Positions 1 through 64,000 of a DNA stretch of 64,000 bases are shown here, one piece after another. The notes under the pieces were generated by a model. That model had not been told where the DNA came from and did no database searches. It saw nothing but the letters and a program-made list of their open reading frames with translations. Within the stretch, counting starts at the first letter, position 1, and every line of letters starts with the position of its first letter. A program made the position numbers and the translations under genes. Location: positions 1-64,000 of the IMG/VR virus record IMGVR_UViG_3300005056_000001. One strand, given 5' to 3'.

Positions 1-865
1 CGGTACTTGTGGTTGCTAGATTAACGGTTATCACTTGCCCACTTAAATTAAGCGTGTCGTCGGTGGTGTCCGAAACAACTCCGCCAAGTGTTAGTGTGTC
101 ATGTATCGAAATATTCAATGAATCAATATCACCCTGAAGTTCTTCTAATGCTGCTTGCGTATCTGTACTGCTCAAATTCCCTGTTGGCACAACCGAAATA
201 CCACTTGCATCGGTTGTGACGATCTCTCTAATTTCCCAATTAGGAACACCATCATTGACATACAGGGCATCCTTGTTTTGTGTATCCACATATGATATCC
301 AACCCTCGCTTGGAGTTGTTCCAATCCAAACACTACCATTGAATTCTGCTATATCACCTTTTGTTGCACTATCCCATGCAGCATTTATGGTTCCAACAGT
401 AAAGTCAATAATATACCTGTCTCCCAAAACCTCTGTTGGTGGAACAAGGGTGCTATTTGCAATGTCGATAACCTTTTGTCTTCTGTTGTAACTAGACGTC
501 AATGCCGAAATATCGGTTTGGTTAGTCGTGATTTGATTGCGTTCGGCATTTGTGATAATGGCTCCCGAACCCGCATTTGTTACGTCATTAAATTCGGTCA
601 CACTATGCAAAGACGGGTCAAATGTACCGCCTCCAACAACAGGAACAAACTTTGTTGTTATGTCATCTAACAGATCTTCGAAAGTCGTGTAATCCCCATC
701 ATTAATCCAATCAACCTCTCTAATACGAACAAATGTACCGTCTTTCATTGAGAGTGTTGCAATCGGATTTTCATCACTAATGGCACTAATGAGGTCTATT
801 CTAATAAGTCGTGCAGTCGGCCCATATCTCATCCATGAACTCCCAACTGCTGTGAATAATGACAT
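1..865 (-). CDS. DUF2793-domain virion/tail-fibre-like protein (runs off the window edge; missing from ORF track)
   Basis: Manually translated open frame from ATG at 865 (MSLFTAVGSSW...) to the edge; contains PPTEVLGDRYII...AAWDSATKGDIAEFNGSVWIGTTPSEGWISYV, matching the DUF2793 pattern. Confidence 0.75.
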   Translation of the reverse strand, partial: MSLFTAVGSSWMRYGPTARLIRIDLISAISDENPIATLSMKDGTFVRIREVDWINDGDYTTFEDLLDDITTKFVPVVGGGTFDPSLHSVTEFNDVTNAGSGAIITNAERNQITTNQTDISALTSSYNRRQKVIDIANSTLVPPTEVLGDRYIIDFTVGTINAAWDSATKGDIAEFNGSVWIGTTPSEGWISYVDTQNKDALYVNDGVPNWEIREIVTTDASGISVVPTGNLSSTDTQAALEELQGDIDSLNISIHDTLTLGGVVSDTTDDTLNLSGQVITVNLATTST

Positions 866-902
866 ATTTTATATTTTAATTATGTGTTATTTTTAATTGG
901 TA

Positions 903-1172
903 CTATGCATCAATCAACAAGGCTATTCTTTCGCTATACGCTGTTGCTGTGGCATCGGGTTCGATTGGTGTTCCTAGTACAGTTTTGATAAAAATCTTAT
1001 AGACAGAGGCACGTGTGGCCTTTAATGTATAAGTTACTGAATCACCGTCATCATTAGGATTAATGCTTCCAATGTCACCAAAAGTAAGGGATATAATACG
1101 CCCCTTGTCCTGTAATGTGACATAACCATCTACAACAACGGTTGCTATTTGTGTTTCTCTGTCAAATACCAT
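903..1172 (-). CDS. hypothetical protein, probable virion operon
   Basis: ORF; start chosen at MVFDRETQ, just downstream of a GTACATA motif. Confidence 0.6.
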   Translation of the reverse strand: MVFDRETQIATVVVDGYVTLQDKGRIISLTFGDIGSINPNDDGDSVTYTLKATRASVYKIFIKTVLGTPIEPDATATAYSERIALLIDA

Positions 1173-1237
1173 AGGTATGTTTTTTATGTATGTACCATTG
1201 CATTGATACATATACAAAAACCATTAAACCTAAACAC

Positions 1238-2236
1238 ATGAAAGACACTTCCATATTGGACGACGATTTTATCATACAAACACACGATGTAAAGACAAGC
1301 GAAAATGAATCGTTTCTAAACCCCACAAACAACAACATTGACATACTATCCATATGTGGCGCATCCACGGCAGGAGCAGGTGTTAGCGGTGCCTGTGAAT
1401 ACGTCACAGACAAGGGATACAAACCAACACACCTAATAACAGTAAGTTATGGCAGTGTTATATCCTTACCATTGCTTCTTGGGAAAAAAGAGGCAATCAA
1501 GCAGGTCAGCCTAAACCTGAATCACAAACAATTCTTTAGAGTGTCCCCTATGACAAAAAAAGGCAACATATCTTTTTGGGGTCTAATGAGGATTCTTGGT
1601 TCTGTTGTGGCACCCAATAAAATAAAATCCATAGGGGTACAAGATGTCCAAGGATTATTAAAGACGCACGTTTCAAAAAAAGAGTTCTATGACTACCAAA
1701 AGTCCGACAAGGCAGTGATATATATTTGTACAGTCAAGGCCTCCACAATGGAGCCTGTTCTGTTTAATATCAAGGATCGTAGTGTTACATACCAAAGATA
1801 CCTAGACATCGTTTCTGCAAGTTCTAGGATCCCTGTTTGGACACAGCCAATGGTTATTGACGGCGAGGAGTATTATGACGGAGGAATTACAGACATAAAT
1901 GCCTCATGTCTTCTGTTAGACAAGTTCAAGGACAGCGGTCAGAAAGTGAATGAATTGGTTTCAATCTACCCTTTTGGACGTGGCAACAAAGTAGAAGGCA
2001 AGACCATAAAAGGCGTGTTTGGGGCTATCTTTTGGCTCATAGAAACCCTCATAAAGAATGTCGGCAAGAACGACACACTCGAAGAAATGTTTAAGTGTAA
2101 AAACAGGGACATAAAACTTTCACAAATTCACATACCAAAAATATTGGACAGTCTTTATGATGTGGACAAGCCTAGGCTCCTGAAGCTTTATAATTTGGGG
2201 TTGCAATCTGCCAAGGATAATTTTAGAAAATGGTAA
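1238..2236 (+). CDS. patatin-like phospholipase
   Basis: Oxyanion loop ILSICGASTAG, nucleophile elbow TVSYG (variant GxSxG), ASSRIP, and catalytic YYDGG; start at MKDTS. Confidence 0.85.
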   Translation: MKDTSILDDDFIIQTHDVKTSENESFLNPTNNNIDILSICGASTAGAGVSGACEYVTDKGYKPTHLITVSYGSVISLPLLLGKKEAIKQVSLNLNHKQFFRVSPMTKKGNISFWGLMRILGSVVAPNKIKSIGVQDVQGLLKTHVSKKEFYDYQKSDKAVIYICTVKASTMEPVLFNIKDRSVTYQRYLDIVSASSRIPVWTQPMVIDGEEYYDGGITDINASCLLLDKFKDSGQKVNELVSIYPFGRGNKVEGKTIKGVFGAIFWLIETLIKNVGKNDTLEEMFKCKNRDIKLSQIHIPKILDSLYDVDKPRLLKLYNLGLQSAKDNFRKW

Positions 2237-2240
2237 AAAC

Positions 2241-2270
2241 AAGAAAGGCTCCATAATTGGAGCCTTTCTT
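2241..2270. terminator. bidirectional intrinsic terminator
   Basis: AAGAAAGGCTCCA-TAAT-TGGAGCCTTTCTT between convergent genes; same core as 24027-24054. Confidence 0.8.
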
Positions 2271-2299
2271 GTTTTGTTACTTGTTTTTTACTTTCTTGT

Positions 2300-2623
2300 T
2301 TACTTTCTGCCTTCTAGTACCGACATGTACTTTAGTGCCAATCTTAGACTCATCTTTATCAAGTCATTTATACGATCCTTATATGATTCGGATACCGCCC
2401 AAAGCACCGATTCGAACATTTCTGCATAAAGCCTTTCAGATTTCACCATATTTCTTAGAAGGTTGCTGTCAAAGTCACGCATTGTAGCACCGTCAGGTTC
2501 TTCTTTTAGTCCCTCTGTCACAGTCGCTCTCAATACCTTTAGTTCATCATGACTCAATGCATATGCCTCATGACTAACCAATTGTTCTTTTGTTGCATTT
2601 TCTAATTTTCTGTTGTCGAACAT
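2300..2623 (-). CDS. hypothetical protein
   Basis: ORF preceded by a host-type promoter. Confidence 0.7.
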   Translation of the reverse strand: MFDNRKLENATKEQLVSHEAYALSHDELKVLRATVTEGLKEEPDGATMRDFDSNLLRNMVKSERLYAEMFESVLWAVSESYKDRINDLIKMSLRLALKYMSVLEGRK

Positions 2624-2662
2624 AATATATTTTTTTAGTTTTAATTAATATTGATTGCCTTA

Positions 2663-2724
2663 CAAATATAGACAAAAAATCCATACCAAAAAATATGGAC
2701 ACGGATTTTAACATTTCTTTAACA
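2663..2724 (-). promoter_or_regulatory. Bacteroidota-type promoter (-7 TATATTTG) with terminator-like hairpin and upstream TTAACA-N5-TTAACA box
   Basis: caaatata at 2663-2670; hairpin aaaatcc..ggattt; direct repeat at 2708-2724. Confidence 0.75.
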
Positions 2725-2747
2725 TTTATTTTTTCTTGCCTCAAAAA

Positions 2748-3335
2748 CTACACAATCAATCGTTTTTGATAAAATTCAATCTTTTCCTTAATGCTTGCAT
2801 TGTGCAACTCGATGTCAATGGGGATAATTGTTAATTTATCACAACTCAGTGCCTCGTCAAAGGCTTCTTTTTTTGTATAGACACCTGCATTGGTTTTGTA
2901 AGTAGTGTACCCGCATGAATTATCACAATAGTAAGAATAGCCTTTTTTGACGTAGCAAAATTTAACTGAGTCGTTGTCTAGGATTTCATTCAAGTCCGAC
3001 ACACGTTTTCGCTCGGTCTTAATTTTTTCTATACTTTCTAGTGTGAGTTCCTTTTTCTCAAACGAATACATGTCCATTTCCTTGGCCCTCAAGACAGGAA
3101 TATTAAATAGCGTAATCTCCGAACCACTATCCGTGTCAACCATGGTCTCGTATTTTATTTGCTTGAGGATATCATTTTTGGCCTTGCCCCTGTCTGTGGC
3201 ATATCCATAGAATTCGGAGTGAAAAAATCCATCCTCGATTTTTGACAGGTTTAGCCTCCAACACTTGCTGACCATTTTATATTCTTGTGTCTTGTTTTCT
3301 TGTGCCGTATCCGTTGAATAATTAGTCGTATCCAT
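2748..3335 (-). CDS. hypothetical phage protein
   Basis: 195-aa ORF with a C-terminal YY.DNS.GYT...AGVYT..EA motif. Confidence 0.7.
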   Translation of the reverse strand: MDTTNYSTDTAQENKTQEYKMVSKCWRLNLSKIEDGFFHSEFYGYATDRGKAKNDILKQIKYETMVDTDSGSEITLFNIPVLRAKEMDMYSFEKKELTLESIEKIKTERKRVSDLNEILDNDSVKFCYVKKGYSYYCDNSCGYTTYKTNAGVYTKKEAFDEALSCDKLTIIPIDIELHNASIKEKIEFYQKRLIV

Positions 3336-3458
3336 TTATACTTTTAGTTTTTAATATACCTTTATTTATATATGATGGCTTTTTTGGGTACCCAAAGAGA
3401 ACGTGTACGATAATTCACAAAAAAATGAAAAATCGTACACGTGGAATTGTCGTACATA

Positions 3459-3947
3459 TTATACATCTCTTTTTAATTCCTCCCTTGTCCAAACAATATC
3501 CACCAATTCCTTTCCGAAATCGACAATGTATCCGTCGGGTCTAATTTCTTCGATAGATCCTGAACACTCCCATTCGCCAAGATGTCCACCGCTTCTTGAT
3601 ACAATCTCGGCATTGGGGAGATTAACTTTAACCGACTCACCCATCAACAACACGTCCTCGTGGTTGGCGGCATTTTCTTTTGTCTGAAAGTCCACAAATT
3701 CCCATCTGATACAATCATACCCCGAAAACTCGTTGAGTCTATGAAAATTGTAGTGTTTCCACCTTGTAATAAAGCAAGTGATGTCTCTTGCCAAATATTC
3801 GGGTTTGTCGCTTGAATACGCATGTTTTGCGATTACTATTAGTGGTGCGGACAACAAGTCTTTTGTTGCCACAAAGTCAAAATATACTAGAGACTTTTTA
3901 TACTCTTCTTTGCGTTCTTCGCTTGTGTAGAATGGTTCTTTAATCAC
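3459..3947 (-). CDS. hypothetical protein
   Basis: ORF in a co-oriented run. Confidence 0.65.
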   Translation of the reverse strand: MIKEPFYTSEERKEEYKKSLVYFDFVATKDLLSAPLIVIAKHAYSSDKPEYLARDITCFITRWKHYNFHRLNEFSGYDCIRWEFVDFQTKENAANHEDVLLMGESVKVNLPNAEIVSRSGGHLGEWECSGSIEEIRPDGYIVDFGKELVDIVWTREELKRDV

Positions 3948-3957
3948 GATTTATTTT

Positions 3958-4491
3958 TTAATTGGTTTTAAATTGAATATATGTTGCGACATCCTTTCGT
4001 CCTGTTTGTCTCTCTATTGCCTTTATGATTGCTTTTTGACAAGGTTCTGTCCAAATTTCTACATGTCCATTACGGTGAACATCCAACATTAGAGGGTATA
4101 TATATTCATCAAAATCCAAACCGCTCACATCGTGTTGCATCAGCACCGCAGCAGCTACGATTTTGGCAGCGGCCTCGTCACCCTCATTGGTAGCCATATT
4201 ATAATCCTCTACAACTTCACCAATAATAGGCTCCTGAGAATCCCAACCATATTTCCATACAATGTTAGCAACACCAATAAATGACGAAAGGTGTGGACGC
4301 TGATACTTGTTAAATCCTTCCATAAACAGTGCGGTCGCCTTTGCTAATTCGCTAGGTGTCACATTGCCTTCCATTTGTGTGACCGTGACCCCGTTTGATA
4401 GGTCTACATTTGTTCTGAACTCGAATTTCCCCATTAAACGAACCACCTGTCGTTGGCATTCTTTTGAATCGTATTTATAATCGTTATTCAT
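3958..4491 (-). CDS. hypothetical protein
   Basis: ORF in a co-oriented run. Confidence 0.7.
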   Translation of the reverse strand: MNNDYKYDSKECQRQVVRLMGKFEFRTNVDLSNGVTVTQMEGNVTPSELAKATALFMEGFNKYQRPHLSSFIGVANIVWKYGWDSQEPIIGEVVEDYNMATNEGDEAAAKIVAAAVLMQHDVSGLDFDEYIYPLMLDVHRNGHVEIWTEPCQKAIIKAIERQTGRKDVATYIQFKTN

Positions 4492-4573
4492 GATTTATTT
4501 TTTGATAGTTTTGTTAAATTAAGCACATTAAGCATATGTTGGTTGTGGGCATGATTCAAGTAAAACAAGAATG

Positions 4574-4849
4574 TTAACGCCTTATTGATTTTACAGGAAA
4601 CGACCAACCAATAGAACTGTTTTCATTAAAACCAACAGTCTTGTACTTTGTTCCTTTTTTGATTATACAATAATTGTATATATTTTTATGGGTGAATGTG
4701 TGAGGATTTGAACTTATAGATTTCTCGCCACAACCAAATTTCTCGACAACCTCCCAATTCAAGAATTTCTCGACACATAAACCATGTGTGTATGCATCGT
4801 GTGGAAGCCAATCCGATAATAATTCCATTTTTTTAATCAAGATTTTCAT
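4574..4849 (-). CDS. hypothetical protein
   Basis: ORF in a co-oriented run. Confidence 0.65.
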   Translation of the reverse strand: MKILIKKMELLSDWLPHDAYTHGLCVEKFLNWEVVEKFGCGEKSISSNPHTFTHKNIYNYCIIKKGTKYKTVGFNENSSIGWSFPVKSIRR

Positions 4850-4872
4850 ATCGTCCGATTTTATTCTGATTT

Positions 4873-5274
4873 TTACATTGGTGAATAATTAAAATAACTC
4901 TGACATTGTTGTTGCTCCTTTAGGATTATTCTATTATTTAAGGAACTAAAGGCAGGTTTCTCAATGTTTTTTGCCCGTAAGCGTTTAATCTTATCCACAG
5001 AATTCATGAACTTCTTTATCTTGTCAATAGCCTCGATTTTTGTGGTACAAATACCCATAAAAGGAGCCATATTAGCAGCCCCGAAAGCAATTGCGTGTTC
5101 CCACCCAACAACCATGTTTTCTACCATCACAAAAAACCGTGATAGTGGTACATTATTTTTGTTCCTGTGGTTTCCACATAAATTCCATTCGTCCTTGATA
5201 ACCTCATACACCTTGAATGTTAGCCCGTCGATAATTTGTGTAAAAACTGCATTGGAAAGTGTAGGAATGTTCAT
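4873..5274 (-). CDS. hypothetical protein
   Basis: ORF downstream of the promoter at 5323-5384. Confidence 0.7.
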   Translation of the reverse strand: MNIPTLSNAVFTQIIDGLTFKVYEVIKDEWNLCGNHRNKNNVPLSRFFVMVENMVVGWEHAIAFGAANMAPFMGICTTKIEAIDKIKKFMNSVDKIKRLRAKNIEKPAFSSLNNRIILKEQQQCQSYFNYSPM

Positions 5275-5322
5275 AGTAATCTATTGGTAGTGTGAAAAAG
5301 AATATTTAATAATATTGTCCTA

Positions 5323-5384
5323 CAAATATAAGGAAACATAAACCAAAAACACAACAAAACCGAAAGCTTAACGTTTTATTAACA
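5323..5384 (-). promoter_or_regulatory. host-type promoter with TTAACG-N5-TTAACA box
   Basis: caaatata at 5323-5330; box at 5368-5384. Confidence 0.7.
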
Positions 5385-5437
5385 TTTCAAACCATGTCTC
5401 CTACTTATCAGTGTCGTTGACCTGTGTAATATCTTTT

Positions 5438-5755
5438 TTAGATTGATCCTTTTGTCTTTTCCAAAAAAAACCTTGCAAAAAATAATTTCCATAAAACAAT
5501 TCGGTTCGTTTTTGAAAGCCCTGCCTTTGACATTGCCCTTTTCATGGCAACCTTACATCCATGCATCTGATTGTCTTTGTCTTTGTCATGTTTAACCGCC
5601 GTTCCTTTGCCTACCACGTCGCCATTCAGCAATACTTCACAGTCGGTTGTTGGTGGCCAAGCTTTTCCGATTCCGTTGTAATGTACATACGGACAAGATC
5701 TCCTGAAGGTTATTTCTATGGTATTATTATAGGGTGTTGTATGTGTCACTTTCAT
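5438..5755 (-). CDS. hypothetical protein
   Basis: ORF preceded by a hairpin/promoter cassette. Confidence 0.7.
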   Translation of the reverse strand: MKVTHTTPYNNTIEITFRRSCPYVHYNGIGKAWPPTTDCEVLLNGDVVGKGTAVKHDKDKDNQMHGCKVAMKRAMSKAGLSKTNRIVLWKLFFARFFLEKTKGSI

Positions 5756-5783
5756 GATTATATATTTTTGTTTATAATTTACT

Positions 5784-5838
5784 CAACAATATTAAACAAA
5801 AAAATCCGTACCACCAAATGATAGCACGGATTTTTAAT
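5784..5838 (-). promoter_or_regulatory. terminator/promoter cassette, near-identical copy at ~6264-6318
   Basis: caacaata..aaacaaaaaaatccgtaccaccaaatgatagcacg occurs twice, 480 bp apart. Confidence 0.7.
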
Positions 5839-5869
5839 ATAGTGGGCAATATCTAAGGATATAGTTAGC

Positions 5870-6232
5870 CTAGTCACGATTGTATAATATTCTTAAACAG
5901 TCCTTTAGCGCCTCGACCTTGCCAAAATTAACCGAGGCCGCATTGTATGTGGTGTCGCTGTAGGTGATATCCTTTCTACCATCCCACTTTTCCAACTCGT
6001 CTTCGGATTCTTTTAGGTGGTACTTAATTGAGTTTATATGGTTTCCTTTAGAAGGTTCCGTAATAATACAATAGTGTGTGTAGTCGGAGTCTAGAAGATA
6101 CCCACCATCATCTCCCTTGAATGTCTTATAGTTATTCGTCATGCTCCCCTTGAGAACACTGCCATCGTGTTTCCTAACCAATACAGGCGTGTCACGCTGT
6201 ACCATGTTGTCCTTTACTTCAATCCAATTCAT
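5870..6232 (-). CDS. DUF551-like protein
   Basis: N-terminal MNWIEVKD...PVLV and THY motif typical of DUF551. Confidence 0.55.
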   Translation of the reverse strand: MNWIEVKDNMVQRDTPVLVRKHDGSVLKGSMTNNYKTFKGDDGGYLLDSDYTHYCIITEPSKGNHINSIKYHLKESEDELEKWDGRKDITYSDTTYNAASVNFGKVEALKDCLRILYNRD

Positions 6233-6324
6233 TTGTATATATTGTTGTTTGTGAACATTTTTTCAACAATAGTAAACAAAAAAATCCGTACCACCAAATG
6301 ATAGCACGAATTTTTTTAATAAAA

Positions 6325-6451
6325 GGACGATACATCGGATTCGAACCAACAGCCCGCCATTACCTCGAGTAGCAAATAGACTACCCTCGACTTTGCAGAA
6401 TGGTTTACATTTCTGCTTTCATACACTTTCCAAGTATGTAGGTGTCGCCCC
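6325..6451 (-). ncRNA. tRNA-like non-coding RNA without a canonical anticodon arm
   Basis: Terminal stem GGGCGACAC/GTATCGTCC; D-like arm CATAC-TTGGAAAGT-GTATG; two further hairpins; T arm GTTGG-TTCGAAT-CCGAT. Confidence 0.65.
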
Positions 6452-6452
6452 T

Positions 6453-6749
6453 TTACTCTTCCAAACCAAGTTTAGCTAGAATAGCAGAAACTTTATTAGA
6501 TATTAATTTCGCAACACTTTCTTCTACCTTTGTCTGTATTTTGTAGGTTGACACTTGGTTTCTTATCGCATGCCTTAATACCTCGGTTGTTTGTTTTTCA
6601 ACTTCGCCTACGATATCGAAATTATCAATAGCCTTTTTTACACCCTCCTGTATTTTTGCCTCAATGTCTTTGTTATTCAGCACAACCTGACTCATGATAC
6701 TTGATGCTGCCACTTCTATCTCAAACTTTACTTTAGTCTCACCCTTCAT
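6453..6749 (-). CDS. hypothetical helical protein
   Basis: ORF. Confidence 0.7.
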   Translation of the reverse strand: MKGETKVKFEIEVAASSIMSQVVLNNKDIEAKIQEGVKKAIDNFDIVGEVEKQTTEVLRHAIRNQVSTYKIQTKVEESVAKLISNKVSAILAKLGLEE

Positions 6750-6791
6750 TTTGTTTTTATTTTTATTTTTATTATCCTATTAAATATTTAC

Positions 6792-7856
6792 CTAGAATAG
6801 CAATGAAATATCCACTCCCGTCTGTGCAAGAACCTCTCTTTCGATCTCGTCCCAAATGAATATATTATTGATTTGGGAATGCCCCTCGTCGATCAAGTCT
6901 CCTAGGCGGGCTTTGATTCCATCTCTAATACTGTGGGTGTCCTTGTTGTCTGCACATACAGTACTAATCATTGCATGCAACACAAACATTGATTCCCTGT
7001 TGTCCATCCCATAGGTCGGGAGCAAGATATCGTCAACCGAAATGAATTGCCCATGTTGTCCATATCTAAAAAGAATATTCCTGAAGTTGGGTATTTTTTT
7101 GATGTTTTGTTTGTGGGTGACGTTCCAATGCTCCATAAACAGTGTCACCGAAATTGCCAACTTGGTGGGTGATGGTTCCTTGGTAACCGCAACGATCACC
7201 GTGGGACTAGCAAGATCGTCTACGCCATAAAACTCATATCCGTTGGTATTGAAGGTAATAGGAGTACCCTTTTCTTTTTCTACAATTTCGCCGTCGCTTA
7301 TATCGCCAACACTGCTCAAATATCTATTGGCAGAATCTTTTGAGTCAAAATAGCCATCGTCTGTTGTTAGTATGGATATCTCTTTCCCGTCAATAAAAAT
7401 GGTGCTATCTGTAAAGTCCTCTACCATGACAGGAGACAATTTTGTTTTAAGATCCTCGTTGTTTAGGTTGTTTAGGTGATACCAAACATACAACGTTTTT
7501 TTGTTGTACGGACAACCCTCGCAAATCTCGGTATTTCTTAGACTTCTTCTTCCGCTGTCGTCTGATGTGTTAATTAGGCTATTAACAAATGCATATGCAT
7601 TTTGTTGTTGGTCAAGATTGCTGTATAGTTTAGGAATGTATTCCTTCCATGCCACAACCTGTTCCATGCTCTTTAACAAGGCCGACACAGGGGATTGGGT
7701 GTTGCTCATGGCATCATTTGAATAGGAGTTTAAAAATGTATCATCCTCTGTGTCATAACATATCGTAAATTCTCTCCACCCGCCCTGACACTTGGCATCG
7801 CCTAATTTTGAATGTATCTCCCATTGTTCCCAAATATCACAGACTCTTTTTTCCAT
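6792..7856 (-). CDS. hypothetical protein
   Basis: 354-aa ORF, translationally coupled to the upstream ORF. Confidence 0.8.
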   Translation of the reverse strand: MEKRVCDIWEQWEIHSKLGDAKCQGGWREFTICYDTEDDTFLNSYSNDAMSNTQSPVSALLKSMEQVVAWKEYIPKLYSNLDQQQNAYAFVNSLINTSDDSGRRSLRNTEICEGCPYNKKTLYVWYHLNNLNNEDLKTKLSPVMVEDFTDSTIFIDGKEISILTTDDGYFDSKDSANRYLSSVGDISDGEIVEKEKGTPITFNTNGYEFYGVDDLASPTVIVAVTKEPSPTKLAISVTLFMEHWNVTHKQNIKKIPNFRNILFRYGQHGQFISVDDILLPTYGMDNRESMFVLHAMISTVCADNKDTHSIRDGIKARLGDLIDEGHSQINNIFIWDEIEREVLAQTGVDISLLF

Positions 7857-8074
7857 TAGTAGCTTTTTTCGTTCTCGTTTAGTATGGCATCATAATTATC
7901 CTTGATGTAGTCAAGGAGATGTTCATTATGTTTTCTTTGTAACGTTTTTTCACACCACAAAAACCAATACGACGGGGCGTCTTCTAATGTTTTTCCGATA
8001 TGTTCCCCAAATTGGATGACAGTATCATCGTCATAAGGAAGATTGTCGTCTGTGGTCTTGGCAAATTTTTGCAT
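7856..8074 (-). CDS. small exonuclease-X C-terminal/DUF3820-like domain protein
   Basis: FGEHIGKTLEDAPSYWFLW resembles the FGK(H/Y)KG....VP..YL.W motif. Confidence 0.6.
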   Translation of the reverse strand: MQKFAKTTDDNLPYDDDTVIQFGEHIGKTLEDAPSYWFLWCEKTLQRKHNEHLLDYIKDNYDAILNENEKSY

Positions 8075-8122
8075 TATTTTTTGTTTTTTGATGAGGCGAT
8101 TGTCTTGCCTCGATTGTTTTTG

Positions 8123-8482
8123 TTAGGTTTTTATTAAAGCATCAATAGATTTGTTCTTTCCCATAAGATCCGTGTCAATAGAAAAATATGCCTTGTTCGT
8201 GAGGTGTGTTGCGATAAATCCACCAATAGTCACAAAATGTTTTGAGCCCAAATGGGTTCTTGTGTCGGCATGCTCATGCTTACAACACGGTGTTGTGAAG
8301 TCCGTACAGTCATGGTATTCCTTTTTGTCTTCTACTTGACCAAAGTCATATACCTGCCCACAATGTTCGCATATAACAGACTCCTCGCATAATGTATGAA
8401 AGAATTTAACCTCTTGGTAAGCCCCGTGTCGGCCAAGTATTCGAATGGTATCGCTTGAAATTTTTACAGTAGTCTTTTCCAT
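8123..8482 (-). CDS. hypothetical protein with putative Zn ribbon
   Basis: CEHC...PCC motifs. Confidence 0.6.
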   Translation of the reverse strand: MEKTTVKISSDTIRILGRHGAYQEVKFFHTLCEESVICEHCGQVYDFGQVEDKKEYHDCTDFTTPCCKHEHADTRTHLGSKHFVTIGGFIATHLTNKAYFSIDTDLMGKNKSIDALIKT

Positions 8483-8550
8483 AATTGATTTTTGTTAAAC
8501 TAATATTGGTAATGTATAACAAAAATACGACAATAACTAAAAAAGTCGTA

Positions 8551-8751
8551 CTAAAAAAGTCTTCCATGGTAAGTAATACCATCCTTGGTTATTGTTCCTT
8601 CGATGGTTCCTGCTTTTGTACCTGCTTTAGTCAGCTTAAATGTGCCATTACTAGATTTTTCGTAAGCAGTTAAAGCACGGAGCATGTCGTCTTTGTGATA
8701 GCACTTATAGCCCTGTAATATAAAATTATTTTTGTCTTCCTTTAATGACAT
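8551..8751 (-). CDS. hypothetical protein
   Basis: ORF whose start lies inside a 22-bp tandem repeat. Confidence 0.6.
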   Translation of the reverse strand: MSLKEDKNNFILQGYKCYHKDDMLRALTAYEKSSNGTFKLTKAGTKAGTIEGTITKDGITYHGRLF

Positions 8752-8794
8752 AGTTATTGTTCTTTAATGACATAGTTATTGTTCTTTAATGACA
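8740..8794. repeat. 22-bp tandem repeat x2.5
   Basis: ctttaatgacatagttattgtt at 8740 and 8762, partial copy at 8784. Confidence 0.9.
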
Positions 8795-8803
8795 CGATTA
8801 CTG

Positions 8804-9088
8804 TTACACGCAACCAATCTCAATGCGATTGGCAAGTTCAACGATAGAATCAATGGGCATAATCATCGGCAAATATACCGTACAATTGAAGCTGTCAATC
8901 TCGGTACCCTTTCGGTCGTCCAATATAAGAACAGCCCATCCTTTTGTGTTAAATAGATTTACGCTGTCGTTGAAGCGTTTTGTTTCGCCATCAAGATTTT
9001 TTGTACCAAGATTGGAATATAACACAAATGTTGCAATTGCTCCAAGGGCAAAGGTGAATTTTAAAACTGTTGTATAAGCACTTTTCAT
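8804..9088 (-). CDS. hypothetical membrane-anchored protein
   Basis: N-terminal hydrophobic segment. Confidence 0.6.
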   Translation of the reverse strand: MKSAYTTVLKFTFALGAIATFVLYSNLGTKNLDGETKRFNDSVNLFNTKGWAVLILDDRKGTEIDSFNCTVYLPMIMPIDSIVELANRIEIGCV

Positions 9089-9305
9089 GTTTTACTTTTT
9101 ATATGTGGTTAATTAATCATTATGACAAATGATTAGCATAACATAACGTTAAAAATGATGTTTAATATATTTACCAAACGACAAAGAATTTAGCAGGAGA
9201 ATAATTATCTCTCAAAGTAGAATGTATCGAAAAACCATTCGGGTTTTTCATAGATAATATGTTGTCTAAAATACCAACTATTGCCCCGAAAAGATAACAT
9301 CTTGT

Positions 9306-9956
9306 CTAATGCTCGTGATTATCGTCTTCGAAGTCGTGAGAAGCCTTTTGGGCCTGTTCGTGTTGGTTGCAATCATAATCGTTTTGGTCATAGCCAACAT
9401 AACGGGTGTAATTTAGCCTGTTGTATAGCATATATTTTTCGCTGTCTGAGCATTGTATCCTAGTGACGGTTATCTTTGTATTGTTTAATACTTTGCAAAG
9501 GTGTAGGGTATTGTTTTTCATCAATTCAAAGTCTTTTGAGTTTTTGATTGAGTCTAGCCATTCCATAACAACCAATGTGTCTGCCATTGCAGAAAGTCTG
9601 ATATGGTTCTTGTTTTGTATATTTTTTGGATTGACAACGCATAATTCATCTTTTTTGGCATCGTAAGAAAGTGAATACTTTTGCCAACCAATAGTACTCA
9701 AGGGATTGTTGCTTTGTGGACGGAATACATTTACCAATGCCGCCAATCTATAATACCCGTCTACAATTTTGTCGCCCGAGAAGCTGTCTCTTCTTAGTAC
9801 TATTGTGCCAATAGGCAGTCCACGCTTGATGGTGTCCAACAAGTCTTGGGTGAATGTGGAGGGTGGCAATTGTTTTTTTGATGCGGTTATGCGCTTTTCG
9901 CATATACGATTCAGTATATCAAAAAGGGATGTTTGTGTTGTTTCTGTTCTTGGCAT
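9306..9956 (-). CDS. DUF262 (GmrS/ParB-like) domain protein, stand-alone
   Basis: LLDTIKRGLPIGTIVL, IVDGYYRLAAL (DGQQR variant), LYNRLN. Confidence 0.7.
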   Translation of the reverse strand: MPRTETTQTSLFDILNRICEKRITASKKQLPPSTFTQDLLDTIKRGLPIGTIVLRRDSFSGDKIVDGYYRLAALVNVFRPQSNNPLSTIGWQKYSLSYDAKKDELCVVNPKNIQNKNHIRLSAMADTLVVMEWLDSIKNSKDFELMKNNTLHLCKVLNNTKITVTRIQCSDSEKYMLYNRLNYTRYVGYDQNDYDCNQHEQAQKASHDFEDDNHEH

Positions 9957-10038
9957 TGTGTTTTTGTTAATTGGTGATTGTGCAAAGTAATAAAAAAAAT
10001 CCGTCCAACGAAATGTTAGACGGATTTTAAATTCTTTG

Positions 10039-10335
10039 TTATGAGTTTAAGTATGTACACTTGATATCAGCCATACGAGAAGCTGTTATAATCACAACTG
10101 TTCTACACCTAGTACACGTCTGTTTTTGTGTTCCTATATCATCAATATCTCCTTGGTAATGCATTTTACCCTTACACTTCACTTCTTTGTCAACTTCATT
10201 ATGTTGAAAAGCATGACTTCTTGGGTACTGTGTGTCTAAATAGTCCTGATACAAATTGTACACTATCGCAATTGCACCAAGACAAGCAAACGTTCGTATT
10301 GCCCAATGAGCAAATAAAATATCTAAAAATTCCAT
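10039..10335 (-). CDS. membrane protein with C-terminal Cys motif
   Basis: N-terminal TM segment; CTRC. Confidence 0.6.
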   Translation of the reverse strand: MEFLDILFAHWAIRTFACLGAIAIVYNLYQDYLDTQYPRSHAFQHNEVDKEVKCKGKMHYQGDIDDIGTQKQTCTRCRTVVIITASRMADIKCTYLNS

Positions 10336-10429
10336 ATTATACAGTATTATCTAGTTAACAATTATTGATAACTTGTGTGCTAGAATTCGTTATAATCAAA
10401 AATCTCCACATCTAGCCACTCACGTTGTG

Positions 10430-10624
10430 CTATCCCGCCTCTCTCATCAAGTCGCAGATTGCGTTTGAGCTTCTCGTCAAGCCTCTCTTATAAGCCGATC
10501 GTTGCTCTTCTTTTACATGCGCATAGATTGCAGATCTAATGAGTTTTTGTTTCTCTTCGTCAGTTAGGTCTTGATTCTTTTTTAATCCGTTGATCGCTTC
10601 GATTTTTGCCATTAAATCATCCAT
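10430..10624 (-). CDS. hypothetical protein
   Basis: ORF; start MDDLMA. Confidence 0.55.
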   Translation of the reverse strand: MDDLMAKIEAINGLKKNQDLTDEEKQKLIRSAIYAHVKEEQRSAYKRGLTRSSNAICDLMREAG

Positions 10625-10723
10625 GTTATTATCTTTTTGTAGGTTATTATTGCGTTTTGTAAATTTTTTAAAACAATTCCTTATCACTAAAAATTCTGTT
10701 CTTAGTGCTTTCGGCTCCTTACC

Positions 10724-11023
10724 CTAGGAATTTCCTCTAGACTCCTTAGAAATCTTATTAAACATTTCTCGTCCCATATAGGCAGGAGAAAACTCTGCAT
10801 ATCTTTTTGTTTTATATGGCAACATGTGAGGCTTTCCCATCACACTAACAACCCCCTTTTCCTTGAAGAATGAAAGTGTAGCCTGTACGTCGTCGGGATG
10901 AACAACCACCAAAACACCTGCCTTGATAGAGCCTTTTCCTTGTATACACCTAAGTGTTTTTATTCCTAGACTTTTTAATCCTTGCTTCATTTCTTTGGCA
11001 TCTAATCTTAAAGGAGCTTTCAT
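10724..11023 (-). CDS. hypothetical protein
   Basis: ORF; start MKAPLR after a duplicated promoter. Confidence 0.65.
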   Translation of the reverse strand: MKAPLRLDAKEMKQGLKSLGIKTLRCIQGKGSIKAGVLVVVHPDDVQATLSFFKEKGVVSVMGKPHMLPYKTKRYAEFSPAYMGREMFNKISKESRGNS

Positions 11024-11045
11024 TTTTATATTTTTAAAGTGTGAC

Positions 11046-11088
11046 ACAAATCTACAACAAGTTTTACGATTACGCAAGTTTTACGTAA
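11046..11088 (-). promoter_or_regulatory. duplicated 43-bp promoter (second copy 11434-11476), -7 TAGATTTG
   Basis: acaaatctacaacaagtttt...ttacgcaagttttacgtaa occurs twice. Confidence 0.75.
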
Positions 11089-11098
11089 GATTGATGTT

Positions 11099-11392
11099 TT
11101 AATAATCGGAATATGGAATATCGAAAGACGATGCTAACACGTTAGGTGTAAAGTAAGGGCTTTGTTTTGTTGCCTCAATTACTCTAGTTCGTGTTAGAGT
11201 CACCTTTCCTTTTACAACCTTCATGGATTCAATTTCTTCAGCATCGTAAGTCGCCAATGATTCCATCATAACCCCGTTTTCGGTAACCTCAAGAACGGTT
11301 TCGATTATCTTCTTGTCGGCAAAAATACACCAATAAGAAAGTATTGTACCTTTTATTGCCTCAATTGTCGTGTTGCCTACTTTGGTTTCCAT
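11099..11392 (-). CDS. hypothetical protein
   Basis: ORF; start METKVG. Confidence 0.65.
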   Translation of the reverse strand: METKVGNTTIEAIKGTILSYWCIFADKKIIETVLEVTENGVMMESLATYDAEEIESMKVVKGKVTLTRTRVIEATKQSPYFTPNVLASSFDIPYSDY

Positions 11393-11626
11393 ATTGCCTA
11401 CTTTAATTTGTTTACGTTTGATTACTTGTTGATACAAATCTACAACAAGTTTTTTAATTACGCAAGTTTTACGTAATTTATATTTGTTTTATTTAAAACT
11501 TTCTTCAAAAACAACAAAAATCCGCCACTCCGAGTGTGTAGGAGTGGCGGCTTAAAATGTCGTGTGTTATACTGTCGTGTTTATGATTGGTGCTATCGTA
11601 CCTCTTCGTATAGTATACCATACGCC

Positions 11627-11965
11627 TTAAAAATTCATCTTTATACCATACGTCTTGTACAGACTGTCTATTGTATAAATACCGATCACAGGCGGTTTGT
11701 CGGGGTATTCGGCAATGGCATGGTATTCGTTCTTTTGTTCACCATCCTTCTTGTATGTCAATTTTCGAACCAAGAGTATTATGTCTTCATTACTGAATTG
11801 TATATAATTTCTACACTTCACGTCTTCCGAAAAACCCCCGAACGACTCGACGGTGTCCTTAATATAAACACATTCAAACTTCATTGGCTTGGGGTTGATA
11901 CGTGTAATCATTTGAAATGGCATATCGTCTGTTTTTAAACATCCCAAGAATAAACCTTGGGACAC
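11627..11965 (-). CDS. hypothetical protein (start uncertain)
   Basis: ORF. Confidence 0.55.
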   Translation of the reverse strand: MSQGLFLGCLKTDDMPFQMITRINPKPMKFECVYIKDTVESFGGFSEDVKCRNYIQFSNEDIILLVRKLTYKKDGEQKNEYHAIAEYPDKPPVIGIYTIDSLYKTYGIKMNF

Positions 11966-12561
11966 AATTCTTTAATCTTTTTATAGGCAGCCAAAAATTC
12001 TTCGGTTTGGTATTTGTCCATGGGCATGATCTTCTGTATATAGGACAAGACTGCATTATAACCACCGCCTTTGTTAAATTCGACAAGCACAGGAACAGCC
12101 CATTCACAATCCAAAACATCAAATCCGACCACACAACATGATGCCTCAAAAAACAAATCATTGGCATTAAGATATAATGAGGTTGTCGACTCGACCAAGT
12201 CCTTGTATGGGTTGTCATTGCTCTCCCAATCAATAGCTTCTTCTGAAGAAGTCTCGTTTGGTGGATATTTTTGACTAATAAAAGGCATAGAAGGGAATAG
12301 CCGTTTATTTAGTTCTAAAAACCTGTCCCCATTGGACATAAAATTTCTGTCTTTATCTTCTTCATATGGACACACAAATGTTAGTGGTTCGTCTAGCAGA
12401 TTATTACCCCTAGAAAAGAAGGTCTCGATCCATAGGTGTGAAAATCTATCCTTATCCTCTTCCCAATTTCCCGTCATTTTATAGACACCCTCGATCTCGT
12501 CACTTTCTAAATGTTTGTCATACGTACTCTTTATAAGAGATTTGTAGCAGAATCCTATCAT
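11935..12561 (-). CDS. hypothetical protein
   Basis: 208-aa ORF. Confidence 0.7.
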   Translation of the reverse strand: MIGFCYKSLIKSTYDKHLESDEIEGVYKMTGNWEEDKDRFSHLWIETFFSRGNNLLDEPLTFVCPYEEDKDRNFMSNGDRFLELNKRLFPSMPFISQKYPPNETSSEEAIDWESNDNPYKDLVESTTSLYLNANDLFFEASCCVVGFDVLDCEWAVPVLVEFNKGGGYNAVLSYIQKIMPMDKYQTEEFLAAYKKIKELCPKVYSWDV

Positions 12562-12573
12562 TTTTTATCATTT

Positions 12574-12957
12574 TTAACTTGCAAAATCAATGGCAACTAT
12601 TTTGTTATTGAGCATACCAAAGGAGTCCATTTTTTCTTCTATCGGAAATTTATATTGATTGTTGTCACCAAACTTTATAAAATTGTCATAATCGAAGGCG
12701 AACCAATCTTTTCTTGTTATCTCGTCACATCGTGGACATATATTCAGAAAACCTCCCCACACAGAAAAATAGATCGGACAAAGCTTGGATGTGTTGTCAC
12801 CTCCTGTCCATTCCTTTTCTGACATATTACCAAGCAGACCCAACAAAAACCCTTTCCATGAGCCTAGTATCGGGAACTTGAAGGCCAATCTTTTTGTCAA
12901 AACAACACACCTACTATGTCCGCACCTCATGGTCGGTCTATATCTATAACCTCCCAA
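12574..12957 (-). CDS. minimal protein-kinase-like fold protein
   Basis: GHSRCV...AFKFP, NMSE, EEKMDSFG, VAIDF in kinase-subdomain order. Confidence 0.5.
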   Translation of the reverse strand: MGGYRYRPTMRCGHSRCVVLTKRLAFKFPILGSWKGFLLGLLGNMSEKEWTGGDNTSKLCPIYFSVWGGFLNICPRCDEITRKDWFAFDYDNFIKFGDNNQYKFPIEEKMDSFGMLNNKIVAIDFAS

Positions 12958-13247
12958 TCTGTGGCATCATGGTCTTTGGTGAATATACCCACATCTTTTT
13001 TTGGACTAACCCATACATCATTGTTGGTTTTTATGTCAACATTGTCTTTTGTGGAAAATAGTCTCCAACGGGTGTATAATACACTTTCACTTGTGCCAAA
13101 ATCAAACATTTTAAACTTGCGTGTGTCGTTTTTTCGTTGGACTATTTTGCCGTCTTTCATTTCTTGCTTTGCCCAATTCCATGAACCCCTAAGCGAATAT
13201 CGTATGACAATCCAATCACGGACTGAAACAACTATTTTCTTAATCAT
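12927..13247 (-). CDS. Tad2/DUF2829-like protein (paralog 1)
   Basis: WNWAKQEMKDGKIVQR...DHDATDWEVI. Confidence 0.5.
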   Translation of the reverse strand: MIKKIVVSVRDWIVIRYSLRGSWNWAKQEMKDGKIVQRKNDTRKFKMFDFGTSESVLYTRWRLFSTKDNVDIKTNNDVWVSPKKDVGIFTKDHDATDWEVIDIDRP

Positions 13248-13534
13248 GTCTCACATTTTGGGTGTATCGGAAGATGTCTCCACCAATAAACATAATAATA
13301 ATCAATGTTGGACTCCAATAGCTCACCCTCTTGATTAATCCATGCCTCATTCGATTCGCTATCTGTATAAATCACAGAAGTTGGTAGTTCGCCAATATCG
13401 TAGTATTCGAAAACATCTTCTATCGTTGCTATTGTGGTGTTAAATTTACCGAACGTTGATTTTTTATATAAAACCAACACTTCAACTCCCTTTTTTGGAA
13501 GATTATCCTTTGTTTTTCTTATCCATTCTTTCAT
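13244..13534 (-). CDS. DUF551-like protein
   Basis: MKEWIRKTKDNLPKKGVEVLV...VYWWRHLPIHP. Confidence 0.65.
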   Translation of the reverse strand: MKEWIRKTKDNLPKKGVEVLVLYKKSTFGKFNTTIATIEDVFEYYDIGELPTSVIYTDSESNEAWINQEGELLESNIDYYYVYWWRHLPIHPKCET

Positions 13535-13535
13535 A

Positions 13536-13814
13536 TCAATAAAATTGTGGCAGGTTATTATCCCACTCAAAAACCTCCCAATCGGTTCTTTTGAGGGTCT
13601 TTAAAAATATATTGGAACTGCTCCAATTGGAGTCCTCCTTGTTGTCGGAAAAGTCCCACACAATTCTTTGGTTTTGTGGGTTGTCAAGTTTATACTTTAT
13701 GGTACCCAAGGCAGAGGCGGGTCGAACAATCCGACCTGCCTCCATCTGTCTAAGTGCCCACTTCCATGTGCCTCTTAATCCAAGTGTGTTTGATATAGTA
13801 TTTTTAATTGACAT
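13536..13814 (-). CDS. Tad2/DUF2829-like protein (paralog 2)
   Basis: WKWALRQMEAGRIVR...W...LKRTDWEVF. Confidence 0.5.
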   Translation of the reverse strand: MSIKNTISNTLGLRGTWKWALRQMEAGRIVRPASALGTIKYKLDNPQNQRIVWDFSDNKEDSNWSSSNIFLKTLKRTDWEVFEWDNNLPQFY

Positions 13815-13866
13815 TGATTGTATGGCTGTGTTTTATGCGTCCAATTTGTGTTTATTCGCATCCTCC

Positions 13867-14100
13867 CTAGTCTTGCAATGTGGATTGAGGCATGTCATCC
13901 TGAAGCTCGGACAATGCCTCAATCAATTCCGACAAACTTTCTCGGGTCAAGTAAAGAGATGCAACCTTTCGATTCGATCGTTCTTGAGTTTTTTCGGTTA
14001 TCGTTAAAATGATTGGCAACGGCCCACTCTTCTCCTCCACACACAGGGTGTTTTCAATAGTTCCAACATTGTCGAATGAGAATTTTGTTTCTTTTTTCAT
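13867..14100 (-). CDS. hypothetical protein
   Basis: ORF. Confidence 0.6.
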   Translation of the reverse strand: MKKETKFSFDNVGTIENTLCVEEKSGPLPIILTITEKTQERSNRKVASLYLTRESLSELIEALSELQDDMPQSTLQD

Positions 14101-14110
14101 TGTGTTATTA

Positions 14111-14596
14111 TTAATTATGTTTATTGTTGACTGTAATTATTTCTCCTAACTCTTCACTGTAGTGTAGATTGTTGACCAAAAGTAACTTTGACAAGAACTC
14201 GTCAAAGTCGTCGGTAATAATCAAACTAATTGTATCTTTTATGCCTATAAACAGATCAATCTCTCTGTTTGGTTTATCTATGTACCCTGCTCCGATGATA
14301 GCTCCGCACTGTAAAAGAAAGAGTGTTCTTGTGGGTGCCCTTGGATATTCCTTGTCAGTTGTATAGTTGTCCCCACACTTGGCATCTTTTCGGCATTCGA
14401 CTAACCCCCTCAGTAGCACACATATTTGCATGAACTCTGTATGATTAAGTGTAATAACTAGTTCGATTGGTGTGTCTTTGCTCCCCTCTTTTCGGGTTTC
14501 ATTAGACCTTACTCCTACTTGCACACATCTACCGTTTTTTAGTGGGTACATCGTGACCGTTACGGGCTCTGTTTCGAATATCGTTTTAATTATCAT
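14111..14596 (-). CDS. hypothetical protein
   Basis: ORF. Confidence 0.65.
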   Translation of the reverse strand: MIIKTIFETEPVTVTMYPLKNGRCVQVGVRSNETRKEGSKDTPIELVITLNHTEFMQICVLLRGLVECRKDAKCGDNYTTDKEYPRAPTRTLFLLQCGAIIGAGYIDKPNREIDLFIGIKDTISLIITDDFDEFLSKLLLVNNLHYSEELGEIITVNNKHN

Positions 14597-14619
14597 ATAT
14601 AATTATTGTTTTATTTTGT

Positions 14620-14901
14620 TTACTCCTCAAATTTCCATGTTCTCCAATCATCGGGTAATACCGTGCCCCTAGTAAAAATAATAATCGGAGTTTCTGTACC
14701 GTCACGGTTTTTAATGCTTTGAATATTCTTACCTTCCTCAAAACGAACGTCTCCGTATGTTTTGAGGGCCTTTAGTATGGCATCTTTGGTGAAATGTAAT
14801 GAGGTATTGATATTATGCACCTCCATACTCTCCTTTAAAATCTCTTCTCTTATCTTTTTTTCCAATTCCTCGGCTGTGCGGTTTTTAATCTTGTTTTTCA
14901 T
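14620..14901 (-). CDS. hypothetical protein, paralog of 14922-15242
   Basis: Shared ELEKKIRE.ILKE.M..HNIN.SLHFTKD.ILKALKT. Confidence 0.7.
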   Translation of the reverse strand: MKNKIKNRTAEELEKKIREEILKESMEVHNINTSLHFTKDAILKALKTYGDVRFEEGKNIQSIKNRDGTETPIIIFTRGTVLPDDWRTWKFEE

Positions 14902-14921
14902 GTGTCCTGTTTTTGTTTGGT

Positions 14922-15242
14922 TTATTCGCAATCCACATCTCCAAATTCTTCGATTCTTATACCCGACGGAGACACATAATCAAAATATACGTCAAGGGGA
15001 GTATTCGGGCCTTCAATAGGTACAATACTGTGTAGCACACCCTCAACAGAAATGTTACGGTTGAGGGTGGTGGTCTTCCCATCAACGATTGTTTTCAGGG
15101 CCTTTAGTATGTCGTCTTTGGTGAAATGTAATGAGTCGTTGATATTATGACCATCCATACCCTCCTTTAAAATCGCTTCTCTTATCTTTTTTTCTAGTTC
15201 AGCGCACATCTTCAATTTGAGTTCCTTTGTCGTTTTGTCCAT
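14922..15242 (-). CDS. hypothetical protein, paralog of 14620-14901
   Basis: Same N-terminal block, unrelated C-terminus. Confidence 0.7.
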   Translation of the reverse strand: MDKTTKELKLKMCAELEKKIREAILKEGMDGHNINDSLHFTKDDILKALKTIVDGKTTTLNRNISVEGVLHSIVPIEGPNTPLDVYFDYVSPSGIRIEEFGDVDCE

Positions 15243-15290
15243 CGTATGTTATTATTAAAAAAAGAGTTTCCATTCAAGAACCTAACGCCA

Positions 15291-18200
15291 TTAAATCAGG
15301 TATTTCTCAAATTCGTAGAACTTCATATTGTCGTTTCCGTAAGTCTTGACAATGTTGTCCATAATGTGTCGGTAATCGCTTGGCAATATCCTAAGCCTGA
15401 CATCACGCTCCTTTGTGTGTGGATTGGTCTTGATTATGAAGAATGTTTTTAGGTTTTCTTCCACACGGTTTTCCAAACGACTTCTGTTGTAGTCGGATAT
15501 CGTGGAAATGCCCTTGACATCATTGTTCATGAGTACCATCGTGGCTAGTTTATAGACAGACATTTTTAGCTTTGCGTATGTGTCTTCTGATATGACATAA
15601 TTGATTTTTGTAAGTGACTCATATGCCTCGAACATTTTCTTTTTGGTGTCCTCGGCAATCCCAATTGTTGATTGGGTATTTGGTTTTGTGTTGTTTGATA
15701 GGTGGAGTGTGATGTCCTTTATCATCTTCTTGCGAATTTTATTTTCTGCACTTTCGAGTGTTTCTATATGACTGCTCATACGTTTTCCTCTTTTTGCCAA
15801 TGCCAATCTTTCTAGCTGTTGAACAACCATAATATAATTGTCCAATATGTCATAGTTCCTGAAGTCGATCAGGTTACTGAACCTTTCTAGTTCGGCAATC
15901 ACCAACCCGTCGGATTTTTCGTTCATACACATGTCAACCAAAATGGAAAAGTTTTTTGGGTTATAGGCATACTGTTTGGCAATGGGCAATAATTTGCTTG
16001 TAATGTTCTTTAGTCGCTTGTGATGTTTCTCGGGATACTCTATAAGCAAGGTCGCACCGTCTCCTTGGTTTATGGTGATTTTATTGTTGTTGCTTGGTAC
16101 CATTTCGGTTTTGCAGGAGCTAATAAAGGACTCAATGTCTTTTGGCTTGGTGGTCTTCAGGAACTCATGAATCTCCTTGGCAACATCCACAGAAAACTTC
16201 TTACGCTCCTCTGAATTCTCGGAACGGCTTTGTTCGATTGCGCCAACAATATGCGGCTCGTCAATATCAATATACGTGGTATTAACACTATTATAATTAT
16301 AGTGTTTTTTAAACATATTGGCAATATATCTAATGTTGGTACCAAGTCGGTTATATTGCTGCTCGGCAATATATCTAAGTACCATTAAATTGTCTTGGAC
16401 AACCTTAATCTCTCCCATGTAGTCTTCATATGTGTAGGTAAACCTTTTGCTAAGGTCTGCCCAAATCGCAATTTTTTGTTGCTCGGTTATTTTTTCGTCA
16501 TTTAACGAAATGTAATGATTGAAATATGCCACACACTTGTCGTCGCTGATTCGGGCCCGCATTTCTCCGTCAATAACCTTGTGTATGCCCTTTAGGAAGC
16601 GATAATCAAGATTGTTGTTATAGTCTCGTTTTAGCTCATAGTATTTCTTTTTATTTTTTTCGGTTTCGTTGTAAACAGAACGGATAAGCGATGTGTTGAT
16701 ATTTTGCTTTCTAAGGCGGTTTCCGAATTGCTCAAGTGTTTGTGCACTATATTTTGCAAAGGTCGAAATAACCTCAATATCTTTGTCCTCCGACAAGTTT
16801 TTAATATCCACACCAACAGACAAGTACACACTACAAAATAAAACCTTGATGTCATTAGGAATCACGGATTGACCGTTGATTGCCTTGGATGTCACACTGT
16901 CCTTGGTGGCCCTTTTGTAGTAATGCCAATCATCTTTTGTCAACGGGTCGCTGTCCATGTGTTCAAGATGGGCATTAATACCCATAACAATTTCCTCGGC
17001 CCGAAAAGATCCCTCGTCTGTTGGACAAATAACGGTTCGATTCTCGATCATGGCCGTGGCAATCTTTTTACACAACAATGTTTTACAGTCCTTGCTAGAA
17101 TTTGTAAGGATGATATTCATATTCTTTTGTGATTGATGCGGAATCTCCAATTTAATATTCCTGACCTCGATTTTTTTACCGCCGTGCTTGACATCCTTTT
17201 CACACATACGAAAAAGGTTGACCTCATAAATATGGGTGCCCGTCATTCCTATAATGAATGGCACTCTTTCGTATGGGTTTTCTTCTTTGTATTGCAACAC
17301 CTCACGAATTCTTTTCAGGGCCATAGTACAGACCGAGTCGGCATCTGCACTACGAATTGTTTCGGTTGCCAATATGTGAATCTCGTCAATTGCAACATAA
17401 TCATAATTTAGCAACAATTCAACATCCATTCTTGAGAACTTATCAAAAGTCACAACAGACGATGTGCCCACCTTAAAGGCTTCCATCATTTCTTTGTTGT
17501 TCTTTGAGCCCGAAAACGGTTTGAATGCCTGTATTGCAGCCACCCAATCCTCTTTTTCTGAGGGGTGCAAATTTTTGTTGTTCATTATTATGTCAATCTC
17601 CCTGTTTTGGGCCTCCATACCAAACTTGGAGTCCATTGGTGCCGTGTAGGGCATAACCAATAAAACCCGTTTGCTGTGCTTTGTTGCCAACTCGGTGAAA
17701 TATGTCGTCTTGCCTGCCCCTGCACGGGCATTGATGTAATTAAAACAGCGTGTGTCAAGAAACTTTTCTAGCAATGGTGCATAGTCACTCATGTAGAATC
17801 CACCCCCAATATCTTCGGGAACAATTTCAATGTCCATATTCATCGGATTTTTGTCTATGAGCAATTGACATGCATTTTTGTAGTTCAAAAATTTGAAATC
17901 GCTGTCGGTAACAACCTTGTCGTTTTGTAATGACAGCACGCTCGCAACCAATTTGGCAACTTTTCCGACTTTTGGGTCAGTACTTTCCATCTGTTTATAG
18001 TACTGTTGTTTAAAATTGGGCAAACCTTCCTTTGTCAGAGTTTGCTCCATTCTTCGAATATACAAACCGCTACTTTTGAACATTTCTATACCCACCTTTC
18101 TGTGTATAGAAGATTTGGTCAGGTAGGTATTTCTCCATGGACACTCGCCGTCATCAAATAGGTGTTCTTCCCATTCATGCGAGTCGTGGTGCGATTTCTT

Positions 18201-20543
18201 TACCTTGACAGAACAAAGAACCTTCATGATGTCCAAATACTTTGAACGTATATTTTTATATACCTCTTTTGGTTTTCCATACGAGGACAGTTTCTCTAGG
18301 TCGTCGCTGCTTGGGTGTTGTTCGCAACTGATTCCGAATTGTGAATTAATCAACCCCTTTAGCAGACTACCAACCTTCATTCGTTTGATGTGGTACTTAA
18401 AATCCTCGGCTTTCCATGCATCCCAATCATCATACTGTATCGGACGGATCAAAGAAATATCAACCTCGAACAAGTCAAACGCCACATCGTCAAAAAGTTT
18501 ATTGTCGTATGCCCCACGGTTTCTATTGACTCGTGCAATAACCTTCTTGTCCAATTTTCGCATCTCACGTATCTCTGACGAGTTTAGCTTTATATTGAAA
18601 CTGTCTGTGGTTTCGACCAAATATCTAAGGTCTGAAGAGCCCGACAGAATATATCTATAATTGTCAAAATTCTTGGACAACGGTTTTAGGTTTTCGCCCA
18701 AACGTTTTTTTACTACTGCAAGGTTGCTGATCTTAATGTTTGTGATATAACACATAGGGATTGCAGACAACACAAAATATTGTTTGTGGTGCATATTGAC
18801 AAACGTCTCGTCGCTGTGTATCAAGGCGATTCCTTGTTCTATTTTACGCATTGAACCATCAAGAATTGTGTCACCACCACCCTTTTTGACCAATCCACCA
18901 ATTGATCCGTCGTCAATTGTTAGCGTTTCGCCAAAAAAATCATGTAGTTCTACATCCTTCAATACTTCCATAACCAAAGTAAATGCATGCGCATAGCCTA
19001 ATTCCTGCAACAACAACGACGATTCGCTATCCTTTTCGGTGTACCTTGGCAAGACTCCGTTGCCTCCCTCCCTGTTCATTGGGGGCGGTTGTAAATACTT
19101 AAAAATGACATGAACCCCTGTTCCTGAAACAGATAGTTTTGACATAAGATAAGGCTCACAGTAGGTATTCGAAAGCCGCTCATGTAGGTATTTTAGTACA
19201 CGAGAGGCAAATTGTTGCTTAACCTTTAGACTTTGTCCCACTCTTTCAATGACGGGTACCAAGGATTGTGTAAATTTTAAATCTAGATCTAAAAATATTA
19301 GACCATTACACATCTCGGCACCAATTCCGAATTTTGTATTCGGTCTTACAGGGGAATGTGTCTGAAACAAGAATGCAATCTTGTCGGACTTAAGGAATTT
19401 TCCGTCAAGAACATAGGGCTCCACAAGATTAAATATCTCTTGTGTGACACCAAACACTTTCTTTGTGTGACTCGCATTCTTGATAGAAGTCGGAAGTGCC
19501 AAAGCAGAAAAACATTCGATTAATTCGCCTATTCTGTAACTGTTGTTGTAACTGCTGACTTTTGTTAGACACTCTTCCCATGTCTCTTTATATTTGGAAT
19601 TTCTAAAGAACGTTTCTATCTTTTTTGTTGATATACTAGAACTATTACAATACGTGAAATATTTCCCTAGCAACGGGAATGGGCTGCTAAACTTTTTTCT
19701 TGCATCCTTTGTGAATAACACGGCAACCTCTGAAAAGCGTGTACCAAAAAACTTTTCTATGGTGTGTGGAAGCTTTAGTTCTTCTTTTTTTCGTAGAAAT
19801 GCCTTTTGTGTGCTGTCGTGGCCCATCTTTGCATAGTCGTATTTGCTGTTGTAGCTTTTTGTCAGGAACACCAACTCGAGTAATGAAAGAAATTCGGTGG
19901 TACCCTCTTCTTGGTTGTTGTTCAGAGACCTGCTAGTCGAGCTTTTTGCATTTTTTGCGGTGGTGTTAATTAGGTTTTTAAGACCGAACCTAGGGTTTGT
20001 TATCTCAAGAAGTGTCTGTATTCCTATACCATTTTCCTCGCAAAAATCCCGACCCTCGTTCGTCATTAACTTTTTGTGGAGCGCACCAAACACCTCAAGC
20101 AATTCGTTTTCGGCCTTGATGTTGTTCTCAATACCATAATCATACTCAAGCCCTTGTTTGTTGTATGGCAATTTTGTCCATTCTTGAAATAGCGGTCTCT
20201 CGAATCCTATCTCGTCCATGAATTTGGCAGACAGCCTTTCGCCTAGATCTCCACGTTTTTTGGCTGTTTTATAAAAATCCCTGTCGATTGACGAGTAGCG
20301 GTAACACTTCAAGAATGCGATCGTGTAAAGAACGGCATCTGCCATATCCAATCTAGACAATCTTAGGGTGTATTTGTTCTGAGTAGGGTCGCTCAGTTCG
20401 GTTTTGCATATGCCGTCAACCTTGTAATTATAAAACGCCATTGTGGCACCGCTCAGAATAGTTTCCTCTAACAAAGACACATCAAGTTCATTGCTGTTTT
20501 TGTTAAAAAAAATTTTCTTTGCAAGCATCCAAAATGAATTCAT
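15291..20543 (-). CDS. AEP primase-polymerase fused to SF2 (origin-binding-type) helicase
   Basis: AEP motifs LIFLDLD and SVSGTGVHVIF; SF2 motifs ARAGAGKTT, AIDEIH, GMTGT, SVGVDI, QFGNRLR. Confidence 0.8.
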   Translation of the reverse strand: MNSFWMLAKKIFFNKNSNELDVSLLEETILSGATMAFYNYKVDGICKTELSDPTQNKYTLRLSRLDMADAVLYTIAFLKCYRYSSIDRDFYKTAKKRGDLGERLSAKFMDEIGFERPLFQEWTKLPYNKQGLEYDYGIENNIKAENELLEVFGALHKKLMTNEGRDFCEENGIGIQTLLEITNPRFGLKNLINTTAKNAKSSTSRSLNNNQEEGTTEFLSLLELVFLTKSYNSKYDYAKMGHDSTQKAFLRKKEELKLPHTIEKFFGTRFSEVAVLFTKDARKKFSSPFPLLGKYFTYCNSSSISTKKIETFFRNSKYKETWEECLTKVSSYNNSYRIGELIECFSALALPTSIKNASHTKKVFGVTQEIFNLVEPYVLDGKFLKSDKIAFLFQTHSPVRPNTKFGIGAEMCNGLIFLDLDLKFTQSLVPVIERVGQSLKVKQQFASRVLKYLHERLSNTYCEPYLMSKLSVSGTGVHVIFKYLQPPPMNREGGNGVLPRYTEKDSESSLLLQELGYAHAFTLVMEVLKDVELHDFFGETLTIDDGSIGGLVKKGGGDTILDGSMRKIEQGIALIHSDETFVNMHHKQYFVLSAIPMCYITNIKISNLAVVKKRLGENLKPLSKNFDNYRYILSGSSDLRYLVETTDSFNIKLNSSEIREMRKLDKKVIARVNRNRGAYDNKLFDDVAFDLFEVDISLIRPIQYDDWDAWKAEDFKYHIKRMKVGSLLKGLINSQFGISCEQHPSSDDLEKLSSYGKPKEVYKNIRSKYLDIMKVLCSVKVKKSHHDSHEWEEHLFDDGECPWRNTYLTKSSIHRKVGIEMFKSSGLYIRRMEQTLTKEGLPNFKQQYYKQMESTDPKVGKVAKLVASVLSLQNDKVVTDSDFKFLNYKNACQLLIDKNPMNMDIEIVPEDIGGGFYMSDYAPLLEKFLDTRCFNYINARAGAGKTTYFTELATKHSKRVLLVMPYTAPMDSKFGMEAQNREIDIIMNNKNLHPSEKEDWVAAIQAFKPFSGSKNNKEMMEAFKVGTSSVVTFDKFSRMDVELLLNYDYVAIDEIHILATETIRSADADSVCTMALKRIREVLQYKEENPYERVPFIIGMTGTHIYEVNLFRMCEKDVKHGGKKIEVRNIKLEIPHQSQKNMNIILTNSSKDCKTLLCKKIATAMIENRTVICPTDEGSFRAEEIVMGINAHLEHMDSDPLTKDDWHYYKRATKDSVTSKAINGQSVIPNDIKVLFCSVYLSVGVDIKNLSEDKDIEVISTFAKYSAQTLEQFGNRLRKQNINTSLIRSVYNETEKNKKKYYELKRDYNNNLDYRFLKGIHKVIDGEMRARISDDKCVAYFNHYISLNDEKITEQQKIAIWADLSKRFTYTYEDYMGEIKVVQDNLMVLRYIAEQQYNRLGTNIRYIANMFKKHYNYNSVNTTYIDIDEPHIVGAIEQSRSENSEERKKFSVDVAKEIHEFLKTTKPKDIESFISSCKTEMVPSNNNKITINQGDGATLLIEYPEKHHKRLKNITSKLLPIAKQYAYNPKNFSILVDMCMNEKSDGLVIAELERFSNLIDFRNYDILDNYIMVVQQLERLALAKRGKRMSSHIETLESAENKIRKKMIKDITLHLSNNTKPNTQSTIGIAEDTKKKMFEAYESLTKINYVISEDTYAKLKMSVYKLATMVLMNNDVKGISTISDYNRSRLENRVEENLKTFFIIKTNPHTKERDVRLRILPSDYRHIMDNIVKTYGNDNMKFYEFEKYLI

Positions 20544-21125
20544 ATAGCGGTTTTTGGTTATGGGATTAATAGTAGTACTGTGATGTGTATCTTTAATTCA
20601 TTATGCAAAGGTAATTTTATAACGCACAAATCCAAAATAATTCTTTAAATACTTAAATTAAAAATAATCATATATAATAAAATCAATAACCAAATGTGTC
20701 ATTTTAAAACATTTTGGTTCATAAGTGAAACAATTTGTTTTCGTATTGTTTTAATTAGTATACTTACTGTTATTAGGGATTTTGCCCAAAAAGCCTAGTA
20801 ACAGCTATGGTACTCTAGCCCTTTAGATGTCGTGGTTACAGCACGGCAAATGTTAACATATATAAATAAAACACAACAACGTTTAAAGCGTGCCAAGGTA
20901 GATAGAAACAAATTGTTTTATCAAAAAACGCCATATTATAAATATACATATGTGTTATAGGTCTTTTTTTTCATTTCGTATTTTTGACCACCAAGCAAAA
21001 GAGCCTGCAACGCCTTTATATATCGCACTTATACAAAAATACATAATATGTTATTTTTGGTGTCTCCCTATAAAACCTAAAAAGAATAATAAATCATAAA
21101 TAGGTACATACAATAAAATCAAAAA
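20544..21125. other. long AT-rich divergent intergenic region, candidate replication origin/control region
   Basis: About 580 bp without a credible ORF; -7 element TACCTTTG at 20606-20613; inverted AAACAAWTTGTTT-type sites at ~20728 and ~20906; central hairpin. Confidence 0.4.
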
Positions 21126-24014
21126 ATGCCACTAGAAAATGTAAATCTTAGTAGTATATCAGACAATGTACTAATGTATGTCACACAGTCGCAGGAGTCA
21201 AAAACCTCGATGTCTTCCATACTGACCTCTACAAATGTACCGATTATTTCAAGCATTAACAAGGCTTCTGCATCTGCCATGTCAGAGATTAAAAAGCAAA
21301 CAACGACAATGATTGAGATGCGGACTAGTATGTCTATCATGGCAGAAATGATGTCTGTTCAAAATGATTTACTGTTCGACTATATGGAGTCACCCACCAA
21401 TGGAGCGACCGCCGAAATTAAAGTCGTTGTCGAACACCCTCCCAACCCCGCAGCAGCAGAACTGAAAATAATCATAGGAGCAGGGCCAAACGCAGACAAC
21501 CTAGTCGAGGAGCTTAGTGTGTTAACACAAAACGAGGGGGGCTTTCTTCGTGTTGTTCAACATTTTTCCACGCTTGGTGACACACTTCAGAATAAGTTTT
21601 CGAACCTTAGCGGATCCATGGCACAATTACAGGCAATGACCGAACAGGCAAATGAATTGAACCAAGCCTCAGAAGGAGGAAGCAGCAGCAAGGGCATGTT
21701 AATTGCGGCAGGTGCAATGGCAGTACTAGGATTGGCGGTAATGGCACTAGGACAGGCTTTGAACCCCATGACAGTTGTTGGAATAATAGGAGCAATGGCG
21801 TTGCTAAATGTGGCATCCCGTGGATTCACAGAAGAAGCAGGCAAGGGTATGTTATTTGCATCTGCCGCAATGGTCGTATTCGCCTTGGCCACAAAGGCTT
21901 TTGAGTTCATTAATTATAGTGCCCTATTCAAGGGTGTATTGGCAATGGGTGCGTTTGCCCTTGCGATAGGAGGATTGGCCATGGTGACCAAGGGTACCGA
22001 TATGGTCGCAATGAGCAAAGGATTGATATTGGCATCTGTAGCCATCGGAATACTTGCACTGAGCACCATGCTTTTTGAGACTGTCACACCAACATCCATA
22101 ATCAAGATGGGACTTTCGTTGTTTGCGGTTACTATTGCACTAGCAACACTTGGCAAGGTAAAGGGTATCACAAAAGGCGCAGCAGGATTGTTAATTGCCA
22201 CGGGTGCCGTTGCGTTATTGTCGTTCTCGATATCCATGTATGACGACGTTGAGTTCACTTCGATACTCAAGGTCGGTGCAGCATTGGGTGTTGTATCAAT
22301 CGCATTTTACTTTATGGGACAGGTGGCAGGAGGGATAATCAAGGGAGCATTGACAGGGGTTGTAATGGCGGGCAGTCTAATAATTCTAGGATATGCATTA
22401 AAACAAATATCAAGCGACGATATTGACCCCATGAAAATTCTTAAATTTGGGGCAATAACAGGGGCATTGGCGGCAGGATATACAATAATAAGCCTTGCAA
22501 CACCCGCAATATTAGCTGCTGCCGTTGGTATTACTGCGATCGGTGGTTCAATGTTGGTATTGACACTTGCACTAAATCAGGCGGCAGATGTTAAATTAGA
22601 CGAGGAATCAGGATCAAGATTTGTCGAGGCAGTAAGACAGGCAGGCAAGGCAATGAACGTCCTTGCATGGGACATCGGAATTGTGACAGCAGGAAAGGCC
22701 GCATTGGTTGCGGTTCCTATGGCGGCGGCAATAGTCCCATTGGCCCTTAGTTTCAAACTATTGTCCAACACCAAAATGCCTAGTCAAAAAACTGTTGATA
22801 GCTTTGGTAATGCAGTCAGGGGTATTGCCGACACAATTAGCGGTATCGGAATTGTACAGCTTGGAAAAATAGGCATTGCAACACCCATGCTTATTGGTAT
22901 GGGACTGTCAACAATAACGATGGCCAAGTCTATTAGCTCCTTTTCAAGAATATCCGAGAACCCCGAGGTTATTCAGATGGCCGTTATGGGCGTAGACCAA
23001 TTCATTACAGGATTTGCCTCGACCATGGAAAACAACCAAGGCAATTTCGAGAACATGAGAGGCGGTATCAGGAGCTTGGTAGGTATCAGTGGCTTAATGT
23101 CGGGCGTTGCAACGGGTGTTCAAAAAATGGCCAATCTCGAGTTTACCGAGTCTGAAGTCGTTAATGGGAAGTTAGTGGTCAAGAGTACCCGTAAAATGAC
23201 CACCGATGATTTCAAGAATATGGGAACATCACTTGGAATGGTTATTAATGCACTAACCGAACCACTTGCCAAGGTGGGCGCAAAAGGGAGTGGTGCCACA
23301 TTTTCACTTTTTGGGTATGATGTATTTGCCGTCAATTCAAACGAGGTACAACAGGGTATACAGGCACTTTCAGGAATAGGAAACGTTTTTAATCCTATTG
23401 TGAATGTAATAAAAACATTTTCTGAACACGGTATAGACGCCACGAAAGTCGAAGCGTTTGGTACACTTCTTGGACAATTACTAGGCAGTATCACAAATAC
23501 AATACATTCGTTTGTTCTTGGCGAGGACTCTGATGCCAAATTAGACACGCTTGAACGTTATAGCGGAATCACACAACAATTTTTTGGATTCTTTGGGGCA
23601 ACAGACCTAAGCCCTGCGGTAACAGCCGTCGGACAGTTGGGCGAGAATCTTCTAATGGTCAAGGATGCGCTTAATGAGATTGACATTGACAAGATGAAGC
23701 TCCTTAACGATATCGTTTGGAACACAACACATTTTGAGGAGGCCAATATTGAAATGATGATGAAGCTAATACAAGAGTTGAAAAACTTAATGGGTGTGGT
23801 TGCAAAAAGCGGCGGAGGAGACACGGTAACCGACTCTAGTAGTGTGGGTGACACAACAACAAATGTGTTGACAGAAGAAGACACAGGCACAGAGACCGAT
23901 GTGGTCAAGACAGACAAGAAGTCTGCCTCAATGGATACAAGCAAAATTGAAAGTCTGTTGGGTGATTTGATTGATGTGTTCGACCGTACAGTCAGGGTAA
24001 AGGTAATAGAGTAA
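21126..24014 (+). CDS. tape-measure-like virion protein
   Basis: 962 aa, Ala/Gly-rich with periodic hydrophobic helical repeats; GTACATA motif upstream. Confidence 0.6.
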   Translation: MPLENVNLSSISDNVLMYVTQSQESKTSMSSILTSTNVPIISSINKASASAMSEIKKQTTTMIEMRTSMSIMAEMMSVQNDLLFDYMESPTNGATAEIKVVVEHPPNPAAAELKIIIGAGPNADNLVEELSVLTQNEGGFLRVVQHFSTLGDTLQNKFSNLSGSMAQLQAMTEQANELNQASEGGSSSKGMLIAAGAMAVLGLAVMALGQALNPMTVVGIIGAMALLNVASRGFTEEAGKGMLFASAAMVVFALATKAFEFINYSALFKGVLAMGAFALAIGGLAMVTKGTDMVAMSKGLILASVAIGILALSTMLFETVTPTSIIKMGLSLFAVTIALATLGKVKGITKGAAGLLIATGAVALLSFSISMYDDVEFTSILKVGAALGVVSIAFYFMGQVAGGIIKGALTGVVMAGSLIILGYALKQISSDDIDPMKILKFGAITGALAAGYTIISLATPAILAAAVGITAIGGSMLVLTLALNQAADVKLDEESGSRFVEAVRQAGKAMNVLAWDIGIVTAGKAALVAVPMAAAIVPLALSFKLLSNTKMPSQKTVDSFGNAVRGIADTISGIGIVQLGKIGIATPMLIGMGLSTITMAKSISSFSRISENPEVIQMAVMGVDQFITGFASTMENNQGNFENMRGGIRSLVGISGLMSGVATGVQKMANLEFTESEVVNGKLVVKSTRKMTTDDFKNMGTSLGMVINALTEPLAKVGAKGSGATFSLFGYDVFAVNSNEVQQGIQALSGIGNVFNPIVNVIKTFSEHGIDATKVEAFGTLLGQLLGSITNTIHSFVLGEDSDAKLDTLERYSGITQQFFGFFGATDLSPAVTAVGQLGENLLMVKDALNEIDIDKMKLLNDIVWNTTHFEEANIEMMMKLIQELKNLMGVVAKSGGGDTVTDSSSVGDTTTNVLTEEDTGTETDVVKTDKKSASMDTSKIESLLGDLIDVFDRTVRVKVIE

Positions 24015-24026
24015 AAGCAAAGAATA

Positions 24027-24054
24027 AAAAAGGCTCCATATTGGAGCCTTTTTT
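24027..24054. terminator. bidirectional terminator
   Basis: aaaaaaggctccatattggagccttttt between convergent genes. Confidence 0.8.
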
Positions 24055-24403
24055 ATTCTTTGAAATATTCCTTTTCGTTAAAGTCTTTTTCGTTATCCGA
24101 ATCATAAACACATCTAAACTTAAGAACCCGACCACGATATTTTTGTTCCATCACCAATGTTATTTCATTGGTTGTTTGGGAATTGAAGTCGCTCAGATTT
24201 ACCATATTCTTTGACTTCAGATATCTGCCATAACAATACTCACTGTCTCCGACATGTAAAAATATTTCGGGATTCTTTTCGTACACCAACTCTTCCCACA
24301 TTTCAAAGGAAATGTCAGGGTGATCTCGTTCGTAGCCATCATCAAGCAATATACGAATACGCTCGGAGTCCGAATTTATATGATCGCTTGATTTAGTTTT
24401 CAT
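24053..24403 (-). CDS. hypothetical protein
   Basis: ORF. Confidence 0.65.
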   Translation of the reverse strand: MKTKSSDHINSDSERIRILLDDGYERDHPDISFEMWEELVYEKNPEIFLHVGDSEYCYGRYLKSKNMVNLSDFNSQTTNEITLVMEQKYRGRVLKFRCVYDSDNEKDFNEKEYFKE

Positions 24404-24806
24404 TGGGGTTTTTGTTTTCATCATTACCCTCTGTTTCTGTTTGAGGATTTTCTATAACAATATCCACAGTTTCCTTTGGAGCATTGTCCGTTTCTGTGTC
24501 CGCCAAATTCTCGTGTGTCTTGGCTATTCCTGTGTGTACATCCACGGCACAACTGTCTGTTAAATTATCATCGACCGCCACATTATCCTGCTCGTCAAGT
24601 TTGTCAATCTTATTTTTATCCTCCAACTTGGCTTGTTCATAGGAACCTATCAGTGTTCGTAGGTGTGTTCTTAATGCCTCTACGCCTCGATGTCTTGCCG
24701 CCATATGTTTCATTTTCATTATGGAACCCTTTGCCAATTCCAATTCTGTGTCATCGGCAAGAACCGTAATGTTCAAGATATTTGAAGTTCTGAATTTTAT
24801 GCTCAT
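24393..24806 (-). CDS. hypothetical protein with acidic tail
   Basis: ORF. Confidence 0.65.
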   Translation of the reverse strand: MSIKFRTSNILNITVLADDTELELAKGSIMKMKHMAARHRGVEALRTHLRTLIGSYEQAKLEDKNKIDKLDEQDNVAVDDNLTDSCAVDVHTGIAKTHENLADTETDNAPKETVDIVIENPQTETEGNDENKNPNEN

Positions 24807-24810
24807 TATT

Positions 24811-25344
24811 TTATGTATTTACTATGTGATATGGTGGCATAACGCCCCCACTAAGGTATGATGCAGCATCCAATGCCATTTTTATTTTTTCCTTTGGTTT
24901 TATATTATCCTTCAGTGCAAATAGTGCCCCCTTGGCATAGTACACCCCACACCCACAACAATTATATGAGTCGGTAGATTCTCCGACCTGAAAGTCCCAA
25001 CCAATCTCAAAAAGTCTGTCCTTATACCCGACTAAAAAAGTCCCACCTTCATCTGCCCCGTTGTTGGTGGTCAGAAATCCTCCTTCACTAAAACATTTTC
25101 GCAATTCGGTTGCAAAAAGTGTGCACATATACTCAAACACCTCCATATCTTTTACAGGAGGAGGCTTAAAAGAGAATTGTAGAAGTTGTATCATTCGAAA
25201 TGATGTGGTACAGCCAAAAATGAATTTGCCGACCTTAAATACCTTTTTGTCTTTTCGTATAGTAACATCAAGACCCGACACACCCGCCGAGTCTCCGCCT
25301 ATATAAACTTTTTTATTGTGAATAACCCCGACAATACATGTCAT
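24811..25344 (-). CDS. HslV/proteasome-beta-like Ntn peptidase
   Basis: M-T-CIVG start (Thr nucleophile), IGGDS, KVF, GCG..YAKGAL. Confidence 0.8.
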   Translation of the reverse strand: MTCIVGVIHNKKVYIGGDSAGVSGLDVTIRKDKKVFKVGKFIFGCTTSFRMIQLLQFSFKPPPVKDMEVFEYMCTLFATELRKCFSEGGFLTTNNGADEGGTFLVGYKDRLFEIGWDFQVGESTDSYNCCGCGVYYAKGALFALKDNIKPKEKIKMALDAASYLSGGVMPPYHIVNT

Positions 25345-25494
25345 AACATTTTGATTTTTACATTGAACATAATAGAATTTATGATATTTTTAGGGTTTTG
25401 TACGAACATACCCCTTGTTATTAAAAATAGTCATGTGATCAGATCACATGACTATTAACGTTAATAACTTTTAAATGTCACAAAGACTTGCCTG

Positions 25495-25941
25495 TTATCC
25501 TCCACAAAGCCCACATTCACATTTATTGCTGCAATATGTGTACTTTCCGTCAAGTATATTATTAATCTCAATACTCAGTAACAATAAAACACGTTCTGTG
25601 AGCCTGTTTTCAGATTCCCGTGTTATTTCACTTGCCTGCCACCGTCCTTTTCTGTACAGTTCTATATCGACGCTAAACCGTGTTTTTTCCAAAAATGAGT
25701 CGGGACGCTTATCTAGTACCACACGACTTTCGCCTTCAATGACATCCCAAATAAAATATTTATATTCAATGAGATCATCGAGTCTCCCATAAGACGCATT
25801 AGGAATTTTAGTTAGATTGCATATGAAAATCCTAAGCGACAACACAGAAACCATATTCTCAATGATTTCTCCGTTGTCTTTCTTGTTTTTAAGCCGAATC
25901 AAGTCGGGTATTATGTCGATCACAACACAACCTTTTCGCAA
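25495..25941 (-). CDS. hypothetical protein with Cys-rich C-terminus (start uncertain)
   Basis: ORF ending CSNKCECGLCGG. Confidence 0.55.
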   Translation of the reverse strand: MRKGCVVIDIIPDLIRLKNKKDNGEIIENMVSVLSLRIFICNLTKIPNASYGRLDDLIEYKYFIWDVIEGESRVVLDKRPDSFLEKTRFSVDIELYRKGRWQASEITRESENRLTERVLLLLSIEINNILDGKYTYCSNKCECGLCGG

Positions 25942-26108
25942 TCATTAACCGAGATTCCGTGTTTTTTATACACACCCTCACAAACGATAAACATTCGTTC
26001 ACGTGCCTTGGGGTGTACCAAAAACATTTCTCCTATCTTGCCATAATACCAATGATCTTTGTTTGTGTCTATTGTTATACGGACTCTTTTCCATTCGTGT
26101 GCTTTCAT
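25920..26108 (-). CDS. hypothetical protein
   Basis: ORF; start MKAHEW. Confidence 0.55.
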   Translation of the reverse strand: MKAHEWKRVRITIDTNKDHWYYGKIGEMFLVHPKARERMFIVCEGVYKKHGISVNDCEKVVL

Positions 26109-26208
26109 AATTGTTTTTAGTTTATGTAATATTACAAAAAATAAACCAAAAAAAAGAATATTGACCAACATTTGTACATATCACAACGTTAATCAATAAA
26201 AGAGAACT

Positions 26209-26889
26209 ATGAAAAACAACAAACTGAATTTATTATTTGGGGCAATATACACTATACTGTTGTGTGTTGTATTTACGGTAATATACAAAACAAAGGTCGG
26301 CAACCTCCTTGCTTCACAGTCAGAAGCACACATGCTCCAATTGACCATGGTTCGTGACTCCTTGTATGCCGAGAAACTGCACCGCATAAACACAGAAATA
26401 CTTGTGGCAGATTTAAATGCCGCAATTTCTATATTACCCGACACGGCATCACACAACCAAATGAAACGTCAAATCGACACATTTAAAAGTGTGGTTCAGT
26501 CACAATACGATGACAATCTTGCCCTAGTAAGAAAAATTAGAAGACTATCCAACACCAACAAACAATTGTTAAACACAAAAATCGTAAAAGATGATCCAAA
26601 AGATATTATACAAAAGTTCTTGGATGGACACAGCTCGATTGTTCAGCCACCAAAAAACACAGCATACACGAGTCCTCAGATTCATGTTCACATTCATAAT
26701 TACACTAACGGTACTAAGCAGCACAAGGGCAACATCAACACACACAACACCGAGCCAAGCTACACAAGCGAGCCAAGCTACACAAGCGAACCGAATCGAC
26801 ACGCTAGGCCCGACGGACAGCTTGGTGTACACAATCCCGATCAAGGACAGCCTAACACTAACAAGAGCCCAAGCAAAGGTAATCTATGA
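26209..26889 (+). CDS. N-terminally anchored coiled-coil membrane protein (possibly i-spanin-like)
   Basis: N-terminal TM plus coiled coil; GTACATA upstream; overlaps the next ORF. Confidence 0.55.
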   Translation: MKNNKLNLLFGAIYTILLCVVFTVIYKTKVGNLLASQSEAHMLQLTMVRDSLYAEKLHRINTEILVADLNAAISILPDTASHNQMKRQIDTFKSVVQSQYDDNLALVRKIRRLSNTNKQLLNTKIVKDDPKDIIQKFLDGHSSIVQPPKNTAYTSPQIHVHIHNYTNGTKQHKGNINTHNTEPSYTSEPSYTSEPNRHARPDGQLGVHNPDQGQPNTNKSPSKGNL

Positions 26890-27283
26890 ACGATTGGTGA
26901 GCTATGAAAGACTCAGGTACAAGCTAGAGCAAATAGACAGCATATCTGCCATGTTGGAAATAAAACTATCCGACACAAAAATAGACAGTTTTTTTAAAAT
27001 TCTCCAAACAAAAAATAGCGAGCTTGCAACAACACAGCACAACCTACGAATAAAATTAAAGGCATCAGAAGTTCAATCACGTTATTGGGAGTCCGAATAC
27101 AAGACAGAACAAGAGGCACATACCGACACACACGAGCTTCTTGAGAAGTATAAACACAGGCTCAACAAAGTAGAGCTCAACCTAAAACAATCAAACCAAA
27201 ACAAAAAGACAGTTTTACTTGTGGCAGGTTCGGTTGTTGTGGCCCTGATTGGTGGGATTATCATTGCATCTGTCATAAAATAA
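26591..27283 (+). CDS. coiled-coil protein with signal-like segment and C-terminal TM (start uncertain)
   Basis: FMFTFIITLTVLSS hydrophobic segment; C-terminal VLLVAGSVVVALIGGIIIA. Confidence 0.6.
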   Translation: MIQKILYKSSWMDTARLFSHQKTQHTRVLRFMFTFIITLTVLSSTRATSTHTTPSQATQASQATQANRIDTLGPTDSLVYTIPIKDSLTLTRAQAKVIYERLVSYERLRYKLEQIDSISAMLEIKLSDTKIDSFFKILQTKNSELATTQHNLRIKLKASEVQSRYWESEYKTEQEAHTDTHELLEKYKHRLNKVELNLKQSNQNKKTVLLVAGSVVVALIGGIIIASVIK

Positions 27284-27299
27284 GTCCTGACACAACAAT

Positions 27300-27333
27300 A
27301 AAAAATGGGTAGCAATGTTGCTACCCATTTTTT
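27300..27333. terminator. bidirectional terminator
   Basis: aaaaatgggtagcaa-tg-ttgctacccattttt. Confidence 0.8.
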
Positions 27334-27344
27334 ATTTACACATA

Positions 27345-27743
27345 TTAATCTTTCCACATATCTGCCAACTCAAAAACCTCGTCAATGTTGTCCAAGAAGC
27401 TTCGGAGCGATATTTCTTTTTGGAACGTCATATTAAGATCCGTGGCCTTATCTGTTGTGGTCGGGAAAAATGCTCCCGAATATATTTTACCTTCTTTTTT
27501 TGTGGTTGTGACTTTCTTGCGTAGAGTGACACTGTAATACAAACCAAGTGCCGACGTATCGTTTGTGAATTTATAGTTTATCCTAACGACAACCCCTTTA
27601 ATGGACATGTAAATAACCAACCTGTTATCAATATCAGCGATTATACAATCCTTGTGGCATCTTTGTACAAACACGTCTGTTGTAACACATATAATTCCAA
27701 ACTTCTCAAGCTCTGTCGTTATTAATTTTTTCATTTCGTTCAT
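27345..27743 (-). CDS. hypothetical protein
   Basis: ORF. Confidence 0.65.
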   Translation of the reverse strand: MNEMKKLITTELEKFGIICVTTDVFVQRCHKDCIIADIDNRLVIYMSIKGVVVRINYKFTNDTSALGLYYSVTLRKKVTTTKKEGKIYSGAFFPTTTDKATDLNMTFQKEISLRSFLDNIDEVFELADMWKD

Positions 27744-27799
27744 TGTACCTTACTTTTATTATTTTTATTTAGTGATTTCACCTTTATAATTTCTGTGTA

Positions 27800-28510
27800 T
27801 TAAGACAACACCGAGTTTGTGATTCGGTGCCTTATTAATTTAAGCTTTTTTCTGTACTCGGTCATGTCATCGAGATCGTCTTTGCTCAAAAACTCCTGAA
27901 AATTATTATTGGCAAAGGTCTTCAAAGACCCGATAATGTCGTCCAAGGCCTCGACGCTTTCATCTGTAGCAAAGAATTTGTTGTGTAGGAGCCCATGAAC
28001 AACAAGTATATCAATCGCCTTTACCTTACCGTGTAGCTTCATGAACCTATCAAAAGCATCAACGCTTTTATTTTCATTAACCCTATTATACAAAGACTTG
28101 ACATCAATATTTTCTAGATTTGAAATCACATTCCTGACAGCACACTCAAACCTTGCGTAATTTGATATCCCCGAGTCAAAGCGATATCCGATAACATTTT
28201 CCATAGAATCTCCAATGGATATTTCAACACGTGTGAGATTAATCCCATTGTTTTTACACACACTTTCGATTGTTGTCATCAGCAAGGAACTTATGACATC
28301 CTTTTCAAATAAATGCATAAACAACAATATTATTTCCTTTGAAACGCCCAAGTGAAAAACAAAGTCTCCCTCAAAGGTAAAATCAAATCCATGAAGTTGT
28401 TTAACCCTAAGGACATCACCTTTATTTTCGGTTTCGATTGTGAAACTATAATACGTATTATAGTTCATCCCTTCCTCCAAGTCATTAAGACTAATTTTTA
28501 TTGTTTTCAT
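27800..28510 (-). CDS. hypothetical protein
   Basis: 236-aa ORF. Confidence 0.7.
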   Translation of the reverse strand: MKTIKISLNDLEEGMNYNTYYSFTIETENKGDVLRVKQLHGFDFTFEGDFVFHLGVSKEIILLFMHLFEKDVISSLLMTTIESVCKNNGINLTRVEISIGDSMENVIGYRFDSGISNYARFECAVRNVISNLENIDVKSLYNRVNENKSVDAFDRFMKLHGKVKAIDILVVHGLLHNKFFATDESVEALDDIIGSLKTFANNNFQEFLSKDDLDDMTEYRKKLKLIRHRITNSVLS

Positions 28511-28513
28511 TTC

Positions 28514-29185
28514 CTAGTAATTTTCTCCTAATTTATTTAATTTAATTTCAATCTCATCCAACTCCTTTACTATATTGTCTTCCTCCTGTTCTCCTTGTTT
28601 TTCTGCCAACCTTAGCAGAATTTTCCCACGCTCTTCTGTTAGTTCCGCTTTTTGTTTTTTGTGATTGTCTTCGTGTTTGGTTGTAGGTATGTGTATTTCT
28701 GTCTGTGGGCGGTTTATGAGTATTTCTGTATTTGGATTGTCCTTCAAGAAATCGGATAATTTCTTAGAATATATTTGTTGATTAATATGAAACTGACTCA
28801 TTTTAGATTCCGTGGGAGGCGTCTCTTTTTTGTCGATTCTCCGACTAAAAGCGGCACCCATACTATCAACCTTCCCCCCGAGAGTGTCCATGACACCCAT
28901 AACACCATCAAGTACATTACCCAACCTGCCATACACACTAGAAGGCGTTGACGAGTTCTGTATTGCCTTGGTAAACAAGGACACAACACCGTTTATGCAC
29001 CATTTTGATAATTCTATGGCCTGCTCCACAGTCCATATCACAGCCTTTAATAAGACAGGAAATACGAATTTAAATAATTCGACTACGCCCTCAAATATTG
29101 TGGCCAACAAAGAAAAGAATGCTTCGGGTGCCAATATTAATATCAGGATAAAAAATACGATACAGATTAGGAGTGTTGTGGTCAT
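28514..29185 (-). CDS. hypothetical membrane protein
   Basis: Hydrophobic N-terminus, coiled-coil C-terminus. Confidence 0.7.
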   Translation of the reverse strand: MTTTLLICIVFFILILILAPEAFFSLLATIFEGVVELFKFVFPVLLKAVIWTVEQAIELSKWCINGVVSLFTKAIQNSSTPSSVYGRLGNVLDGVMGVMDTLGGKVDSMGAAFSRRIDKKETPPTESKMSQFHINQQIYSKKLSDFLKDNPNTEILINRPQTEIHIPTTKHEDNHKKQKAELTEERGKILLRLAEKQGEQEEDNIVKELDEIEIKLNKLGENY

Positions 29186-29203
29186 AATTTATAATTTTTT
29201 GTA

Positions 29204-29842
29204 TTAGCTGATATAGAATCCGTTTTCTTGGCACTTTTTTATTAATTGCTTGATGGCCTCTTTTTTGGTGCCATACTCGTTTATGATGGCCAATTCAATG
29301 TTGTCGTTGCTATACATACCAAGGAGGCGTATTGTGGCATTTTCTTTGTCTAGGAACGCTACCATAGACTTTGCAAGACAATCCGTGGGGGATATATCCA
29401 ATGATCCGTCCGAGGGTTGATTGGAATCGACAAGCAAATCACACAGATTAATATCCATCTCATAAATATCCTCCATAAGATATTCGATTATATTTGTGTT
29501 GTCGAATTTTAGATATTTGGTACTGCCGTTATCATCAAGAACAACCAATTGGATATTATGCTTTTTGCAAATATATTCAATAATCTCCTCGTCAGGTTCA
29601 TTGCGATACGAGGCATTCAATACAATGGCAACATTTAGCTTGTCGTCACAGGTGTTTTCCATGCCTACAGCCATTGTGTGACCCGACACTCCAAGCATGT
29701 GATTGTGCGTATCACGGCCTATTTTGTCGGTGTGTATTGAAGTGGTCAATGTGATTCCGTTAAATTCCACAATCTTACATTCGCCTAAACGAATATTATT
29801 CCACATTTCTTCTGTGCTAATTTTTTTATAAAGCGTTTTCAT
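29204..29842 (-). CDS. hypothetical protein
   Basis: ORF. Confidence 0.7.
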   Translation of the reverse strand: MKTLYKKISTEEMWNNIRLGECKIVEFNGITLTTSIHTDKIGRDTHNHMLGVSGHTMAVGMENTCDDKLNVAIVLNASYRNEPDEEIIEYICKKHNIQLVVLDDNGSTKYLKFDNTNIIEYLMEDIYEMDINLCDLLVDSNQPSDGSLDISPTDCLAKSMVAFLDKENATIRLLGMYSNDNIELAIINEYGTKKEAIKQLIKKCQENGFYIS

Positions 29843-29880
29843 TATTATGTTTTTTGAGTTACTATGTTGTTTTTGAATTA

Positions 29881-30477
29881 TTATTTATCCGTGTCTAGTG
29901 ACATCAGAAATTCCGTGAGGCGTTTATGGTCACCCTCTATTTTATTGGTATACGCAACCTCTCCTAGTTCATACATGAGACCCAAGGCTTTTACGTCTTT
30001 TTGGTAGGCAATTCCGTTGGTCAATATCCCGAGTACAATTTTATTTTCTTGGATATTAATTTTTTCAGACCATGTTAACTCATTGGAGTTGTTTATGCTC
30101 GTGTGTATATTGACAAGATTTTCGAACCATTGGTATAAATTGTCAATTGCGTAAATTGCATCATAAATACTTTCTATTATAGAATCTGTCCATACAAAAG
30201 TGTTTGTGCAATCGCTTTCGACTTTCATTTCACCATCAAAATCAAGATAGAATATACCACTGCTGTATTTTGTTATATTCAAATCGCATGGTTGTGGATT
30301 GAATAAAAACCGTCCGCTAATCGCATCACCGATAGTGCTAATAGACACACTAGACACTATACAGTCCCCAAGTATCGTTGGTCTTTTATCAACAGGAAAG
30401 TAAAATCTCGAATTACCTTCTACTGTAACATTTTCTATTATACCTTGGATGTATTGTATCTTTTTTTGGATGGTCAT
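29881..30477 (-). CDS. hypothetical protein
   Basis: ORF downstream of a promoter with TTAACA box (30502-30563). Confidence 0.7.
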   Translation of the reverse strand: MTIQKKIQYIQGIIENVTVEGNSRFYFPVDKRPTILGDCIVSSVSISTIGDAISGRFLFNPQPCDLNITKYSSGIFYLDFDGEMKVESDCTNTFVWTDSIIESIYDAIYAIDNLYQWFENLVNIHTSINNSNELTWSEKINIQENKIVLGILTNGIAYQKDVKALGLMYELGEVAYTNKIEGDHKRLTEFLMSLDTDK

Positions 30478-30567
30478 GATTATTATTTTATTAACAATAC
30501 TCTAATATACAACAGTTTTTTGAATACACAAGCACATCGGACTATATTAACATTATTTTAACACTTT

Positions 30568-31182
30568 CTATTTTTGGCTGTCACGGCGTGTTTTTACTGT
30601 AGGCTTAAACATACCCGAGAATATTAAACCACCTGCAAGATCCAACATGAGATCATCAATCTCGCCACCATGAAAATCTTTTAGCCAATCAAAAACATTG
30701 GATACTGTGTGAATTTGGGTTGGAGTGTATTCCTTGGTGATAAAATCAAGTTTTGGAAGATGCTTTTTGTCTGCAATTAATACAGAAAGACTCATGGAGC
30801 CGTCAATGATAAATTTCATGTGCTCACCTGTCTTGTATGCGAAGTAGCCTTGTAATACAGGTTTATTGTCATAATTGGCAATATCTGTTGTGTCTTCGCC
30901 CTTGATTAGTTTTAATTTACCTTTTGTGTTTGTGATAATTTTTGCGATATTGGTACTATTAACATCCCATAATGTACTGTCAGACATTTTTTGACACCCC
31001 TTAATGTCATACATAACGCCGTCAATATGACATATATCAAACTCTTTCATGCTTGACATTGGATTGTGTGCCACGACAAAGCTATTTTCGATATCCAAAC
31101 CCGAAACCTTGAACATGTTGTTTACTTGCTCAAGAGAAAATCCGAGTGATTTTAGGTATTCGATTGTGGTTAATTTTTTCAT
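30568..31182 (-). CDS. hypothetical protein
   Basis: Start MKKLTT after the promoter at 31221-31281. Confidence 0.7.
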   Translation of the reverse strand: MKKLTTIEYLKSLGFSLEQVNNMFKVSGLDIENSFVVAHNPMSSMKEFDICHIDGVMYDIKGCQKMSDSTLWDVNSTNIAKIITNTKGKLKLIKGEDTTDIANYDNKPVLQGYFAYKTGEHMKFIIDGSMSLSVLIADKKHLPKLDFITKEYTPTQIHTVSNVFDWLKDFHGGEIDDLMLDLAGGLIFSGMFKPTVKTRRDSQK

Positions 31183-31220
31183 GTTTCGTTGTGTATTAAT
31201 GATTACTATTGATTGCCTTA

Positions 31221-31281
31221 CAAATATAGGCAAAAATCCGTACCTAAAAGAATAGATACGGATTTTAACATTTCTTTAACA
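31221..31281 (-). promoter_or_regulatory. host-type promoter, hairpin and TTAACA-N5-TTAACA box
   Basis: Near copy of 2663-2724. Confidence 0.75.
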
Positions 31282-31288
31282 CTTTATA

Positions 31289-31582
31289 TCATAACAGATT
31301 CAACTTACGCTGCAATTCGCACAACACAGCCATTTTCTTCACAATACTAGAATGATCAGGAGGAAAATTTTCTCTGAGTTTATTTACCCGACCAAGCACA
31401 CGATCAAAAATATATGATAGCGCAGCCTTATTATTATCAAAACATTTCATTCCGTTGGACTGTAAATCCCATGAAGACTTATACCCCTTTGGAGTAAACC
31501 TGTCGCAGTTTTCTGAAAGTGTACCAAACACCCTGTTAGAGCTATTTTGTTTTGGTTCTACAAAAAAGTAAAATTTATCCAT
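31289..31582 (-). CDS. hypothetical protein
   Basis: ORF. Confidence 0.6.
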   Translation of the reverse strand: MDKFYFFVEPKQNSSNRVFGTLSENCDRFTPKGYKSSWDLQSNGMKCFDNNKAALSYIFDRVLGRVNKLRENFPPDHSSIVKKMAVLCELQRKLNLL

Positions 31583-31606
31583 ATTATTTTATGATGTTTT
31601 TTGGCT

Positions 31607-31933
31607 TTACACGCCATAGTGCTTTATCGTTTCGGGATGCACCGAAACATTTTTAATCTTCAATATATCCACAAGGTGTTCGCTGTCGGGTTCGTCAGAC
31701 AATGGCAAAACAAGTTTCCCGTCCAAAAACTCATACGTACCTTCTTGTGTATCATAAATTCCCTCCGAAAAAATAAGGTCTCTATGTAGAATCTTAAAGA
31801 TTTTTGAATAAGCCCCTTTATACATCCTAGAAACTCCCCTAACCAACTCGTAAGGGTCACCTTTGATTTGTATTAGGAGCTTAAATTTCGGTGCTGCTAC
31901 TAACTCTTGTATTGGTCTTTGTACTCGTTTCAT
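31607..31933 (-). CDS. putative internal head protein (MKRVQ leader)
   Basis: MKRVQRPIQE leader. Confidence 0.5.
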   Translation of the reverse strand: MKRVQRPIQELVAAPKFKLLIQIKGDPYELVRGVSRMYKGAYSKIFKILHRDLIFSEGIYDTQEGTYEFLDGKLVLPLSDEPDSEHLVDILKIKNVSVHPETIKHYGV

Positions 31934-32058
31934 GATTGGTTTTTTACATGGACTAATCTATATGATCAGTCGTAACAATACTCAAATATACAACACTTTT
32001 TGAATATCTAGGCATTTTGCATTATTTTAACATTTCTTTAACAAAAATTACCCTACAA

Positions 32059-32490
32059 TCATTTCGGACTAGGCAACAACTCGCTCTTCATTGCCTTGAC
32101 ATAATCCCTAGACAGGTTCCGATTGAATTGAGGGGTGTATTCCCTGTGCTCGATGGCATAATTAACAGTATCAATAAGAGACTGTACCACATTGTTATCA
32201 AACATAAATCCATTATCTCTCAAATAGATGTTATCAAAAAGTTCGTCGGTAAAGTCGTGTTTACCATTATTGATTCTGTCATACCGTACCGCCTGACGTT
32301 GTGTTAGAACCGCAAGCATTTGGTATAAATTCTTGGTGCTTTTTTCTTGTGCCTCCTTGTTGTAATTTTTCTTTGGAGACAAGAATGTTCTTATATATAA
32401 AACAACATCCATATAGGACATGTATTTTATAAAGTCAGGAATCTTTGATTCGTTGGTATTCACACTTGCTGTTTTTTGTACTCGTTTCAT
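32059..32490 (-). CDS. putative internal head protein (MKRVQ leader)
   Basis: MKRVQKTASVNTNES leader; GTACATA upstream. Confidence 0.5.
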   Translation of the reverse strand: MKRVQKTASVNTNESKIPDFIKYMSYMDVVLYIRTFLSPKKNYNKEAQEKSTKNLYQMLAVLTQRQAVRYDRINNGKHDFTDELFDNIYLRDNGFMFDNNVVQSLIDTVNYAIEHREYTPQFNRNLSRDYVKAMKSELLPSPK

Positions 32491-32522
32491 GATTATTTTT
32501 TAAGATATGTACAGATTAAAAC

Positions 32523-33158
32523 CTAAATAAATATTCTAAAGTTGGTCTGAATGTGATTATTAATAACCTGCTTGATGTCGCTATACTGCTTGGTCAAGTC
32601 TTGGATACTAGCCCATCCTTTGATTTCCCCCGCAGGAACTTTTCGGATAACCTCCAAAAAACCGTGGAGCATGGCATCCGTGTCCAACATAAGAAATTTT
32701 GAAAGTGGATAGGACAATTTTCCTGTTTTGTATCCAATAAATATAGGACAACTATCCGAAACCTCGGCAGTTTCCTTGTAGTCAAAGCAAAAAGACAAGG
32801 AATCATATTCTCTTAGCTTAGTATATAGGTCTTTGTATTGAGCCAACGACAGATAATCTAGTCTGTCAAACGTCCGAACACTTTGATTGGTGTCATTGAG
32901 CATTCGGAACGCCGTAAGCAACACATAGGTATCGTTTTCGTCCTTACAGACATAGATGTCGGTTCCTTTATTAATACCAACAGGATTTGTTGGTGTCAGA
33001 TACATAACCCTGTCGGGTTGGTATCCGTGGCCCGCACATGTTTTTTCTATTCTGTCGGATAGTCCCTTACCAACCTGTCTGAGCTCAATCCCGTTAGGAT
33101 TCGTGATTTTGCGTTCGCACATCATATCACGTGCATGTTTTGTTATAAAAAATTCCAT
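32523..33158 (-). CDS. hypothetical protein
   Basis: ORF with N-terminal ITKHARDMM.ER motif. Confidence 0.7.
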   Translation of the reverse strand: MEFFITKHARDMMCERKITNPNGIELRQVGKGLSDRIEKTCAGHGYQPDRVMYLTPTNPVGINKGTDIYVCKDENDTYVLLTAFRMLNDTNQSVRTFDRLDYLSLAQYKDLYTKLREYDSLSFCFDYKETAEVSDSCPIFIGYKTGKLSYPLSKFLMLDTDAMLHGFLEVIRKVPAGEIKGWASIQDLTKQYSDIKQVINNHIQTNFRIFI

Positions 33159-33312
33159 TTTAATTGATTATTGCTCCATCGAGCGATTGTTTAATTCCTG
33201 ACATTTATGTCGTCAGGATCATTGCCTTACAATAATAAGAAGAAAAATCCATACCAACAAGTGTTGGTATGGATTTTAACGTTTAATTAACACTTCGTGT
33301 GGATAACCGACA

Positions 33313-33612
33313 CTAACCGAATAAATCGGATCGCTCATGTGGTTTGTCAAGCCACACATCACATTCCTTGGCTGCCTTGTCACCCATCAATTTGGCATCA
33401 TGCAGCGAAACACAGGATATTTTCACAACAGGGTCACGCTTACACATTATCGGCATAGACCAAGAATCCATATATTCAACAACAAATCGTGAAGGTTTGT
33501 CATTGTATTGGACAATGATAATCTCATACCTGTTGCCACAGTCCCACATTAAATATGTGTCGGCCTCTTTTGGTTCCTTTATCCAATCTGCATGGTATGT
33601 GTGTTTTTCCAT
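33313..33612 (-). CDS. hypothetical protein
   Basis: ORF; start MEKHTY. Confidence 0.6.
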   Translation of the reverse strand: MEKHTYHADWIKEPKEADTYLMWDCGNRYEIIIVQYNDKPSRFVVEYMDSWSMPIMCKRDPVVKISCVSLHDAKLMGDKAAKECDVWLDKPHERSDLFG

Positions 33613-33631
33613 TGTGTTATTTATGGTTGTG

Positions 33632-33835
33632 TTAATAATCGCCATTATCAGAGAAAACAACGGATTCTTCATCTACCGAATATGATCTTATCCGTCCTGC
33701 ATCAATATCATCCGATAGACCTATCTTGATTCGTTCGTCCTGTATTAAGCCCTTGGCCTGTTCAAAAGATTCTGCAACCACGGTTACTTGGGCACTCACG
33801 TACATTCCGTTACCTACCCATATATAAATTTTCAT
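33632..33835 (-). CDS. hypothetical protein
   Basis: ORF. Confidence 0.6.
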   Translation of the reverse strand: MKIYIWVGNGMYVSAQVTVVAESFEQAKGLIQDERIKIGLSDDIDAGRIRSYSVDEESVVFSDNGDY

Positions 33836-33847
33836 AATTAGTGTTGT

Positions 33848-34384
33848 TTATTCTTGTGGAATACTACAATCAAGCTCCTCTAATTCCCCCACAACATCAA
33901 GCCCCAATTGGGCAGCCTCTGCGTTGGTTTGTTCCATGGCAGTTGTGTCATTGTCGGACTCAAAAATTAATGTGATTCCGTTGCTAAGATTTTGTGTGTA
34001 TGACACAACCATACTCTTATCAAGGGCGAGCCAAGCATTCCATGCATCACCACAAGAGTCCCACAGGATATTATCACGATTTTCGTCATGCAATATATTG
34101 CGATGGTGGTCGGATAATTTTCCGTCTTTTCCTAATAGTTGATTTTCTGTCTTCAAGACCCAAAGAGGATTACCATCTTTTTTAGAAACTGCCTCAATGA
34201 TTACATTTCTGTTTGTGACAGGACACTTTCCCATGTCAAATTTTGTGGCTGTTTCTAGCCATTCAGATTTAAGCATATTTTTTGATTTTGACCATACACA
34301 CAAGGCGTAACTTGGTCGAATAATAAAAATCTTGTACATATATCCACCTATACAAGATTTTATATAATGTATAAAGCGAGACAC
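33848..34384 (-). CDS. hypothetical protein
   Basis: ORF. Confidence 0.65.
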   Translation of the reverse strand: MSRFIHYIKSCIGGYMYKIFIIRPSYALCVWSKSKNMLKSEWLETATKFDMGKCPVTNRNVIIEAVSKKDGNPLWVLKTENQLLGKDGKLSDHHRNILHDENRDNILWDSCGDAWNAWLALDKSMVVSYTQNLSNGITLIFESDNDTTAMEQTNAEAAQLGLDVVGELEELDCSIPQE

Positions 34385-34397
34385 TGCTCATCAATTA

Positions 34398-34652
34398 CTA
34401 TTTAAAATAGAAATTATTGGGTAGTTTATTTTTACAGGCTGTACCAATCATAAAAACTCCCATGTCGCCTTCGAAATCGTCTTCCGAACTAACCAAATTT
34501 GAGCCATTGTCTACCAAGTGCACCCAATACTTAGGTTTTTTGATAACCTTCCCACAGCAAATACAGGCATTCTCAACCCCCTCGTCATAATCATCCGACT
34601 GTATATCACTTAGAGGGATTTTGAATATCCACCTATTAATAGCATTGCTCAT
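34398..34652 (-). CDS. hypothetical Zn-binding protein
   Basis: CICCGK...GTAC. Confidence 0.6.
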   Translation of the reverse strand: MSNAINRWIFKIPLSDIQSDDYDEGVENACICCGKVIKKPKYWVHLVDNGSNLVSSEDDFEGDMGVFMIGTACKNKLPNNFYFK

Positions 34653-34740
34653 GATTTTCTGTTTAAAAAATGTTCTACCGTATTGGTATATTCAAATGTA
34701 CAACAAAAAATCCAAAGTGTTTAATTTTAATGTATTATTT

Positions 34741-35013
34741 TTACCATTTGGCAATAATATTCAATTTCGGATGAACAACCTCATAGTCGGTATGCTGTTC
34801 TCGTGTCAAATGATGCGTGGCGTCTTCCCATACGGCGTCTTCTAAATCCCTTGAGAATGTGCGTCGTAATAGGGCATTTTCGGGCGTATCAATACAGAGC
34901 TTAAGAGTGCCTGTCCAATGTTTACACCTCACAATTCTGCCTTTAAGCATTTGGTGTTTAGCCCATGACCAAGAACCCTTTAATCCAAATGTTATTATAA
35001 TCCATTTTTTCAT
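34741..35013 (-). CDS. Tad2/DUF2829-like protein (paralog 3)
   Basis: WSWAKHQMLKGRIVRCKHWTG...W...EQHTDYEVV. Confidence 0.5.
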   Translation of the reverse strand: MKKWIIITFGLKGSWSWAKHQMLKGRIVRCKHWTGTLKLCIDTPENALLRRTFSRDLEDAVWEDATHHLTREQHTDYEVVHPKLNIIAKW

Positions 35014-35034
35014 TGTGTTGTTTTTTTATTGCCC

Positions 35035-35343
35035 TTACAAAACACTTTCGGTATTCTTAATAAGAATCTCGAGCGCAAGATCCGTGAATAGTTGATTCCC
35101 GTGATATGTAAACTGTGCAACATCAACATCCATGGCTCCAATACCACTCATAACCATCTTGGTTGCCACTAGCCAATCCACACCCTTCGAAAAGTATTCA
35201 ATCTTTTTTGAGACATACAAAAAGTCGTCTTCAGGAACCTTCATTACGGTTTCTACAACCCTAAATTGATGCTTATACTTCTCGCCAAGCTCAAACTGTG
35301 GCACCAAGCCGATTTGTTTTAGATAATCTTTTAGTAATTCCAT
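35035..35343 (-). CDS. hypothetical protein
   Basis: ORF. Confidence 0.65.
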   Translation of the reverse strand: MELLKDYLKQIGLVPQFELGEKYKHQFRVVETVMKVPEDDFLYVSKKIEYFSKGVDWLVATKMVMSGIGAMDVDVAQFTYHGNQLFTDLALEILIKNTESVL

Positions 35344-35522
35344 TAGTCCACAGTTTTTACCCTAACCGAGCCGTTACCAATCGCCAATTCAAGTTGACCT
35401 TCCATATCCGATATGCCTGTGTCGGGGAATTCGACATCCTCCCAACAATATCCAATAAAAGATTGGTATTTAAATCCGCCAACAAATTCTTCTTTTTTGG
35501 GTACTCTGTATCCTTTTTTCAT
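35343..35522 (-). CDS. small hypothetical protein (59 aa, below ORF-track cutoff)
   Basis: Manual translation MKKGYRVPKKEEFVGGFKYQ...VKTVD; TAATG coupling to the next gene. Confidence 0.6.
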   Translation of the reverse strand: MKKGYRVPKKEEFVGGFKYQSFIGYCWEDVEFPDTGISDMEGQLELAIGNGSVRVKTVD

Positions 35523-35545
35523 GCCTTATAATAATTTTTATCTGC

Positions 35546-36013
35546 TTATAATAATTTATACCTTCTTTCGCCCTGCATTTTTTCAATAGACGAAACCGTG
35601 TCAGAGAAATATATAATACGTCCCAATTCATGGTCTTCGTGTCCAAGAACAGTTGCAAGGAAGCGTATGGCACCCTCAAAGTCTTGTCCTACGATTGTGT
35701 CATATGCAGCATCGTTTTCCAAGACGGGTGTAATTTGTTTCCATTGATCATCAAAGCCTTCACAACCCAACGTTTCAAGAAACATATGAAAACAGACCTT
35801 TTTTACATTGCTCATGGCCTCAAGATACATTCCTTGTATTTTGGTTGTGTCTCCGCTCAGGTCTTCAAACAATGAAAGCCATTTCATAAAGAAAGGATTG
35901 TCTATGGCGCACATCATTTGACGATGGTCAAAACCCTCGTCCTTTAGAAATCTGTAGAGGTTGAAATTTGGACGTATTGATATCCCGTTAATTATTGCTA
36001 TTGTGCTAGTCAT
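35546..36013 (-). CDS. hypothetical protein
   Basis: ORF. Confidence 0.65.
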   Translation of the reverse strand: MTSTIAIINGISIRPNFNLYRFLKDEGFDHRQMMCAIDNPFFMKWLSLFEDLSGDTTKIQGMYLEAMSNVKKVCFHMFLETLGCEGFDDQWKQITPVLENDAAYDTIVGQDFEGAIRFLATVLGHEDHELGRIIYFSDTVSSIEKMQGERRYKLL

Positions 36014-36095
36014 TTGGTTTATTTTATGAATTGTTTATGACAAAAAATGTACAAAAAGGAAAACGCTTGTATATTTTCCTTTTTGTTGAATGTGT

Positions 36096-36788
36096 TTATG
36101 GCAAATTTTCGATGTGTTCATCCTTGACAAGTGCCATATTTTCGTATCCGTATGTGTGTAAGGGATTTGAGACCCATCCGTCAACGTCCTCTTTTGGCTG
36201 AGAAAAGGTCTTGTCTGTGTATGGTGCCAAAATCCATGTTGCCATTTCTGCCATGTAGGTAAGCACAAAATAGTCGGCCTCTTCCTGAAATTCATCTTTG
36301 TAGATGTAAATTTGGTCACCTTCCTTGAAATCGTGGTCAGGATGTGGCTTCAGAGGGGCTATGTATTCTTTGTGTTCCTTGAGTGTCATTTTTCCGTCAG
36401 GAATGAAACTGTATAGAAAGTTTGGCTGTAATTTCACCTCTCCTTTCACCCATACCAACTCACCACTCTCGTTTCGTTCGAGTGTGATCTCTTGGTCGCC
36501 TGTACTTGGACTTGGTTCTCGTGACATTGGTGCCGTGTCGTAAACGGTTTCTGTCATAATGACTTCTCTGAATTCGTCCTGTGAATACACCTCAAAGTTA
36601 TTGCGATTGGTCTTAACAAGCCAATGACTTAACGGCACCGAAAACGAACCGTTCATATTCGTGATACACATCAAACCGTCAGCGTTCTCGACCTGACAAT
36701 CCTCCCCCACAAATTTTTGTACCTCATCTATATCGCCGACAATTAACATAGCATCGAGTCGATTTTTTAAATATATAAATTTACCCAT
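36096..36788 (-). CDS. hypothetical protein
   Basis: ORF; start MGKFIY. Confidence 0.7.
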   Translation of the reverse strand: MGKFIYLKNRLDAMLIVGDIDEVQKFVGEDCQVENADGLMCITNMNGSFSVPLSHWLVKTNRNNFEVYSQDEFREVIMTETVYDTAPMSREPSPSTGDQEITLERNESGELVWVKGEVKLQPNFLYSFIPDGKMTLKEHKEYIAPLKPHPDHDFKEGDQIYIYKDEFQEEADYFVLTYMAEMATWILAPYTDKTFSQPKEDVDGWVSNPLHTYGYENMALVKDEHIENLP

Positions 36789-36903
36789 AATAATATTTGT
36801 TACTAATTTTGTTGTTTGTAAACTGTAAACATACAAAAAATAATCAACAAAAAAAGGAAAATACAAAAGTATTTTCCTTTTTTACTAATATGTTTGTGCT
36901 GTG

Positions 36904-37656
36904 CTATACACAGATCAATGCATTAACGAATCGTTCGGTTGATGCAATGACAAGCTCCTCAAGGCTGTCGTGCTCAATAAACGGAATCGTATACGAATAT
37001 GTCATGACTTTTTCGAAGCGTAATCGTCCTGTTTTACGGGTCTCCAATACACGAAGGTCTAACGAGCATACTTTGCTCTCAAAAAGATTTAGCATTGAGC
37101 CCGCCTCTAGTTTTTGTATATCATGTATACTGTTACAATATGCCTCGTTTGATATCGCAATAAGGTCTAGGAGCTGTTCGTGGTAGTAGTTGGATTTTTG
37201 TGTTTTAAACTTGTCTTCCTGACCGCCCCATGTCCATGTACAATCCGTCTGTGTTACATATAGCCTGTCATTGTCCAATAATAATGTGTTGCCTTGTAGG
37301 TGTATATTTTCAAACCTTCCGATGTGTGTATTGACAAACGTCTCCAAAAACAAATCAAACGACTTCTTGTTGGAATCAATGCTTTTTGGTAGACTGACAA
37401 TTGCCTGTCGTTGGGCATGAAATTTAAAAACGTTTTGGCACCCATTGTGTTTTGTGGAATATAGTTTCCACAGACCGTCCTTTATTTTCTTGACGCTATA
37501 CGATATAGTGTCGCAATAGGGCGAATGGAATAAAATAACACCGTTGTTGTATGTTATACTATAACCATCATGTGTATACTCGCCTACTGCGATATTTTCG
37601 AGTGCTGTGGAAGCAATTGCCTCCATGAATTCTGATTTTCTAAGTTTTGTGTTCAA
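36904..37656 (-). CDS. hypothetical protein
   Basis: 250-aa ORF. Confidence 0.65.
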   Translation of the reverse strand: MNTKLRKSEFMEAIASTALENIAVGEYTHDGYSITYNNGVILFHSPYCDTISYSVKKIKDGLWKLYSTKHNGCQNVFKFHAQRQAIVSLPKSIDSNKKSFDLFLETFVNTHIGRFENIHLQGNTLLLDNDRLYVTQTDCTWTWGGQEDKFKTQKSNYYHEQLLDLIAISNEAYCNSIHDIQKLEAGSMLNLFESKVCSLDLRVLETRKTGRLRFEKVMTYSYTIPFIEHDSLEELVIASTERFVNALICV

Positions 37657-37733
37657 TTGTGATATGATTTTTTTTGTTTGTAATCAAATTGATGACACAA
37701 AAATAGGACTAAATATCAAGACCACAAAACTTT

Positions 37734-38066
37734 TTAGGCTATTATTTCAAAAAGAGGGGCGGAATTATGATTCCACCAATAGACATAAAACTCTACATCT
37801 TTAATTTTCACCTTTTTATACATATTTTCGGCAAATTTGTCTACGATTTCATCGAACAAAAACCAATCCCCGTCGTCAAATTCAAATCTTTTGCCTGCTT
37901 CGGCACAAATAGCCTCATAATTTTTCTTGGGGCTTTTGATGTTGGCAGAATTGATGATAATATTCTCACAAAACCATATGAATGCGTTAAGTACATGGGT
38001 ATCAGTAATAACGTGTTCGTTTAATATGTCTTTAAAATTGGCTCTTTTTGTTCCGTTGAATTTCAT
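37734..38066 (-). CDS. hypothetical protein
   Basis: ORF. Confidence 0.65.
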   Translation of the reverse strand: MKFNGTKRANFKDILNEHVITDTHVLNAFIWFCENIIINSANIKSPKKNYEAICAEAGKRFEFDDGDWFLFDEIVDKFAENMYKKVKIKDVEFYVYWWNHNSAPLFEIIA

Positions 38067-38104
38067 GTTGTGTTTTTATCAATAACGACATAAATCCAAG
38101 AAAG

Positions 38105-38698
38105 TTATCGAATTAAAATATTTGTGTTGTTACTCACCAAGTGTACATTTTCATATAACGTGCTAATCGTGAGTGTCAACGAACCATTAATAGTTTCGGA
38201 CGAGTTAGCATCAATCGTGACATCGTTGGCAACCGCATCAATTTTAATCACTTCAATACCCTGACCACCCTGACCGACTGCTGTCGATACATTGATCAAA
38301 ATAGGCCCACCCGTACAGTCACACTCTATAGACTCGTTCCATGTGGCCGAATAAGGAGAATCACCGCTATTCAGCGTAACAACAGTTTTGAGCGATTCTT
38401 TGCCTGTGATGGCGGTTTGGTTGTTGCCAATGTCGGTGACATTGGTTCCAATACTAACGCCGTTAGTTCCAATGTCCGTCGAATTGGTTTCGATATTATT
38501 TGCATTGGTTAAAATGGCTCCTGCATTTACAAGGATTGCTGCCTCGTTGGCGTTTGACAATGTGGCAACATCCTCCACAAAAGTTTTTATATTAGACCAA
38601 TTCGTGTCCAATGTTGCAGACGGCATTCTAAATGCAGGATTTAAATAGTCACCAATGTCGATTCTAAGGGTTACTGTTAGTGTTGTTGAAACTGCCAT
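38105..38698 (-). CDS. putative virion fibre protein
   Basis: Heptad I.TN..DI repeats then a beta-rich C-terminal domain (VTIDANSSETING). Confidence 0.55.
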   Translation of the reverse strand: MAVSTTLTVTLRIDIGDYLNPAFRMPSATLDTNWSNIKTFVEDVATLSNANEAAILVNAGAILTNANNIETNSTDIGTNGVSIGTNVTDIGNNQTAITGKESLKTVVTLNSGDSPYSATWNESIECDCTGGPILINVSTAVGQGGQGIEVIKIDAVANDVTIDANSSETINGSLTLTISTLYENVHLVSNNTNILIR

Positions 38699-38715
38699 GT
38701 TATGTTTATTTTGGG

Positions 38716-39819
38716 TTAGTCTGTGTAATTTTCGTCACTGTAATAGGTGTCCATATATGTACTTTCTTCTATTGGTGCACCCGTAATGTCTTTGTATGTG
38801 ATTGTAATGTCCATGTCTTTTGGGAATCCTTTTATTGTTCTATAGATTGCCAACGAATACACCTCGGTGTCTCCTGCCGACTCAAGGTCTTCCAATATCG
38901 TATACAATGTTCCGATCGGATTGTCCACTACTATGTCGTTTGTATTGACACCCTCGATCTGTTGGTGCATAATACTAGACATGAAGTGTAGGGCGTTTAT
39001 GTCTGTTCCTTCCAATGCCATATGGATTTCTTTTTGTGTCGGAACAGCAACAATAATTGTTGTTGGGACATCTTTTGGTATTGTATAGATTATCTCGCTT
39101 GGTAAAGGCACAACTACTTTTGTGAGTGCTTTTATTTCGCTTGGTGTGGTATATTCGGGTTCGCCACTTGTGGGCCCGAAATATGTATAGTAGGGCCAAA
39201 CACCGATTAAATCTATTTGTGCCGTATAAACGTCATCAAAAAATATCCCTGTCGGGTTCGGTGTTCCTGTGTTATCATTTTCTGTTGCGGCTCCCAAAAT
39301 GTCAACATTGACACTAAAATTATTTGTACCCTCCACAATTTGTTCGGTAAATATTAATGTCGATGGATTAATATTTACCGTTGTTGATGGTGTGTTGAAT
39401 TGAAACGGAAGAGCACCATCAAGACCCGTGGCATCGTTTAGTGTTACACTTGCCGATAATTGGTAGTTTGTTAATGTCAGACCTACCTCAAAGTGGTTAT
39501 CAACAATAGGCACCAATAAAGCATCATTTACCGTCAAGGCAACCGTTGGTAGTGTATACACAGGAGGAATTACACCAAAGAATATATTTGTCAATATCTC
39601 TAGTGCTGTTTGTGTGTCGATATCTGTTCCTACAGGAATGTTTCCTGCAAAATAATCGGTAACACGTGTTGTCGAAATTTGATTGGCCGCATTACTATCA
39701 ACATAATCCTTATTGGCAATATCGTCCCCTGCAACAGGAACACTAGGTACTTTTGCATTCTTGATTTTATTACCCCTAAAATCGTGGTTGTTTGAAATTG
39801 GAATATCCTTTTCGGCCAT
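38716..39819 (-). CDS. putative virion structural protein
   Basis: DFRGNKIKN...DIANKDYVD fibre-type motif; Thr/Val/Pro-rich beta content. Confidence 0.55.
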   Translation of the reverse strand: MAEKDIPISNNHDFRGNKIKNAKVPSVPVAGDDIANKDYVDSNAANQISTTRVTDYFAGNIPVGTDIDTQTALEILTNIFFGVIPPVYTLPTVALTVNDALLVPIVDNHFEVGLTLTNYQLSASVTLNDATGLDGALPFQFNTPSTTVNINPSTLIFTEQIVEGTNNFSVNVDILGAATENDNTGTPNPTGIFFDDVYTAQIDLIGVWPYYTYFGPTSGEPEYTTPSEIKALTKVVVPLPSEIIYTIPKDVPTTIIVAVPTQKEIHMALEGTDINALHFMSSIMHQQIEGVNTNDIVVDNPIGTLYTILEDLESAGDTEVYSLAIYRTIKGFPKDMDITITYKDITGAPIEESTYMDTYYSDENYTD

Positions 39820-39834
39820 TGTTACGTATGTTTA

Positions 39835-40374
39835 CTATTTTAATCTAATTTCGCCTGTTTCATTTTGTCCAAAATTGACGGTTACGGTTACGGCATCAGT
39901 GATCTCAACATGGGCACTTGTTGTGGTTAACGTGCCTGCAATGTCAATCAAAACCTCAACAGATGTCAGGTTTAGTGTGTGGGCAACCACCACCACATCG
40001 ACACCCGTAAATGGTTGTGTTAAAAATTCTTGTACTGTTTGTATAATCGCATATTTCTCGGGGTTTGTCAGGGGACTTTCGCCCACCAAGGCATCTACCG
40101 TGGTAATATAGAATGTTGTTCCGATACGTATGGCATTTCCAATAAAATACTGATTTAGTGGGTTGTACTCAAGAAAGTTTCCGATATCAATTTGTAGATC
40201 GCTCCAATGGATAGCGTTATCACCGACCTGTCCTGACTGTAGTCGGTATAGTTTGTCGGTGTCTGTCACCCATGCCAATTGGTCATTTAGCGGGAGAACA
40301 GCCCCACTGATCACATCCCCAACTATTTGGGCTATATTATCGGTGTATTGTAATATTTCTATGTTGCTTGCCAT
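39835..40374 (-). CDS. putative virion structural protein
   Basis: Beta-rich; first gene of a GTACATA-preceded operon. Confidence 0.55.
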   Translation of the reverse strand: MASNIEILQYTDNIAQIVGDVISGAVLPLNDQLAWVTDTDKLYRLQSGQVGDNAIHWSDLQIDIGNFLEYNPLNQYFIGNAIRIGTTFYITTVDALVGESPLTNPEKYAIIQTVQEFLTQPFTGVDVVVVAHTLNLTSVEVLIDIAGTLTTTSAHVEITDAVTVTVNFGQNETGEIRLK

Positions 40375-40410
40375 TTGTACAGAGTTGATTCAATTTGCGT
40401 TATATAATGT

Positions 40411-40818
40411 ATGTACAATTTCGATAAAGACCCGACAATAGCAGCCACCACCAAAGAAACTATGTGGCACCAAGGATACAACATCACGGATGATGTATTT
40501 AGGAGCACCCTACTGACTCACATAAACATGGCACACCACCAACAATATGAAAAAAAGTTGGCATTTGATTCGACAGGATTCAAGAGTCGGTGTGTTGTTT
40601 GTAAGGAGGACATGACTTTTAGGCCCGTATACAAAACTATTAGGGCTAGTATCTCAAGAATGGTCTGTGAAGGCTGTAAGGATGAACACCACCAAAAAAT
40701 GAAGGACGACGACTATGTTCAAAAAATGGTTGTTGTGTTGACAAACAGGAGCCTTGCAATGAGTAAAATTATTACTGCTAAAATATTCAATTTTTCATCC
40801 AATAAAGATTCAAAATGA
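40411..40818 (+). CDS. Zn-finger hypothetical protein (start uncertain)
   Basis: CVVC...CEGC; ATGA overlap with the RuvC-like gene. Confidence 0.6.
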   Translation: MYNFDKDPTIAATTKETMWHQGYNITDDVFRSTLLTHINMAHHQQYEKKLAFDSTGFKSRCVVCKEDMTFRPVYKTIRASISRMVCEGCKDEHHQKMKDDDYVQKMVVVLTNRSLAMSKIITAKIFNFSSNKDSK

Positions 40819-41444
40819 CATTAAAACCATTCAAGGGGAACCCGATAACAAGCACTCCACAAATAACACTAGGCATTGACCAATCCCTGACAAGCACAGG
40901 GATTTGTTTGCAGATATGTGGCACCAATTATATTGGGGTTATCCAACAAGACTATATGCGAATCGACGATATGTTCACAGGAATAGTACAGAAAGACACA
41001 GAAAAGGAGTCTCATGTGACGCTATTCAAGCATGAGCGTATCGAAAAACAAATTTTCGAAAGCGACACCTATATAAACCAAGTATTGATAGAAAACGGCC
41101 TAGACAAGTCCGACATCAAGGAAATTCGCATGGAGTCTTTGGCGATGAGTATGGTTTCACAGGGTTCTATTATTGATCTTGCCTTTGTTATCGACTCCTA
41201 TATAAACTACTTCAGGCGTGAATATCCGTCTGTAAGGCTACGCCTAGTGTCTGCAAAAACAGTCAAAAAGGATTATATTGGTTCCCAAAAGAAAAAGAAG
41301 AAAGGCGATCCTAAAATACATCCCAAAGAAAAGATGCTAGAAAAGTTCAACAAGGAATTTGGCACTAAAATGGCCACAAGAACCACAAAAAACCCTGACG
41401 AGGACGGTGTTGATTGTTATGTTTTGGCAAATAAGATCGTTTAA
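40815..41444 (+). CDS. RuvC-like Holliday junction resolvase
   Basis: LGIDQSLTSTG, catalytic Glu in IRMES, SAKTVKK, DEDGVD. Confidence 0.8.
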   Translation: MTLKPFKGNPITSTPQITLGIDQSLTSTGICLQICGTNYIGVIQQDYMRIDDMFTGIVQKDTEKESHVTLFKHERIEKQIFESDTYINQVLIENGLDKSDIKEIRMESLAMSMVSQGSIIDLAFVIDSYINYFRREYPSVRLRLVSAKTVKKDYIGSQKKKKKGDPKIHPKEKMLEKFNKEFGTKMATRTTKNPDEDGVDCYVLANKIV

Positions 41445-41558
41445 TTTCGATTTATTTTTCGGAGTCTCGGACAGACATTGGTTTTTTGGCGTTTTAATAT
41501 TAGCGGGTCAATTACAGGGCTCCATTCATAACATTCATAACATTAAAATATTCTTAAG

Positions 41559-42626
41559 ATGAATTTTTTCAAAAAAGGAAGAAAGGTTGCAAGTGCAGAT
41601 GATTACAAGAAAAGAGAAGAAGAAGCCGCAAAGAGCGACTTTGATGGTGTCTCTTGGAAAGACTCTGCCATCGAATTAAATTTTGGTGAAGAAATTGGAC
41701 TGCGTATCATTGGTGCCGCATTCGAGGGCGAAGATTTTGACGAAGAATTGTGTAATTACCACCACTTTGTTGAACACAAATCTTGCTATGCAGTAGGAGG
41801 ATTTGTTGATGGTCACAATCCTAGATACTATTCCACAAAAACCAATATTAAGACATCAGGAACAGAACCGCCTGCAAGAGCCTTCAAAAAGGTATGGGAC
41901 AAATGGGGCAAGGACTCTGTTCAATTGACACAATTCCAAGAAGTATTGGCACTCAGAGCACACCGAATGTATTGGGTTCAGGTTGTCGAATCAAAATTGG
42001 AAAAGTATCCTGTTGGGAGCATTTTCCGTTTTGCCTGTCCTAGAGACAAGGAAAAGAAATATTGGATGAGTCAATTATTGGACGGTGCAGCAAACCAAAA
42101 GCTAAACTCTTACGACCCATACGAAACCTATGCTGTCCACCCTCTTACAATCGCATGTACTAAAGGTGACCATGGTCGTGACTTTTCTACCTCAAAAATT
42201 GAATACCAATTACCTATGCTAGGTTATTTAGTTTCAAAAGAAATTGTAGAAAAAGTTGGCGGTAAATTTGTGCCATATGTTGATTACAACAAAACCACGT
42301 TCGAGGAATACCACAACGTCGTTCTGACGGACAAGTTAGACGACAAGGCATGGGAATGGTTGGCAATGCAAGAATTCATGAAACAACTATATGCAAACGA
42401 GGCAATAACGCTTGTTCCAAAGAACGGCGAAGAGCTCGAAACGTATGTTGTTGATTTATGCGAAACAATCAAAGACCTTTCGTTTTTCAAGGTTGACGAG
42501 GGTGAGGATATCGGAGATGATTCTGCAAGTGCCTACTTGGATGAAGACAAGAAGACGGATGCAACAACAACAGCCGCCACAACAACAACAGACGATGATG
42601 ACACAGGAGATGATTTGCCTTTCTAA
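41559..42626 (+). CDS. single-stranded DNA-binding protein (gp32-like)
   Basis: Aromatic-rich core; long acidic tail ending DDLPF; replication context. Confidence 0.65.
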   Translation: MNFFKKGRKVASADDYKKREEEAAKSDFDGVSWKDSAIELNFGEEIGLRIIGAAFEGEDFDEELCNYHHFVEHKSCYAVGGFVDGHNPRYYSTKTNIKTSGTEPPARAFKKVWDKWGKDSVQLTQFQEVLALRAHRMYWVQVVESKLEKYPVGSIFRFACPRDKEKKYWMSQLLDGAANQKLNSYDPYETYAVHPLTIACTKGDHGRDFSTSKIEYQLPMLGYLVSKEIVEKVGGKFVPYVDYNKTTFEEYHNVVLTDKLDDKAWEWLAMQEFMKQLYANEAITLVPKNGEELETYVVDLCETIKDLSFFKVDEGEDIGDDSASAYLDEDKKTDATTTAATTTTDDDDTGDDLPF

Positions 42627-42644
42627 CCAACAAGTTTTATCACA

Positions 42645-42687
42645 CAAAAAAAAAGATTGCAAATTAATTTGCAATCTTTTTTGTTTT
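42645..42687 (+). terminator. intrinsic terminator
   Basis: aaaaaagattgcaaat-ta-atttgcaatctttttt inverted repeat. Confidence 0.8.
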
Positions 42688-42758
42688 TACGCAAATTAGT
42701 GCTATTTTTGTAGAACACTACAGAAAGGATCTGTAACATACCCAAAAATAAGAACCGT

Positions 42759-43625
42759 ATGAACAATTCTGTTAAAAATAGCAATGGTACTATCCCACTA
42801 AAGGAACAAATAGCTTCCATAAGAAAAGTACTTACACAAGAAAATGTAAGACAGTCATTGGCGTTGGGCAAGCGACACGAAAACAAAGACCTGACCTCTG
42901 ATTTGTATACCTATGCCACATTCAGACTAGACAAATGGAAACCGACGGTCATCGACGGGAACCTAGAAGATACAGAGGTTATCATTAAGTTTTGGACAAA
43001 ACTCTTGTCTGATGGCGTAAAAAAAATACTAAGGCTCCAAACCTACCTGCCAACACTCCAAAAAATTGCGCTTGAAAACTCTCAACGTGCGGCCAAGACA
43101 TATATCATAAGATATAGAGTGCGTGACCTGACCTCTGATTTGTACCTATTGGCAATGAGCAGGCTCGGACGTAATTGGTTCCCGCCACCAACAGATTTGG
43201 AGGGTATCTCAAAGGCTTGGGGTGCATACCTAATATCATCATTCAGACATGTTATCGACACCGAACTCAAGGACGATGTCATAAAAAAATGTTCCAAGAA
43301 CGGAGAAACGTTTACTCTCATAAAACAATTCGAGGACGGATTTCCTGATTGGTTCGAGGGTTCAAGTCAAAAAAGAAATACCAAGGGGTTTAACGACATT
43401 TTGGATATCCTCAAAAAAGAGCTGACCACCATAGAATATGGTGTGTTACTAATGAGGAGCAAGATATTCCTGAAGCAAATGACTTTTGACAGCATTGCCG
43501 AATGGTTCAACAACAACCCTGCATTTTGGCATCTTGACATGACAAAGAGTAAGGTACACTCTTGCTTTAAAAAGGCCCAAATAAAGGCCCAAAAAGTACT
43601 AACAGAAGAAGGTTGCACACTTTAA
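42759..43625 (+). CDS. sigma-70-like factor, paralog A (duplicated sigma2-like segment)
   Basis: DLTSDLY x2; AWGAYL..SFR; sigma4-like LTTIEY..LLMR...MTFDSIAE...TKSKVHSCFKKA..K. Confidence 0.6.
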   Translation: MNNSVKNSNGTIPLKEQIASIRKVLTQENVRQSLALGKRHENKDLTSDLYTYATFRLDKWKPTVIDGNLEDTEVIIKFWTKLLSDGVKKILRLQTYLPTLQKIALENSQRAAKTYIIRYRVRDLTSDLYLLAMSRLGRNWFPPPTDLEGISKAWGAYLISSFRHVIDTELKDDVIKKCSKNGETFTLIKQFEDGFPDWFEGSSQKRNTKGFNDILDILKKELTTIEYGVLLMRSKIFLKQMTFDSIAEWFNNNPAFWHLDMTKSKVHSCFKKAQIKAQKVLTEEGCTL

Positions 43626-43634
43626 ACTAAGACA

Positions 43635-44429
43635 ATGGTTATAGAACAAATAGACATGTCCGAGGTAAAGGACATGTTAAATTCTCGGGTCATCAAGCAC
43701 ACGACAGCCCTGACTAAATCCTGTGGTGACATGTTTGGCACAAAGTTATATGAGATAGCCAACAACGAGGCACAAGAATGGATAGAACAGCACAAAAATT
43801 TATCACCAAGCGATTTGTATGTGTTGTGGGAAAAAAGACTTTCGTGTCATTCTGACAAAATTTCTAGCGTACACAAAGTATTTCCTGTTCTAAAAGAAAT
43901 AGCGATCGAGATGTGTACCTATTATGGCAACCACTATAATATAAATTATAATTATGGCGACCTAACAAGCGAATTATACATCTTGGCAATGAGCAGACTT
44001 GCCCGAAAATGGTTTCTGCCACAGGACAACATCGAGGGTATAAAGAAGGCATGGCGGGCCTACCTAAGAGATTCGTTTCGTTCGGTTCTCAAAACGGAGA
44101 GTAAAAGTGGTGTTATACCCACACACATGAGAAATGGCGAGTACTTTAGTCCAATGAAGGATTTTTCGGACGGGCTGCCTGATTGGATTTCTTTCGAGAA
44201 CCCTTCATCGGATAACGGGTACATTAACGATATGTTACAATTATTCAAGAATGTGCTGAGTCCCAATGAGTACACAATTTTAATAATGAGAACAGGAATA
44301 TATTTCCCGATAATGAAATACCAACACATTAGCGATTGTTTGTCGGAAATCGACAACAAGGAGTACACAAAAGGATACATCCATTATGTTTATAAAACAG
44401 CCTGTAAAAAATGTGTTAAATATTTATAA
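43635..44429 (+). CDS. sigma-70-like factor, paralog B
   Basis: DLTSELYILAMSRL, AWRAYL..SFR, LSPNEY.ILIMR...MKYQHISD...TKGYIH..YKTA.KK. Confidence 0.6.
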   Translation: MVIEQIDMSEVKDMLNSRVIKHTTALTKSCGDMFGTKLYEIANNEAQEWIEQHKNLSPSDLYVLWEKRLSCHSDKISSVHKVFPVLKEIAIEMCTYYGNHYNINYNYGDLTSELYILAMSRLARKWFLPQDNIEGIKKAWRAYLRDSFRSVLKTESKSGVIPTHMRNGEYFSPMKDFSDGLPDWISFENPSSDNGYINDMLQLFKNVLSPNEYTILIMRTGIYFPIMKYQHISDCLSEIDNKEYTKGYIHYVYKTACKKCVKYL

Positions 44430-44430
44430 T

Positions 44431-44718
44431 CTACACATCCATGAACATTTTTTCATAGTCGCCCTCGGATATCATATTGTTTTTTAACTTCCCCAAACTT
44501 CTGTAGGCGTTGTCCAATCTTTTTTTGGAGAACAAAAGCTTCTTTCTGACACGGTCGATAGATTTGCATTGGAGCCTTGTTATTTTTGTTAGGTCGCCAT
44601 CCAAACCCTCAAACATATCAAGCGTTTCTGTTGCAAGTAATCTGATTTCTTCGCATAAGAATTCTGCATCACGATAGGCATCGTTTTGTTCCTGTGGTGT
44701 AAGATTCTTTTTTGCCAT
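44431..44718 (-). CDS. hypothetical protein
   Basis: ORF. Confidence 0.65.
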   Translation of the reverse strand: MAKKNLTPQEQNDAYRDAEFLCEEIRLLATETLDMFEGLDGDLTKITRLQCKSIDRVRKKLLFSKKRLDNAYRSLGKLKNNMISEGDYEKMFMDV

Positions 44719-44726
44719 ACATCTCT

Positions 44727-46148
44727 TTAATTTATCGGTAATGATTGATTGCTAGATTGTGCCCAAACCGAAGGGAATAACGGAAGTAATACAATTGTTT
44801 CGGGAAGCAATGCTGTCCCGTCAGAATTTCCATACGTATAATAATGATTCAGCAAGTCATTCAATGCGATCACAATGTCCTCCACACTATCTTTTGATAT
44901 AGAAAAGTCAAACAATTGGTAATTTTCGAGGACAAACTTGTATCTGTCGTATATAAATTTTGTGTTAATAAATCCAAGACCCTCGGTGCTTAGCCAAAAC
45001 TTTGGATCCGTGAACAAAACAACGACCTCATCAAAGACCTCTGTTTTCATTAACGTTAAAGTTCTTTCAATGTATGTCGGCGAATATCCAACATCGGCAT
45101 CCAATATTTGTTGACAGTACTGTCTGAGAAAAGGATATGCCGTTGTTACAGGCGTAGAAAGTAGCTGTGTGGCTATTGTTATAGAGAGGCTATACAAATC
45201 ATCCAAGCTAAAAATCGTAAGCGATTGTGCCACATTTAGGGCAATTGCCTCTTCAACCGACAAATCTATAACAACACTCTCAATGTCTGCCGCCAATACA
45301 TCCACACCAATAACATCAAAATCAATCCCTGCATTACCAAGCGCAGTCTGTAGGGTTGCCGAGTCTGTAAACGATTCGAACTCTGATTGTATCACACCCA
45401 CCGCCGTATCAAAGGTTGCCTGATTGGGCAATGGTATAACAATATCGGTACTCATCAATGCATACAAATCAACCAACTCCGACGGGTTTATCACAGATAC
45501 AACCTCTGTTCCAAATTGCGACGAGTCCTCCACAACACGGTAAAACAAAAAATTGACATTAAAATCAGGATAAGAAACCCAATCCGAGCCCCCAATCCCA
45601 TCGCCCCATCCAACGATATAGTAGGCAAACCCTGTGCTCATCAATGATGTTGCCAATCCAACAGGAATGTTGCCATTAATACTTGCCACATCCTGAAATT
45701 CAGGAAACACATCCCCCGAAAACACAACAGTCTGATAGTTTGAATTGACAATTAAATCAACAATAGTTATCGAATAAATATCATGCCCCTCCTTTGCTTG
45801 TTGTCCGACCAAGCCATCAACACCATTGGCAGCTATTCCGTTAACCAACGGGAATTTACCCGCATATGGCGTGGTTTGTGACAGGTTATATTGATATACA
45901 GTTTGGTCACCATTTTCTGCCGTGACTGTTATTGACGAGGCTATTCCGTTAACAACAACCGATGCCTTGGCGTCGATTTGAAAATTCAGATTCGCAATAT
46001 CCTCTATCGTGAATAAAATAATTTCAATCGGGTCTGTTGAGGGAATAGGAAAATAAAAATTTACATTATTCCGAAGCATATAAACAGACTTCAATGTGCT
46101 GTCCGTTGAAATTATTCCTGATGACGGGTCTACTAATTTTATAAGCAT
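44727..46148 (-). CDS. putative virion protein
   Basis: Acidic protein; start MLIKLV 15 nt after GTACATA. Confidence 0.6.
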   Translation of the reverse strand: MLIKLVDPSSGIISTDSTLKSVYMLRNNVNFYFPIPSTDPIEIILFTIEDIANLNFQIDAKASVVVNGIASSITVTAENGDQTVYQYNLSQTTPYAGKFPLVNGIAANGVDGLVGQQAKEGHDIYSITIVDLIVNSNYQTVVFSGDVFPEFQDVASINGNIPVGLATSLMSTGFAYYIVGWGDGIGGSDWVSYPDFNVNFLFYRVVEDSSQFGTEVVSVINPSELVDLYALMSTDIVIPLPNQATFDTAVGVIQSEFESFTDSATLQTALGNAGIDFDVIGVDVLAADIESVVIDLSVEEAIALNVAQSLTIFSLDDLYSLSITIATQLLSTPVTTAYPFLRQYCQQILDADVGYSPTYIERTLTLMKTEVFDEVVVLFTDPKFWLSTEGLGFINTKFIYDRYKFVLENYQLFDFSISKDSVEDIVIALNDLLNHYYTYGNSDGTALLPETIVLLPLFPSVWAQSSNQSLPIN

Positions 46149-46229
46149 AAGGCTGTTTTCTAATATGTACAAAAATGCCCAACCAAAAGGGTCGGGCACA
46201 TTATAAAAGTTGTTATGTTAGGTGTTTTC

Positions 46230-47984
46230 TTAGGTAGCCATGGTACGTGCCAACCTTACAATCGACTCCTTTCCGAATTCCATAATAAAAAAGTGCTTGT
46301 CCCAATAGTAATCTGTAACATCGTAAATGTCCACATATGTAATAAAAGATGGCTTTATTTCATGCAATTTTAACTCACCCTTTCCTTCAATAAATGGCGT
46401 GCCATTGTCAAGGCCCATATTATTTATTGTGGCCCCGATATAACTTTGCTTACCCTTAACTCTTGGAAGAGTGATATGCAATCGCACAGCTTCACCCAAA
46501 AAGTTGTCGAAAAGTATATCATACAGACCTGTTCGGTATTCCATACTCTCTGTTAATTGTACCCGTTTCTCGCTCGTTGTTAATTGTACCCGTTTCATTC
46601 TTTCTAATAGTTTTTTTGATATTTTATCGAATCTGATTCCGTTATTTCCAAGTGCCACTTGATATGCCCTGACAATATCCTGTAGTGTAGGGATGGCAAC
46701 CGACTTAAAATTGTAATATCCTATATATTCCACACTTTCCTCGGTTCTTATGACCAAGGTTGATTTGTTTTGATTATACACGATTTTTTCATATGTCTCT
46801 TCATACATAGAACCGTCCATCCAACTATGCCCAACAACAGGAATCGTGTTTCCGTCTTTTATGGCCAATCCAATTAAATAGTTGGCATAGGACATAAGTG
46901 CCAATGTTTTACTTTTTGAATGATCACTGTCAAACCCCTCAAACATACCCCTACCCCCAAAATCATCATCCAAAGAAGGTGCCCTACTTGGTGTTTGGTT
47001 TATTTGGGCCATCCCCTCGTCCATGACCTCGTCATACCACTTGATGAATTCTATCTTATTCTTTGTCTTAAAGTTGTCGATAACACCATCCATAATCATT
47101 CTTCCTGTCATGAATTGGTCAAATTCGGGAGCATTCATTTCCTCTGCTGCTGCCGTCAGGTTCATGTGTATCATTTGGAAAGCAACAAACAGTTCTGATG
47201 TTGGCCAAATCTTACCAAGATCATCCAAGCCTTTTCTTTCGGCCTTTGTGAGTTCTTGTTCCAATACCTTTTTAATTGCAGAAATGATTATGTCGAACCG
47301 TTCGACCTCACTCAAGGGTTTTCTTGGCATTTCCTTTTCGATGGTTTTTAGGCCACGGTGATAACCACTCAGAACAGACATTTTGTCGAAGTCGCTCATG
47401 TCGTTGGCAAAACCATCCATGATAAGCTCGAGTATATAGGATTTTTTGTGTGGCTTCTTTGAGTATTGGTTAAAGTACGAAGTAAATTCCCCGTATGCCA
47501 CAAAATTTTCAATCTCAAGGTAATCCTCGAAGTCGCCTTTTCTTGTTTGTTTAAGCGCAGTCCTAAGCCCCTTCTGTAGATCATTTAACATGTCCTCGAA
47601 TTCCCTTTTAAGGTCTTTACCCTCAAACAATCCTCGAAGTCTATGACACACAACAGATTCTTGTATCATTTTTCGGTCAGTAAGAGCCTTGGTAAGTCGT
47701 GGTTTGGTTTGATTCAATTCGACCATAAAGCCTCTTTTTGATTTATCATCGAATCCATGACCAAGCAAATCAAGAAGTAATGCGGTGTCGTACTCAGACG
47801 AGAAAATCCGTGTATTAGAGTCCTCCACAAATTTAGAAAATATAATGACGTCTTCAATATTCCCCAAATTAAACATAACATCAATGACCGTTCTTGGAAC
47901 CCTAGACCGTTCAACGATTTTTAATGATTTTTTTATAGCCCTCTTGAGCGATTCGTATTTTTGGTTGAATTCCTGTACTAGCAT
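46230..47984 (-). CDS. putative internal head protein
   Basis: Repeated helical domains separated by xxE(S/G) sites; internal MKRVQLT..EKRVQLTES. Confidence 0.55.
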   Translation of the reverse strand: MLVQEFNQKYESLKRAIKKSLKIVERSRVPRTVIDVMFNLGNIEDVIIFSKFVEDSNTRIFSSEYDTALLLDLLGHGFDDKSKRGFMVELNQTKPRLTKALTDRKMIQESVVCHRLRGLFEGKDLKREFEDMLNDLQKGLRTALKQTRKGDFEDYLEIENFVAYGEFTSYFNQYSKKPHKKSYILELIMDGFANDMSDFDKMSVLSGYHRGLKTIEKEMPRKPLSEVERFDIIISAIKKVLEQELTKAERKGLDDLGKIWPTSELFVAFQMIHMNLTAAAEEMNAPEFDQFMTGRMIMDGVIDNFKTKNKIEFIKWYDEVMDEGMAQINQTPSRAPSLDDDFGGRGMFEGFDSDHSKSKTLALMSYANYLIGLAIKDGNTIPVVGHSWMDGSMYEETYEKIVYNQNKSTLVIRTEESVEYIGYYNFKSVAIPTLQDIVRAYQVALGNNGIRFDKISKKLLERMKRVQLTTSEKRVQLTESMEYRTGLYDILFDNFLGEAVRLHITLPRVKGKQSYIGATINNMGLDNGTPFIEGKGELKLHEIKPSFITYVDIYDVTDYYWDKHFFIMEFGKESIVRLARTMAT

Positions 47985-48031
47985 TTGTTTGTTTTAGTCA
48001 TGTTATGGGTTAACGTTTATGGTATATGTAC

Positions 48032-48073
48032 AAAAAACCTAAACCCCTCGAATTCGAGGGGTTTAGGTTTTTT
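48032..48073. terminator. intrinsic terminator
   Basis: aaaaaacctaaacccctcgaa/ttcgaggggtttaggttttt perfect palindrome. Confidence 0.8.
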
Positions 48074-48097
48074 ACAGACAACGTATTTTCTTGCAGA

Positions 48098-49072
48098 CTA
48101 GTCCAAAAGACCGTGCATGTCCACAATAATCAAAACCTTATTCTGTAACGACAAGGCATTCTTTTTTAGGTCTGCCTTTAATTTTTTAATGTCAAAATCC
48201 ACCTCAGACTCCTCGGCCCATTTAATGGCATCTTCGTCATTGGAAAACGTTTCCATGGTATCAAATTTTGAGTCTTTTGCCTCACGAATCTGTGATCTGC
48301 GACCTTTCCCTGCCAACATCTCACGAATCTCTCTACCACGGTCGCCATTGCCGTTATTTCTAATGGCTTTACGCTCCATGTAAGACCGTTTTAATTCTCT
48401 TTCGGAGTTGTCATTGCCGTATTTTTGGTAAGCCATGTCGTCATACCCATTTGTGTTCATGTCTTTGTCTCCGCTGTACATATCGTCTCCACTATAAAGC
48501 ATGTCGAAAGTCATGGTGTCATTGTCCATGTTCATATCATTTCTCATGCCACGACCCATGCCCATATCATTCTCCATATTCATGGCATTTCTCATGCCAC
48601 GACCAAAGTCCATATCTTGCGTCTCATAGTCATCCATATCATTTTCGAAGTCCATATCATAGTCGTCCATATCCATGGCATTGTCAAGAAAGCTGTCGGG
48701 GTTAAAATCCATACCCATATTGCTATACGTTGACTTGTATTCGTCGCCTCCATACTCCATTTCATCCACATCCTCGAATCCCATATAGGTAGAAACTAAC
48801 TCGTGTTCGTTGCCCATGTCATAATAAAACTCTTGTTCGCCACAAAGACACTCGTTGTAGTGCTTTGCCACGCTATCATAAGGACACACAATTAATTTGC
48901 CCTTGGAACTTCTTGTGATTATCACGTTTTTCAGTCCGCTTTCGGCAATTGCGTCTTTTACATTTTTCTTGTCCTCGTTTTTTAGTGATTTAAAAACGGC
49001 AGCACTTTTTCCTACTAATACTTCAAGAGCCTCTTTTAATTCTTTTTGGTTGGTAATCCTTTTAGTTGTCAT
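48098..49072 (-). CDS. low-complexity Met/Asp/Asn-rich protein, possible head scaffold/internal protein
   Basis: MDxDxM and GRGMRN repeats; triple GTACATA upstream. Confidence 0.55.
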   Translation of the reverse strand: MTTKRITNQKELKEALEVLVGKSAAVFKSLKNEDKKNVKDAIAESGLKNVIITRSSKGKLIVCPYDSVAKHYNECLCGEQEFYYDMGNEHELVSTYMGFEDVDEMEYGGDEYKSTYSNMGMDFNPDSFLDNAMDMDDYDMDFENDMDDYETQDMDFGRGMRNAMNMENDMGMGRGMRNDMNMDNDTMTFDMLYSGDDMYSGDKDMNTNGYDDMAYQKYGNDNSERELKRSYMERKAIRNNGNGDRGREIREMLAGKGRRSQIREAKDSKFDTMETFSNDEDAIKWAEESEVDFDIKKLKADLKKNALSLQNKVLIIVDMHGLLD

Positions 49073-49164
49073 TATTGTATATTTAATGTTTTTCAATACG
49101 ATGTATGTACCATTGGTATTGTGGTATGTACCATTGGTATTTTTGGTATGTACAAATGGAGGTG

Positions 49165-49989
49165 TTATAGTATTTTGTCTGAAAATTTAACCAAGTTTGA
49201 TTTAATACGCTCCATCATACGGGAACCTCCAAAGGAATCAAAATCAGGGGCTCTGTGTGGCTGTTGATCGTCTCCTCTGAATTCGGGGGCTTTCATTGGT
49301 TTGGTTGGGGACGGTGTGTTTTTGCCAAAGTGCTCGATTGCGGCATCCATGTGTATCTGCCAAATGTCCGACATAATATCAGGAGTAAATGCCTTGTAAT
49401 TATTTTCTACCTCTTTCCATCCATTGTGGAATGTTTTGCCGCCACCGCCACGCTCACCTGCCCTAGGCATTGTGTCGCCTGTATAGGCAATAACAGTAAT
49501 CATGTCCTTGTCAACACCACTCACGCCCTTAATGATTTGATGCACCAAAAACGTCCGTTTTCGTATTTTGGTTGTGGTCATTATTTGTAATCTTCCACCG
49601 TCCAATTTATTTACCTTAAGGTCTGTCATTCCGTTAAAGTCGTACTCCTTTGCTTGGGGTCTCTTACTTACACCAAAAGCTTTTTTTGCAGCATCTATGT
49701 GTACTTGGCGAATTTCAGACATGATCTCGGGACTAATTGCCTTGTAATGGTTTTCAACTTCTTTCCATCCGTTATGAAACACTTTCCCGCCACCGCCAAT
49801 CTGATTGGCACTAGGCATTGTGTCGCCTGTATAGGAAACGACCGTAATCATTTCTTTGTCAACCCCTCTCACAGACTCGACAATTTGATGTACCCAAAAC
49901 GTCCGTTTTCGTATTTTTGTTGTGGTCATTATCTGATATCGGCCACTGTTTAATTTGTCTACCTCAAGGTCTATTTCTTCATGTCTCAT
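49165..49989 (-). CDS. protein with tandem-duplicated ~110-aa domain
   Basis: QIMTTTKIRKRTF.VHQI...GGGGK.FHNGWKEVEN occurs twice. Confidence 0.75.
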   Translation of the reverse strand: MRHEEIDLEVDKLNSGRYQIMTTTKIRKRTFWVHQIVESVRGVDKEMITVVSYTGDTMPSANQIGGGGKVFHNGWKEVENHYKAISPEIMSEIRQVHIDAAKKAFGVSKRPQAKEYDFNGMTDLKVNKLDGGRLQIMTTTKIRKRTFLVHQIIKGVSGVDKDMITVIAYTGDTMPRAGERGGGGKTFHNGWKEVENNYKAFTPDIMSDIWQIHMDAAIEHFGKNTPSPTKPMKAPEFRGDDQQPHRAPDFDSFGGSRMMERIKSNLVKFSDKIL

Positions 49990-50108
49990 ATAAAACAGGT
50001 TTTTCCGAATGCTTCATGACTATCGGGGGTGTTTATTATGTACCAAAAAGAAATAACCATCCAAAATTGTTGTTGGATGGTTATTTCTTTTTCTCTAGGT
50101 GTTGTTTG

Positions 50109-50621
50109 TTATACATTAAACACAAGCCAAGCGATCGTTATGTCTTCCGATATTTCTTTACAATTAAGTGTGAATTTGTTTTCGTGTTCATATTTTAACC
50201 TTTTACGCACTACCTGTAATAAATAGGAAGGAGATCTATCTGTATTATCACTATCCAACTCAACAATTTTGTGTGCGAATAGCAACTGAATGGCATTGTC
50301 AATAATACGTGTTGTGTTACCAACAAATTGACCCTCAATTAAAAGAACATCATCGGTTACAGACACAGGGTCAAGAGGAGGCAATATTCGTAGATAATTA
50401 ACCTCGTCTTTTTTGTCAATATTTTCGACCATCCTATACATTTCAAAGTTTTCTAAAAATGCTTTCATTGGTGCAATATCGGATACCTTAATGATTTCGT
50501 CAAACTGTTCAACTCCTATTTTTTGTGTATAGTAGCTATTTGTATTGGTATCAACAAATTTTGCAATTAAATAGTCCCCCTCGGTGACTACATTGTTGAT
50601 CTTCATTACTCGTGTTTCCAT
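50109..50621 (-). CDS. hypothetical protein
   Basis: ORF; start METRVM. Confidence 0.65.
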   Translation of the reverse strand: METRVMKINNVVTEGDYLIAKFVDTNTNSYYTQKIGVEQFDEIIKVSDIAPMKAFLENFEMYRMVENIDKKDEVNYLRILPPLDPVSVTDDVLLIEGQFVGNTTRIIDNAIQLLFAHKIVELDSDNTDRSPSYLLQVVRKRLKYEHENKFTLNCKEISEDITIAWLVFNV

Positions 50622-50690
50622 GTTTATTTTTTTACTATAACGGTATTGTGTCGTTAAAGTTGTAAAATAATAAAACAAGAAGAGTTATTG

Positions 50691-50767
50691 TAGCGGAGAT
50701 GGGACTTGAACCCACATGTGACCAATTACGCTTTCAACGTGGTATAAGCACGAGACGTTACACCGCC
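50691..50767 (-). tRNA. non-canonical tRNA-like gene, anticodon TAT (Ile?), with displaced D-arm elements
   Basis: Acceptor GGCGGTG/CTCCGCT plus A73; T arm GTGGG-TTCAAGT-CCCAT; anticodon hairpin CGTG-CTTATAC-CACG only 8 nt after the acceptor strand. Confidence 0.6.
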
Positions 50768-50885
50768 ATGTAGTATAGCAGGGCTGATGATAGATTTATC
50801 ATCAGCCTTTAGTATCGTGTATGTATTGTGCTTGGTCATGATTTGTATTTTTAAATAGGTCTGTGTCGTATCTGTTATAAACTAG

Positions 50886-50972
50886 TAGAAGAAGTGGGAG
50901 TCGAACCCACACGAGTCGTTAGCTCCGAACGGTTTTCAAAACCGTGGCCACCGCCCATTGGCTTGCTCTTCC
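50886..50972 (-). tRNA. tRNA-Ser(TGA)
   Basis: ACGGT-TTTGAAA-ACCGT anticodon arm; long variable arm; TTCGA T loop. Confidence 0.85.
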
Positions 50973-51283
50973 TAATCTACAATACAACAACAAATTTCTT
51001 CAACTAATTGGGTGTCGTTGACAACATATGCGTTTCTTGATGGTAAAAATAAGAATGCCTTTGAATTGTTGACCCGTTCGATAAAGTCTGTTGTTATTAA
51101 ACCGTCTCTTACAGAAAAAATTTCTAGACTTTTCATTACACTTTCGGCAACAGCACTCACGGTTTCGTGTTTTTCAACAACTCTATTTTCGGAATCGCTC
51201 CAAAATACATGGGGACAGGAAACCTCAATAATCAATTCTTCCTTAATTCCATATTTTCCGACCAAATCATTCTTAGTAATCAT
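50972..51283 (-). CDS. hypothetical protein within tRNA cluster
   Basis: ORF. Confidence 0.6.
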   Translation of the reverse strand: MITKNDLVGKYGIKEELIIEVSCPHVFWSDSENRVVEKHETVSAVAESVMKSLEIFSVRDGLITTDFIERVNNSKAFLFLPSRNAYVVNDTQLVEEICCCIVD

Positions 51284-51354
51284 ATTGTATTTTGTTTTGT
51301 TTTGTTTTGTTAATAATCACATAACGCAATTATACAATATTTATTCAAAACTTG

Positions 51355-51437
51355 TGGGGGTAGAAGGACTCGAACCTACTCAGTCATAGACACTAGATTT
51401 ACAGTCTAGCACGGCTCTCCAACTCCGTCGCACTCCC
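51355..51437 (-). tRNA. tRNA-Tyr(GTA)
   Basis: CTAGA-CTGTAAA-TCTAG anticodon arm; long variable arm. Confidence 0.9.
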
Positions 51438-51545
51438 ATATTAACATGGTATATTTTTTCGATTATGACACTTTGTTTGGTTAAGCTATCATGGAAACTT
51501 TCCACGGAAGGGCTTCCACCTTCTTGTCTTCATAAAAGTTTCTTG

Positions 51546-51620
51546 GGCACATGACGGGATTCGAACCCGTGACCCTCGGTACCACAAACCGATGCTCTAA
51601 CCGTCTGAGCTACACGAACC
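51546..51620 (-). tRNA. tRNA-His(GTG)
   Basis: TCGGT-TTGTGGT-ACCGA anticodon arm; G-1 and C73. Confidence 0.9.
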
Positions 51621-51631
51621 ATATATTTTAG

Positions 51632-51704
51632 TGGAGCAGGAGGGACTTGAACCCACATCCTTCGCATTGCAAATGCGATGCTCAGCCAATTGAGCTACTG
51701 TCCC
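51632..51704 (-). tRNA. tRNA-Ala(TGC)
   Basis: TCGCA-TTTGCAA-TGCGA anticodon arm; G3:U70; A73. Confidence 0.92.
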
Positions 51705-51834
51705 GAATCCGACGCTATACTAAGGCAAAAACTGCCAATGACATGAAGCCAACGTTCATATAAGTCAGAAATTACTTTTTGTATCACTAATACAAAGGTT
51801 TTTACACAAAAGTTCCCCAACAATATAATTAAAC

Positions 51835-52125
51835 AAAAAAAACACCAACAAGCTAGTTGTTGGTGTTTAAAAAGAAGTTGTCATACGAGAAGTTAGAAAC
51901 GGTAAACACTATACCGCTCCCCCATACAACTTAAAAACAGGCGCAAGGTAATAAAAACAGGCGCAAACAGGCGAAAGTTTCTAAAACAGGCGCAAGAAGC
52001 AAAAAAAATCTTGATCGTTAGGATTTCGTGGGCTACACACGCCTTTTATTATAACCTTCAACCTCCTTTCGGTCAGTCTACTGAGCTTTGTTTCTTTATC
52101 AAAACAACCAAGACTTTTATATCAC
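51835..52125 (-). ncRNA. candidate structured ncRNA with four TT(G/T)CGCCTGTTT repeats
   Basis: -7-like element at ~52131-52138; no credible ORF; 3' stem-loop; terminator at ~51835-51870. Confidence 0.4.
51935..51995. repeat. AAACAGGCG(C/A)AA x4
   Basis: Copies start at 51935, 51955, 51965 and 51984. Confidence 0.9.
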
Positions 52126-52238
52126 TGTCACAATATATAACAACTTTATACAGTAAACGAATTTTTTGGGCTTTATCTTGAAAAAAAGATTGTTTTTTGT
52201 CATAGTCCGTAAAATAAGCGTTCTTATAGAAAGAAATA

Positions 52239-52718
52239 ATGACAACACAATTAATAAACCATCTTTCAAGCGAGTCTGAGCGTGTCGGTGCCTTGGATAC
52301 CATTTACTCACAAATGATTGTATCAAAAAGCCTGTCTGCCTATCCAAACTTTTCGGATTGGCTTTATAAAAAGGTTGGCCTTGGTATAGTCATGAACCAA
52401 AGGAGTATTGTGCTAAAATACATAAACAAAAGGCTTGTGGGCTTTGTCATACTAAAACATCACAAAGAGCATAAATTATGCACCTTTTTTATACTCGACA
52501 ACTATCGTAAGCAAGGAATTGGTCATAAAATGATGACGGAATCCATGGCATTTTTGAATACATTCGGGAATGTGCCTATTACGATAACAATGTCCGTGTT
52601 TGTTGTTTCGGATTTTAACAAAATTCTTACGAATCACGGTTTTGTCTTTGATTATGTCGTTCAATCCGAATACACAAAGGATGTTCCTGAGTACCACCAC
52701 ATCAGGCCCTTGTCCTAA
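52239..52718 (+). CDS. GNAT acetyltransferase
   Basis: KLCTFFILDNYRKQGIG acetyl-CoA motif A; HGF motif B. Confidence 0.8.
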   Translation: MTTQLINHLSSESERVGALDTIYSQMIVSKSLSAYPNFSDWLYKKVGLGIVMNQRSIVLKYINKRLVGFVILKHHKEHKLCTFFILDNYRKQGIGHKMMTESMAFLNTFGNVPITITMSVFVVSDFNKILTNHGFVFDYVVQSEYTKDVPEYHHIRPLS

Positions 52719-53065
52719 TCCCTTTTGAATGCACTTTTTCTCATCTTGAATCTATTGCATAACTTCTCAATAACACCGTCGGACAATTCACGGTCGCCCT
52801 TTAGTATATCCGAAACATGTTCTTCTGAAACATCCAATATTTTTGCCAAATCTTTTTGGTTTATTTTGTGGTCACACATTAGCGAATTAATCATTTCTAA
52901 TGGAGTACATTCGGTTTCGTCAAAACCATTTCTTGTGTCCCATTCATCAATAAACGTTTCCAATTCCTCTATTTTTGAATCATATAACACATCGTTCTTG
53001 TGGACATAGTCCTCTAACAGGTCACAATATCTATTATACATGTCAATATCTATTATTCGTTTCAT
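52715..53065 (-). CDS. HigA-like HTH antitoxin (orphan)
   Basis: YNRYCDLLE...IEELETFIDEWD...PLEMINSLM...QKDLAKILDVSEEHVSDILKGDRELS. Confidence 0.75.
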   Translation of the reverse strand: MKRIIDIDMYNRYCDLLEDYVHKNDVLYDSKIEELETFIDEWDTRNGFDETECTPLEMINSLMCDHKINQKDLAKILDVSEEHVSDILKGDRELSDGVIEKLCNRFKMRKSAFKRD

Positions 53066-53090
53066 TGCTAATTGGTTTAATTTTATTGTT

Positions 53091-53291
53091 TTAATTGGTG
53101 GCTTGTCTACAGTCAGAGACATCTAACGCTACCATCGTAAGACACAGCCATATGCTGCCTGTGGCATAGATAGATTGATAGATTATATTGGGTAGTTCAG
53201 GGTAAAAAACAGACAGTAAAAGTGCTGATGTTATGGTAACAATAGGTGGTAGTAACAATAATGCCCGTGTGGATGTTTTTTGTAGATTCAT
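53091..53291 (-). CDS. small two-TM membrane protein
   Basis: Two hydrophobic segments. Confidence 0.5.
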   Translation of the reverse strand: MNLQKTSTRALLLLPPIVTITSALLLSVFYPELPNIIYQSIYATGSIWLCLTMVALDVSDCRQATN

Positions 53292-53363
53292 AATTATTGT
53301 GTTTTTACGGGAAAGAATACGGAGGAACCACGGTCGAATATTTACAATGACCCCTCCGTATTG

Positions 53364-54143
53364 CTATACTCCCAATGTTCTTGTATAATTTTGAAATCTA
53401 AGCTTCACGATCTTGGTACGGTCACTATTCCTTAAGACAACACCCTCCGACCTCATTTTTGCGCTATCAGACAGAGCCACCAAGGTTTTTGGAACAACCG
53501 TATTAAGATAGTCCAAAATGGTTTGGTGATCGAAATTTTTGATATCAACAGGGAGCTGAGGAACCTGTGCAAAATTGTATTTTTTACAAAATTCTGTGAG
53601 TTCGGTGTTTGTGAGGAAGTCGTGTCCATACACAATACCGTTGTCTGTTTCGTATTCTCGGAATGACGAAATTTCTTTGATATCCAACTCAAGAATAGAC
53701 AAATCCTTGATTGTTATTACATCAAAAATACGACAGCCGTATTCATTCTTTGTTCCGTACTGTTTTGAGGCCTTACCAACCGATCCACCATAGAGCTCGC
53801 CATAAATGACGGTCAATTCCTTGAAGTCTGTCGGGAAGGTAACCATTTTTCTGAGTTCGTCAACGATATCCAAGGCAGAATTACGACATAGGTCTTTTGA
53901 ATATGTCAAAATCTCTTTTCTTGAACCAATCAAATATTCATTCCCCCAACAGATCATACGAAAATTTGTGCCATCAACCTTTTCCGAGCCACACAGCTCA
54001 TCGTCCAACGAAATGTCGGTTGCAAGCTCATTCGTCAACATACCCCTGTCACCGATTTTGTGGAGCGTTTTGATTGACGGATACTTGGTCAACGTATTAA
54101 TCTTGTCGATGCCATATTTTAAAACAAGTTCTTTTAATTTCAT
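53364..54143 (-). CDS. ATP-dependent RNA ligase (Rnl2-like nucleotidyltransferase)
   Basis: Motif I EKVDGTN, III YGELYG, IIIa IFD, IV EGVVLR, V KLR. Confidence 0.85.
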   Translation of the reverse strand: MKLKELVLKYGIDKINTLTKYPSIKTLHKIGDRGMLTNELATDISLDDELCGSEKVDGTNFRMICWGNEYLIGSRKEILTYSKDLCRNSALDIVDELRKMVTFPTDFKELTVIYGELYGGSVGKASKQYGTKNEYGCRIFDVITIKDLSILELDIKEISSFREYETDNGIVYGHDFLTNTELTEFCKKYNFAQVPQLPVDIKNFDHQTILDYLNTVVPKTLVALSDSAKMRSEGVVLRNSDRTKIVKLRFQNYTRTLGV

Positions 54144-54252
54144 TTTTACTTTTATGATTTGTTAATATTTTGATTTAGGCAAATATACAAAAAAGGCAGG
54201 ACAATGTATAATCATGTCCCACCTTTCTTGCGCAATATTTTTAATCAATATC

Positions 54253-56388
54253 TTATGCCTGATACAAATTACCGTCAGACCCAAACAAGATCACACCCTC
54301 CAATGTCGGAATTTCTCCGAGCGCAACAGAAGGGATACCCTTCTCACGGCATAAATCTGCCGTGTGGTTGAACAAGCTTTTGTTTGTGACAATAACACCC
54401 TTATAACCGTCAATGTCGGAAGGCGAGGCAAAATCACCGATAAAAATATCTTTTACATCAACTTCCATGGCATCATCAACCGAAAGATTAAGACCCTCGT
54501 GTAAAAGAGGCATGTCTGTGTCGAATGGTTTGATTTCGATGTTACCAACCATGTTTTTATATGCTGCCTGACTAATTTTGCCACACTGATAAAGATCCGT
54601 AAAATAGGCAACCTTGATACGCTTGGTAAGGATGGCAGGCTTTAGTTGGGTGATAATAATATTCCCCTTGTTGTTGACAATAAATTCCACAACACTTGCC
54701 TTTGTTCCAATTTCTCTTGCCTTCATCACCTCCTTGAGGTATGCAATTTGGTCGCCTGTCAGAACATCATAAATGTCACTACCGACAACATTCCCAAGAT
54801 TGTATTCGCTTGCGTCCCCTTGTACACACTCCCCAAATAGTCCTGTCTTGCCTGTAATCGGGTGGTGGTTATAAACAACCCCACCAACTTTAGACTCGAT
54901 ATATTCTTGGATACCAAGCGCAAAACCAAATCCCCATTCCTCGGGAAACGTGTTGTTGTCTTTTCCTTCCTTAATGATAGCCACAATTTCTGTTTTGAGT
55001 TCTTCTAATGTCACAACCCCAATATTTTTTGTTGGCAACTGACCCGATAGCGGCATCATAGGAGAAGTTCGAAGGATAATTTTTTTGCCCTCAAGACTTG
55101 TTACCCCCCTGAATGAGCACTTGGCAGCAAATGTGAAATCGTCAAGTGCCTCGAGTCCTTTTGTATAGATATCCTTGCACATATTCGAATTAAGTACAAC
55201 AAACACAGGAACCTCAGTTTTGCTATTCCCACGGAGATTTTTAAGATTTTGGTATTTTGTGCCATTCCACTTGTCTCCTTTGCCAATCATATTAAATTGA
55301 AAGATATCTTTTATGTTTCTTCCAAGCTCAAACCCTTTATAGCTTTCTGCCGCCAATGCCGCATAGACATCCGCCACTTTTACTTTGTTTTGGGAGCGTG
55401 AATCGACCACAAGTGTTTCCAAACCAAACCGAACATGCCATTCCAAGACGGTGTGTAGTTGTGAGATCGTTTCCATGCCGTGCATATGCCATGTGCCGTT
55501 TCTCATATAGAGGCAGTTATCCTTTTCCCATCCATTGCGCATTACGGCAGGCTCTAGATTATTTAGATGAACCAATATCTCATTTGCATCCAAATAAATT
55601 TTCCCTTCAGGATCCACCATTGCAGAAAAGCTGTGAAAGCCGTATGATTTGTTGTCATAGGAACAACCCGATTGCTGTCTTAATTGCTCGTTGCTCATGT
55701 ATCCCAATACATAGGCAGGAGTATAATCATAGCCATCAGGCATCCAATTGTCATGGATTTGGTTGTGTGGCGTTGTATTGAATGATGTCCCAAACAGCTC
55801 ATTTAGTGCAGCCAATTCGGAAATAAAAGCCTCCATTTTTCTTCTGTAAGAATGTTTAGGGAAAAGCAGTTCCTCCCACTCGTTTTCTTCAATCTTCTTG
55901 AAGTGTTTTGCAAGAACGTCCCTGTCGTATGAGTCGATTGGGGCAGTCTCGTATTCGGAGTCTTCCTTTTTTACAAAGTGTTTCGTAAGCAAATCCTTGT
56001 CATACGAATCAAGTATAGAACACTCCAACTTATTTTTTAACTCGACCAACTTGTCGCCTGTATTGACCATCCATGCAACATCATAGATTTCTTTTACAAG
56101 CTTTTCGGCCACCCATGTTCGGTTAAGCACCAAATGAGTTTCAGAATCACACAAAGAAAGAATCGCCTTCTTTTCTGTTTCGACGTGTGGATGGTCACTG
56201 AAGGTCATAAACCTCCGACCCTCAAGGATGTCAATATAGATAGCATCAGACAAACCATTTTGTGTGGCTTCTCTGAGCATGGATATTGCGCTCTTGACTC
56301 GAAGGTGTGTAAACTCCTCCCTTGCAACATATGTGATACGTTCTAATTCGGCCTTTAGGTCTACTCTTGGTATTGTTATGCTTTCCAT
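54253..56388 (-). CDS. PPDK/PEP-synthase-like ATP-grasp plus phospho-His swivel protein with unknown N-terminal domain
   Basis: KYQNL, VPVFVV, LRTS, SGQ, IQEYI, GGVVY...PITG, EF, TQLKP; swivel GVIVT...NHTADLCREKGIPSV. Confidence 0.7.
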   Translation of the reverse strand: MESITIPRVDLKAELERITYVAREEFTHLRVKSAISMLREATQNGLSDAIYIDILEGRRFMTFSDHPHVETEKKAILSLCDSETHLVLNRTWVAEKLVKEIYDVAWMVNTGDKLVELKNKLECSILDSYDKDLLTKHFVKKEDSEYETAPIDSYDRDVLAKHFKKIEENEWEELLFPKHSYRRKMEAFISELAALNELFGTSFNTTPHNQIHDNWMPDGYDYTPAYVLGYMSNEQLRQQSGCSYDNKSYGFHSFSAMVDPEGKIYLDANEILVHLNNLEPAVMRNGWEKDNCLYMRNGTWHMHGMETISQLHTVLEWHVRFGLETLVVDSRSQNKVKVADVYAALAAESYKGFELGRNIKDIFQFNMIGKGDKWNGTKYQNLKNLRGNSKTEVPVFVVLNSNMCKDIYTKGLEALDDFTFAAKCSFRGVTSLEGKKIILRTSPMMPLSGQLPTKNIGVVTLEELKTEIVAIIKEGKDNNTFPEEWGFGFALGIQEYIESKVGGVVYNHHPITGKTGLFGECVQGDASEYNLGNVVGSDIYDVLTGDQIAYLKEVMKAREIGTKASVVEFIVNNKGNIIITQLKPAILTKRIKVAYFTDLYQCGKISQAAYKNMVGNIEIKPFDTDMPLLHEGLNLSVDDAMEVDVKDIFIGDFASPSDIDGYKGVIVTNKSLFNHTADLCREKGIPSVALGEIPTLEGVILFGSDGNLYQA

Positions 56389-56515
56389 GATATTTTTTTA
56401 ATGCTATGTTATTGATTGATGTAAATGTATGCAAAAATATATTGTTATCAAAATGTATTTGTTGGTTTTAACATTTCTTTAACACTTCATATTGTTTTTG
56501 CGTTGGTTGAAATCC

Positions 56516-57433
56516 CTAAGAGAGGTATACCATGCTATCCACAAACCTCTTTGTTTTTGGTGGCATATATTCAATGTCATTACAGAACACATCCATACGC
56601 TCTAGCCGATCTGTGATAATGTTGTCCATTGTCTCAGGGAACGCCTTAATGTAATTATTGTCAAGAAATAACTTTTCTATGCTGTCTAGACCACCAATAG
56701 AGTCAGGAATTGTACTTATTCTGTTATCCGAGAAACACAAAAACGTTACATTTTTCAAATTTCCGATATTTGAAGGAATAGCCTCCAACTGATTAAAACG
56801 AAATATTGCATACTCAAGACGTTCTAAATCACAAAAGCTATCAGGAATCTTTTTTAACTTTGTTCCTTGGCAATAAAAATATACCAACGATTTGAGGTTG
56901 CCTAGGTTTTCGGATAGACGTTCTATGTTGTTGCGTCCAATATTTAAAGTGTACAACCTAGGCATTTCATAAATACTATCAGGAATACCTGTCAAAAAAT
57001 TATCGTCCAAGTCTAAACGTTCTAAATTCTCAAGATTACCGATACATTTATTAACAGACGACATCCTGTTGTTTCTAAGACAAAGAGATGTTAAACATCC
57101 AAGGTTGCCTATGGTGTCGGGAAGTGTTGTTATATGATTATTACTAAGGTGTAATTGTTTTAAGTTAGTTAAAAGCTCTATGCTGTCAGGAACATATTTC
57201 ACTCTATTCGAAGTTATTGAAAGCTCCTCCATGTCGTGTATATACATGACCAATGACTTCGGGACACAAGCCCTAGTGTCAAAAATATCATTATCCTCAA
57301 GCCACCCATTCAGCTTTTTATATGACCCTAAATCCAATTCGATATCGTTCGACTTTGCCAACTCAAACCCCAATTCTATATTCGACTCGTCGCCTGTTTT
57401 GAGCAAAGACATAATTTTTTCTTTTCTGTACAT
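56516..57433 (-). CDS. leucine-rich repeat protein
   Basis: About 9-10 repeats of a 23-aa LxxLxLxxNxLxxLPxxIxxL pattern. Confidence 0.9.
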   Translation of the reverse strand: MYRKEKIMSLLKTGDESNIELGFELAKSNDIELDLGSYKKLNGWLEDNDIFDTRACVPKSLVMYIHDMEELSITSNRVKYVPDSIELLTNLKQLHLSNNHITTLPDTIGNLGCLTSLCLRNNRMSSVNKCIGNLENLERLDLDDNFLTGIPDSIYEMPRLYTLNIGRNNIERLSENLGNLKSLVYFYCQGTKLKKIPDSFCDLERLEYAIFRFNQLEAIPSNIGNLKNVTFLCFSDNRISTIPDSIGGLDSIEKLFLDNNYIKAFPETMDNIITDRLERMDVFCNDIEYMPPKTKRFVDSMVYLS

Positions 57434-57445
57434 TATAATATATTT

Positions 57446-58105
57446 TTATAAAATATCAGCCTTCTTTGCGCCTTGAGCAAATTCTTTGCAATACATCAAA
57501 TCACTGTTAAGAATCCATTTCTTGTCACTCCCATGATAAAACATGGTTCGGTCACCCTCGACAGAGATTATGTCATTCACAGGAATAGCCACCACACATG
57601 TCCCATCGTTATAATAACGATGTGTTTTTGGTGTTCTCCTCCAACACATTTCATAATACTTGCTAGTAAAGGAATAAAACCTTTCGTTGTGAAACATTGC
57701 CTTAAATTCGATGTAGATTTCTTCGCCTGTCTCGGCACAAAAAATAGGAAATGTGTCGTAGTTAACAAAAAATCTTGGAACATCCTCCACAGCCTTTTGG
57801 TTGTCAAAATCAATCACATCCTTGTTCATGGGAGAGATAGAGTTCATGACATATCTAAAATCAACAAGATCATCTTTCATTGAGGACAAGGCATTGCTAA
57901 TTGTTGAGTCCTCAAGAAATGTGGTTGGCGTCTCACACAGCTCCTTAAATGTCGGGCTTTGCTTGCACATGGCATCCACACACATCTCCAAAAATTTAAA
58001 ATTTCCTTGCAACTGAATGTTGTTCAAGATATGCGACAGTTCGCCACATGTTGTCTTGTCTAATATATGTCTTGTTAGCTGCTTTTTTATTTTAGTATGT
58101 TCCAT
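57446..58105 (-). CDS. hypothetical protein
   Basis: ORF. Confidence 0.7.
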   Translation of the reverse strand: MEHTKIKKQLTRHILDKTTCGELSHILNNIQLQGNFKFLEMCVDAMCKQSPTFKELCETPTTFLEDSTISNALSSMKDDLVDFRYVMNSISPMNKDVIDFDNQKAVEDVPRFFVNYDTFPIFCAETGEEIYIEFKAMFHNERFYSFTSKYYEMCWRRTPKTHRYYNDGTCVVAIPVNDIISVEGDRTMFYHGSDKKWILNSDLMYCKEFAQGAKKADIL

Positions 58106-58210
58106 TGCTCTAGATTAAGATATTTTGTAATTCTTTCAAGACCCCAATATATAAAAAATTCCCCAAACAAAAAAGTCTGCACCAATAAAGATACAGACTT
58201 TAACGTTTTG

Positions 58211-58645
58211 TTAATACTTACAACCACCACGCTGCATACCACGCTGCATACCATGTTCTTCGACACAACCAATCACAAAATGACCGATTTGAATGTGAGT
58301 TCCTTCGTCAGAACAAACAAAGGACTTGTCGAACTTAACAATTTGTCCAAAGAATTTTTCTTTGTTTTTCATGTTTTTGTTAATCTCTTCAACACTTGTC
58401 TCCTTGTCTACCAATAACATACCAACAGGAATACACCCAATAGTAACCGAATCAATCGGATAAGTATTTCCGTAATTGTCTGATTGTGTCAAGTCTTGCG
58501 ACAGGTAGGCCGCAAAAAAAGGAATGTCATTAAATACTTGATTGTCTTCTGATTTGTCTTTTGCATCCAAAAATTTGTCCCATGATTTGTTAAATACATA
58601 ACAAGGGTCTCCTATATAATATAATCCTGCTTTCAGTATTGTCAT
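58211..58645 (-). CDS. hypothetical phage protein (GDPCY motif)
   Basis: YYIGDPCYVF...YPIDS..IG.IP. Confidence 0.7.
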   Translation of the reverse strand: MTILKAGLYYIGDPCYVFNKSWDKFLDAKDKSEDNQVFNDIPFFAAYLSQDLTQSDNYGNTYPIDSVTIGCIPVGMLLVDKETSVEEINKNMKNKEKFFGQIVKFDKSFVCSDEGTHIQIGHFVIGCVEEHGMQRGMQRGGCKY

Positions 58646-58795
58646 GATAATATGTTTTGCTTTTTTGATCCGATGATACCATCGGGTTGTTATTAATTAC
58701 AAGAACAATATTACAACAAAAAATCCGTACCCACAAGCGTGGGCACGGATTTTAACATTTAATTAACAATTATTTTTATCAAAACGTCATACGTA

Positions 58796-59371
58796 TCAAT
58801 CATTGAATCTAAACTTATAAACCAATGAGCTTTTTTCAAGGAAGACATAGTATACGATGTCCGACTGTGACAATTCCTCGTAGCGGACATCATCAATGCT
58901 TGGTATATTAATATTTGTCGTCGCATTACCAACAATCAACCCTCTTTGGGTTGTTGTTTTGGTCATATTTCGGTTGAGTTCGGCTTTGAATAACTGTGCC
59001 TTTAGAGATTGGTCATAAAGAGTAACCGAACAGTCTGAATCACCTAGCTTTTCCAACAGCTCGTTTAGATTTGTTGGGTTGCTGTAGCTTTTTAGGTTTT
59101 CAGAAATACTACCTCTGCCAATTTTATATTTCTTGTTCAGTGCATCAATTTCCTTCTTAACCTCTTTTATATATTGGTTATGAATAGCCGAACACTCATC
59201 CTTGAGGTCTGCCATCTTTACAATATCCTCGTCTAATGCTTTTTTGGCAAATTCGGCACCAACCAAGGACTGCATACTTTCTCTAATAATGTTGGCCTTT
59301 TTTTGTACCTCCTTAGAGGACATTTGGTCAAAACGTTTACTTTCGTTAAATACTTTAAATTTTTGTCTCAT
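58796..59371 (-). CDS. hypothetical protein
   Basis: ORF with N-terminal FKVFNES. Confidence 0.65.
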   Translation of the reverse strand: MRQKFKVFNESKRFDQMSSKEVQKKANIIRESMQSLVGAEFAKKALDEDIVKMADLKDECSAIHNQYIKEVKKEIDALNKKYKIGRGSISENLKSYSNPTNLNELLEKLGDSDCSVTLYDQSLKAQLFKAELNRNMTKTTTQRGLIVGNATTNINIPSIDDVRYEELSQSDIVYYVFLEKSSLVYKFRFND

Positions 59372-59395
59372 TTTTGTGTTTTATTGTTTAATACC

Positions 59396-59998
59396 CTATG
59401 TACAACTTTCGCCAAAACACTTTTCATACTCACCAACAATATTTTCCTTGTACAGCTTCTCGTAAATCTTTTTGTACTCGACCTCGTCATAGCTGTCGTC
59501 TTTTTTAACGGTGGCCTTGTGGGCTGCGCTTCGGGCAATGACATAGGTGGACTCATGAGCCGTCCATATACGGTCTTCGTGACCGTCTCTGTCCGAGAAT
59601 TGCTCAAGAACGTGCTTATTCTCATTAAAAACCGTGTCGTGGAATACCTCACGTTTCTTTTCTGCCCTCATAGTATTCTTGAAGCGCACATCCTCATCAT
59701 GAATATATTTATAAACCTTCTCAAGTGCCTCTTCGATTGTTTTACCATCAAAGCTTGCCATACCCCCACCCGTTGCTCTTGCATCAAAAACAGGATCGCA
59801 GTTTCCCCATTGTGCAATTCTTACAATAACGTTATAGATACTATCCTCTCCTAGGGAAAGAAACTCGGATGAACATGTTGAGATGCCGTCCCAAACACTG
59901 CCATCCTTCAAACCATCTTGGTATTTTTTCCATCCCTTGTCAACAAGATCCTTTATTTTTTGGATGTCAAACTTGGACGGTATATATGTAGTTTTCAT
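59396..59998 (-). CDS. hypothetical protein
   Basis: ORF. Confidence 0.7.
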   Translation of the reverse strand: MKTTYIPSKFDIQKIKDLVDKGWKKYQDGLKDGSVWDGISTCSSEFLSLGEDSIYNVIVRIAQWGNCDPVFDARATGGGMASFDGKTIEEALEKVYKYIHDEDVRFKNTMRAEKKREVFHDTVFNENKHVLEQFSDRDGHEDRIWTAHESTYVIARSAAHKATVKKDDSYDEVEYKKIYEKLYKENIVGEYEKCFGESCT

Positions 59999-60094
59999 AA
60001 TATTATTTTAAGTGTTCTAAAATTCTGTTTTTGTGTCGTGGGGTATTAATGTTATATTAGACACCAAGATACAAAAAGATTCCGATATATTGTA

Positions 60095-60346
60095 TTATAC
60101 TCTATATTTTTCAGGAAAATCAGGAAGTGGTTGCCATTCTATTGGTTCCCATCCCTGTCCTGCATTTTCTTGGGCCATTACCCATTTGTTTATGTTGCCC
60201 AAAATATAGCCCGTGTGTTGTTCGTATGATATTTTAGCAGCCACACCGCTTTCGAATAATGGCTGTGTAAGTCTTACGATAACAAGCACCATGGTGTCAA
60301 CAGGAGGAAGGGTTTTGTTTATGTCAATCCATTTGTTTTGCTTCAT
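60095..60346 (-). CDS. DUF551-like protein
   Basis: WIDINKTLPP...VLV...EWQPLPDFP. Confidence 0.7.
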   Translation of the reverse strand: MKQNKWIDINKTLPPVDTMVLVIVRLTQPLFESGVAAKISYEQHTGYILGNINKWVMAQENAGQGWEPIEWQPLPDFPEKYRV

Positions 60347-60361
60347 GTTTTTTCATTAAAA

Positions 60362-63328
60362 TTACACAATCTTAGAAGTTCCCCATGACAGACTTTTCTT
60401 GCCGTCATTGTCCTCGGTGCGCTCCATTAGATTATCAAACAAAGTCGAATCAATTCCAAATTCTTCAAATACTCCATCAAGCGTGGCGGTGTCTTTGGTT
60501 TTGATAAACTCGTTAATTTTTTCTTTGTCCATTAGCAGGGCCAAGATGTTTTTTTCTATTGTTCCGTCATACGACACGAAATGTACATCAGTATGATTCA
60601 CAGAATTATAACGAATGAAACGGAAATAAAACTGTTCCATTCTTGGGATATTCCATTGAAGACCCTCGATGATTACCTTGTCACAAGTCGGAATGTTAAC
60701 CGATGACTTCAGGGATTGTTGTGTGCATACCAAAATACCATTCTCTGTGGCCTCGAATCTGTCTAGGATTGGTTGACGCTTGTCGATACTTACGTCCCCT
60801 GTAATCACAAAAATTTGACGCTCAGGAAAAAGAATTGTAAGGTTTTCGACATATAGTTTTATGGTTTCTTTTCGGGTACATCCAATTGCAACTTTTTCGT
60901 CAAATTTTTGACACAATTGGGCAATTTTATAAAACTTGGTTGGTAGGTCTCCCTTGTAATCCGAAAATGAATTCGGGGTACTACATGCCTTGTACAACAA
61001 TTGCATTTGGCGAACTATTCTGAGGGCAGCATCTTTTCGTGTGCTGCCTGTTGACCCATAAAACTCGCTGATTATGCGGTGGAACTCACGGATTATCACG
61101 CCATAAATTCTTGCCTCATCGGCTGTTTGGTTCACATACTCTGTGTGTACCGTGAATTTTTCTCCTGCAATTTCTTTGAATTTTCTTGTTATGATTGATT
61201 GGTCAATGATCGAGACCAATTTGTCTTGATTGAAAACGTCTTGGTTTTGTTTCTTGATTCCAAAAACGGTTGCCTTGGAAGGATTAAAACAAGACTTGAA
61301 TTGTCCGAATCCCAAACGTGCCTTGTATGGCTGCATGTGGTTTTTATTGTCACGACTTTTTATGTCGCCTTCCTTGTTTTGGACATAGGTCATTTTACAG
61401 GAGTCCAACATATTCACAGAATTATTGAACAACAATTCTAATTGTGGGTATAGTTCTGTGATATTGTTTCTTGTGGTGGTTCCTGTTGCCAAAAACTTTC
61501 TTTTAACACGTCTAAAAATGTCACGGCTTGCACGAGATCGTTTTGATGTGTTTGAACAAATTTCGTCGGACTCATCCATGACAAGACAAACCTTATTACT
61601 CAACGACTTAACCAATTTTTGTAGCTCTTTTTTGAACTTGATAAGCATATTAAAACTAATCAACACAATAGAACCACTGTTTAAAATATGGCTTCTTTTG
61701 GTTATTATGGTATACTCCTCGCCCTGTGTATTCAAAAACTCTGTCCATGTTGTTTTAATGGCCAAAGAAGGAGCCACTATAAATGTTTTTTTGACTTTTG
61801 GTTGGTTGTATTTTGCAAATGCATAACACCCGCCCGTTTTTCCGCAACCCTGTTGCCAATTACAGATTGAATATTGTTTTTGTAAAAAAAGGTTTAGGTC
61901 ATGCGCCTGTATATTATTAAACTTACAGGTCACGGTTTTTTTGTTGCCTAATTTGTCGGTGTCTTCTCTCAGAAAACTAAAATCTTTTAACCATGCAGCA
62001 ATAGACTCACTTTGGGTCATTTCTGAAAATGGTGTTGTTATCTTTTTATTCTCTGCGATCTTGCGTGTGATCAGTTTATTGTATGGGTGGTCAAGATCTT
62101 TTGTCGGTATAAGGTTGGTACCCAACACCAAGTCGCTAAGGGAATACTTTTTCTTTTGTGCCTTTGGGGCCTTACCCTTGACAACAAAGCCATGACGGTG
62201 TTTTACGACTCTTAGAGTCTTGTTGGCCGCCTTTTTATTTTGGGTCTTAACAATTCTTTTTAGATAGGCAAGAACCTTGTTTTCGGTAAGCATTTTCTTG
62301 CTCCATTCGCTGTCCTCCATGCCCATTGGCTTGGTCTGTGTATTGAATTTTTCGATATACGAAATCGCACTGTCCAACTTGGCAGATATTTCGCCGTGTT
62401 GCTTGATTTCAAAAAGGTATTTCTTGACTCTAAACCCAAAATCATCATTTGTTAGCGACTTGTTAAACTCAAGACGTAACGCCGATTTAATATTGTGGCG
62501 CAATGCCAATTTCTTGGAAATTTCTGATTTTGTGCTAACACTATTCGTGTAAGGAACATCCTTGAGATGTTCGGACTTTTTTTGAAGATAGATAACCTTG
62601 GTATTATAATTCTTTACCCCCAAGGCACCAAAGGCATCATTTGTCAGTTGATATTGACCCACGAAATTAAACATCCTGTCTAGGTCATTTATTTGAGACT
62701 TATAATACATCTCGTCGCCAAGGTACGAAGTCGGAACAATGGCCGCCACAACCCCGCCATTTTTTAACATCTTGGCACACATTTTAAAAAACAGTGCATG
62801 GCTTCTGACATGCGTGTTTGTTTCGGTGTCGAACCACTCAAGACTAAAAGGAGGATTGCCCAACACGACATCAAACTTATTTTCGATGGTATTGTTTGGC
62901 AGACTTGCCTCGGTAAAGTCTGCATCAGGATACAGACGGTTGGCAACCTGCACAGACTTTGGACAAATATCCATCCCATGAAAAACGGATTCGTTAGGCA
63001 CAAAATTACAAAACACACCCATTCCACATGTCGGATCCACAATCAATTCGTTTGAGGCAAGACCCACGATATCCACAATATCACTTGCAATCATGGCAGG
63101 TGTATAAAATTGGCCATTCTCGACCTCCTTTTTTGCTGCCGAGTACTCATAGTAATTACGATAGTCTTTAAATTCTAAACCATGCAACCCTCCATCACCC
63201 GTATAGGCATTAAAAATTTGCTCATTGCTAATGGCAGCGGAATCCAATTGGATTGCCATTAAGATCTTACTATTGACCGTTTTGCGGTGGTCTTGTGGTA
63301 TTGTATCGGTAAGGATATTGTATTTCAT
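60362..63328 (-). CDS. N6-adenine DNA methyltransferase / SNF2-type helicase fusion (DarB-like)
   Basis: GQFYTP, DPTCGMG, NPPF; helicase QQGCGKT, MDESD, ATGT, SVNI, QFYFRFIR. Confidence 0.8.
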   Translation of the reverse strand: MKYNILTDTIPQDHRKTVNSKILMAIQLDSAAISNEQIFNAYTGDGGLHGLEFKDYRNYYEYSAAKKEVENGQFYTPAMIASDIVDIVGLASNELIVDPTCGMGVFCNFVPNESVFHGMDICPKSVQVANRLYPDADFTEASLPNNTIENKFDVVLGNPPFSLEWFDTETNTHVRSHALFFKMCAKMLKNGGVVAAIVPTSYLGDEMYYKSQINDLDRMFNFVGQYQLTNDAFGALGVKNYNTKVIYLQKKSEHLKDVPYTNSVSTKSEISKKLALRHNIKSALRLEFNKSLTNDDFGFRVKKYLFEIKQHGEISAKLDSAISYIEKFNTQTKPMGMEDSEWSKKMLTENKVLAYLKRIVKTQNKKAANKTLRVVKHRHGFVVKGKAPKAQKKKYSLSDLVLGTNLIPTKDLDHPYNKLITRKIAENKKITTPFSEMTQSESIAAWLKDFSFLREDTDKLGNKKTVTCKFNNIQAHDLNLFLQKQYSICNWQQGCGKTGGCYAFAKYNQPKVKKTFIVAPSLAIKTTWTEFLNTQGEEYTIITKRSHILNSGSIVLISFNMLIKFKKELQKLVKSLSNKVCLVMDESDEICSNTSKRSRASRDIFRRVKRKFLATGTTTRNNITELYPQLELLFNNSVNMLDSCKMTYVQNKEGDIKSRDNKNHMQPYKARLGFGQFKSCFNPSKATVFGIKKQNQDVFNQDKLVSIIDQSIITRKFKEIAGEKFTVHTEYVNQTADEARIYGVIIREFHRIISEFYGSTGSTRKDAALRIVRQMQLLYKACSTPNSFSDYKGDLPTKFYKIAQLCQKFDEKVAIGCTRKETIKLYVENLTILFPERQIFVITGDVSIDKRQPILDRFEATENGILVCTQQSLKSSVNIPTCDKVIIEGLQWNIPRMEQFYFRFIRYNSVNHTDVHFVSYDGTIEKNILALLMDKEKINEFIKTKDTATLDGVFEEFGIDSTLFDNLMERTEDNDGKKSLSWGTSKIV

Positions 63329-63427
63329 GCTATCTGTTTGTTTTTATGATAATGCTAAGGTAGTAATTTTTGGATAGGTGCAAGTGTATTTGGTTATTTT
63401 AACAAAATATTAACACTTGGGATGTGT

Positions 63428-64000
63428 TTAAACGTTTCGAGTTCCGCAATCCTTAACGATAAACCTGTCAACACCCCATAGCTTTGTAAGATGTTTTTTG
63501 AGCATACTCACATTTTTAATTCGATGGCCAATCGTCCATGTCTTTCGTTCACCATTGTAGTCTGCAAAATACTTTGTACAGGTGCTACGTGTTGAACTGT
63601 AAGGTTTTGATTTCCACGACTCACGTATTTTGTACAACACAAGACTTCCATCAAGACTTTCGAATTTTAAATAATTTTTTGCCTCTACATTACCATTTTC
63701 TGCACGTTTTCTGAATTCATTCATAAACATAAGTCTTGAATTCTTTAACGTCCCAAACATAGCAGCAATAAGTTCTATATTTGTCATGTCTCTCACATCT
63801 TCCTTCTGTACAGTGTAATACTTGTATAGTCTATGCTCATTGTCTTCTACCTTGTCAACGTTGTCTACCGAAATTGGGTTACCACGTTCCATCGAAACCA
63901 AAACTAAGCGTGATTCGATTTCCTTGAACGTTTCAAAAAGAATATTTTTATTGCTCCATATTTCAGAAAGACTATCAACAAACTTACATACTTTTCTTAC
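63428..64000 (-). CDS. hypothetical protein, 5' end beyond the window
   Basis: Frame stays open from 63901 to 64000. Confidence 0.6.
   Translation of the reverse strand, partial: VRKVCKFVDSLSEIWSNKNILFETFKEIESRLVLVSMERGNPISVDNVDKVEDNEHRLYKYYTVQKEDVRDMTNIELIAAMFGTLKNSRLMFMNEFRKRAENGNVEAKNYLKFESLDGSLVLYKIRESWKSKPYSSTRSTCTKYFADYNGERKTWTIGHRIKNVSMLKKHLTKLWGVDRFIVKDCGTRNV

What the first reader, a model, noticed from the sequence alone, without database searches (positions are those of the whole stretch)
42759..44429. Two tandem sigma-like paralogs, one with a duplicated sigma2-like segment
Seen: adjacent ORFs share DLTS(D/E)LY.LAMSRL.R.WF.P...EGI.KAW.AYL..SFR and a C-terminal sigma4-like HTH with divergent recognition helices. 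Paralog A carries an extra copy of the DLTSDLY segment, with an identical 20-mer at 42888 and 43125. Inference: a middle/late sigma cascade analogous to SPO1, one member of which may read the GTACATA motif.
Basis: partly seen in the sequence, partly recalled or inferred. Interest (0 to 1): 0.6.

Follow-up and report, generated by a model that had tools for sequence, protein, structure and literature searches.

The report
Tandem divergent phage sigma factors
Two neighbouring genes of a 368-kb marine jumbo phage encode very divergent RNA polymerase sigma factors, probably made early to redirect the host polymerase; this is a known phage strategy, here with an unusual extra domain.

Summary
The observation largely holds. 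ORF A (42759-43625, 288 aa) and ORF B (43635-44429, 264 aa) are true paralogs: 35% identity over 270 aa, E 2e-47. The exact 20-mer at 42888 and 43125 is real.

Neither protein hits Pfam or PHROGs. Only four other relatives exist among 1.8 billion cluster representatives. Sigma-70-family membership rests on these points:
- Relatives hit Sigma70_r4 (E 1.4e-6) and TIGR02937 (E 8e-9).
- In an AlphaFold model (pLDDT 78), every top Foldseek hit is a sigma factor.
- The sigma4 match has Z 9.8 at 1.6 A rmsd; the sigma2+sigma4 match has Z 9.6.

The duplicated sigma2-like segment is real but not special to A. The N-terminal domain is an old, degenerate copy present in A, B and two relatives. Only the exact heptapeptide/20-mer is A-specific, probably from a short gene conversion.

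A follows a terminator and a Bacteroidota host-type promoter (TTTG-N19-TAnnTTTG). B starts 9 nt after A. Both therefore look early and co-transcribed, not sequential as in SPO1.

GTACATA is a genuine late promoter element in front of 46 genes, including sheath, terminase, protease and baseplate genes. It has no -35 partner. The phage also encodes a 117-aa sigma2-only protein that fits this motif at least as well.

Verdict: new variant of a known kind, moderate interest.

The parts
42649..42682 (+). Intrinsic-terminator-like hairpin (15-bp stem, T-run) closing the upstream SSB-like gene
   Evidence: Terminator scan; sequence.
42680..42710 (+). Candidate host (Bacteroidota sigmaA-type) promoter: TTTG at 42680-42683, 19-nt spacer, TATTTTTG (TAnnTTTG) at 42703-42710
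   Evidence: Read. The same terminator + TTTG-N20-TATATTTG layout precedes the ortholog P0003 in L004. The composite pattern is 35% intergenic against 11% of the genome. The consensus itself is from my own knowledge of Bacteroides/Flavobacterium promoters.
42759..43625 (+). Paralog A, 288 aa, divergent sigma-70-family protein
42798..43034 (+). A, N-terminal helical domain (aa 14-92): degenerate old duplicate of the sigma2-like core
   Evidence: hhalign of N-domain against central profile: E 4e-6 with A, E 8.5e-5 without A, 0/100 shuffles. VIA match to SigR sigma2 fragment 1h3l_B: Z 7.8, rmsd 2.9, 78 aa. Unrelated helical proteins score alike.
42888..42907 (+). First copy of the exact 20-mer (encodes DLTSDLY in the N-domain)
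43035..43283 (+). A, sigma2-like core (aa 93-175). DLTSDLY aligns with the region 2.2 DL-x-QE motif; K-A-W-G-A-Y-L..S-F-R lies where regions 2.3/2.4 are
   Evidence: Two-domain structural matches: 6dv9_F SigL Z 9.6, 159 aa; T. thermophilus sigmaA 186-419 on model 98-288, Z 9.7. hhalign to a 7-sigma reference is in register but weak: E 0.029, 0/60 shuffles. No Pfam Sigma70_r2 hit.
43125..43144 (+). Second copy of the exact 20-mer (DLTSDLY of the sigma2-like core)
43380..43610 (+). A, sigma4 domain (aa 208-284) with HTH
   Evidence: VIA Z 9.8, rmsd 1.6 A over 64 aa to SigW (5wuq_A), with many sigma4 structures following. hhalign 95%, E 3.6e-8 to the sigma reference alignment. Relatives hit Sigma70_r4 at E 1.4e-6.
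43635..44429 (+). Paralog B, 264 aa, same three-part architecture. Starts 9 nt after A's stop. Its stop is followed directly (one base later) by the stop of a convergent gene
43866..44114 (+). B, sigma2-like core (about aa 78-160), 64% identical to A's
44211..44420 (+). B, sigma4-like HTH domain (about aa 193-262), 30% identical to A's
46164..46170 (-). Nearest GTACATA late-promoter element. It follows a terminator hairpin (46199-46175) and lies 16 nt before the ATG at about 46148 of the neighbouring minus-strand gene
   Evidence: The ortholog of that gene in L008 is also preceded by GTACATA, 12 nt upstream.

Best explanation
A and B are two highly divergent phage sigma-70-family proteins of two-domain (group 4/ECF-like) design. 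Each has a sigma2-like core, a disordered linker and a sigma4 HTH. In front sits an N-terminal helical domain that is an old, degenerate duplicate of the sigma2-like core.

The window is the first 64 kb of a complete 368-kb jumbo myophage. Its host is probably a marine member of the Bacteroidota. No RNA polymerase of its own was found.

Inferred mechanism:
1. The pair is transcribed early as one unit by host sigmaA holoenzyme, from a TTTG/TAnnTTTG promoter that follows a terminator.
2. The proteins bind host core RNA polymerase through the conserved sigma2-like core (64% identical between A and B).
3. They redirect it to phage promoters. Their divergent sigma4 domains (30% identical) give A and B different upstream-element preferences.

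Shown: paralogy, the fold-level sigma assignment, the ancient internal duplication, and the promoter/terminator layout. Inferred: RNAP binding, early timing, and which promoters they read.
For: Paralogy:
- E 2e-47.
- The family is real but tiny. An exhaustive profile search of 1.8e9 representatives finds only P0003-P0006. A word search finds nothing else.

Sequence links to sigma factors:
- P0005 hits Pfam Sigma70_r4 at E 1.4e-6.
- P0005 aa 58-172 hits TIGR02937 positions 50-160 at E 8e-9.
- P0006 aa 10-191 hits TIGR02937 positions 6-162 at E 0.02.
- The family core profile against a 7-sigma alignment gives 95% probability, E 3.6e-8, over sigma4.
- The sigma2 part aligns in register (DLTGELY on DLIQEG) at E 0.029, 0/60 shuffles.

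Structure:
- AF2 with the 6-sequence alignment gives pLDDT 78.4.
- All 50 top Foldseek PDB hits are sigma factors. Most named top BFVD hits are phage sigma factors; many rows carry no name.
- VIA gives Z 9.8 at 1.6 A for sigma4 and Z 9.6-9.7 for sigma2+sigma4.
- ESM Atlas: feature score 0.96 to a sigma-70 cluster, and all ten structural rows are sigma families.

Context:
- No RNAP beta (PF00562) or T7-type RNAP (PF00940) hit in the genome.
- Terminator plus host-type promoter lie upstream of A, and likewise upstream of P0003.
- No GTACATA lies in or before the pair.
- The gene order RuvC-like / SSB-like / sigma-like / convergent 94-aa + 490-aa genes is conserved in L004 and L008.
- Tail sheath relatives are Tenacibaculum, Prevotella, Chryseobacterium and Flavobacterium phages.
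- Comparable Bacteroidota jumbo phages without RNAP but with a shared sigma factor are described in PMC12619734.
Against: - A and B themselves hit no Pfam, PHROG or NCBIfam sigma model.
- The best family score (35.3 bits) is below the TIGR02937 cut-off of 42.9.
- No member's central domain hits Sigma70_r2.
- Structural Z values of 9-10 are in the range that helical proteins can reach without kinship (notes).
- The complex prediction of A's sigma2-like core with Bacteroides beta-prime 180-380 gave no verdict.
- No RNA data exist for this phage.
- No two-block promoter class that A or B could read was identified.
- The PF00940 search rang in no control genome, so that absence is weak.
Confidence: 0.6

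Rival explanations
1. A and/or B is the factor that reads the GTACATA element, so the pair is the late (or middle-plus-late) arm of an SPO1-like cascade.
For: - GTACATA is a genuine promoter-like element. Of 93 copies, 54 are intergenic although only 11% of the genome is, and 47 lie within 100 nt upstream of a co-oriented gene.
- It precedes 46 genes, including tail sheath, tail protein, prohead protease, large terminase and baseplate wedge.
- Every one-mismatch variant is far less enriched.
- The motif is also found 12-14 nt before genes in the distant relatives' contigs L007 and L008, which carry the sigma family.
- A and B look early, as a sigma for later classes should.
Against: - The element stands alone. 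No position from -60 to -4 carries information, apart from a T-rich -3..-1. A and B, however, keep a complete sigma4 domain, which normally reads a -35 element.
- A 117-aa sigma2-only protein (genome 260799-261152, minus strand; Sigma70_r2 E 1e-3, phrog_234 'late sigma' E 4e-3, Atlas 0.98 to viral sigma2-only clusters) sits in the late region. It matches the T4 gp55 precedent for single-element late promoters.
- A and B are co-transcribed, not sequential.
Confidence: 0.22
2. A and B have a sigma-like fold but do not act as initiation factors. They would be DNA-binding regulators or decoys: activators or repressors using the sigma4 HTH on repeated operator-like sites such as the GTTAA-N6-GTTAA direct repeats, or competitors that hold host core or host sigma.
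For: - The sigma4 HTH is the only part with solid sequence-level support.
- The sigma2 part fails Pfam.
- The genome carries 26 intergenic GTTAA-N6-GTTAA repeats at a fixed 70-118 nt before start codons, upstream of host-type -7 elements. They need a binding protein.
- Two tandem paralogs with diverged HTHs would suit a tandem site.
Against: - The most conserved part of the family is the central sigma2-like block, not the HTH.
- That block aligns in register with region 2.2 of real sigmas.
- Whole-chain collinear matches to ECF sigmas: 159 of 174 residues of SigL and TIGR02937 positions 6-162 in P0006.
- Relatives carry a single copy, so a heterodimer is not required.
Confidence: 0.13
3. The internal repeat in A is a chance or compositional resemblance between amphipathic helices, and the 20-mer is a coincidence. 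The N-terminal domain would then be an unrelated helical extension, for example a region-1.1/1.2-like domain.
For: - Structural hits of the N-domain alone are not specific: SigR sigma2 Z 7.8, but DUF89 Z 7.5 and a designed helical repeat Z 6.9.
- The N-domain profile against the genuine sigma2 reference is not significant: E 0.17, 2/60 shuffles.
- With B placed first, the A-free comparison falls to noise.
Against: - Four profile-profile set-ups, three of them with A left out of one or both profiles, give scores of 19.8-27.7. Shuffle maxima are 12.9-17.0, and 0/100 shuffles reach the observed score in each.
- P0003 shows the same pattern (x-L-T-G-D/E-F/L-Y ... L..W..P.D ... W-G) in both of its domains.
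- Identical codons across the heptapeptide have P about 6e-4.
Confidence: 0.05

Closest known systems
Two-domain (group 4 / ECF-type) sigma-70 factors, e.g. M. tuberculosis SigL/SigH, B. subtilis SigW, E. coli RpoE
   Same: Sigma2 core plus flexible linker plus sigma4 HTH, with no sigma3. Best structural matches: 6dv9_F Z 9.6 over 159 aa; 5wuq_A sigma4 Z 9.8 at 1.6 A. TIGR02937 is the only whole-length family model hit by relatives.
   Different: Sequence is so diverged that A and B pass no curated model. There is an extra N-terminal domain of about 80 aa derived from the sigma2-like core. The linker is about 35 aa and contains a short hairpin. No anti-sigma partner is evident. The proteins are encoded by a phage.
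Bacillus phage SPO1 sigma cascade (gp28, then gp33/gp34); from my own knowledge and the abstract of PMC13401047
   Same: The phage relies on host core RNAP. Early genes use the host primary sigma, and phage-encoded sigma-family proteins take over later classes. More than one phage sigma-like gene is present.
   Different: No detectable sequence relation. A and B are adjacent, share one promoter and appear co-expressed, so they do not form successive steps. SPO1 middle and late promoters are two-block, whereas the only clear phage-specific element here is single-block.
T4 late transcription: gp55 (sigma2-only) reading the single element TATAAATA; from my own knowledge
   Same: A strict single -10-like late element without -35 (GTACATA here). 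It lies in front of virion genes, often right after a terminator. A small sigma2-only protein is present in the genome.
   Different: This concerns the 117-aa protein, not A or B. Its match to phrog_234 is weak (E 4e-3). No gp45-type clamp C-domain was found, and gp33 was not searched.
Sigma factors of other Bacteroidota jumbo phages (Tenacibaculum phage PTm1 sigma factor; the 'moraphage' sigma VOG, PMC12619734)
   Same: Jumbo myophages of Flavobacteriia without their own RNAP and with phage sigma genes. PTm1 sigma appears among the structural hits. The tail sheath of this phage is 29-34% identical to those of pT24 and PTm1.
   Different: The A/B family profile finds nothing in pT24 or PTm1. 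Those sigmas are detectable with TIGR02937, while A and B are not. The pT24 sheath gene has no GTACATA upstream.

Membership tests
Sigma-70 family | Region 4 (sigma4) helix-turn-helix domain | tested here: met
   - Pfam Sigma70_r4 E 1.4e-6 and Sigma70_r4_2 E 6e-4 in relatives.
- hhalign 95%, E 3.6e-8.
- VIA Z 9.8, rmsd 1.6 A, 64 aa.
Sigma-70 family | Region 2 (sigma2) domain with regions 2.1-2.4 | tested here: inconclusive
   For:
- Collinear two-domain structural matches at Z 9.6-9.7.
- TIGR02937 positions 6-162 in P0006 (E 0.02) and 50-160 in P0005.
- In-register hhalign at E 0.029, 0/60 shuffles.

Against:
- No Pfam Sigma70_r2 hit for any central domain, even at E 10.
Sigma-70 family | Score over a curated family threshold (TIGR02937, 42.9 bits) | tested here: not met
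   Best is 35.3 bits in P0005. A, B, P0003 and P0004 give no hit. Membership is therefore by transitive homology and fold, not by a curated model.
Sigma-70 family | Binds core RNAP (beta-prime clamp helices, beta flap) | tested here: inconclusive
   Complex prediction of A 93-176 with RPOC_BACTN 180-380 gave no verdict, score 0.00. It is evidence neither way and needs an experiment.
Sigma-70 family | Confers promoter-specific initiation | not testable with these tools
   No transcript data. The sequencing-run search found only small DNA shares and no RNA run.
SPO1-type sequential sigma cascade | Each phage sigma gene is transcribed from the promoter class of the preceding step | tested here: not met
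   For the A-to-B step: the gap is 9 nt, there is one upstream terminator plus host-type promoter, and no GTACATA lies in 42759-44429. A step from host sigmaA to A+B fits.
SPO1-type sequential sigma cascade | Sequence homology to gp28/gp34 | tested here: not met
   tblastn of A against 50,697 phage records at E 0.01 gave no match.
T4 gp55-type late sigma (for the 117-aa ORF, not A or B) | Small sigma2-only protein; family model phrog_234 | tested here: inconclusive
   - phrog_234 E 3.9e-3; Sigma70_r2 E 1e-3.
- Atlas feature score 0.98 to viral clusters of about 115 aa, some with Sigma70_r2.

The most novel reading that the evidence does not exclude
This clade of Bacteroidota jumbo phages runs a three-tier programme with an unusual sigma architecture:
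1. Host sigmaA makes A and B.
2. A and B are sigma2'-sigma2-sigma4 proteins. Their degenerate N-terminal sigma2 copy acts as a built-in regulatory module, for example region-1.1-like autoinhibition or a second polymerase or DNA contact. They read distinct middle promoters through their diverged sigma4 domains.
3. A separate sigma2-only protein reads the strict GTACATA late heptamer.

An internally duplicated sigma2 module in a sigma factor would be, to my knowledge, a new domain architecture.
Probability: 0.2. Interest if true: 0.6.

Novelty: new variant of a known kind. Interest (0 to 1): 0.4.

Why it matters
Phage-encoded sigma factors are a classic way to time gene expression. Almost nothing is known about transcription control in jumbo phages of Bacteroidota, whose hosts use unusual promoters (TTTG / TAnnTTTG).

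This locus offers a compact, testable system:
- an orphan sigma family (six cluster representatives in 1.8 billion) with an internally duplicated sigma2-like module;
- a tandem pair with a conserved polymerase-binding core and diverged DNA-reading domains;
- a very strict late heptamer in front of 46 genes;
- a third, sigma2-only candidate.

It would let one ask how many sigma-like factors such a phage needs and what the extra domain does. It does not overturn any principle. The basic strategy is known.

Tried and rejected
- blastn and tblastn of the locus and of A against 50,697 phage records: no match.
- Pfam, PHROGs and NCBIfam on A and B: nothing.
- Pfam on the isolated central and N-terminal domains of all members at E 10: nothing relevant.
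- Word-index protein search with B and with the six-member alignment: only family members.
- Relatives cannot be drawn for a virus record.
- First AF2 model with a two-sequence alignment: pLDDT 52, not used.
- PDB sequence profile search: only noise.
- hhalign of the family against RpoE alone: sigma4 only, E 0.012.
- Complex prediction of A's sigma2-like core with Bacteroides beta-prime 180-380: no verdict, not evidence either way.
- The A/B profile finds nothing in Tenacibaculum phages pT24 and PTm1.
- The gp45 clamp C-domain is not found in the genome.
- Sequencing runs: only small shares in a subsurface and a seawater metagenome, and no RNA. I therefore laid no reads.
- A dyad search for a two-block promoter class that A or B might read gave only hairpins and repeat cassettes, with no clear candidate.
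- I rejected the idea that the 135-aa ORF at 52715-53122 (weak Sigma70_r4 hit) is sigma-related. By its sequence it looks like an XRE-type HTH (not tested further).
Full report
**What the window is**

The window is the first 64 kb of a 368,109-bp virus record with direct terminal repeats, rated complete. GC content is 38%. My rough ORF call gives 526 genes covering 89% of the genome.

Identifiable proteins point to a contractile-tailed jumbo phage: tail sheath, tail protein, baseplate wedge, prohead protease and large terminase, plus a helicase and a RuvC-like resolvase.

The tail sheath is 34% identical to that of Tenacibaculum phage pT24. Weaker matches go to Tenacibaculum PTm1/PTm5, Prevotella megaphages, and Chryseobacterium and Flavobacterium phages. 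The only sequencing runs holding parts of the locus are a subsurface and a seawater metagenome, with small shares. A host in the Bacteroidota, probably marine Flavobacteriia, is therefore likely but not shown.

No RNA polymerase beta-type (PF00562) or T7-type (PF00940) gene was found. The second search rang in no control genome, so it is weak evidence.

**Check of the observation**

- Two same-strand ORFs lie at 42759-43625 (A, 288 aa) and 43635-44429 (B, 264 aa).
- They are paralogs: 35% identity over 270 aligned residues, E 2e-47. They are the only two copies in the genome.
- The exact 20-mer is at 42888-42907 and 43125-43144.

**Are they sigma-like?**

A and B themselves hit nothing in Pfam, PHROGs or NCBIfam. 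An exhaustive profile search of 1.84 billion cluster representatives found only four further relatives: P0003 (280 aa), P0004 (300 aa), P0005 (183 aa) and P0006 (194 aa). Word-index searches added none.

Through these relatives the link to sigma factors becomes visible:
- P0005 hits Pfam Sigma70_r4 at E 1.4e-6.
- P0005 also hits the whole-length model TIGR02937 (sigma70-ECF) at E 8e-9, over model positions 50-160. At 35.3 bits this is under the curated 42.9.
- P0006 matches TIGR02937 positions 6-162 collinearly at E 0.02.

I built a small reference alignment of E. coli RpoD, RpoS, RpoH, FliA, RpoE and FecI and the PTm1 phage sigma.
- The family's core profile matches its region 4 with 95% probability, E 3.6e-8.
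- The central domain aligns in register with region 2.1/2.2, with family DLTGELY on sigma DLIQEG. This is weak: E 0.029, although 0 of 60 column shuffles reach it.

An AlphaFold2 model of A made with the six-sequence alignment has mean pLDDT 78.4. Confidence is low only at residues 1-10 and in the linker 172-207.
- All 50 best Foldseek matches in the PDB are sigma factors, though E-values are weak (best 4.7e-3).
- The best BFVD matches are mostly phage sigma factors.
- The Foldseek-independent VIA search gives sigma4 matches at Z 9.8 (SigW, rmsd 1.6 A over 64 residues, model 208-284).
- It also gives two-domain matches: SigL at Z 9.6, 159 of 174 residues on model 91-288.
- T. thermophilus sigmaA residues 186-419 map onto model 98-288 at Z 9.7.
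- The ESM Atlas agrees: feature score 0.96 to a sigma-70 cluster, and ten of ten structural rows are sigma families.

The tools warn that Z near 9-10 is not decisive for helical proteins. The unanimity of the hits, the collinearity over two domains and the independent sequence links make sigma-70-family kinship the clear best reading.

The central domain fails Pfam Sigma70_r2 in every member. I therefore mark sigma2 as supported by fold and register, not by a curated model.

**The 'duplicated segment'**

A's residues 39-92 resemble its residues 118-168: 35% identity over 54 aa.

Profile-profile comparison of the N-terminal domain (A, B, P0003, P0004) with the central domain (all six members) gives E 4e-6. 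Leaving A out of both profiles still gives score 27.5, E 8.5e-5. Three other set-ups give scores of 19.8-27.7. None of 100 column shuffles reaches the observed score in any set-up. One badly ordered run fell to noise.

The N-domain is therefore an old, degenerate copy of the sigma2-like core. It is present in all four long members, B included, and absent from the two short members.

Structurally, the N-domain matches the SigR sigma2 fragment (Z 7.8, 78 residues), but unrelated helical proteins score similarly. Its profile does not match genuine sigma2 sequences.

What is peculiar to A is the letter-perfect heptapeptide:
- Identical codons at all six variable positions have P about 6e-4 given the amino acids.
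- The flanks are only 40% identical.
- B uses other codons.

A short intragenic gene conversion is the simplest account.

**History of the pair**

In a six-taxon tree A pairs with P0003 (support 91/91) and B branches outside. The A/B split thus seems older than the split between this phage and the one behind L004.

No second copy lies next to the gene in any relative's contig. In L004 and L008 this holds for at least 1.5 kb downstream.

Between A and B the sigma2-like core is 64% identical. The N-domain is 25% identical, sigma4 30%, the recognition helix 37% and the preceding HTH helix 7%.

**Expression signals**

Between the upstream gene and A lie two elements:
- a strong terminator-like hairpin at 42649-42682;
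- TTTG at 42680-42683, a 19-nt spacer, and TATTTTTG at 42703-42710.

From my own knowledge this fits the Bacteroides/Flavobacterium primary-sigma consensus (-33 TTTG, -7 TAnnTTTG).

The ortholog P0003 has the same layout: hairpin, then TTTG-N20-TATATTTG. B begins 9 nt after A's stop, and no GTACATA lies in or before the pair. The pair thus looks like one early transcription unit read by host holoenzyme. This is inference from sequence, and no RNA data exist.

**GTACATA**

- The heptamer occurs 93 times. Of these, 54 are intergenic (11% of the genome is intergenic), and 47 lie within 100 nt upstream of a co-oriented gene.
- It is the most enriched upstream 7-mer, 12-fold.
- Every single-mismatch variant is far less enriched.
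- It precedes 46 genes. These include tail sheath, tail protein, prohead protease, large terminase and baseplate wedge.
- It often follows a terminator directly.
- It recurs 12-14 nt before genes in the relatives' contigs L007 and L008.
- Only -3..-1 (T-rich) and +11..+13 counted from the G (A-rich, 5-7 nt past the motif) carry further information. There is no -35 element.

It is therefore a late, single-element promoter.

Who reads it is open. A and B keep sigma4, which a single-element promoter does not need. The genome also encodes a 117-aa sigma2-only protein at 260799-261152 on the minus strand (Sigma70_r2 E 1e-3, phrog_234 'late sigma' E 4e-3, Atlas 0.98 to viral sigma2-only clusters). 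It matches the T4 gp55 precedent.

**Verdict**

- A and B are divergent phage sigma-70-family proteins: about 0.85 for kinship.
- They most likely serve as early-made sigma factors for host core RNAP: 0.6 for the whole explanation.
- An SPO1-style sequential cascade between them is not supported.
- Their link to GTACATA is possible but no better than the sigma2-only alternative (about 0.22).
- A role as sigma-fold DNA-binding regulators, for instance on the GTTAA repeats, cannot be excluded (about 0.13).
- The kind of system is known. The architecture with an internally duplicated sigma2-like module and the extreme divergence make it a new variant.

**Limits**

- The complex prediction gave no verdict.
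- Gene calls outside the window are my own crude ORF calls.

Noticed in passing
Genome G000:C1:260799-261152 (minus strand; L009:1444-1794): A 117-aa sigma2-only ORF: Pfam Sigma70_r2 E 1e-3, phrog_234 'late sigma transcription factor' E 4e-3, ESM Atlas 0.98 to viral clusters of about 115 aa. It sits in the late-gene region, beside a divergent gene with two GTACATA sites. It is a candidate gp55-like late sigma.
   Followed up: partly
window 21104, 32506, 46164, 48025, 49104/49125/49147, 50037 and 40 more genes genome-wide: GTACATA is a strict late-promoter heptamer: 54 of 93 copies are intergenic, it precedes 46 genes including virion genes, and it has no -35 element. Three copies in a 21-22-nt tandem array lie at 49103-49153, before the gene 48098-49096.
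   Followed up: yes
window 2708, 5368, 30547, 31265, 32027, 33276, 56468, 58752, 63399 (all minus strand); 17 more intergenic copies elsewhere in the genome: A regulatory cassette. It starts with a GTTAA-N6-GTTAA direct repeat (11-bp register). About 35-40 nt further on, often across a GC hairpin, comes a -7-like element: TAnnTTTG (often followed by TAAGGCAATCA), TAnTATTG or GTACTT(A/G)GTG. The start codon lies 70-118 nt from the repeat. Of 34 copies, 26 are intergenic. The binding factor is unknown. In L004 the repeat occurs in the opposite orientation.
   Followed up: partly
window 11069 and 11457 (minus strand); genome 157665, 158988, 175305, 176330, 177312: Seven near-identical cassettes of about 45 nt: TTACGTAAAACTTGCGTAAT, 7 nt, then CTTGTTGTAGATTTG. 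The end fits a host-type -7 element (TAGATTTG). The front looks operator-like.
   Followed up: no
window 41559-42626: The 355-aa gene just upstream of A ends in an acidic tip (…DDDDTGDDLPF), like the C-terminal tail of bacterial SSB. Its L007 counterpart ends …DGDDLPF. It has no family hit. The order RuvC-like / this gene / sigma-like gene is conserved in L004, L007 and L008.
   Followed up: partly
window 44727-46199 (minus strand): The listed GTG start is probably wrong. A terminator hairpin (46199-46175) and GTACATA (46164-46170) lie inside the annotated 5' end, so translation most likely begins at the ATG near 46148.
   Followed up: partly
window 50885-51704 (minus strand): A cluster of four tRNA genes: Ser-TGA, Tyr-GTA, His-GTG and Ala-TGC.
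   Followed up: no
window 15291-20543 (minus strand) and genome 358132-363363 (minus strand): Two giant ORFs (1750 and 1743 aa). The first has no Pfam or PHROG family. The second has only a C-terminal Laminin_G_3 domain and is preceded by GTACATA.
   Followed up: no
window 60362-63328 (minus strand): A 988-aa protein matching phrog_24008 (helicase) end to end. Its N-terminal part is methyltransferase-like / DarB-like.
   Followed up: no

Follow-up and report, generated by a model that had tools for sequence, protein, structure and literature searches.

A family of phage tRNA-like genes in which the two halves of the D-arm are split around the anticodon arm

The locus

The window, i.e. the whole 64,000 nucleotide stretch of DNA analysed here (positions 1 to 64,000 of IMG/VR record IMGVR_UViG_3300005056_000001), has a GC content of 38% and harbors an array of four canonical tRNA genes on the minus strand (50885-51704), as called by ARAGORN and Rfam. 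In brief, the array consists of tRNA-Ala (51631-51704), tRNA-His (51545-51619), tRNA-Tyr (51354-51437) and tRNA-Ser(UGA) (50885-50972). A 77 nt tRNA-like gene with anticodon UAU is located 117 nt downstream of tRNA-Ser(UGA) on the same strand, at positions 50691-50767. The initial annotation described this gene as having a normal acceptor stem, T arm and A73, but a D-like segment placed after the anticodon arm instead of before it. We confirmed this observation; the sequence reads exactly as described.

Read 5' to 3' on the minus strand, the gene starts with the 5' strand of a 7 bp acceptor stem, GGCGGUG (50761-50767), which pairs with 50692-50698 and contains a G1.U72 wobble and a U6.U67 mismatch. 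This is followed by U8 and A9 (50759-50760), ACGU (50755-50758), a single C (50754) and the anticodon arm (50737-50753). The anticodon arm has the stem UCGUG/CACGU, with U27.U43 on top, and the loop CUUAUAC, with U33, a purine at position 37 and the anticodon UAU at 50744-50746. Then follow UGAAA (50732-50736), GCGU (50728-50731) and AAUUGGUCACAU, the latter consisting of the D-loop-like AAUUGGUCA (50719-50727) and CAU (50716-50718). The gene ends with the T arm GUGGG-UUCAAGU-CCCAU (50699-50715), the acceptor 3' strand CUCCGCU and the discriminator A73 (50691); the next base is C. ACGU, at element positions 10-13, can pair with GCGU, at positions 37-40, as A-U, C-G, G-C and U.G.

ARAGORN does not call the gene. 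The Rfam tRNA model RF00005 aligns it end to end at 27.8 bits, just below the gathering score of 29, by deleting the D arm and inserting 18 nt in the variable region. Canonical cloverleaf parses attempted by hand gave no D hairpin with a GG loop before the anticodon arm, where only ACGU-C is found. The single-sequence fold is not more stable than that of shuffled sequences (MFE -16.3 kcal/mol, z = +0.41), and its MFE structure differs from the family consensus described below. The support for the structure thus comes from comparative data and not from thermodynamics.

The initial annotation stated that ATA codons appear common, and this holds: ATA makes up 32% of Ile codons, or 24.6 per 1000 codons, in 42 long ORFs of the window. 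A consensus scan of positions 50000-52400 for promoters and terminators, covering only sigma-70-type promoters and with the host unknown, gave nothing decisive. Pfam searches with 25 window proteins gave mostly no hits; those found were an RNA ligase, HTH, GNAT, LRR, a methylase-helicase fusion and patatin, none of which gives a host assignment. A megablast search with 11 kb around the gene against GenBank phages gave no match, the phage itself being novel.

Relatives in phages and bacterial contigs

A blastn search of GenBank phages found the same 77-78 nt layout in crAss-like phage cr130_1, in bajarodcaudo virus 1 and in an unannotated gap of the tRNA array of Kehishuvirus tikkala, a cultured crAss-like phage of Bacteroides cellulosilyticus (laboratory host strain WH2), where the gene lies at OQ198717 95577-95653 and the anticodon is GAU. 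An exact-pattern scan of IMG/VR anchored on the 3' half gave 53 loci, one of which is on the window's own contig of 368 kb, a jumbo phage. A second pattern, anchored on the 5' half and leaving the anticodon, the GG, the T arm and the 3' end free, gave at least 117 loci. Together, the pattern scans found more than 150 viral contigs with this architecture. The contigs range from a few kb to 413 kb, and include many of about 100 kb, the size of the crAss-like records among the hits, and many over 200 kb.

A scan of one genome per bacterial species gave 38 loci, of which about 30 are real according to the covariance model described below. Most of these are MAG contigs labelled Bacteroidota, some are labelled Planctomycetota, Omnitrophota, Chloroflexus or Erysipelotrichaceae, and one is from an isolate, Chryseolinea lacunae Jin1. 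A search with an Arg-type query also found copies in the cultured Streptomyces phages Mildred21, Braelyn, Persimmon, WhereRU and Navo, and in about 25 Vibrio phage genomes, those with a named host being from Vibrio crassostreae. The Mildred21 copy lies at MF155946 91367-91442, and phage 184E37.3a is one of the Vibrio crassostreae phages.

The genes are treated inconsistently in databases. They are unannotated in Kehishuvirus and the Vibrio phages, whereas the Mildred21 copy is annotated as tRNA-Phe(gaa). The family alignment reads this copy as Arg-UCG, and the GenBank record thus appears to mislabel it. ARAGORN leaves 185 of 187 family members uncalled, and the other two are overlapped only by odd calls, a 97 nt Leu-CAA and an 87 nt Ile-TAT. 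A scan of 18 loci with the Rfam gathering score only confirmed that canonical neighbours score 49-75 bits, and does not give the number of family members that pass the tRNA threshold.

A conserved helix encloses the anticodon hairpin

We aligned 38 distinct members with MAFFT (alignment A1). Without guidance, RNAalifold predicted four helices in this alignment: the acceptor stem, the T stem, the anticodon stem and a 3 bp helix that joins positions 11-13 to 37-39 and encloses the anticodon hairpin. A covariance model (R1) built from this alignment scores family members at 64-97 bits, whereas canonical tRNAs in the same loci score 35 bits or less. The window copy scores 87.1 bits (E about 6e-20), which is far beyond chance.

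Covariation was examined in 87 distinct sequences. Two pairs of the enclosing helix were not constrained by any search pattern. The middle pair is UA in 37, CG in 32, GC in 16, AU in 1 and UG in 1, and the next pair is CG in 70, GC in 13, UG in 2, AU in 1 and UA in 1, with no unpaired cell in either. The third pair is an invariant C-G that was partly fixed by the patterns. The fourth position forms no standard pair in 86 of 87 sequences, where it reads U.U, and is A-U only in the window; the helix thus has only three Watson-Crick pairs in most members. All seven acceptor pairs covary, with 94% of cells paired, and four of five T stem pairs covary, with 98% of cells paired. Four pairs of the anticodon stem covary strongly, whereas positions 27.43 form a standard pair in only 7 of 87 and are U.U in most members. 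For the whole structure 88% of cells pair, compared to 57% in shuffles and at most 51% when partners are slid. The covariation score is 0.80, against 0.19 in shuffles (0 of 500 reach it) and 0.18 or less when partners are slid. It should be noted that this alignment was fitted to the model, although the MAFFT alignment gives the same picture, and that the sequences are related, so that the shuffle figures overstate independence.

The lack of homologs, the lack of covariation, and homologs that are ordinary tRNAs degraded by deletion had been named beforehand as outcomes that would speak against the gene; all three were tested and none applies.

Correspondence to a normal tRNA

Read in order, the elements can be mapped point by point onto a normal tRNA. 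The acceptor 5' strand corresponds to positions 1-7 and the following UA to U8 and A9. In the family, U/A-C-N-N, ACGU in the window, corresponds to positions 22-25, the 3' strand of a D stem, and C to position 26. The anticodon arm corresponds to positions 27-43 and the following N-G to positions 44 and 45, whereas the AAA connector has no canonical counterpart. N-N-G-U, GCGU in the window, corresponds to positions 10-13, the 5' strand of a D stem. It is followed by A-A-U-U-G-G-N-N-A, a textbook D loop equivalent to positions 14-21, which in the window is A14 A15 U16 U17 G18 G19 U20 C20a A21. CAU corresponds to positions 46-48 and is conserved as CAU (rarely CAC) in a further alignment, A3. 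The T arm, the acceptor 3' strand and the discriminator correspond to positions 49-73. This is a 74 nt tRNA body in which segments 10-21 and 22-45 are exchanged, plus three As.

Several conserved blocks were required by the search patterns. Conservation of the 5' half (U8, A9, C26 and GAAA, all invariant) therefore rests on alignment A1, where the pattern did not constrain them, and conservation of the 3' half rests on the second pattern set, where GG is present in 103 of 104 members and the UUCRA T loop is kept. As a direct test, we exchanged the two segments back in silico and dropped the AAA. ARAGORN then called 84 of 87 sequences as ordinary cloverleaf tRNAs with the same anticodon, compared to 0 of 87 unmodified sequences and 41 and 32 of 87 when the cut points were shifted by three columns.

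Anticodons, identity marks and genomic context

In the scan where the anticodon was left free, 107 distinct sequences gave the anticodons UAU (72), GAU (13), CAU (11) and Arg UCU (6), CCU (2), ACG (1) and UCG (1). One further sequence was an obvious chance hit. The base after GG, equivalent to position 20, is U in 83 of 83 Ile members and A in 10 of 10 Arg members. The discriminator is A in 94 of 94 Ile and CAU members, and G in 6 of 10 Arg members. These marks match the bacterial identity sets, in which Arg uses A20, the main ArgRS determinant, C35, U/G36 and A/G73, and A73, A35, U36 and U20 belong to the Ile set (PMC9976931). Other E. coli Ile elements (C4-G69, U12-A23 and C29-G41) are not conserved in the family; the hosts are not E. 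coli. C follows the discriminator in 102 of 104 members, and full CCA is encoded in 15 of 104.

The genes are embedded in tRNA arrays. The nearest canonical tRNA is a median 27.5 nt away and is on the same strand in 118 of 122 cases. A canonical tRNA with the same anticodon is found in the same locus in only 1 of 90 (UAU), 1 of 18 (GAU), 0 of 9 (UCU) and 0 of 3 (CCU) cases. Among 36 loci with at least 8 canonical tRNAs, canonical UAU is present in 0 of 20 loci that hold a permuted UAU, against 7 of 16 without one (Fisher p = 0.0014). The corresponding value for GAU is p = 0.014, and both figures are optimistic since the loci are related. Two of the loci in our collection, which are denoted by L and a number, illustrate this. 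L171 has 20 canonical tRNAs but no canonical Ile, and two permuted genes (GAU and UAU) fill gaps in its array. L188 has canonical Arg CCU, CCG and ACG and a permuted Arg-UCU.

Some variants were found. A second sequence type with the same topology and anticodon GAU occurs in L067, L115, L159, L171 and L186; its stem is ACC/GGT, with a compensated ATC/GAT in L115. The Vibrio phage version has a 12 nt connector in place of NGAAA. L132 and L055 hold longer variants, L055 also holds a remnant (7393-7455) that keeps only the 3' half, and L180 has an insertion in the T loop.

A proposed tRNA-Ile with exchanged inner segments

Based on these observations, we suggest with fair confidence that the gene encodes a working elongator tRNA-Ile(UAU) of a jumbo phage, in which segment 22-45 comes first, followed by the AAA connector and segment 10-21. 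In this view the D stem still forms but encloses the anticodon hairpin, and the D-loop GG still lies where it can reach the T loop. The sequence family, the covarying helix, the anticodon range, the correlation of identity marks with anticodons, the position in arrays and the anticodon complementarity are what our analysis establishes; expression, processing, charging, use on the ribosome, the three-dimensional fold and any advantage of the rewiring are matters of inference, and function as a tRNA is well supported but only indirectly. Transcription together with the neighbouring array and normal end-processing are inferred from the position and the 3' end of the gene, and we infer that host IleRS charges the tRNA using A73, U20 and the anticodon, and that it reads AUA without lysidine.

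We further infer that the molecule folds into the usual L shape through the same tertiary contacts (U8-A14, A15-U48, and G18/G19 with the T loop). In a normal tRNA, as in yeast tRNA-Phe, the stacking layers run 15-48, 8-14(-21), 13-22(-46), 12-23(-9), 11-24, 10-25(-45) and 26-44. The three new joins (9 to 22, 45 through AAA to 10, and 21 to 46) each link bases in the same or adjacent layers around the deep groove of the D stem, within one or two stacking layers of each other. The same L shape should therefore be reachable with changed connectivity, although this argument rests on textbook tRNA geometry and not on a model or a structure. The strand that runs up from the anticodon stem would continue into the D-stem 5' strand and the D loop, placing G18 and G19 at the elbow, as usual.

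The family is probably of single origin. A tandem duplication of region 10-48, followed by loss of the first 10-21 and the second 22-45, would give exactly this order with a 3 nt connector. In this view, the family switched from Ile to Arg by changing base 35 and base 20, and supplies decoders for AUA, AUY, AGA, AGG and CGN in phage tRNA sets. The switch would need only A35C and U20A, as A73 is tolerated by ArgRS, which would explain why only these two amino acids appear. The near-constant mismatch at 27.43 leaves a 4 bp anticodon stem, and a 2026 study links such stems to relaxed third-position reading in tRNA-Trp (PMC13092985), which may or may not apply here.

The interpretation given in the initial annotation, a topologically rearranged Ile tRNA that bypasses TilS or evades tRNA-targeting defences, or a tRNA decoy, is partly supported. 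The rearranged topology, the D-equivalent stem enclosing the anticodon hairpin, followed by a D-loop-like AAUUGG, and the Ile assignment fit the evidence. A link to bypassing TilS is not supported as stated, since the same scaffold carries GAU, CAU and four Arg anticodons (UCU, CCU, ACG and UCG), and the UAU anticodon and the rewiring are thus separate features. A role in evading defences or modification is possible. However, only Ile and Arg members are rewired while their array neighbours are canonical, and any such pressure would have to be specific to those tRNAs. No benefit of the rewiring is evident.

We consider it slightly more likely than not that phages of many lineages use an undescribed class of translation-competent tRNAs, overlooked by gene finders, in which the core is topologically rewired yet the canonical L shape is rebuilt, and which arose once in a tRNA-Ile and spread to Arg by a two-base identity switch. 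The rewiring may be kept because it changes how host tRNA nucleases, modification enzymes or the decoding centre treat these rare-codon readers. The cloverleaf order of tRNA is among the most conserved features in biology; the exceptions described shorten or lose arms, and none is known to re-order them in the mature molecule. A widespread, selected, internally permuted tRNA would show that synthetases, RNase P, elongation factor and the ribosome read the three-dimensional shape and a few bases and not the strand connectivity. It would also give structural biologists a natural test case for tRNA core folding and synthetic biologists a new scaffold, and cultured phage-host pairs carry the family. 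On the practical side, phage tRNA counts and codon-supply analyses miss these genes.

Alternative explanations

An unlikely but not excluded alternative is a D-armless tRNA with a long, interrupted anticodon arm and a 12 nt single-stranded linker, which works in translation without rebuilding the canonical core, the resemblance of AAUUGG to a D loop reflecting ancestry and not function. The Rfam tRNA model aligns the gene this way, and functional D-armless tRNAs exist in mitochondria (PMC7609411). Against this, GG is kept, U8, A9, A14 and A15 are conserved, and the base after GG switches together with the Ile-to-Arg anticodon change, exactly as position 20 does in canonical tRNAs. Furthermore, the length and layer count equal those of a normal tRNA, and swapping the segments back gives canonical cloverleaves in most sequences.

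A tRNA mimic not used in translation, acting as a decoy or sponge for a host tRNA-cleaving defence or a tRNA-modifying enzyme, or having another non-coding role, is also unlikely. Phage tRNAs are known to counter tRNA-targeting defences (PMC10264068, PMC11464382), and an RNA ligase gene (PF09414, 53364-54143) lies about 1.6 kb from the tRNA array in the window, with another beside the Chryseolinea lacunae copy. However, tblastn with both proteins, a search of limited sensitivity, found the ligase in only 2 of 194 loci and none in the other 192, and we rejected it as a general partner. A decoy needs neither covarying acceptor and T stems, nor a discriminator and position 20 base matched to the anticodon, nor an encoded C or CCA, and it would not need anticodons that avoid duplicating co-resident canonical tRNAs.

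It is very unlikely that the transcript is a precursor that is cut and re-ligated into the normal order, by analogy with the permuted tRNA genes of red algae, although the nearby RNA ligases would fit. This would need three cuts and three ligations inside a folded RNA, no bulge-helix-bulge or other processing motif is conserved, the acceptor ends are already in normal order, most loci have no detectable RNA ligase, and covariation of the enclosing helix points to selection on the permuted fold itself. A decayed pseudogene or a chance tRNA-like sequence, as the ARAGORN and Rfam results and the L055 remnant might suggest, is refuted by more than 100 distinct sequences from unrelated phage lineages and environments that keep the same 77 nt layout with compensatory changes in all four helices.

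Comparison with known tRNAs

Literature searches, including text searches within a 2020 review of non-canonical tRNAs and the 2026 study of 4 bp anticodon stems, found no description of this topology, although many subscription papers were outside their reach and absence is not proof. Canonical bacterial and phage tRNA-Ile and tRNA-Arg (RF00005) share with the family the 7 bp acceptor stem, the discriminator A73 (or G73 for Arg), U8, a D-loop motif A-R-Y-Y-G-G-N-(N)-A, a 7 nt anticodon loop with U33 and R37, a UUCRA T loop, the identity marks U20 (Ile) or A20 (Arg) and the location in tRNA arrays. They differ in the order of segments 10-21 and 22-45 and in the AAA, so that the D stem of the family encloses the anticodon arm instead of forming its own hairpin, and the secondary structure is a three-way and not a four-way junction. 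The family does not correspond to class II tRNAs, as there is no D arm in the normal place and the 12 nt stretch after the enclosing helix shows no conserved pairing.

The tRNA-Ile(UAU) of Mycoplasma mobile and of the Bacillus subtilis suppressor strain lacking TilS (PMC3575796, PMC3919564) likewise reads AUA with a UAU anticodon instead of lysidine-modified CAU. Those are ordinary cloverleaf tRNAs of cells, whereas here UAU is only one of several anticodons carried on the rewired scaffold, and reading of AUA is inferred.

In the circularly permuted tRNA genes of Cyanidioschyzon merolae and other algae (reported by Soma et al. 2007; permuted tRNA genes are mentioned in PMC4090602) the segment order in the gene also differs from that of the canonical tRNA. 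There the whole gene is reportedly permuted, with the 3' half before the 5' half and with processing signals, and the mature tRNA is canonical after circularisation and cleavage. Here the acceptor strands are at the gene ends in normal order, the swap is internal, and the covarying helix implies that the mature RNA stays permuted.

D-armless mitochondrial tRNAs, such as mt-tRNA-Ser(AGY) and nematode tRNAs (PMC7609411), also lack a D hairpin between the acceptor and anticodon stems and are missed or scored low by standard tRNA finders. Those are shortened, flexible and have lost the D loop and its GG, whereas this family keeps full length and all D-arm sequence elements, relocated. The allo-tRNAs with 8/4 or 9/3 acceptor and T stems (Mukai et al., PMC5389517) are likewise a non-standard tRNA architecture discovered in metagenomic sequence, but they change helix lengths within the usual cloverleaf order and are not permuted.

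Genomic context of the tRNA array

An RNA ligase gene (Pfam PF09414) is encoded at window 53364-54143 on the minus strand, about 1.6 kb upstream of the tRNA array. In Chryseolinea lacunae, the copy of the permuted tRNA family sits in a tRNA island beside another PF09414 ligase and an HD plus AAA_33 kinase-like protein (locus L183, 322-1428 on the plus strand and 3743-4381 on the minus strand), which looks like an RNA-repair pair. A tblastn search against the other 192 loci gave no such ligase.

Between tRNA-Ser and the permuted tRNA we found a perfect 11-bp hairpin, GGCUGAUGAUA / UAUCAUCAGCC, with a 4-nt loop (window 50782-50807, minus strand). The hairpin is not followed by a U tract, and it may be a processing or protein-binding site. 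The neighbouring tRNA-Ser(UGA), at 50885-50972 on the minus strand, scores higher on the Rfam tRNA-Sec model (38.9 bits, below the threshold of 47 for that model) than on the general tRNA model, which is probably only an effect of its long variable arm.

Other recognisable genes in the window encode an N6-adenine methylase fused to a DEAD/Helicase_C helicase (60362-63328, minus strand, 988 aa), a leucine-rich-repeat protein (56516-57433, minus strand, 305 aa) and a patatin-like phospholipase (1190-2236, plus strand, 348 aa). Most of the large ORFs, including one of 1750 aa, have no Pfam match.

Variant and probably misannotated family members

The family member of Streptomyces phage Mildred21 (locus L193, 2495-2570; MF155946, 91367-91442) is annotated in GenBank as tRNA-Phe(gaa), gene 169. 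The family alignment, however, puts UCG (Arg) at positions 34-36, with A after GG, and a canonical tRNA-Phe(gaa) exists 2.3 kb away. The GenBank annotation is probably a mis-assignment.

One viral contig of 14.5 kb, L055, holds 16 canonical tRNAs together with three odd elements that ARAGORN misses. In brief, these are a 91-nt element with the permuted layout and a possible GUA (Tyr) anticodon (3236-3326), a 92-nt permuted UAU element with an extra hairpin after the D-loop-like stretch (6622-6713), and a copy that keeps only the 3' half of the family sequence (7393-7455). A further 90-nt family copy, found on the minus strand of a 417 kb Bacteroidetes MAG contig (L180, 3721-3810), carries a palindromic insertion inside the T loop, and could be a pseudogene or contain an intron or a mobile insertion.

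Two further features were observed across the family. The base right after the discriminator (window 50690) is C in 102 of 104 distinct members, although the full CCA is encoded in only 15 of them, which suggests a constraint on 3'-end maturation. Positions 27 and 43 at the top of the anticodon stem (window 50753 and 50737) form a standard pair in only 7 of 87 members and read U.U in most sequences, leaving a 4-bp stem. Anticodon stems of 4 bp have been linked to relaxed decoding in tRNA-Trp in a 2026 paper (PMC13092985).

What the first reader, a model, noticed from the sequence alone, without database searches (positions are those of the whole stretch)
51835..52138. Repeat-bearing non-coding unit upstream of the tRNA cluster
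Seen: a -7-like element (TATATTG, ~52131-52138) followed by about 280 nt with no credible ORF. This stretch holds a CCGAAAGG tetraloop, four TT(G/T)CGCCTGTTT copies spaced 20/10/19 bp, a stem AAGTTGT...ACAACTT enclosing CGGTA..TACCG, and a terminator. Inference: either a sponge or antitoxin-mimic RNA (by analogy to CsrB or phage pseudo-ToxI), or helically phased iteron-like DNA sites.
Basis: partly seen in the sequence, partly recalled or inferred. Interest (0 to 1): 0.6.

Follow-up and report, generated by a model that had tools for sequence, protein, structure and literature searches.

The report
Orphan repeat-bearing RNA unit beside phage tRNAs
A 368-kb phage of Bacteroidota carries, just upstream of its only four tRNA genes, a roughly 290-base stretch that codes for no protein, ends in a strong transcription stop signal and holds four copies of one short motif; it is most likely a new small phage RNA, but no relatives or expression data exist to prove it or show what it does.

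Summary
On the minus strand, 52138-51833 contains the TATATTG box, four copies of CGCCTGTTT, a nested 3' hairpin, and a perfect 12-bp hairpin followed by T8. The four copies compare with 12 in the whole 368-kb genome, where about 1.9 are expected. Only the CCGAAAGG "tetraloop" fails: it has a 2-bp stem and no fold forms it.

The unit is non-coding. The repeats fall in different reading frames, the phage does not use Shine-Dalgarno sites, and no gene is called there. The terminator is an orphan, 850 nt from the nearest upstream same-strand gene. The minus strand folds much better than the plus strand (-66 vs -45 kcal/mol). A 21-nt box found only twice in the genome marks both the 5' edge of the unit and the tRNA leader.

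My best reading is an independently transcribed ~290-nt structured phage RNA, with the repeats as a multivalent binding platform (confidence about 0.4). The live rivals are phased DNA sites, a read-through tail or attenuating leader, and functionless duplication.

Nothing matches Rfam, ToxI, CsrB, CRISPR repeats or 401 Bacteroidota genomes. The phage is effectively a singleton, so conservation cannot be tested. Interest is moderate.

The parts
51833..52138 (-). Whole candidate non-coding transcription unit (about 290-305 nt)
   Evidence: It lies in the 534-nt gap between tRNA-Ala and the GNAT gene. JGI calls no gene here. The small overlapping ORFs match no family. Rfam finds nothing.
52131..52143 (-). 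Promoter-like -7 box GTTATATATTG
   Evidence: TAnnTTTG-type boxes are enriched 30-57 nt before gene starts in this phage. A near-identical box, GTTATATATTTG, lies just upstream of the first tRNA of Tenacibaculum phage pT24. The match to the consensus is weak and there is no -33 TTTG.
52113..52133 (-). 21-nt box TTGTnnnAGTGATAyAAAAGT, copy 1, at the 5' edge of the unit
   Evidence: The box occurs exactly twice in 368 kb. Both copies are in this gap and on the same strand.
52004..52118 (-). Predicted 5' structured domain: a 16-bp long-range helix enclosing two hairpins; it contains CCGAAAGG and AAAGGAGGT
   Evidence: Folds. z = -2.16 on the minus strand against -1.04 on the plus strand. GAAAGGAGG occurs only here in the genome, and the phage does not use SD sites.
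51983..51995 (-). Repeat copy 1, TTGCGCCTGTTTT
51965..51976 (-). Repeat copy 2, variant TTTCGCCTGTTT; its last bases overlap copy 3
51953..51966 (-). Repeat copy 3, TTGCGCCTGTTTTT
51933..51946 (-). Repeat copy 4, TTGCGCCTGTTTTT
51875..51932 (-). 3' hairpin (outer stem, bulge, inner stem CGGTA/TACCG, 7-nt loop)
   Evidence: MFE -19.7, z = -3.39 on the minus strand against -9.8, z = -1.85 on the plus strand. It holds six G-U pairs that would be A-C mismatches on the other strand.
51833..51868 (-). Intrinsic terminator: 12-bp perfect stem, 5-nt loop, T8
   Evidence: It is oriented for the minus strand only, since the plus-strand reading has no T tail. It lies 850 nt from the nearest upstream same-strand gene, whereas 60 of 81 intergenic terminators lie within 50 nt of one.
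51815..51832 (-). Second -7-like box (TTTAATTATATTGTTGG) directly after the terminator
   Evidence: It fits the genome-wide module of hairpin, T-run and GTTTAATATTGT.
51774..51797 (-). Copy 2 of the 21-nt box, 70 nt upstream of tRNA-Ala
50885..51704 (-). tRNA cluster Ala(UGC), His(GUG), Tyr(GUA), Ser(UGA): the phage's only tRNAs

Best explanation
The stretch is a stand-alone gene for a small structured RNA of about 290 nt. It is read on the minus strand, from just downstream of the box at 52131-52143 to the terminator at 51868-51833. It lies immediately upstream of the phage's only tRNA cluster and is probably controlled in a similar way.

The predicted RNA has four modules:
- a 5' domain closed by a long-range helix;
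- a middle segment with four copies of UUGCGCCUGUUU(U);
- a 58-nt 3' hairpin;
- the terminator hairpin.

I infer that the four identical cores act as a multivalent binding platform, that is, a decoy or sponge that ties up several copies of one host or phage factor, either a protein or a complementary RNA.

**Shown:** the anatomy; that the unit is non-coding; the strand-specific fold; the orphan terminator; and the private box shared with the tRNA leader.

**Inferred:** that the unit has its own promoter; that the RNA is stable; and that the repeats act in RNA rather than in DNA.
For: - **Orphan terminator.** It is a strong terminator oriented for the minus strand only. It sits 850 nt from the nearest upstream same-strand gene, whereas 60 of 81 intergenic terminator-like hairpins lie within 50 nt of one.
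- **Non-coding.** The repeat spacing of 19/10/20 puts the cores in different frames. GGAGG lies upstream of only 6 of 556 genes. No gene is called here, and the overlapping ORFs match no family.
- **Strand asymmetry of the fold.** Excluding the terminator, the minus strand gives -66.0 kcal/mol (z -1.87) and the plus strand -45.0 (z -0.29). The sub-domains on the minus strand score z -2.2, -4.2 and -3.4. The whole unit scores z -2.75.
- **Constraint on the cores.** The cores are kept perfect while the spacers have diverged. Four of the genome's 12 copies lie within 60 nt.
- **Shared box.** A 21-nt box occurs only twice in 368 kb, at the 5' edge of the unit and in the tRNA leader.
- **Promoter-like box.** It belongs to a type that is enriched upstream of genes. 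It closely resembles the box in front of the tRNA cluster of phage pT24.
- **Neighbourhood.** The surrounding genes deal with RNA: an RNA ligase and the four tRNAs.
Against: - There is no expression evidence.
- There is no conservation evidence. The only other contig carrying the locus is 100% identical, and no relative with this locus exists in any collection searched.
- The promoter box is a weak match and lacks a -33 element.
- The HTH operon upstream has no terminator of its own, so the terminator could serve read-through from it.
- The repeats are not predicted to be exposed: P(unpaired) is 0.39-0.60 against a mean of 0.41 for the whole RNA.
- The motif shows no excess complementarity to phage translation start regions.
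- Its complement shows no conserved target in 151 Bacteroidota genomes.
- The one Bacteroides RNA-binding protein with a published motif did not bind a similar C/U-rich sequence.
- The spacing of 19/10/20 and the phased T-tracts fit a DNA-level role at least as well.
Confidence: 0.4

Rival explanations
1. The repeats act in DNA. They form an array of four binding sites on roughly one face of the helix, with phased T-tracts that bend the DNA. A phage or host DNA-binding protein, for example the adjacent Xre-type HTH protein, would bind them. The array would then serve as an upstream activating or operator region for the tRNA promoter 105-175 bp away, much like the FIS/UP regions of stable-RNA promoters. 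Less likely, it serves as an iteron-type origin.
For: - Core starts are spaced 19, 10 and 20 bp, close to whole helical turns.
- T-tract centres recur every 9-11 or 20 bp over about 70 bp (read).
- An HTH gene lies 580 nt upstream.
- Other intergenic regions of this phage carry tandem repeats of 19-22 bp next to promoters.
- A separate class of paired YGTTAA sites 11 bp apart marks 29 intergenic regions, so phased DNA sites are a habit of this genome.
Against: - The outermost sites are still about 120 degrees apart, and three spacings are a small sample.
- HTH dimers usually bind inverted repeats, not direct ones.
- A strong terminator lies between the array and the tRNA promoter.
- For the origin version: the cumulative GC-skew minimum is near 95 kb with no inflection at 52 kb; the region is not a divergence point of transcription; PolB lies near 266 kb and no DnaB or D5 match was found.
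- A DNA role does not explain the strand-specific fold or the orphan terminator.
Confidence: 0.22
2. The stretch is not a separate gene. It is part of a longer transcript: either the long 3' tail of the RNA ligase-HTH operon reading antisense through the GNAT gene, or a leader of the tRNA operon whose terminator acts as an attenuator setting how much transcription reaches the tRNAs.
For: - The HTH gene and the GNAT gene converge with overlapping stops, and no terminator lies between 52800 and 51868.
- The terminator sits 130 nt before tRNA-Ala.
- The unit and the tRNA leader share a private box.
Against: - A -7-like box lies directly after the terminator, as in the genome-wide terminator-plus-promoter module. 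The tRNAs therefore seem to have their own start.
- No alternative antiterminator pairing was evident in the folds.
- T-box and other leader families do not match.
Confidence: 0.15
3. The repeats have no function. They are the decayed product of slippage duplications of a ~20-bp unit in a spacer, and the hairpins are incidental.
For: - This phage has other simple tandem duplications of 19-22 bp in spacers.
- Tandem arrays that happen to contain the same 11-mer are common in metagenomes and unrelated to this phage.
Against: - The cores are perfect while the spacers have diverged to near-random identity, which points to constraint on the cores.
- The gap is one of only 14 longer than 300 nt in a genome that is 90% coding.
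- It does not explain the orphan terminator or the strand-specific fold.
Confidence: 0.1

Closest known systems
Small stable RNAs encoded in the tRNA gene cluster of phage T4 (species 1 and 2, also called RNA C and D; from my own knowledge)
   Same: A phage-encoded, non-coding, structured RNA of unknown role placed in or next to the phage's tRNA genes and apparently expressed with them.
   Different: Sequence relation could not be tested because no reference was at hand. The T4 RNAs are cut out of the tRNA precursor, whereas this unit has its own terminator and carries four short repeats.
Protein-sponge RNAs (CsrB/RsmZ for CsrA, CrcZ for Hfq/Crc)
   Same: One short motif repeated several times in a terminator-ended small RNA, which suggests titration of a single partner.
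   Different: The motif differs (no GGA or A-rich boxes). The copies are not displayed in hairpin loops. Bacteroides lack CsrA and Hfq. Rfam models do not match.
ToxI and phage pseudo-ToxI (type III antitoxin RNAs)
   Same: The order promoter, direct repeats, terminator, with something functional downstream.
   Different: ToxI repeats are regular tandem units of about 36 nt, each processed by ToxN. Here the cores are 11-13 nt at 19/10/20 spacing. What follows is a tRNA cluster, and the neighbouring ORFs match no ToxN family.
Upstream activating regions of stable-RNA promoters (FIS sites, phased A-tracts) and iteron arrays of phage and plasmid origins
   Same: Several direct sites at about whole helical turns, with phased T-tracts, upstream of a tRNA promoter.
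   Different: No initiator gene lies nearby and there is no skew signal. The sites lie inside a unit bounded by a terminator that folds better as RNA on one strand.
GOLLD and ROOL large RNAs of phages (often beside tRNA genes; from my own knowledge) and RNA anti-CRISPRs (PMC10651486)
   Same: Phage non-coding RNAs, the first two typically next to tRNAs and the last acting as decoys.
   Different: No Rfam match to GOLLD or ROOL, and this unit is much smaller. The hairpin matches no repeat in 401 Bacteroidota genomes, and at 54 nt it does not fit CRISPR repeat lengths.

Membership tests
Type III toxin-antitoxin antitoxin RNA (ToxI-like or pseudo-ToxI) | Regular tandem direct repeats of about 34-40 nt | tested here: not met
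   The cores are 11-13 nt at irregular spacing of 19/10/20, with unlike spacers.
Type III toxin-antitoxin antitoxin RNA (ToxI-like or pseudo-ToxI) | A ToxN/AbiQ-type endoribonuclease gene next to the repeats, or for a phage mimic, sequence likeness to the host's ToxI | tested here: not met
   The downstream and flanking ORFs have no Pfam, PHROG or NCBIfam match of that kind. The host is unknown, so likeness to a host ToxI could not be tested.
CsrB/RsmZ-type sponge RNA | Many GGA motifs in hairpin loops, and CsrA present in the host | tested here: not met
   The repeated motif is UUGCGCCUGUUU. There is no Rfam match. Bacteroides are described as lacking CsrA and Hfq (PMC13370968 abstract).
Iteron-type replication origin | Three or more direct repeats in helical phase | tested here: inconclusive
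   Four cores lie at 19/10/20 bp. They are roughly but not strictly in phase, with about 120 degrees between the outer sites.
Iteron-type replication origin | An adjacent initiator or replication genes, and a strand-composition switch | tested here: not met
   The neighbours are GNAT, HTH, RNA ligase and tRNAs. PolB lies near 266 kb, and no DnaB or D5 match was found. The skew minimum is near 95 kb.
RNA anti-CRISPR (solitary CRISPR repeat unit) | Close likeness in sequence and length to a host CRISPR repeat | tested here: inconclusive
   The ends of the hairpin gave 0 matches in 401 sampled Bacteroidota genomes. Its 54-nt length is unlike known repeats. The host genome is unknown, so absence is not shown.
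Any described RNA family (Rfam 15) | Match to a covariance model | tested here: not met
   Only the tRNAs pass the gathering scores. With E up to 10, only noise appears in 51705-52238.
Bacteroidota housekeeping promoter | -7 box TAnnTTTG with TTTG near -33 | tested here: inconclusive
   The box TATATTG is one T short and no TTTG lies at the right distance. The variant is about 2.4-fold enriched upstream of genes.
Intrinsic terminator | GC-containing hairpin followed by a T-run on the transcribed strand | tested here: met
   12 perfect pairs (4 of them G-C), a 5-nt loop and T8, on the minus strand only.
Phage packaging (pac) site | Lies in or beside the terminase genes | tested here: not met
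   The only large-terminase match is at 299.6-301.5 kb.

The most novel reading that the evidence does not exclude
The unit is a counter-defence decoy RNA. Each repeat contains CUGUU, the same letters as positions 32-36 of the anticodon loops of GUN tRNAs (Tyr, His, Asn, Asp). The phage places this RNA next to its own tRNA-Tyr and tRNA-His genes and an RNA ligase. Four such sites on one abundant RNA could soak up a host anticodon nuclease that cuts this tRNA group. The spare tRNAs and the ligase would then replace and repair what is still cut. This rests on context and a 5-letter likeness only. The repeats do not fold as anticodon stem-loops.
Probability: 0.05. Interest if true: 0.8.

Novelty: new member of a known kind. 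Interest (0 to 1): 0.35.

Why it matters
Phage non-coding RNAs are badly under-annotated, and almost nothing is known about them in phages of Bacteroidota, whose hosts lack the usual RNA chaperones. If this is a real RNA, it would found a new family: a small RNA with a fourfold repeated motif, placed with the tRNAs and an RNA ligase of a 368-kb phage. That would offer a handle on how such phages manage or protect the host's translation machinery. If the repeats instead work in DNA, they would mark a control region for phage stable-RNA genes. Either way, the value is limited until a transcript or a relative is found.

Tried and rejected
**Searches for relatives or for the element itself**
- blastn of the gap against GenBank phages found nothing.
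- A two-copy repeat pattern in IMG/VR found only coding repeats. In JGI metagenomes it found 120 or more hits, all unrelated tandem or coding repeats; none shares proteins with the phage. L163 is an unrelated promoter region.
- A tRNA-Ala-based pattern in IMG/VR gave 0 hits.
- Protein-anchored searches in IMG/VR with the RNA ligase, the 711-aa protein, the helicase and an alignment found no relatives.
- The word search with the 711-aa and HTH neighbours found only themselves.
- The closest homologues of the RNA ligase (58-60%) are bacterial, including Saprospiraceae, and share no synteny.
- The full HMMER search with the 711-aa protein found a paralogue in the same phage and one 1,030-nt contig (about 60% amino-acid identity) that ends 25 nt after the gene. 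That record is not held for further search.
- The second contig carrying the locus is 100% identical.

**Searches for a host counterpart or target**
- blastn of the unit against 401 Bacteroidota genomes gave chance-level hits only.
- The complement of the repeat is scattered at about one copy per genome, with no conserved target.
- The hairpin tested as a CRISPR repeat gave 0 of 401 genomes.
- The motif shows no excess complementarity to phage start regions or to the tRNA precursor.

**Other readings rejected**
- RbpB sponge: the published RbpB motif differs, and a similar C/U-rich probe was not bound.
- Coding readings: no SD use in this phage, repeats out of frame, ORFs without any family match.
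- Origin and pac site: skew and gene positions speak against both.
- Distant relative pT24: the syntenic gap has no tRNAs or similar repeats, and its own tRNA cluster has no such unit.

**Not done**

Full report
**Setting**

The window is the first 64 kb of a 368,109-bp virus record with terminal repeats, 38% G+C. Several lines point to a Bacteroidota host:
- Genes lack Shine-Dalgarno sites and have A-rich leaders.
- The Bacteroidota -7 box TAnnTTTG is enriched 30-57 nt before start codons.
- The closest homologues of its RNA ligase are from Saprospiraceae and other Bacteroidota.
- The nearest named phages, by a helicase at about 38% identity, infect Tenacibaculum.

The finding lies on the minus strand, in a 534-nt gap. 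On one side is tRNA-Ala (51631-51704, minus strand), the first of the phage's only four tRNAs: Ala, His, Tyr and Ser. On the other side is a GNAT acetyltransferase gene on the plus strand (52239-52718). Further upstream on the minus strand lie an Xre-type HTH gene (52715-53122), an RNA ligase (53364-54143) and a 711-aa protein of unknown function. The genome is about 90% coding and has only 14 gaps longer than 300 nt.

**The observation**

The repeats are not chance. CGCCTGTTT occurs 12 times in the genome on both strands against 1.9 expected, and four of those copies lie within 60 nt here. Three 11-nt cores are identical and the fourth differs at one base, while the spacers between them are only 40-50% alike. 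That pattern argues for constraint on the cores and against a recent duplication.

Two details are weaker than stated. CCGAAAGG has only a 2-bp stem and is not formed in any predicted fold. The TATATTG box is a one-base-short version of the -7 consensus without a -33 element, and it is only about 2.4-fold enriched upstream of genes.

**It is not coding**

- The core spacing of 19/10/20 puts the copies in different reading frames.
- The strong AAAGGAGGT in the 5' part cannot be taken as a ribosome site, because GGAGG precedes only 6 of 556 genes and none of 139 AGGAGG sites precedes a called start.
- JGI's gene calls list nothing between the GNAT gene and the ORF inside the tRNA cluster.
- The three small ORFs that overlap the unit match no PHROG or NCBIfam family.

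**Evidence for a transcript on the minus strand**

1. The hairpin at 51868-51840 with T8 is the only terminator-like site in 51300-52800. It works on the minus strand only, since the plus-strand reading has no T tail.
2. In a census of perfect-stem terminators across the genome, 60 of 81 intergenic ones lie within 50 nt of the end of a same-strand gene. This one is 850 nt from the nearest such gene. Something unannotated is therefore terminated here.
3. Excluding the terminator, the minus-strand RNA folds at -66.0 kcal/mol (z -1.87) against -45.0 (z -0.29) for the plus strand. The 5' domain, the repeat segment and the 3' hairpin score z -2.2, -4.2 and -3.4 on the minus strand. The 3' hairpin uses six G-U pairs, which do not exist on the other strand. 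The z-score of the repeat segment is probably inflated, because shuffling destroys the self-complementary GCGC in the cores.
4. A 21-nt box, TTGTnnnAGTGATAyAAAA(A)GT, occurs exactly twice in 368 kb, both times on the minus strand. One copy is at the 5' edge of the unit (52133-52113) and the other is 70 nt upstream of tRNA-Ala (51797-51774). The unit and the tRNA cluster thus share a private 5' signal, which is different from the two widespread intergenic cassettes of this phage.
5. The sequence right after the terminator, a T-run followed by GTTTAATTATATTG, fits a module seen at many gene junctions in this genome: terminator hairpin, T-run, then a -7-like box. The tRNAs therefore probably have their own start, and the unit is bounded on both sides.
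6. The box at 52131-52143 is nearly the same as the one in front of the first tRNA of Tenacibaculum phage pT24.

**What the repeats do is open**

As RNA, they are not predicted to be exposed: their mean P(unpaired) of 0.39-0.60 compares with 0.41 for the whole molecule. They tend to pair with one another through GCGC. I found no partner for them:
- no excess complementarity to the start regions of 556 phage genes compared with shuffled motifs, and none to the tRNA precursor;
- the complement is scattered at about one copy per genome in 80 of 151 Bacteroidota genomes, so there is no conserved RNA target;
- the one Bacteroides RNA-binding protein with a tested motif bound GUAGGAUA but not a C/U-rich probe resembling this motif (10.1101/2021.04.27.441718).

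As DNA, the cores sit at 19, 10 and 20 bp, and the T-tracts recur at roughly one or two helical turns over about 70 bp. That suits a bound or bent upstream region for the tRNA promoter 105-175 bp away, and the phage uses phased paired sites elsewhere. A replication origin is less likely. The cumulative skew minimum is near 95 kb with no inflection here. The polymerase is near 266 kb, and no DnaB or D5 match exists. A packaging site is unlikely because the large terminase is at 300 kb.

**Comparison with known systems**

Rfam gives nothing but tRNAs, even at E = 10. The ToxI analogy fails on repeat length and regularity and on the absence of a toxin gene. The CsrB analogy fails on the motif and on the host phylum. 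From memory, the 3' hairpin begins and ends like a Cas13b repeat, but it is 54 nt long and its ends matched nothing in 401 sampled Bacteroidota genomes. I treat that as an unconfirmed lead. In kind, the closest things are the small stable RNAs in the T4 tRNA cluster and other phage RNAs found beside tRNA genes. The closest DNA-level analogue is the upstream activating region of a stable-RNA promoter.

**Conservation cannot be tested**

The only other contig with this locus, from a second JGI sample, is identical over 8.6 kb. Pattern and protein-anchored searches of IMG/VR, JGI metagenomes, GenBank phages and the 5.8-billion-protein collection found no relative carrying this locus. A full HMMER search with the neighbouring 711-aa protein found one paralogue in the same phage. 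It also found a single 1,030-nt contig at about 60% protein identity that stops 25 nt after the gene. Relatives therefore exist in nature but are not assembled. The distant relative pT24 has a four-tRNA cluster but no comparable unit.

**Verdict**

The best-supported reading is a new, independently terminated small structured RNA gene of a singleton 368-kb Bacteroidota phage, placed with its tRNAs and RNA ligase, with the four cores serving as a multivalent binding platform (confidence about 0.4). A DNA-level array (0.22), a read-through tail or attenuating leader (0.15) and functionless duplication (0.10) remain open. Interest is moderate: the anatomy is clean and unlike any described family, but without a transcript, a relative or a partner it stays a candidate.

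Noticed in passing
whole genome; in the window e.g. 2724, 31281, 33292, 58768 (minus strand): An intergenic cassette recurs 29 times: two YGTTAA sites 11 bp apart, usually followed by a hairpin (AAAATCCGT...ACGGATTTTT), a TATATTTG box and often GTAAGGCAATCA, about 100 nt before gene starts. It looks like a phage promoter class with paired activator sites. It is absent from the gap studied here.
   Followed up: partly
whole genome; in the window e.g. upstream of 21126, 46148, 47984, 49072, 49989: GTACATA is the most enriched upstream word, present in 41 of 255 upstream regions against 3.4 expected, mostly 17-60 nt before starts. It is probably a second phage-specific promoter class. Three copies 21-22 nt apart precede the gene ending at 49072.
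   Followed up: partly
window 52239-52718 (+) and 52715-53122 (-): The GNAT acetyltransferase gene and the Xre-type HTH gene converge, and their stop codons overlap by 4 nt. Neither has a terminator of its own, so each transcript must run antisense into the other. A GNAT beside tRNA genes recalls tRNA-acetylating toxins, but this was not tested.
   Followed up: no
window 53364-54143 (-): The phage RNA ligase (PF09414) is 58-60% identical to chromosomal genes of Bacteroidota such as Saprospiraceae, where it sits next to clpB. It was probably acquired from a host lineage. Together with the tRNAs it suggests a tRNA repair or replacement module.
   Followed up: partly
window 54253-57433 (-) and genome 71.9-75.3 kb: There are paralogous modules of leucine-rich-repeat proteins followed by a 581- or 711-aa protein with no known family (39% identity between the two).
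   Followed up: no
window 50972-51283 (-): A 103-aa ORF lies inside the tRNA cluster, between tRNA-Ser and tRNA-Tyr. It has only a weak PHROG match.
   Followed up: no
genome 120176-120255 and window 8740-8805: There are simple tandem repeats in spacers: four copies of a 19-20-bp promoter-like unit just before the gene at 120258, and three copies of a 22-bp unit at 8740.
   Followed up: no
window 52060-52068 (-): AAAGGAGGT, a perfect complement to the 16S anti-Shine-Dalgarno tail, sits in the 5' domain of the unit. This phage does not use such sites, and GAAAGGAGG occurs nowhere else in its genome. Unexplained.
   Followed up: partly
L275 3095-3532 (Tenacibaculum phage pT24, record 191594-192031): A 438-nt unannotated gap inside pT24's tRNA cluster contains D-arm-like and T-arm-like pieces about 200 nt apart. 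This may be a tRNA gene interrupted by an insertion or intron.
   Followed up: no
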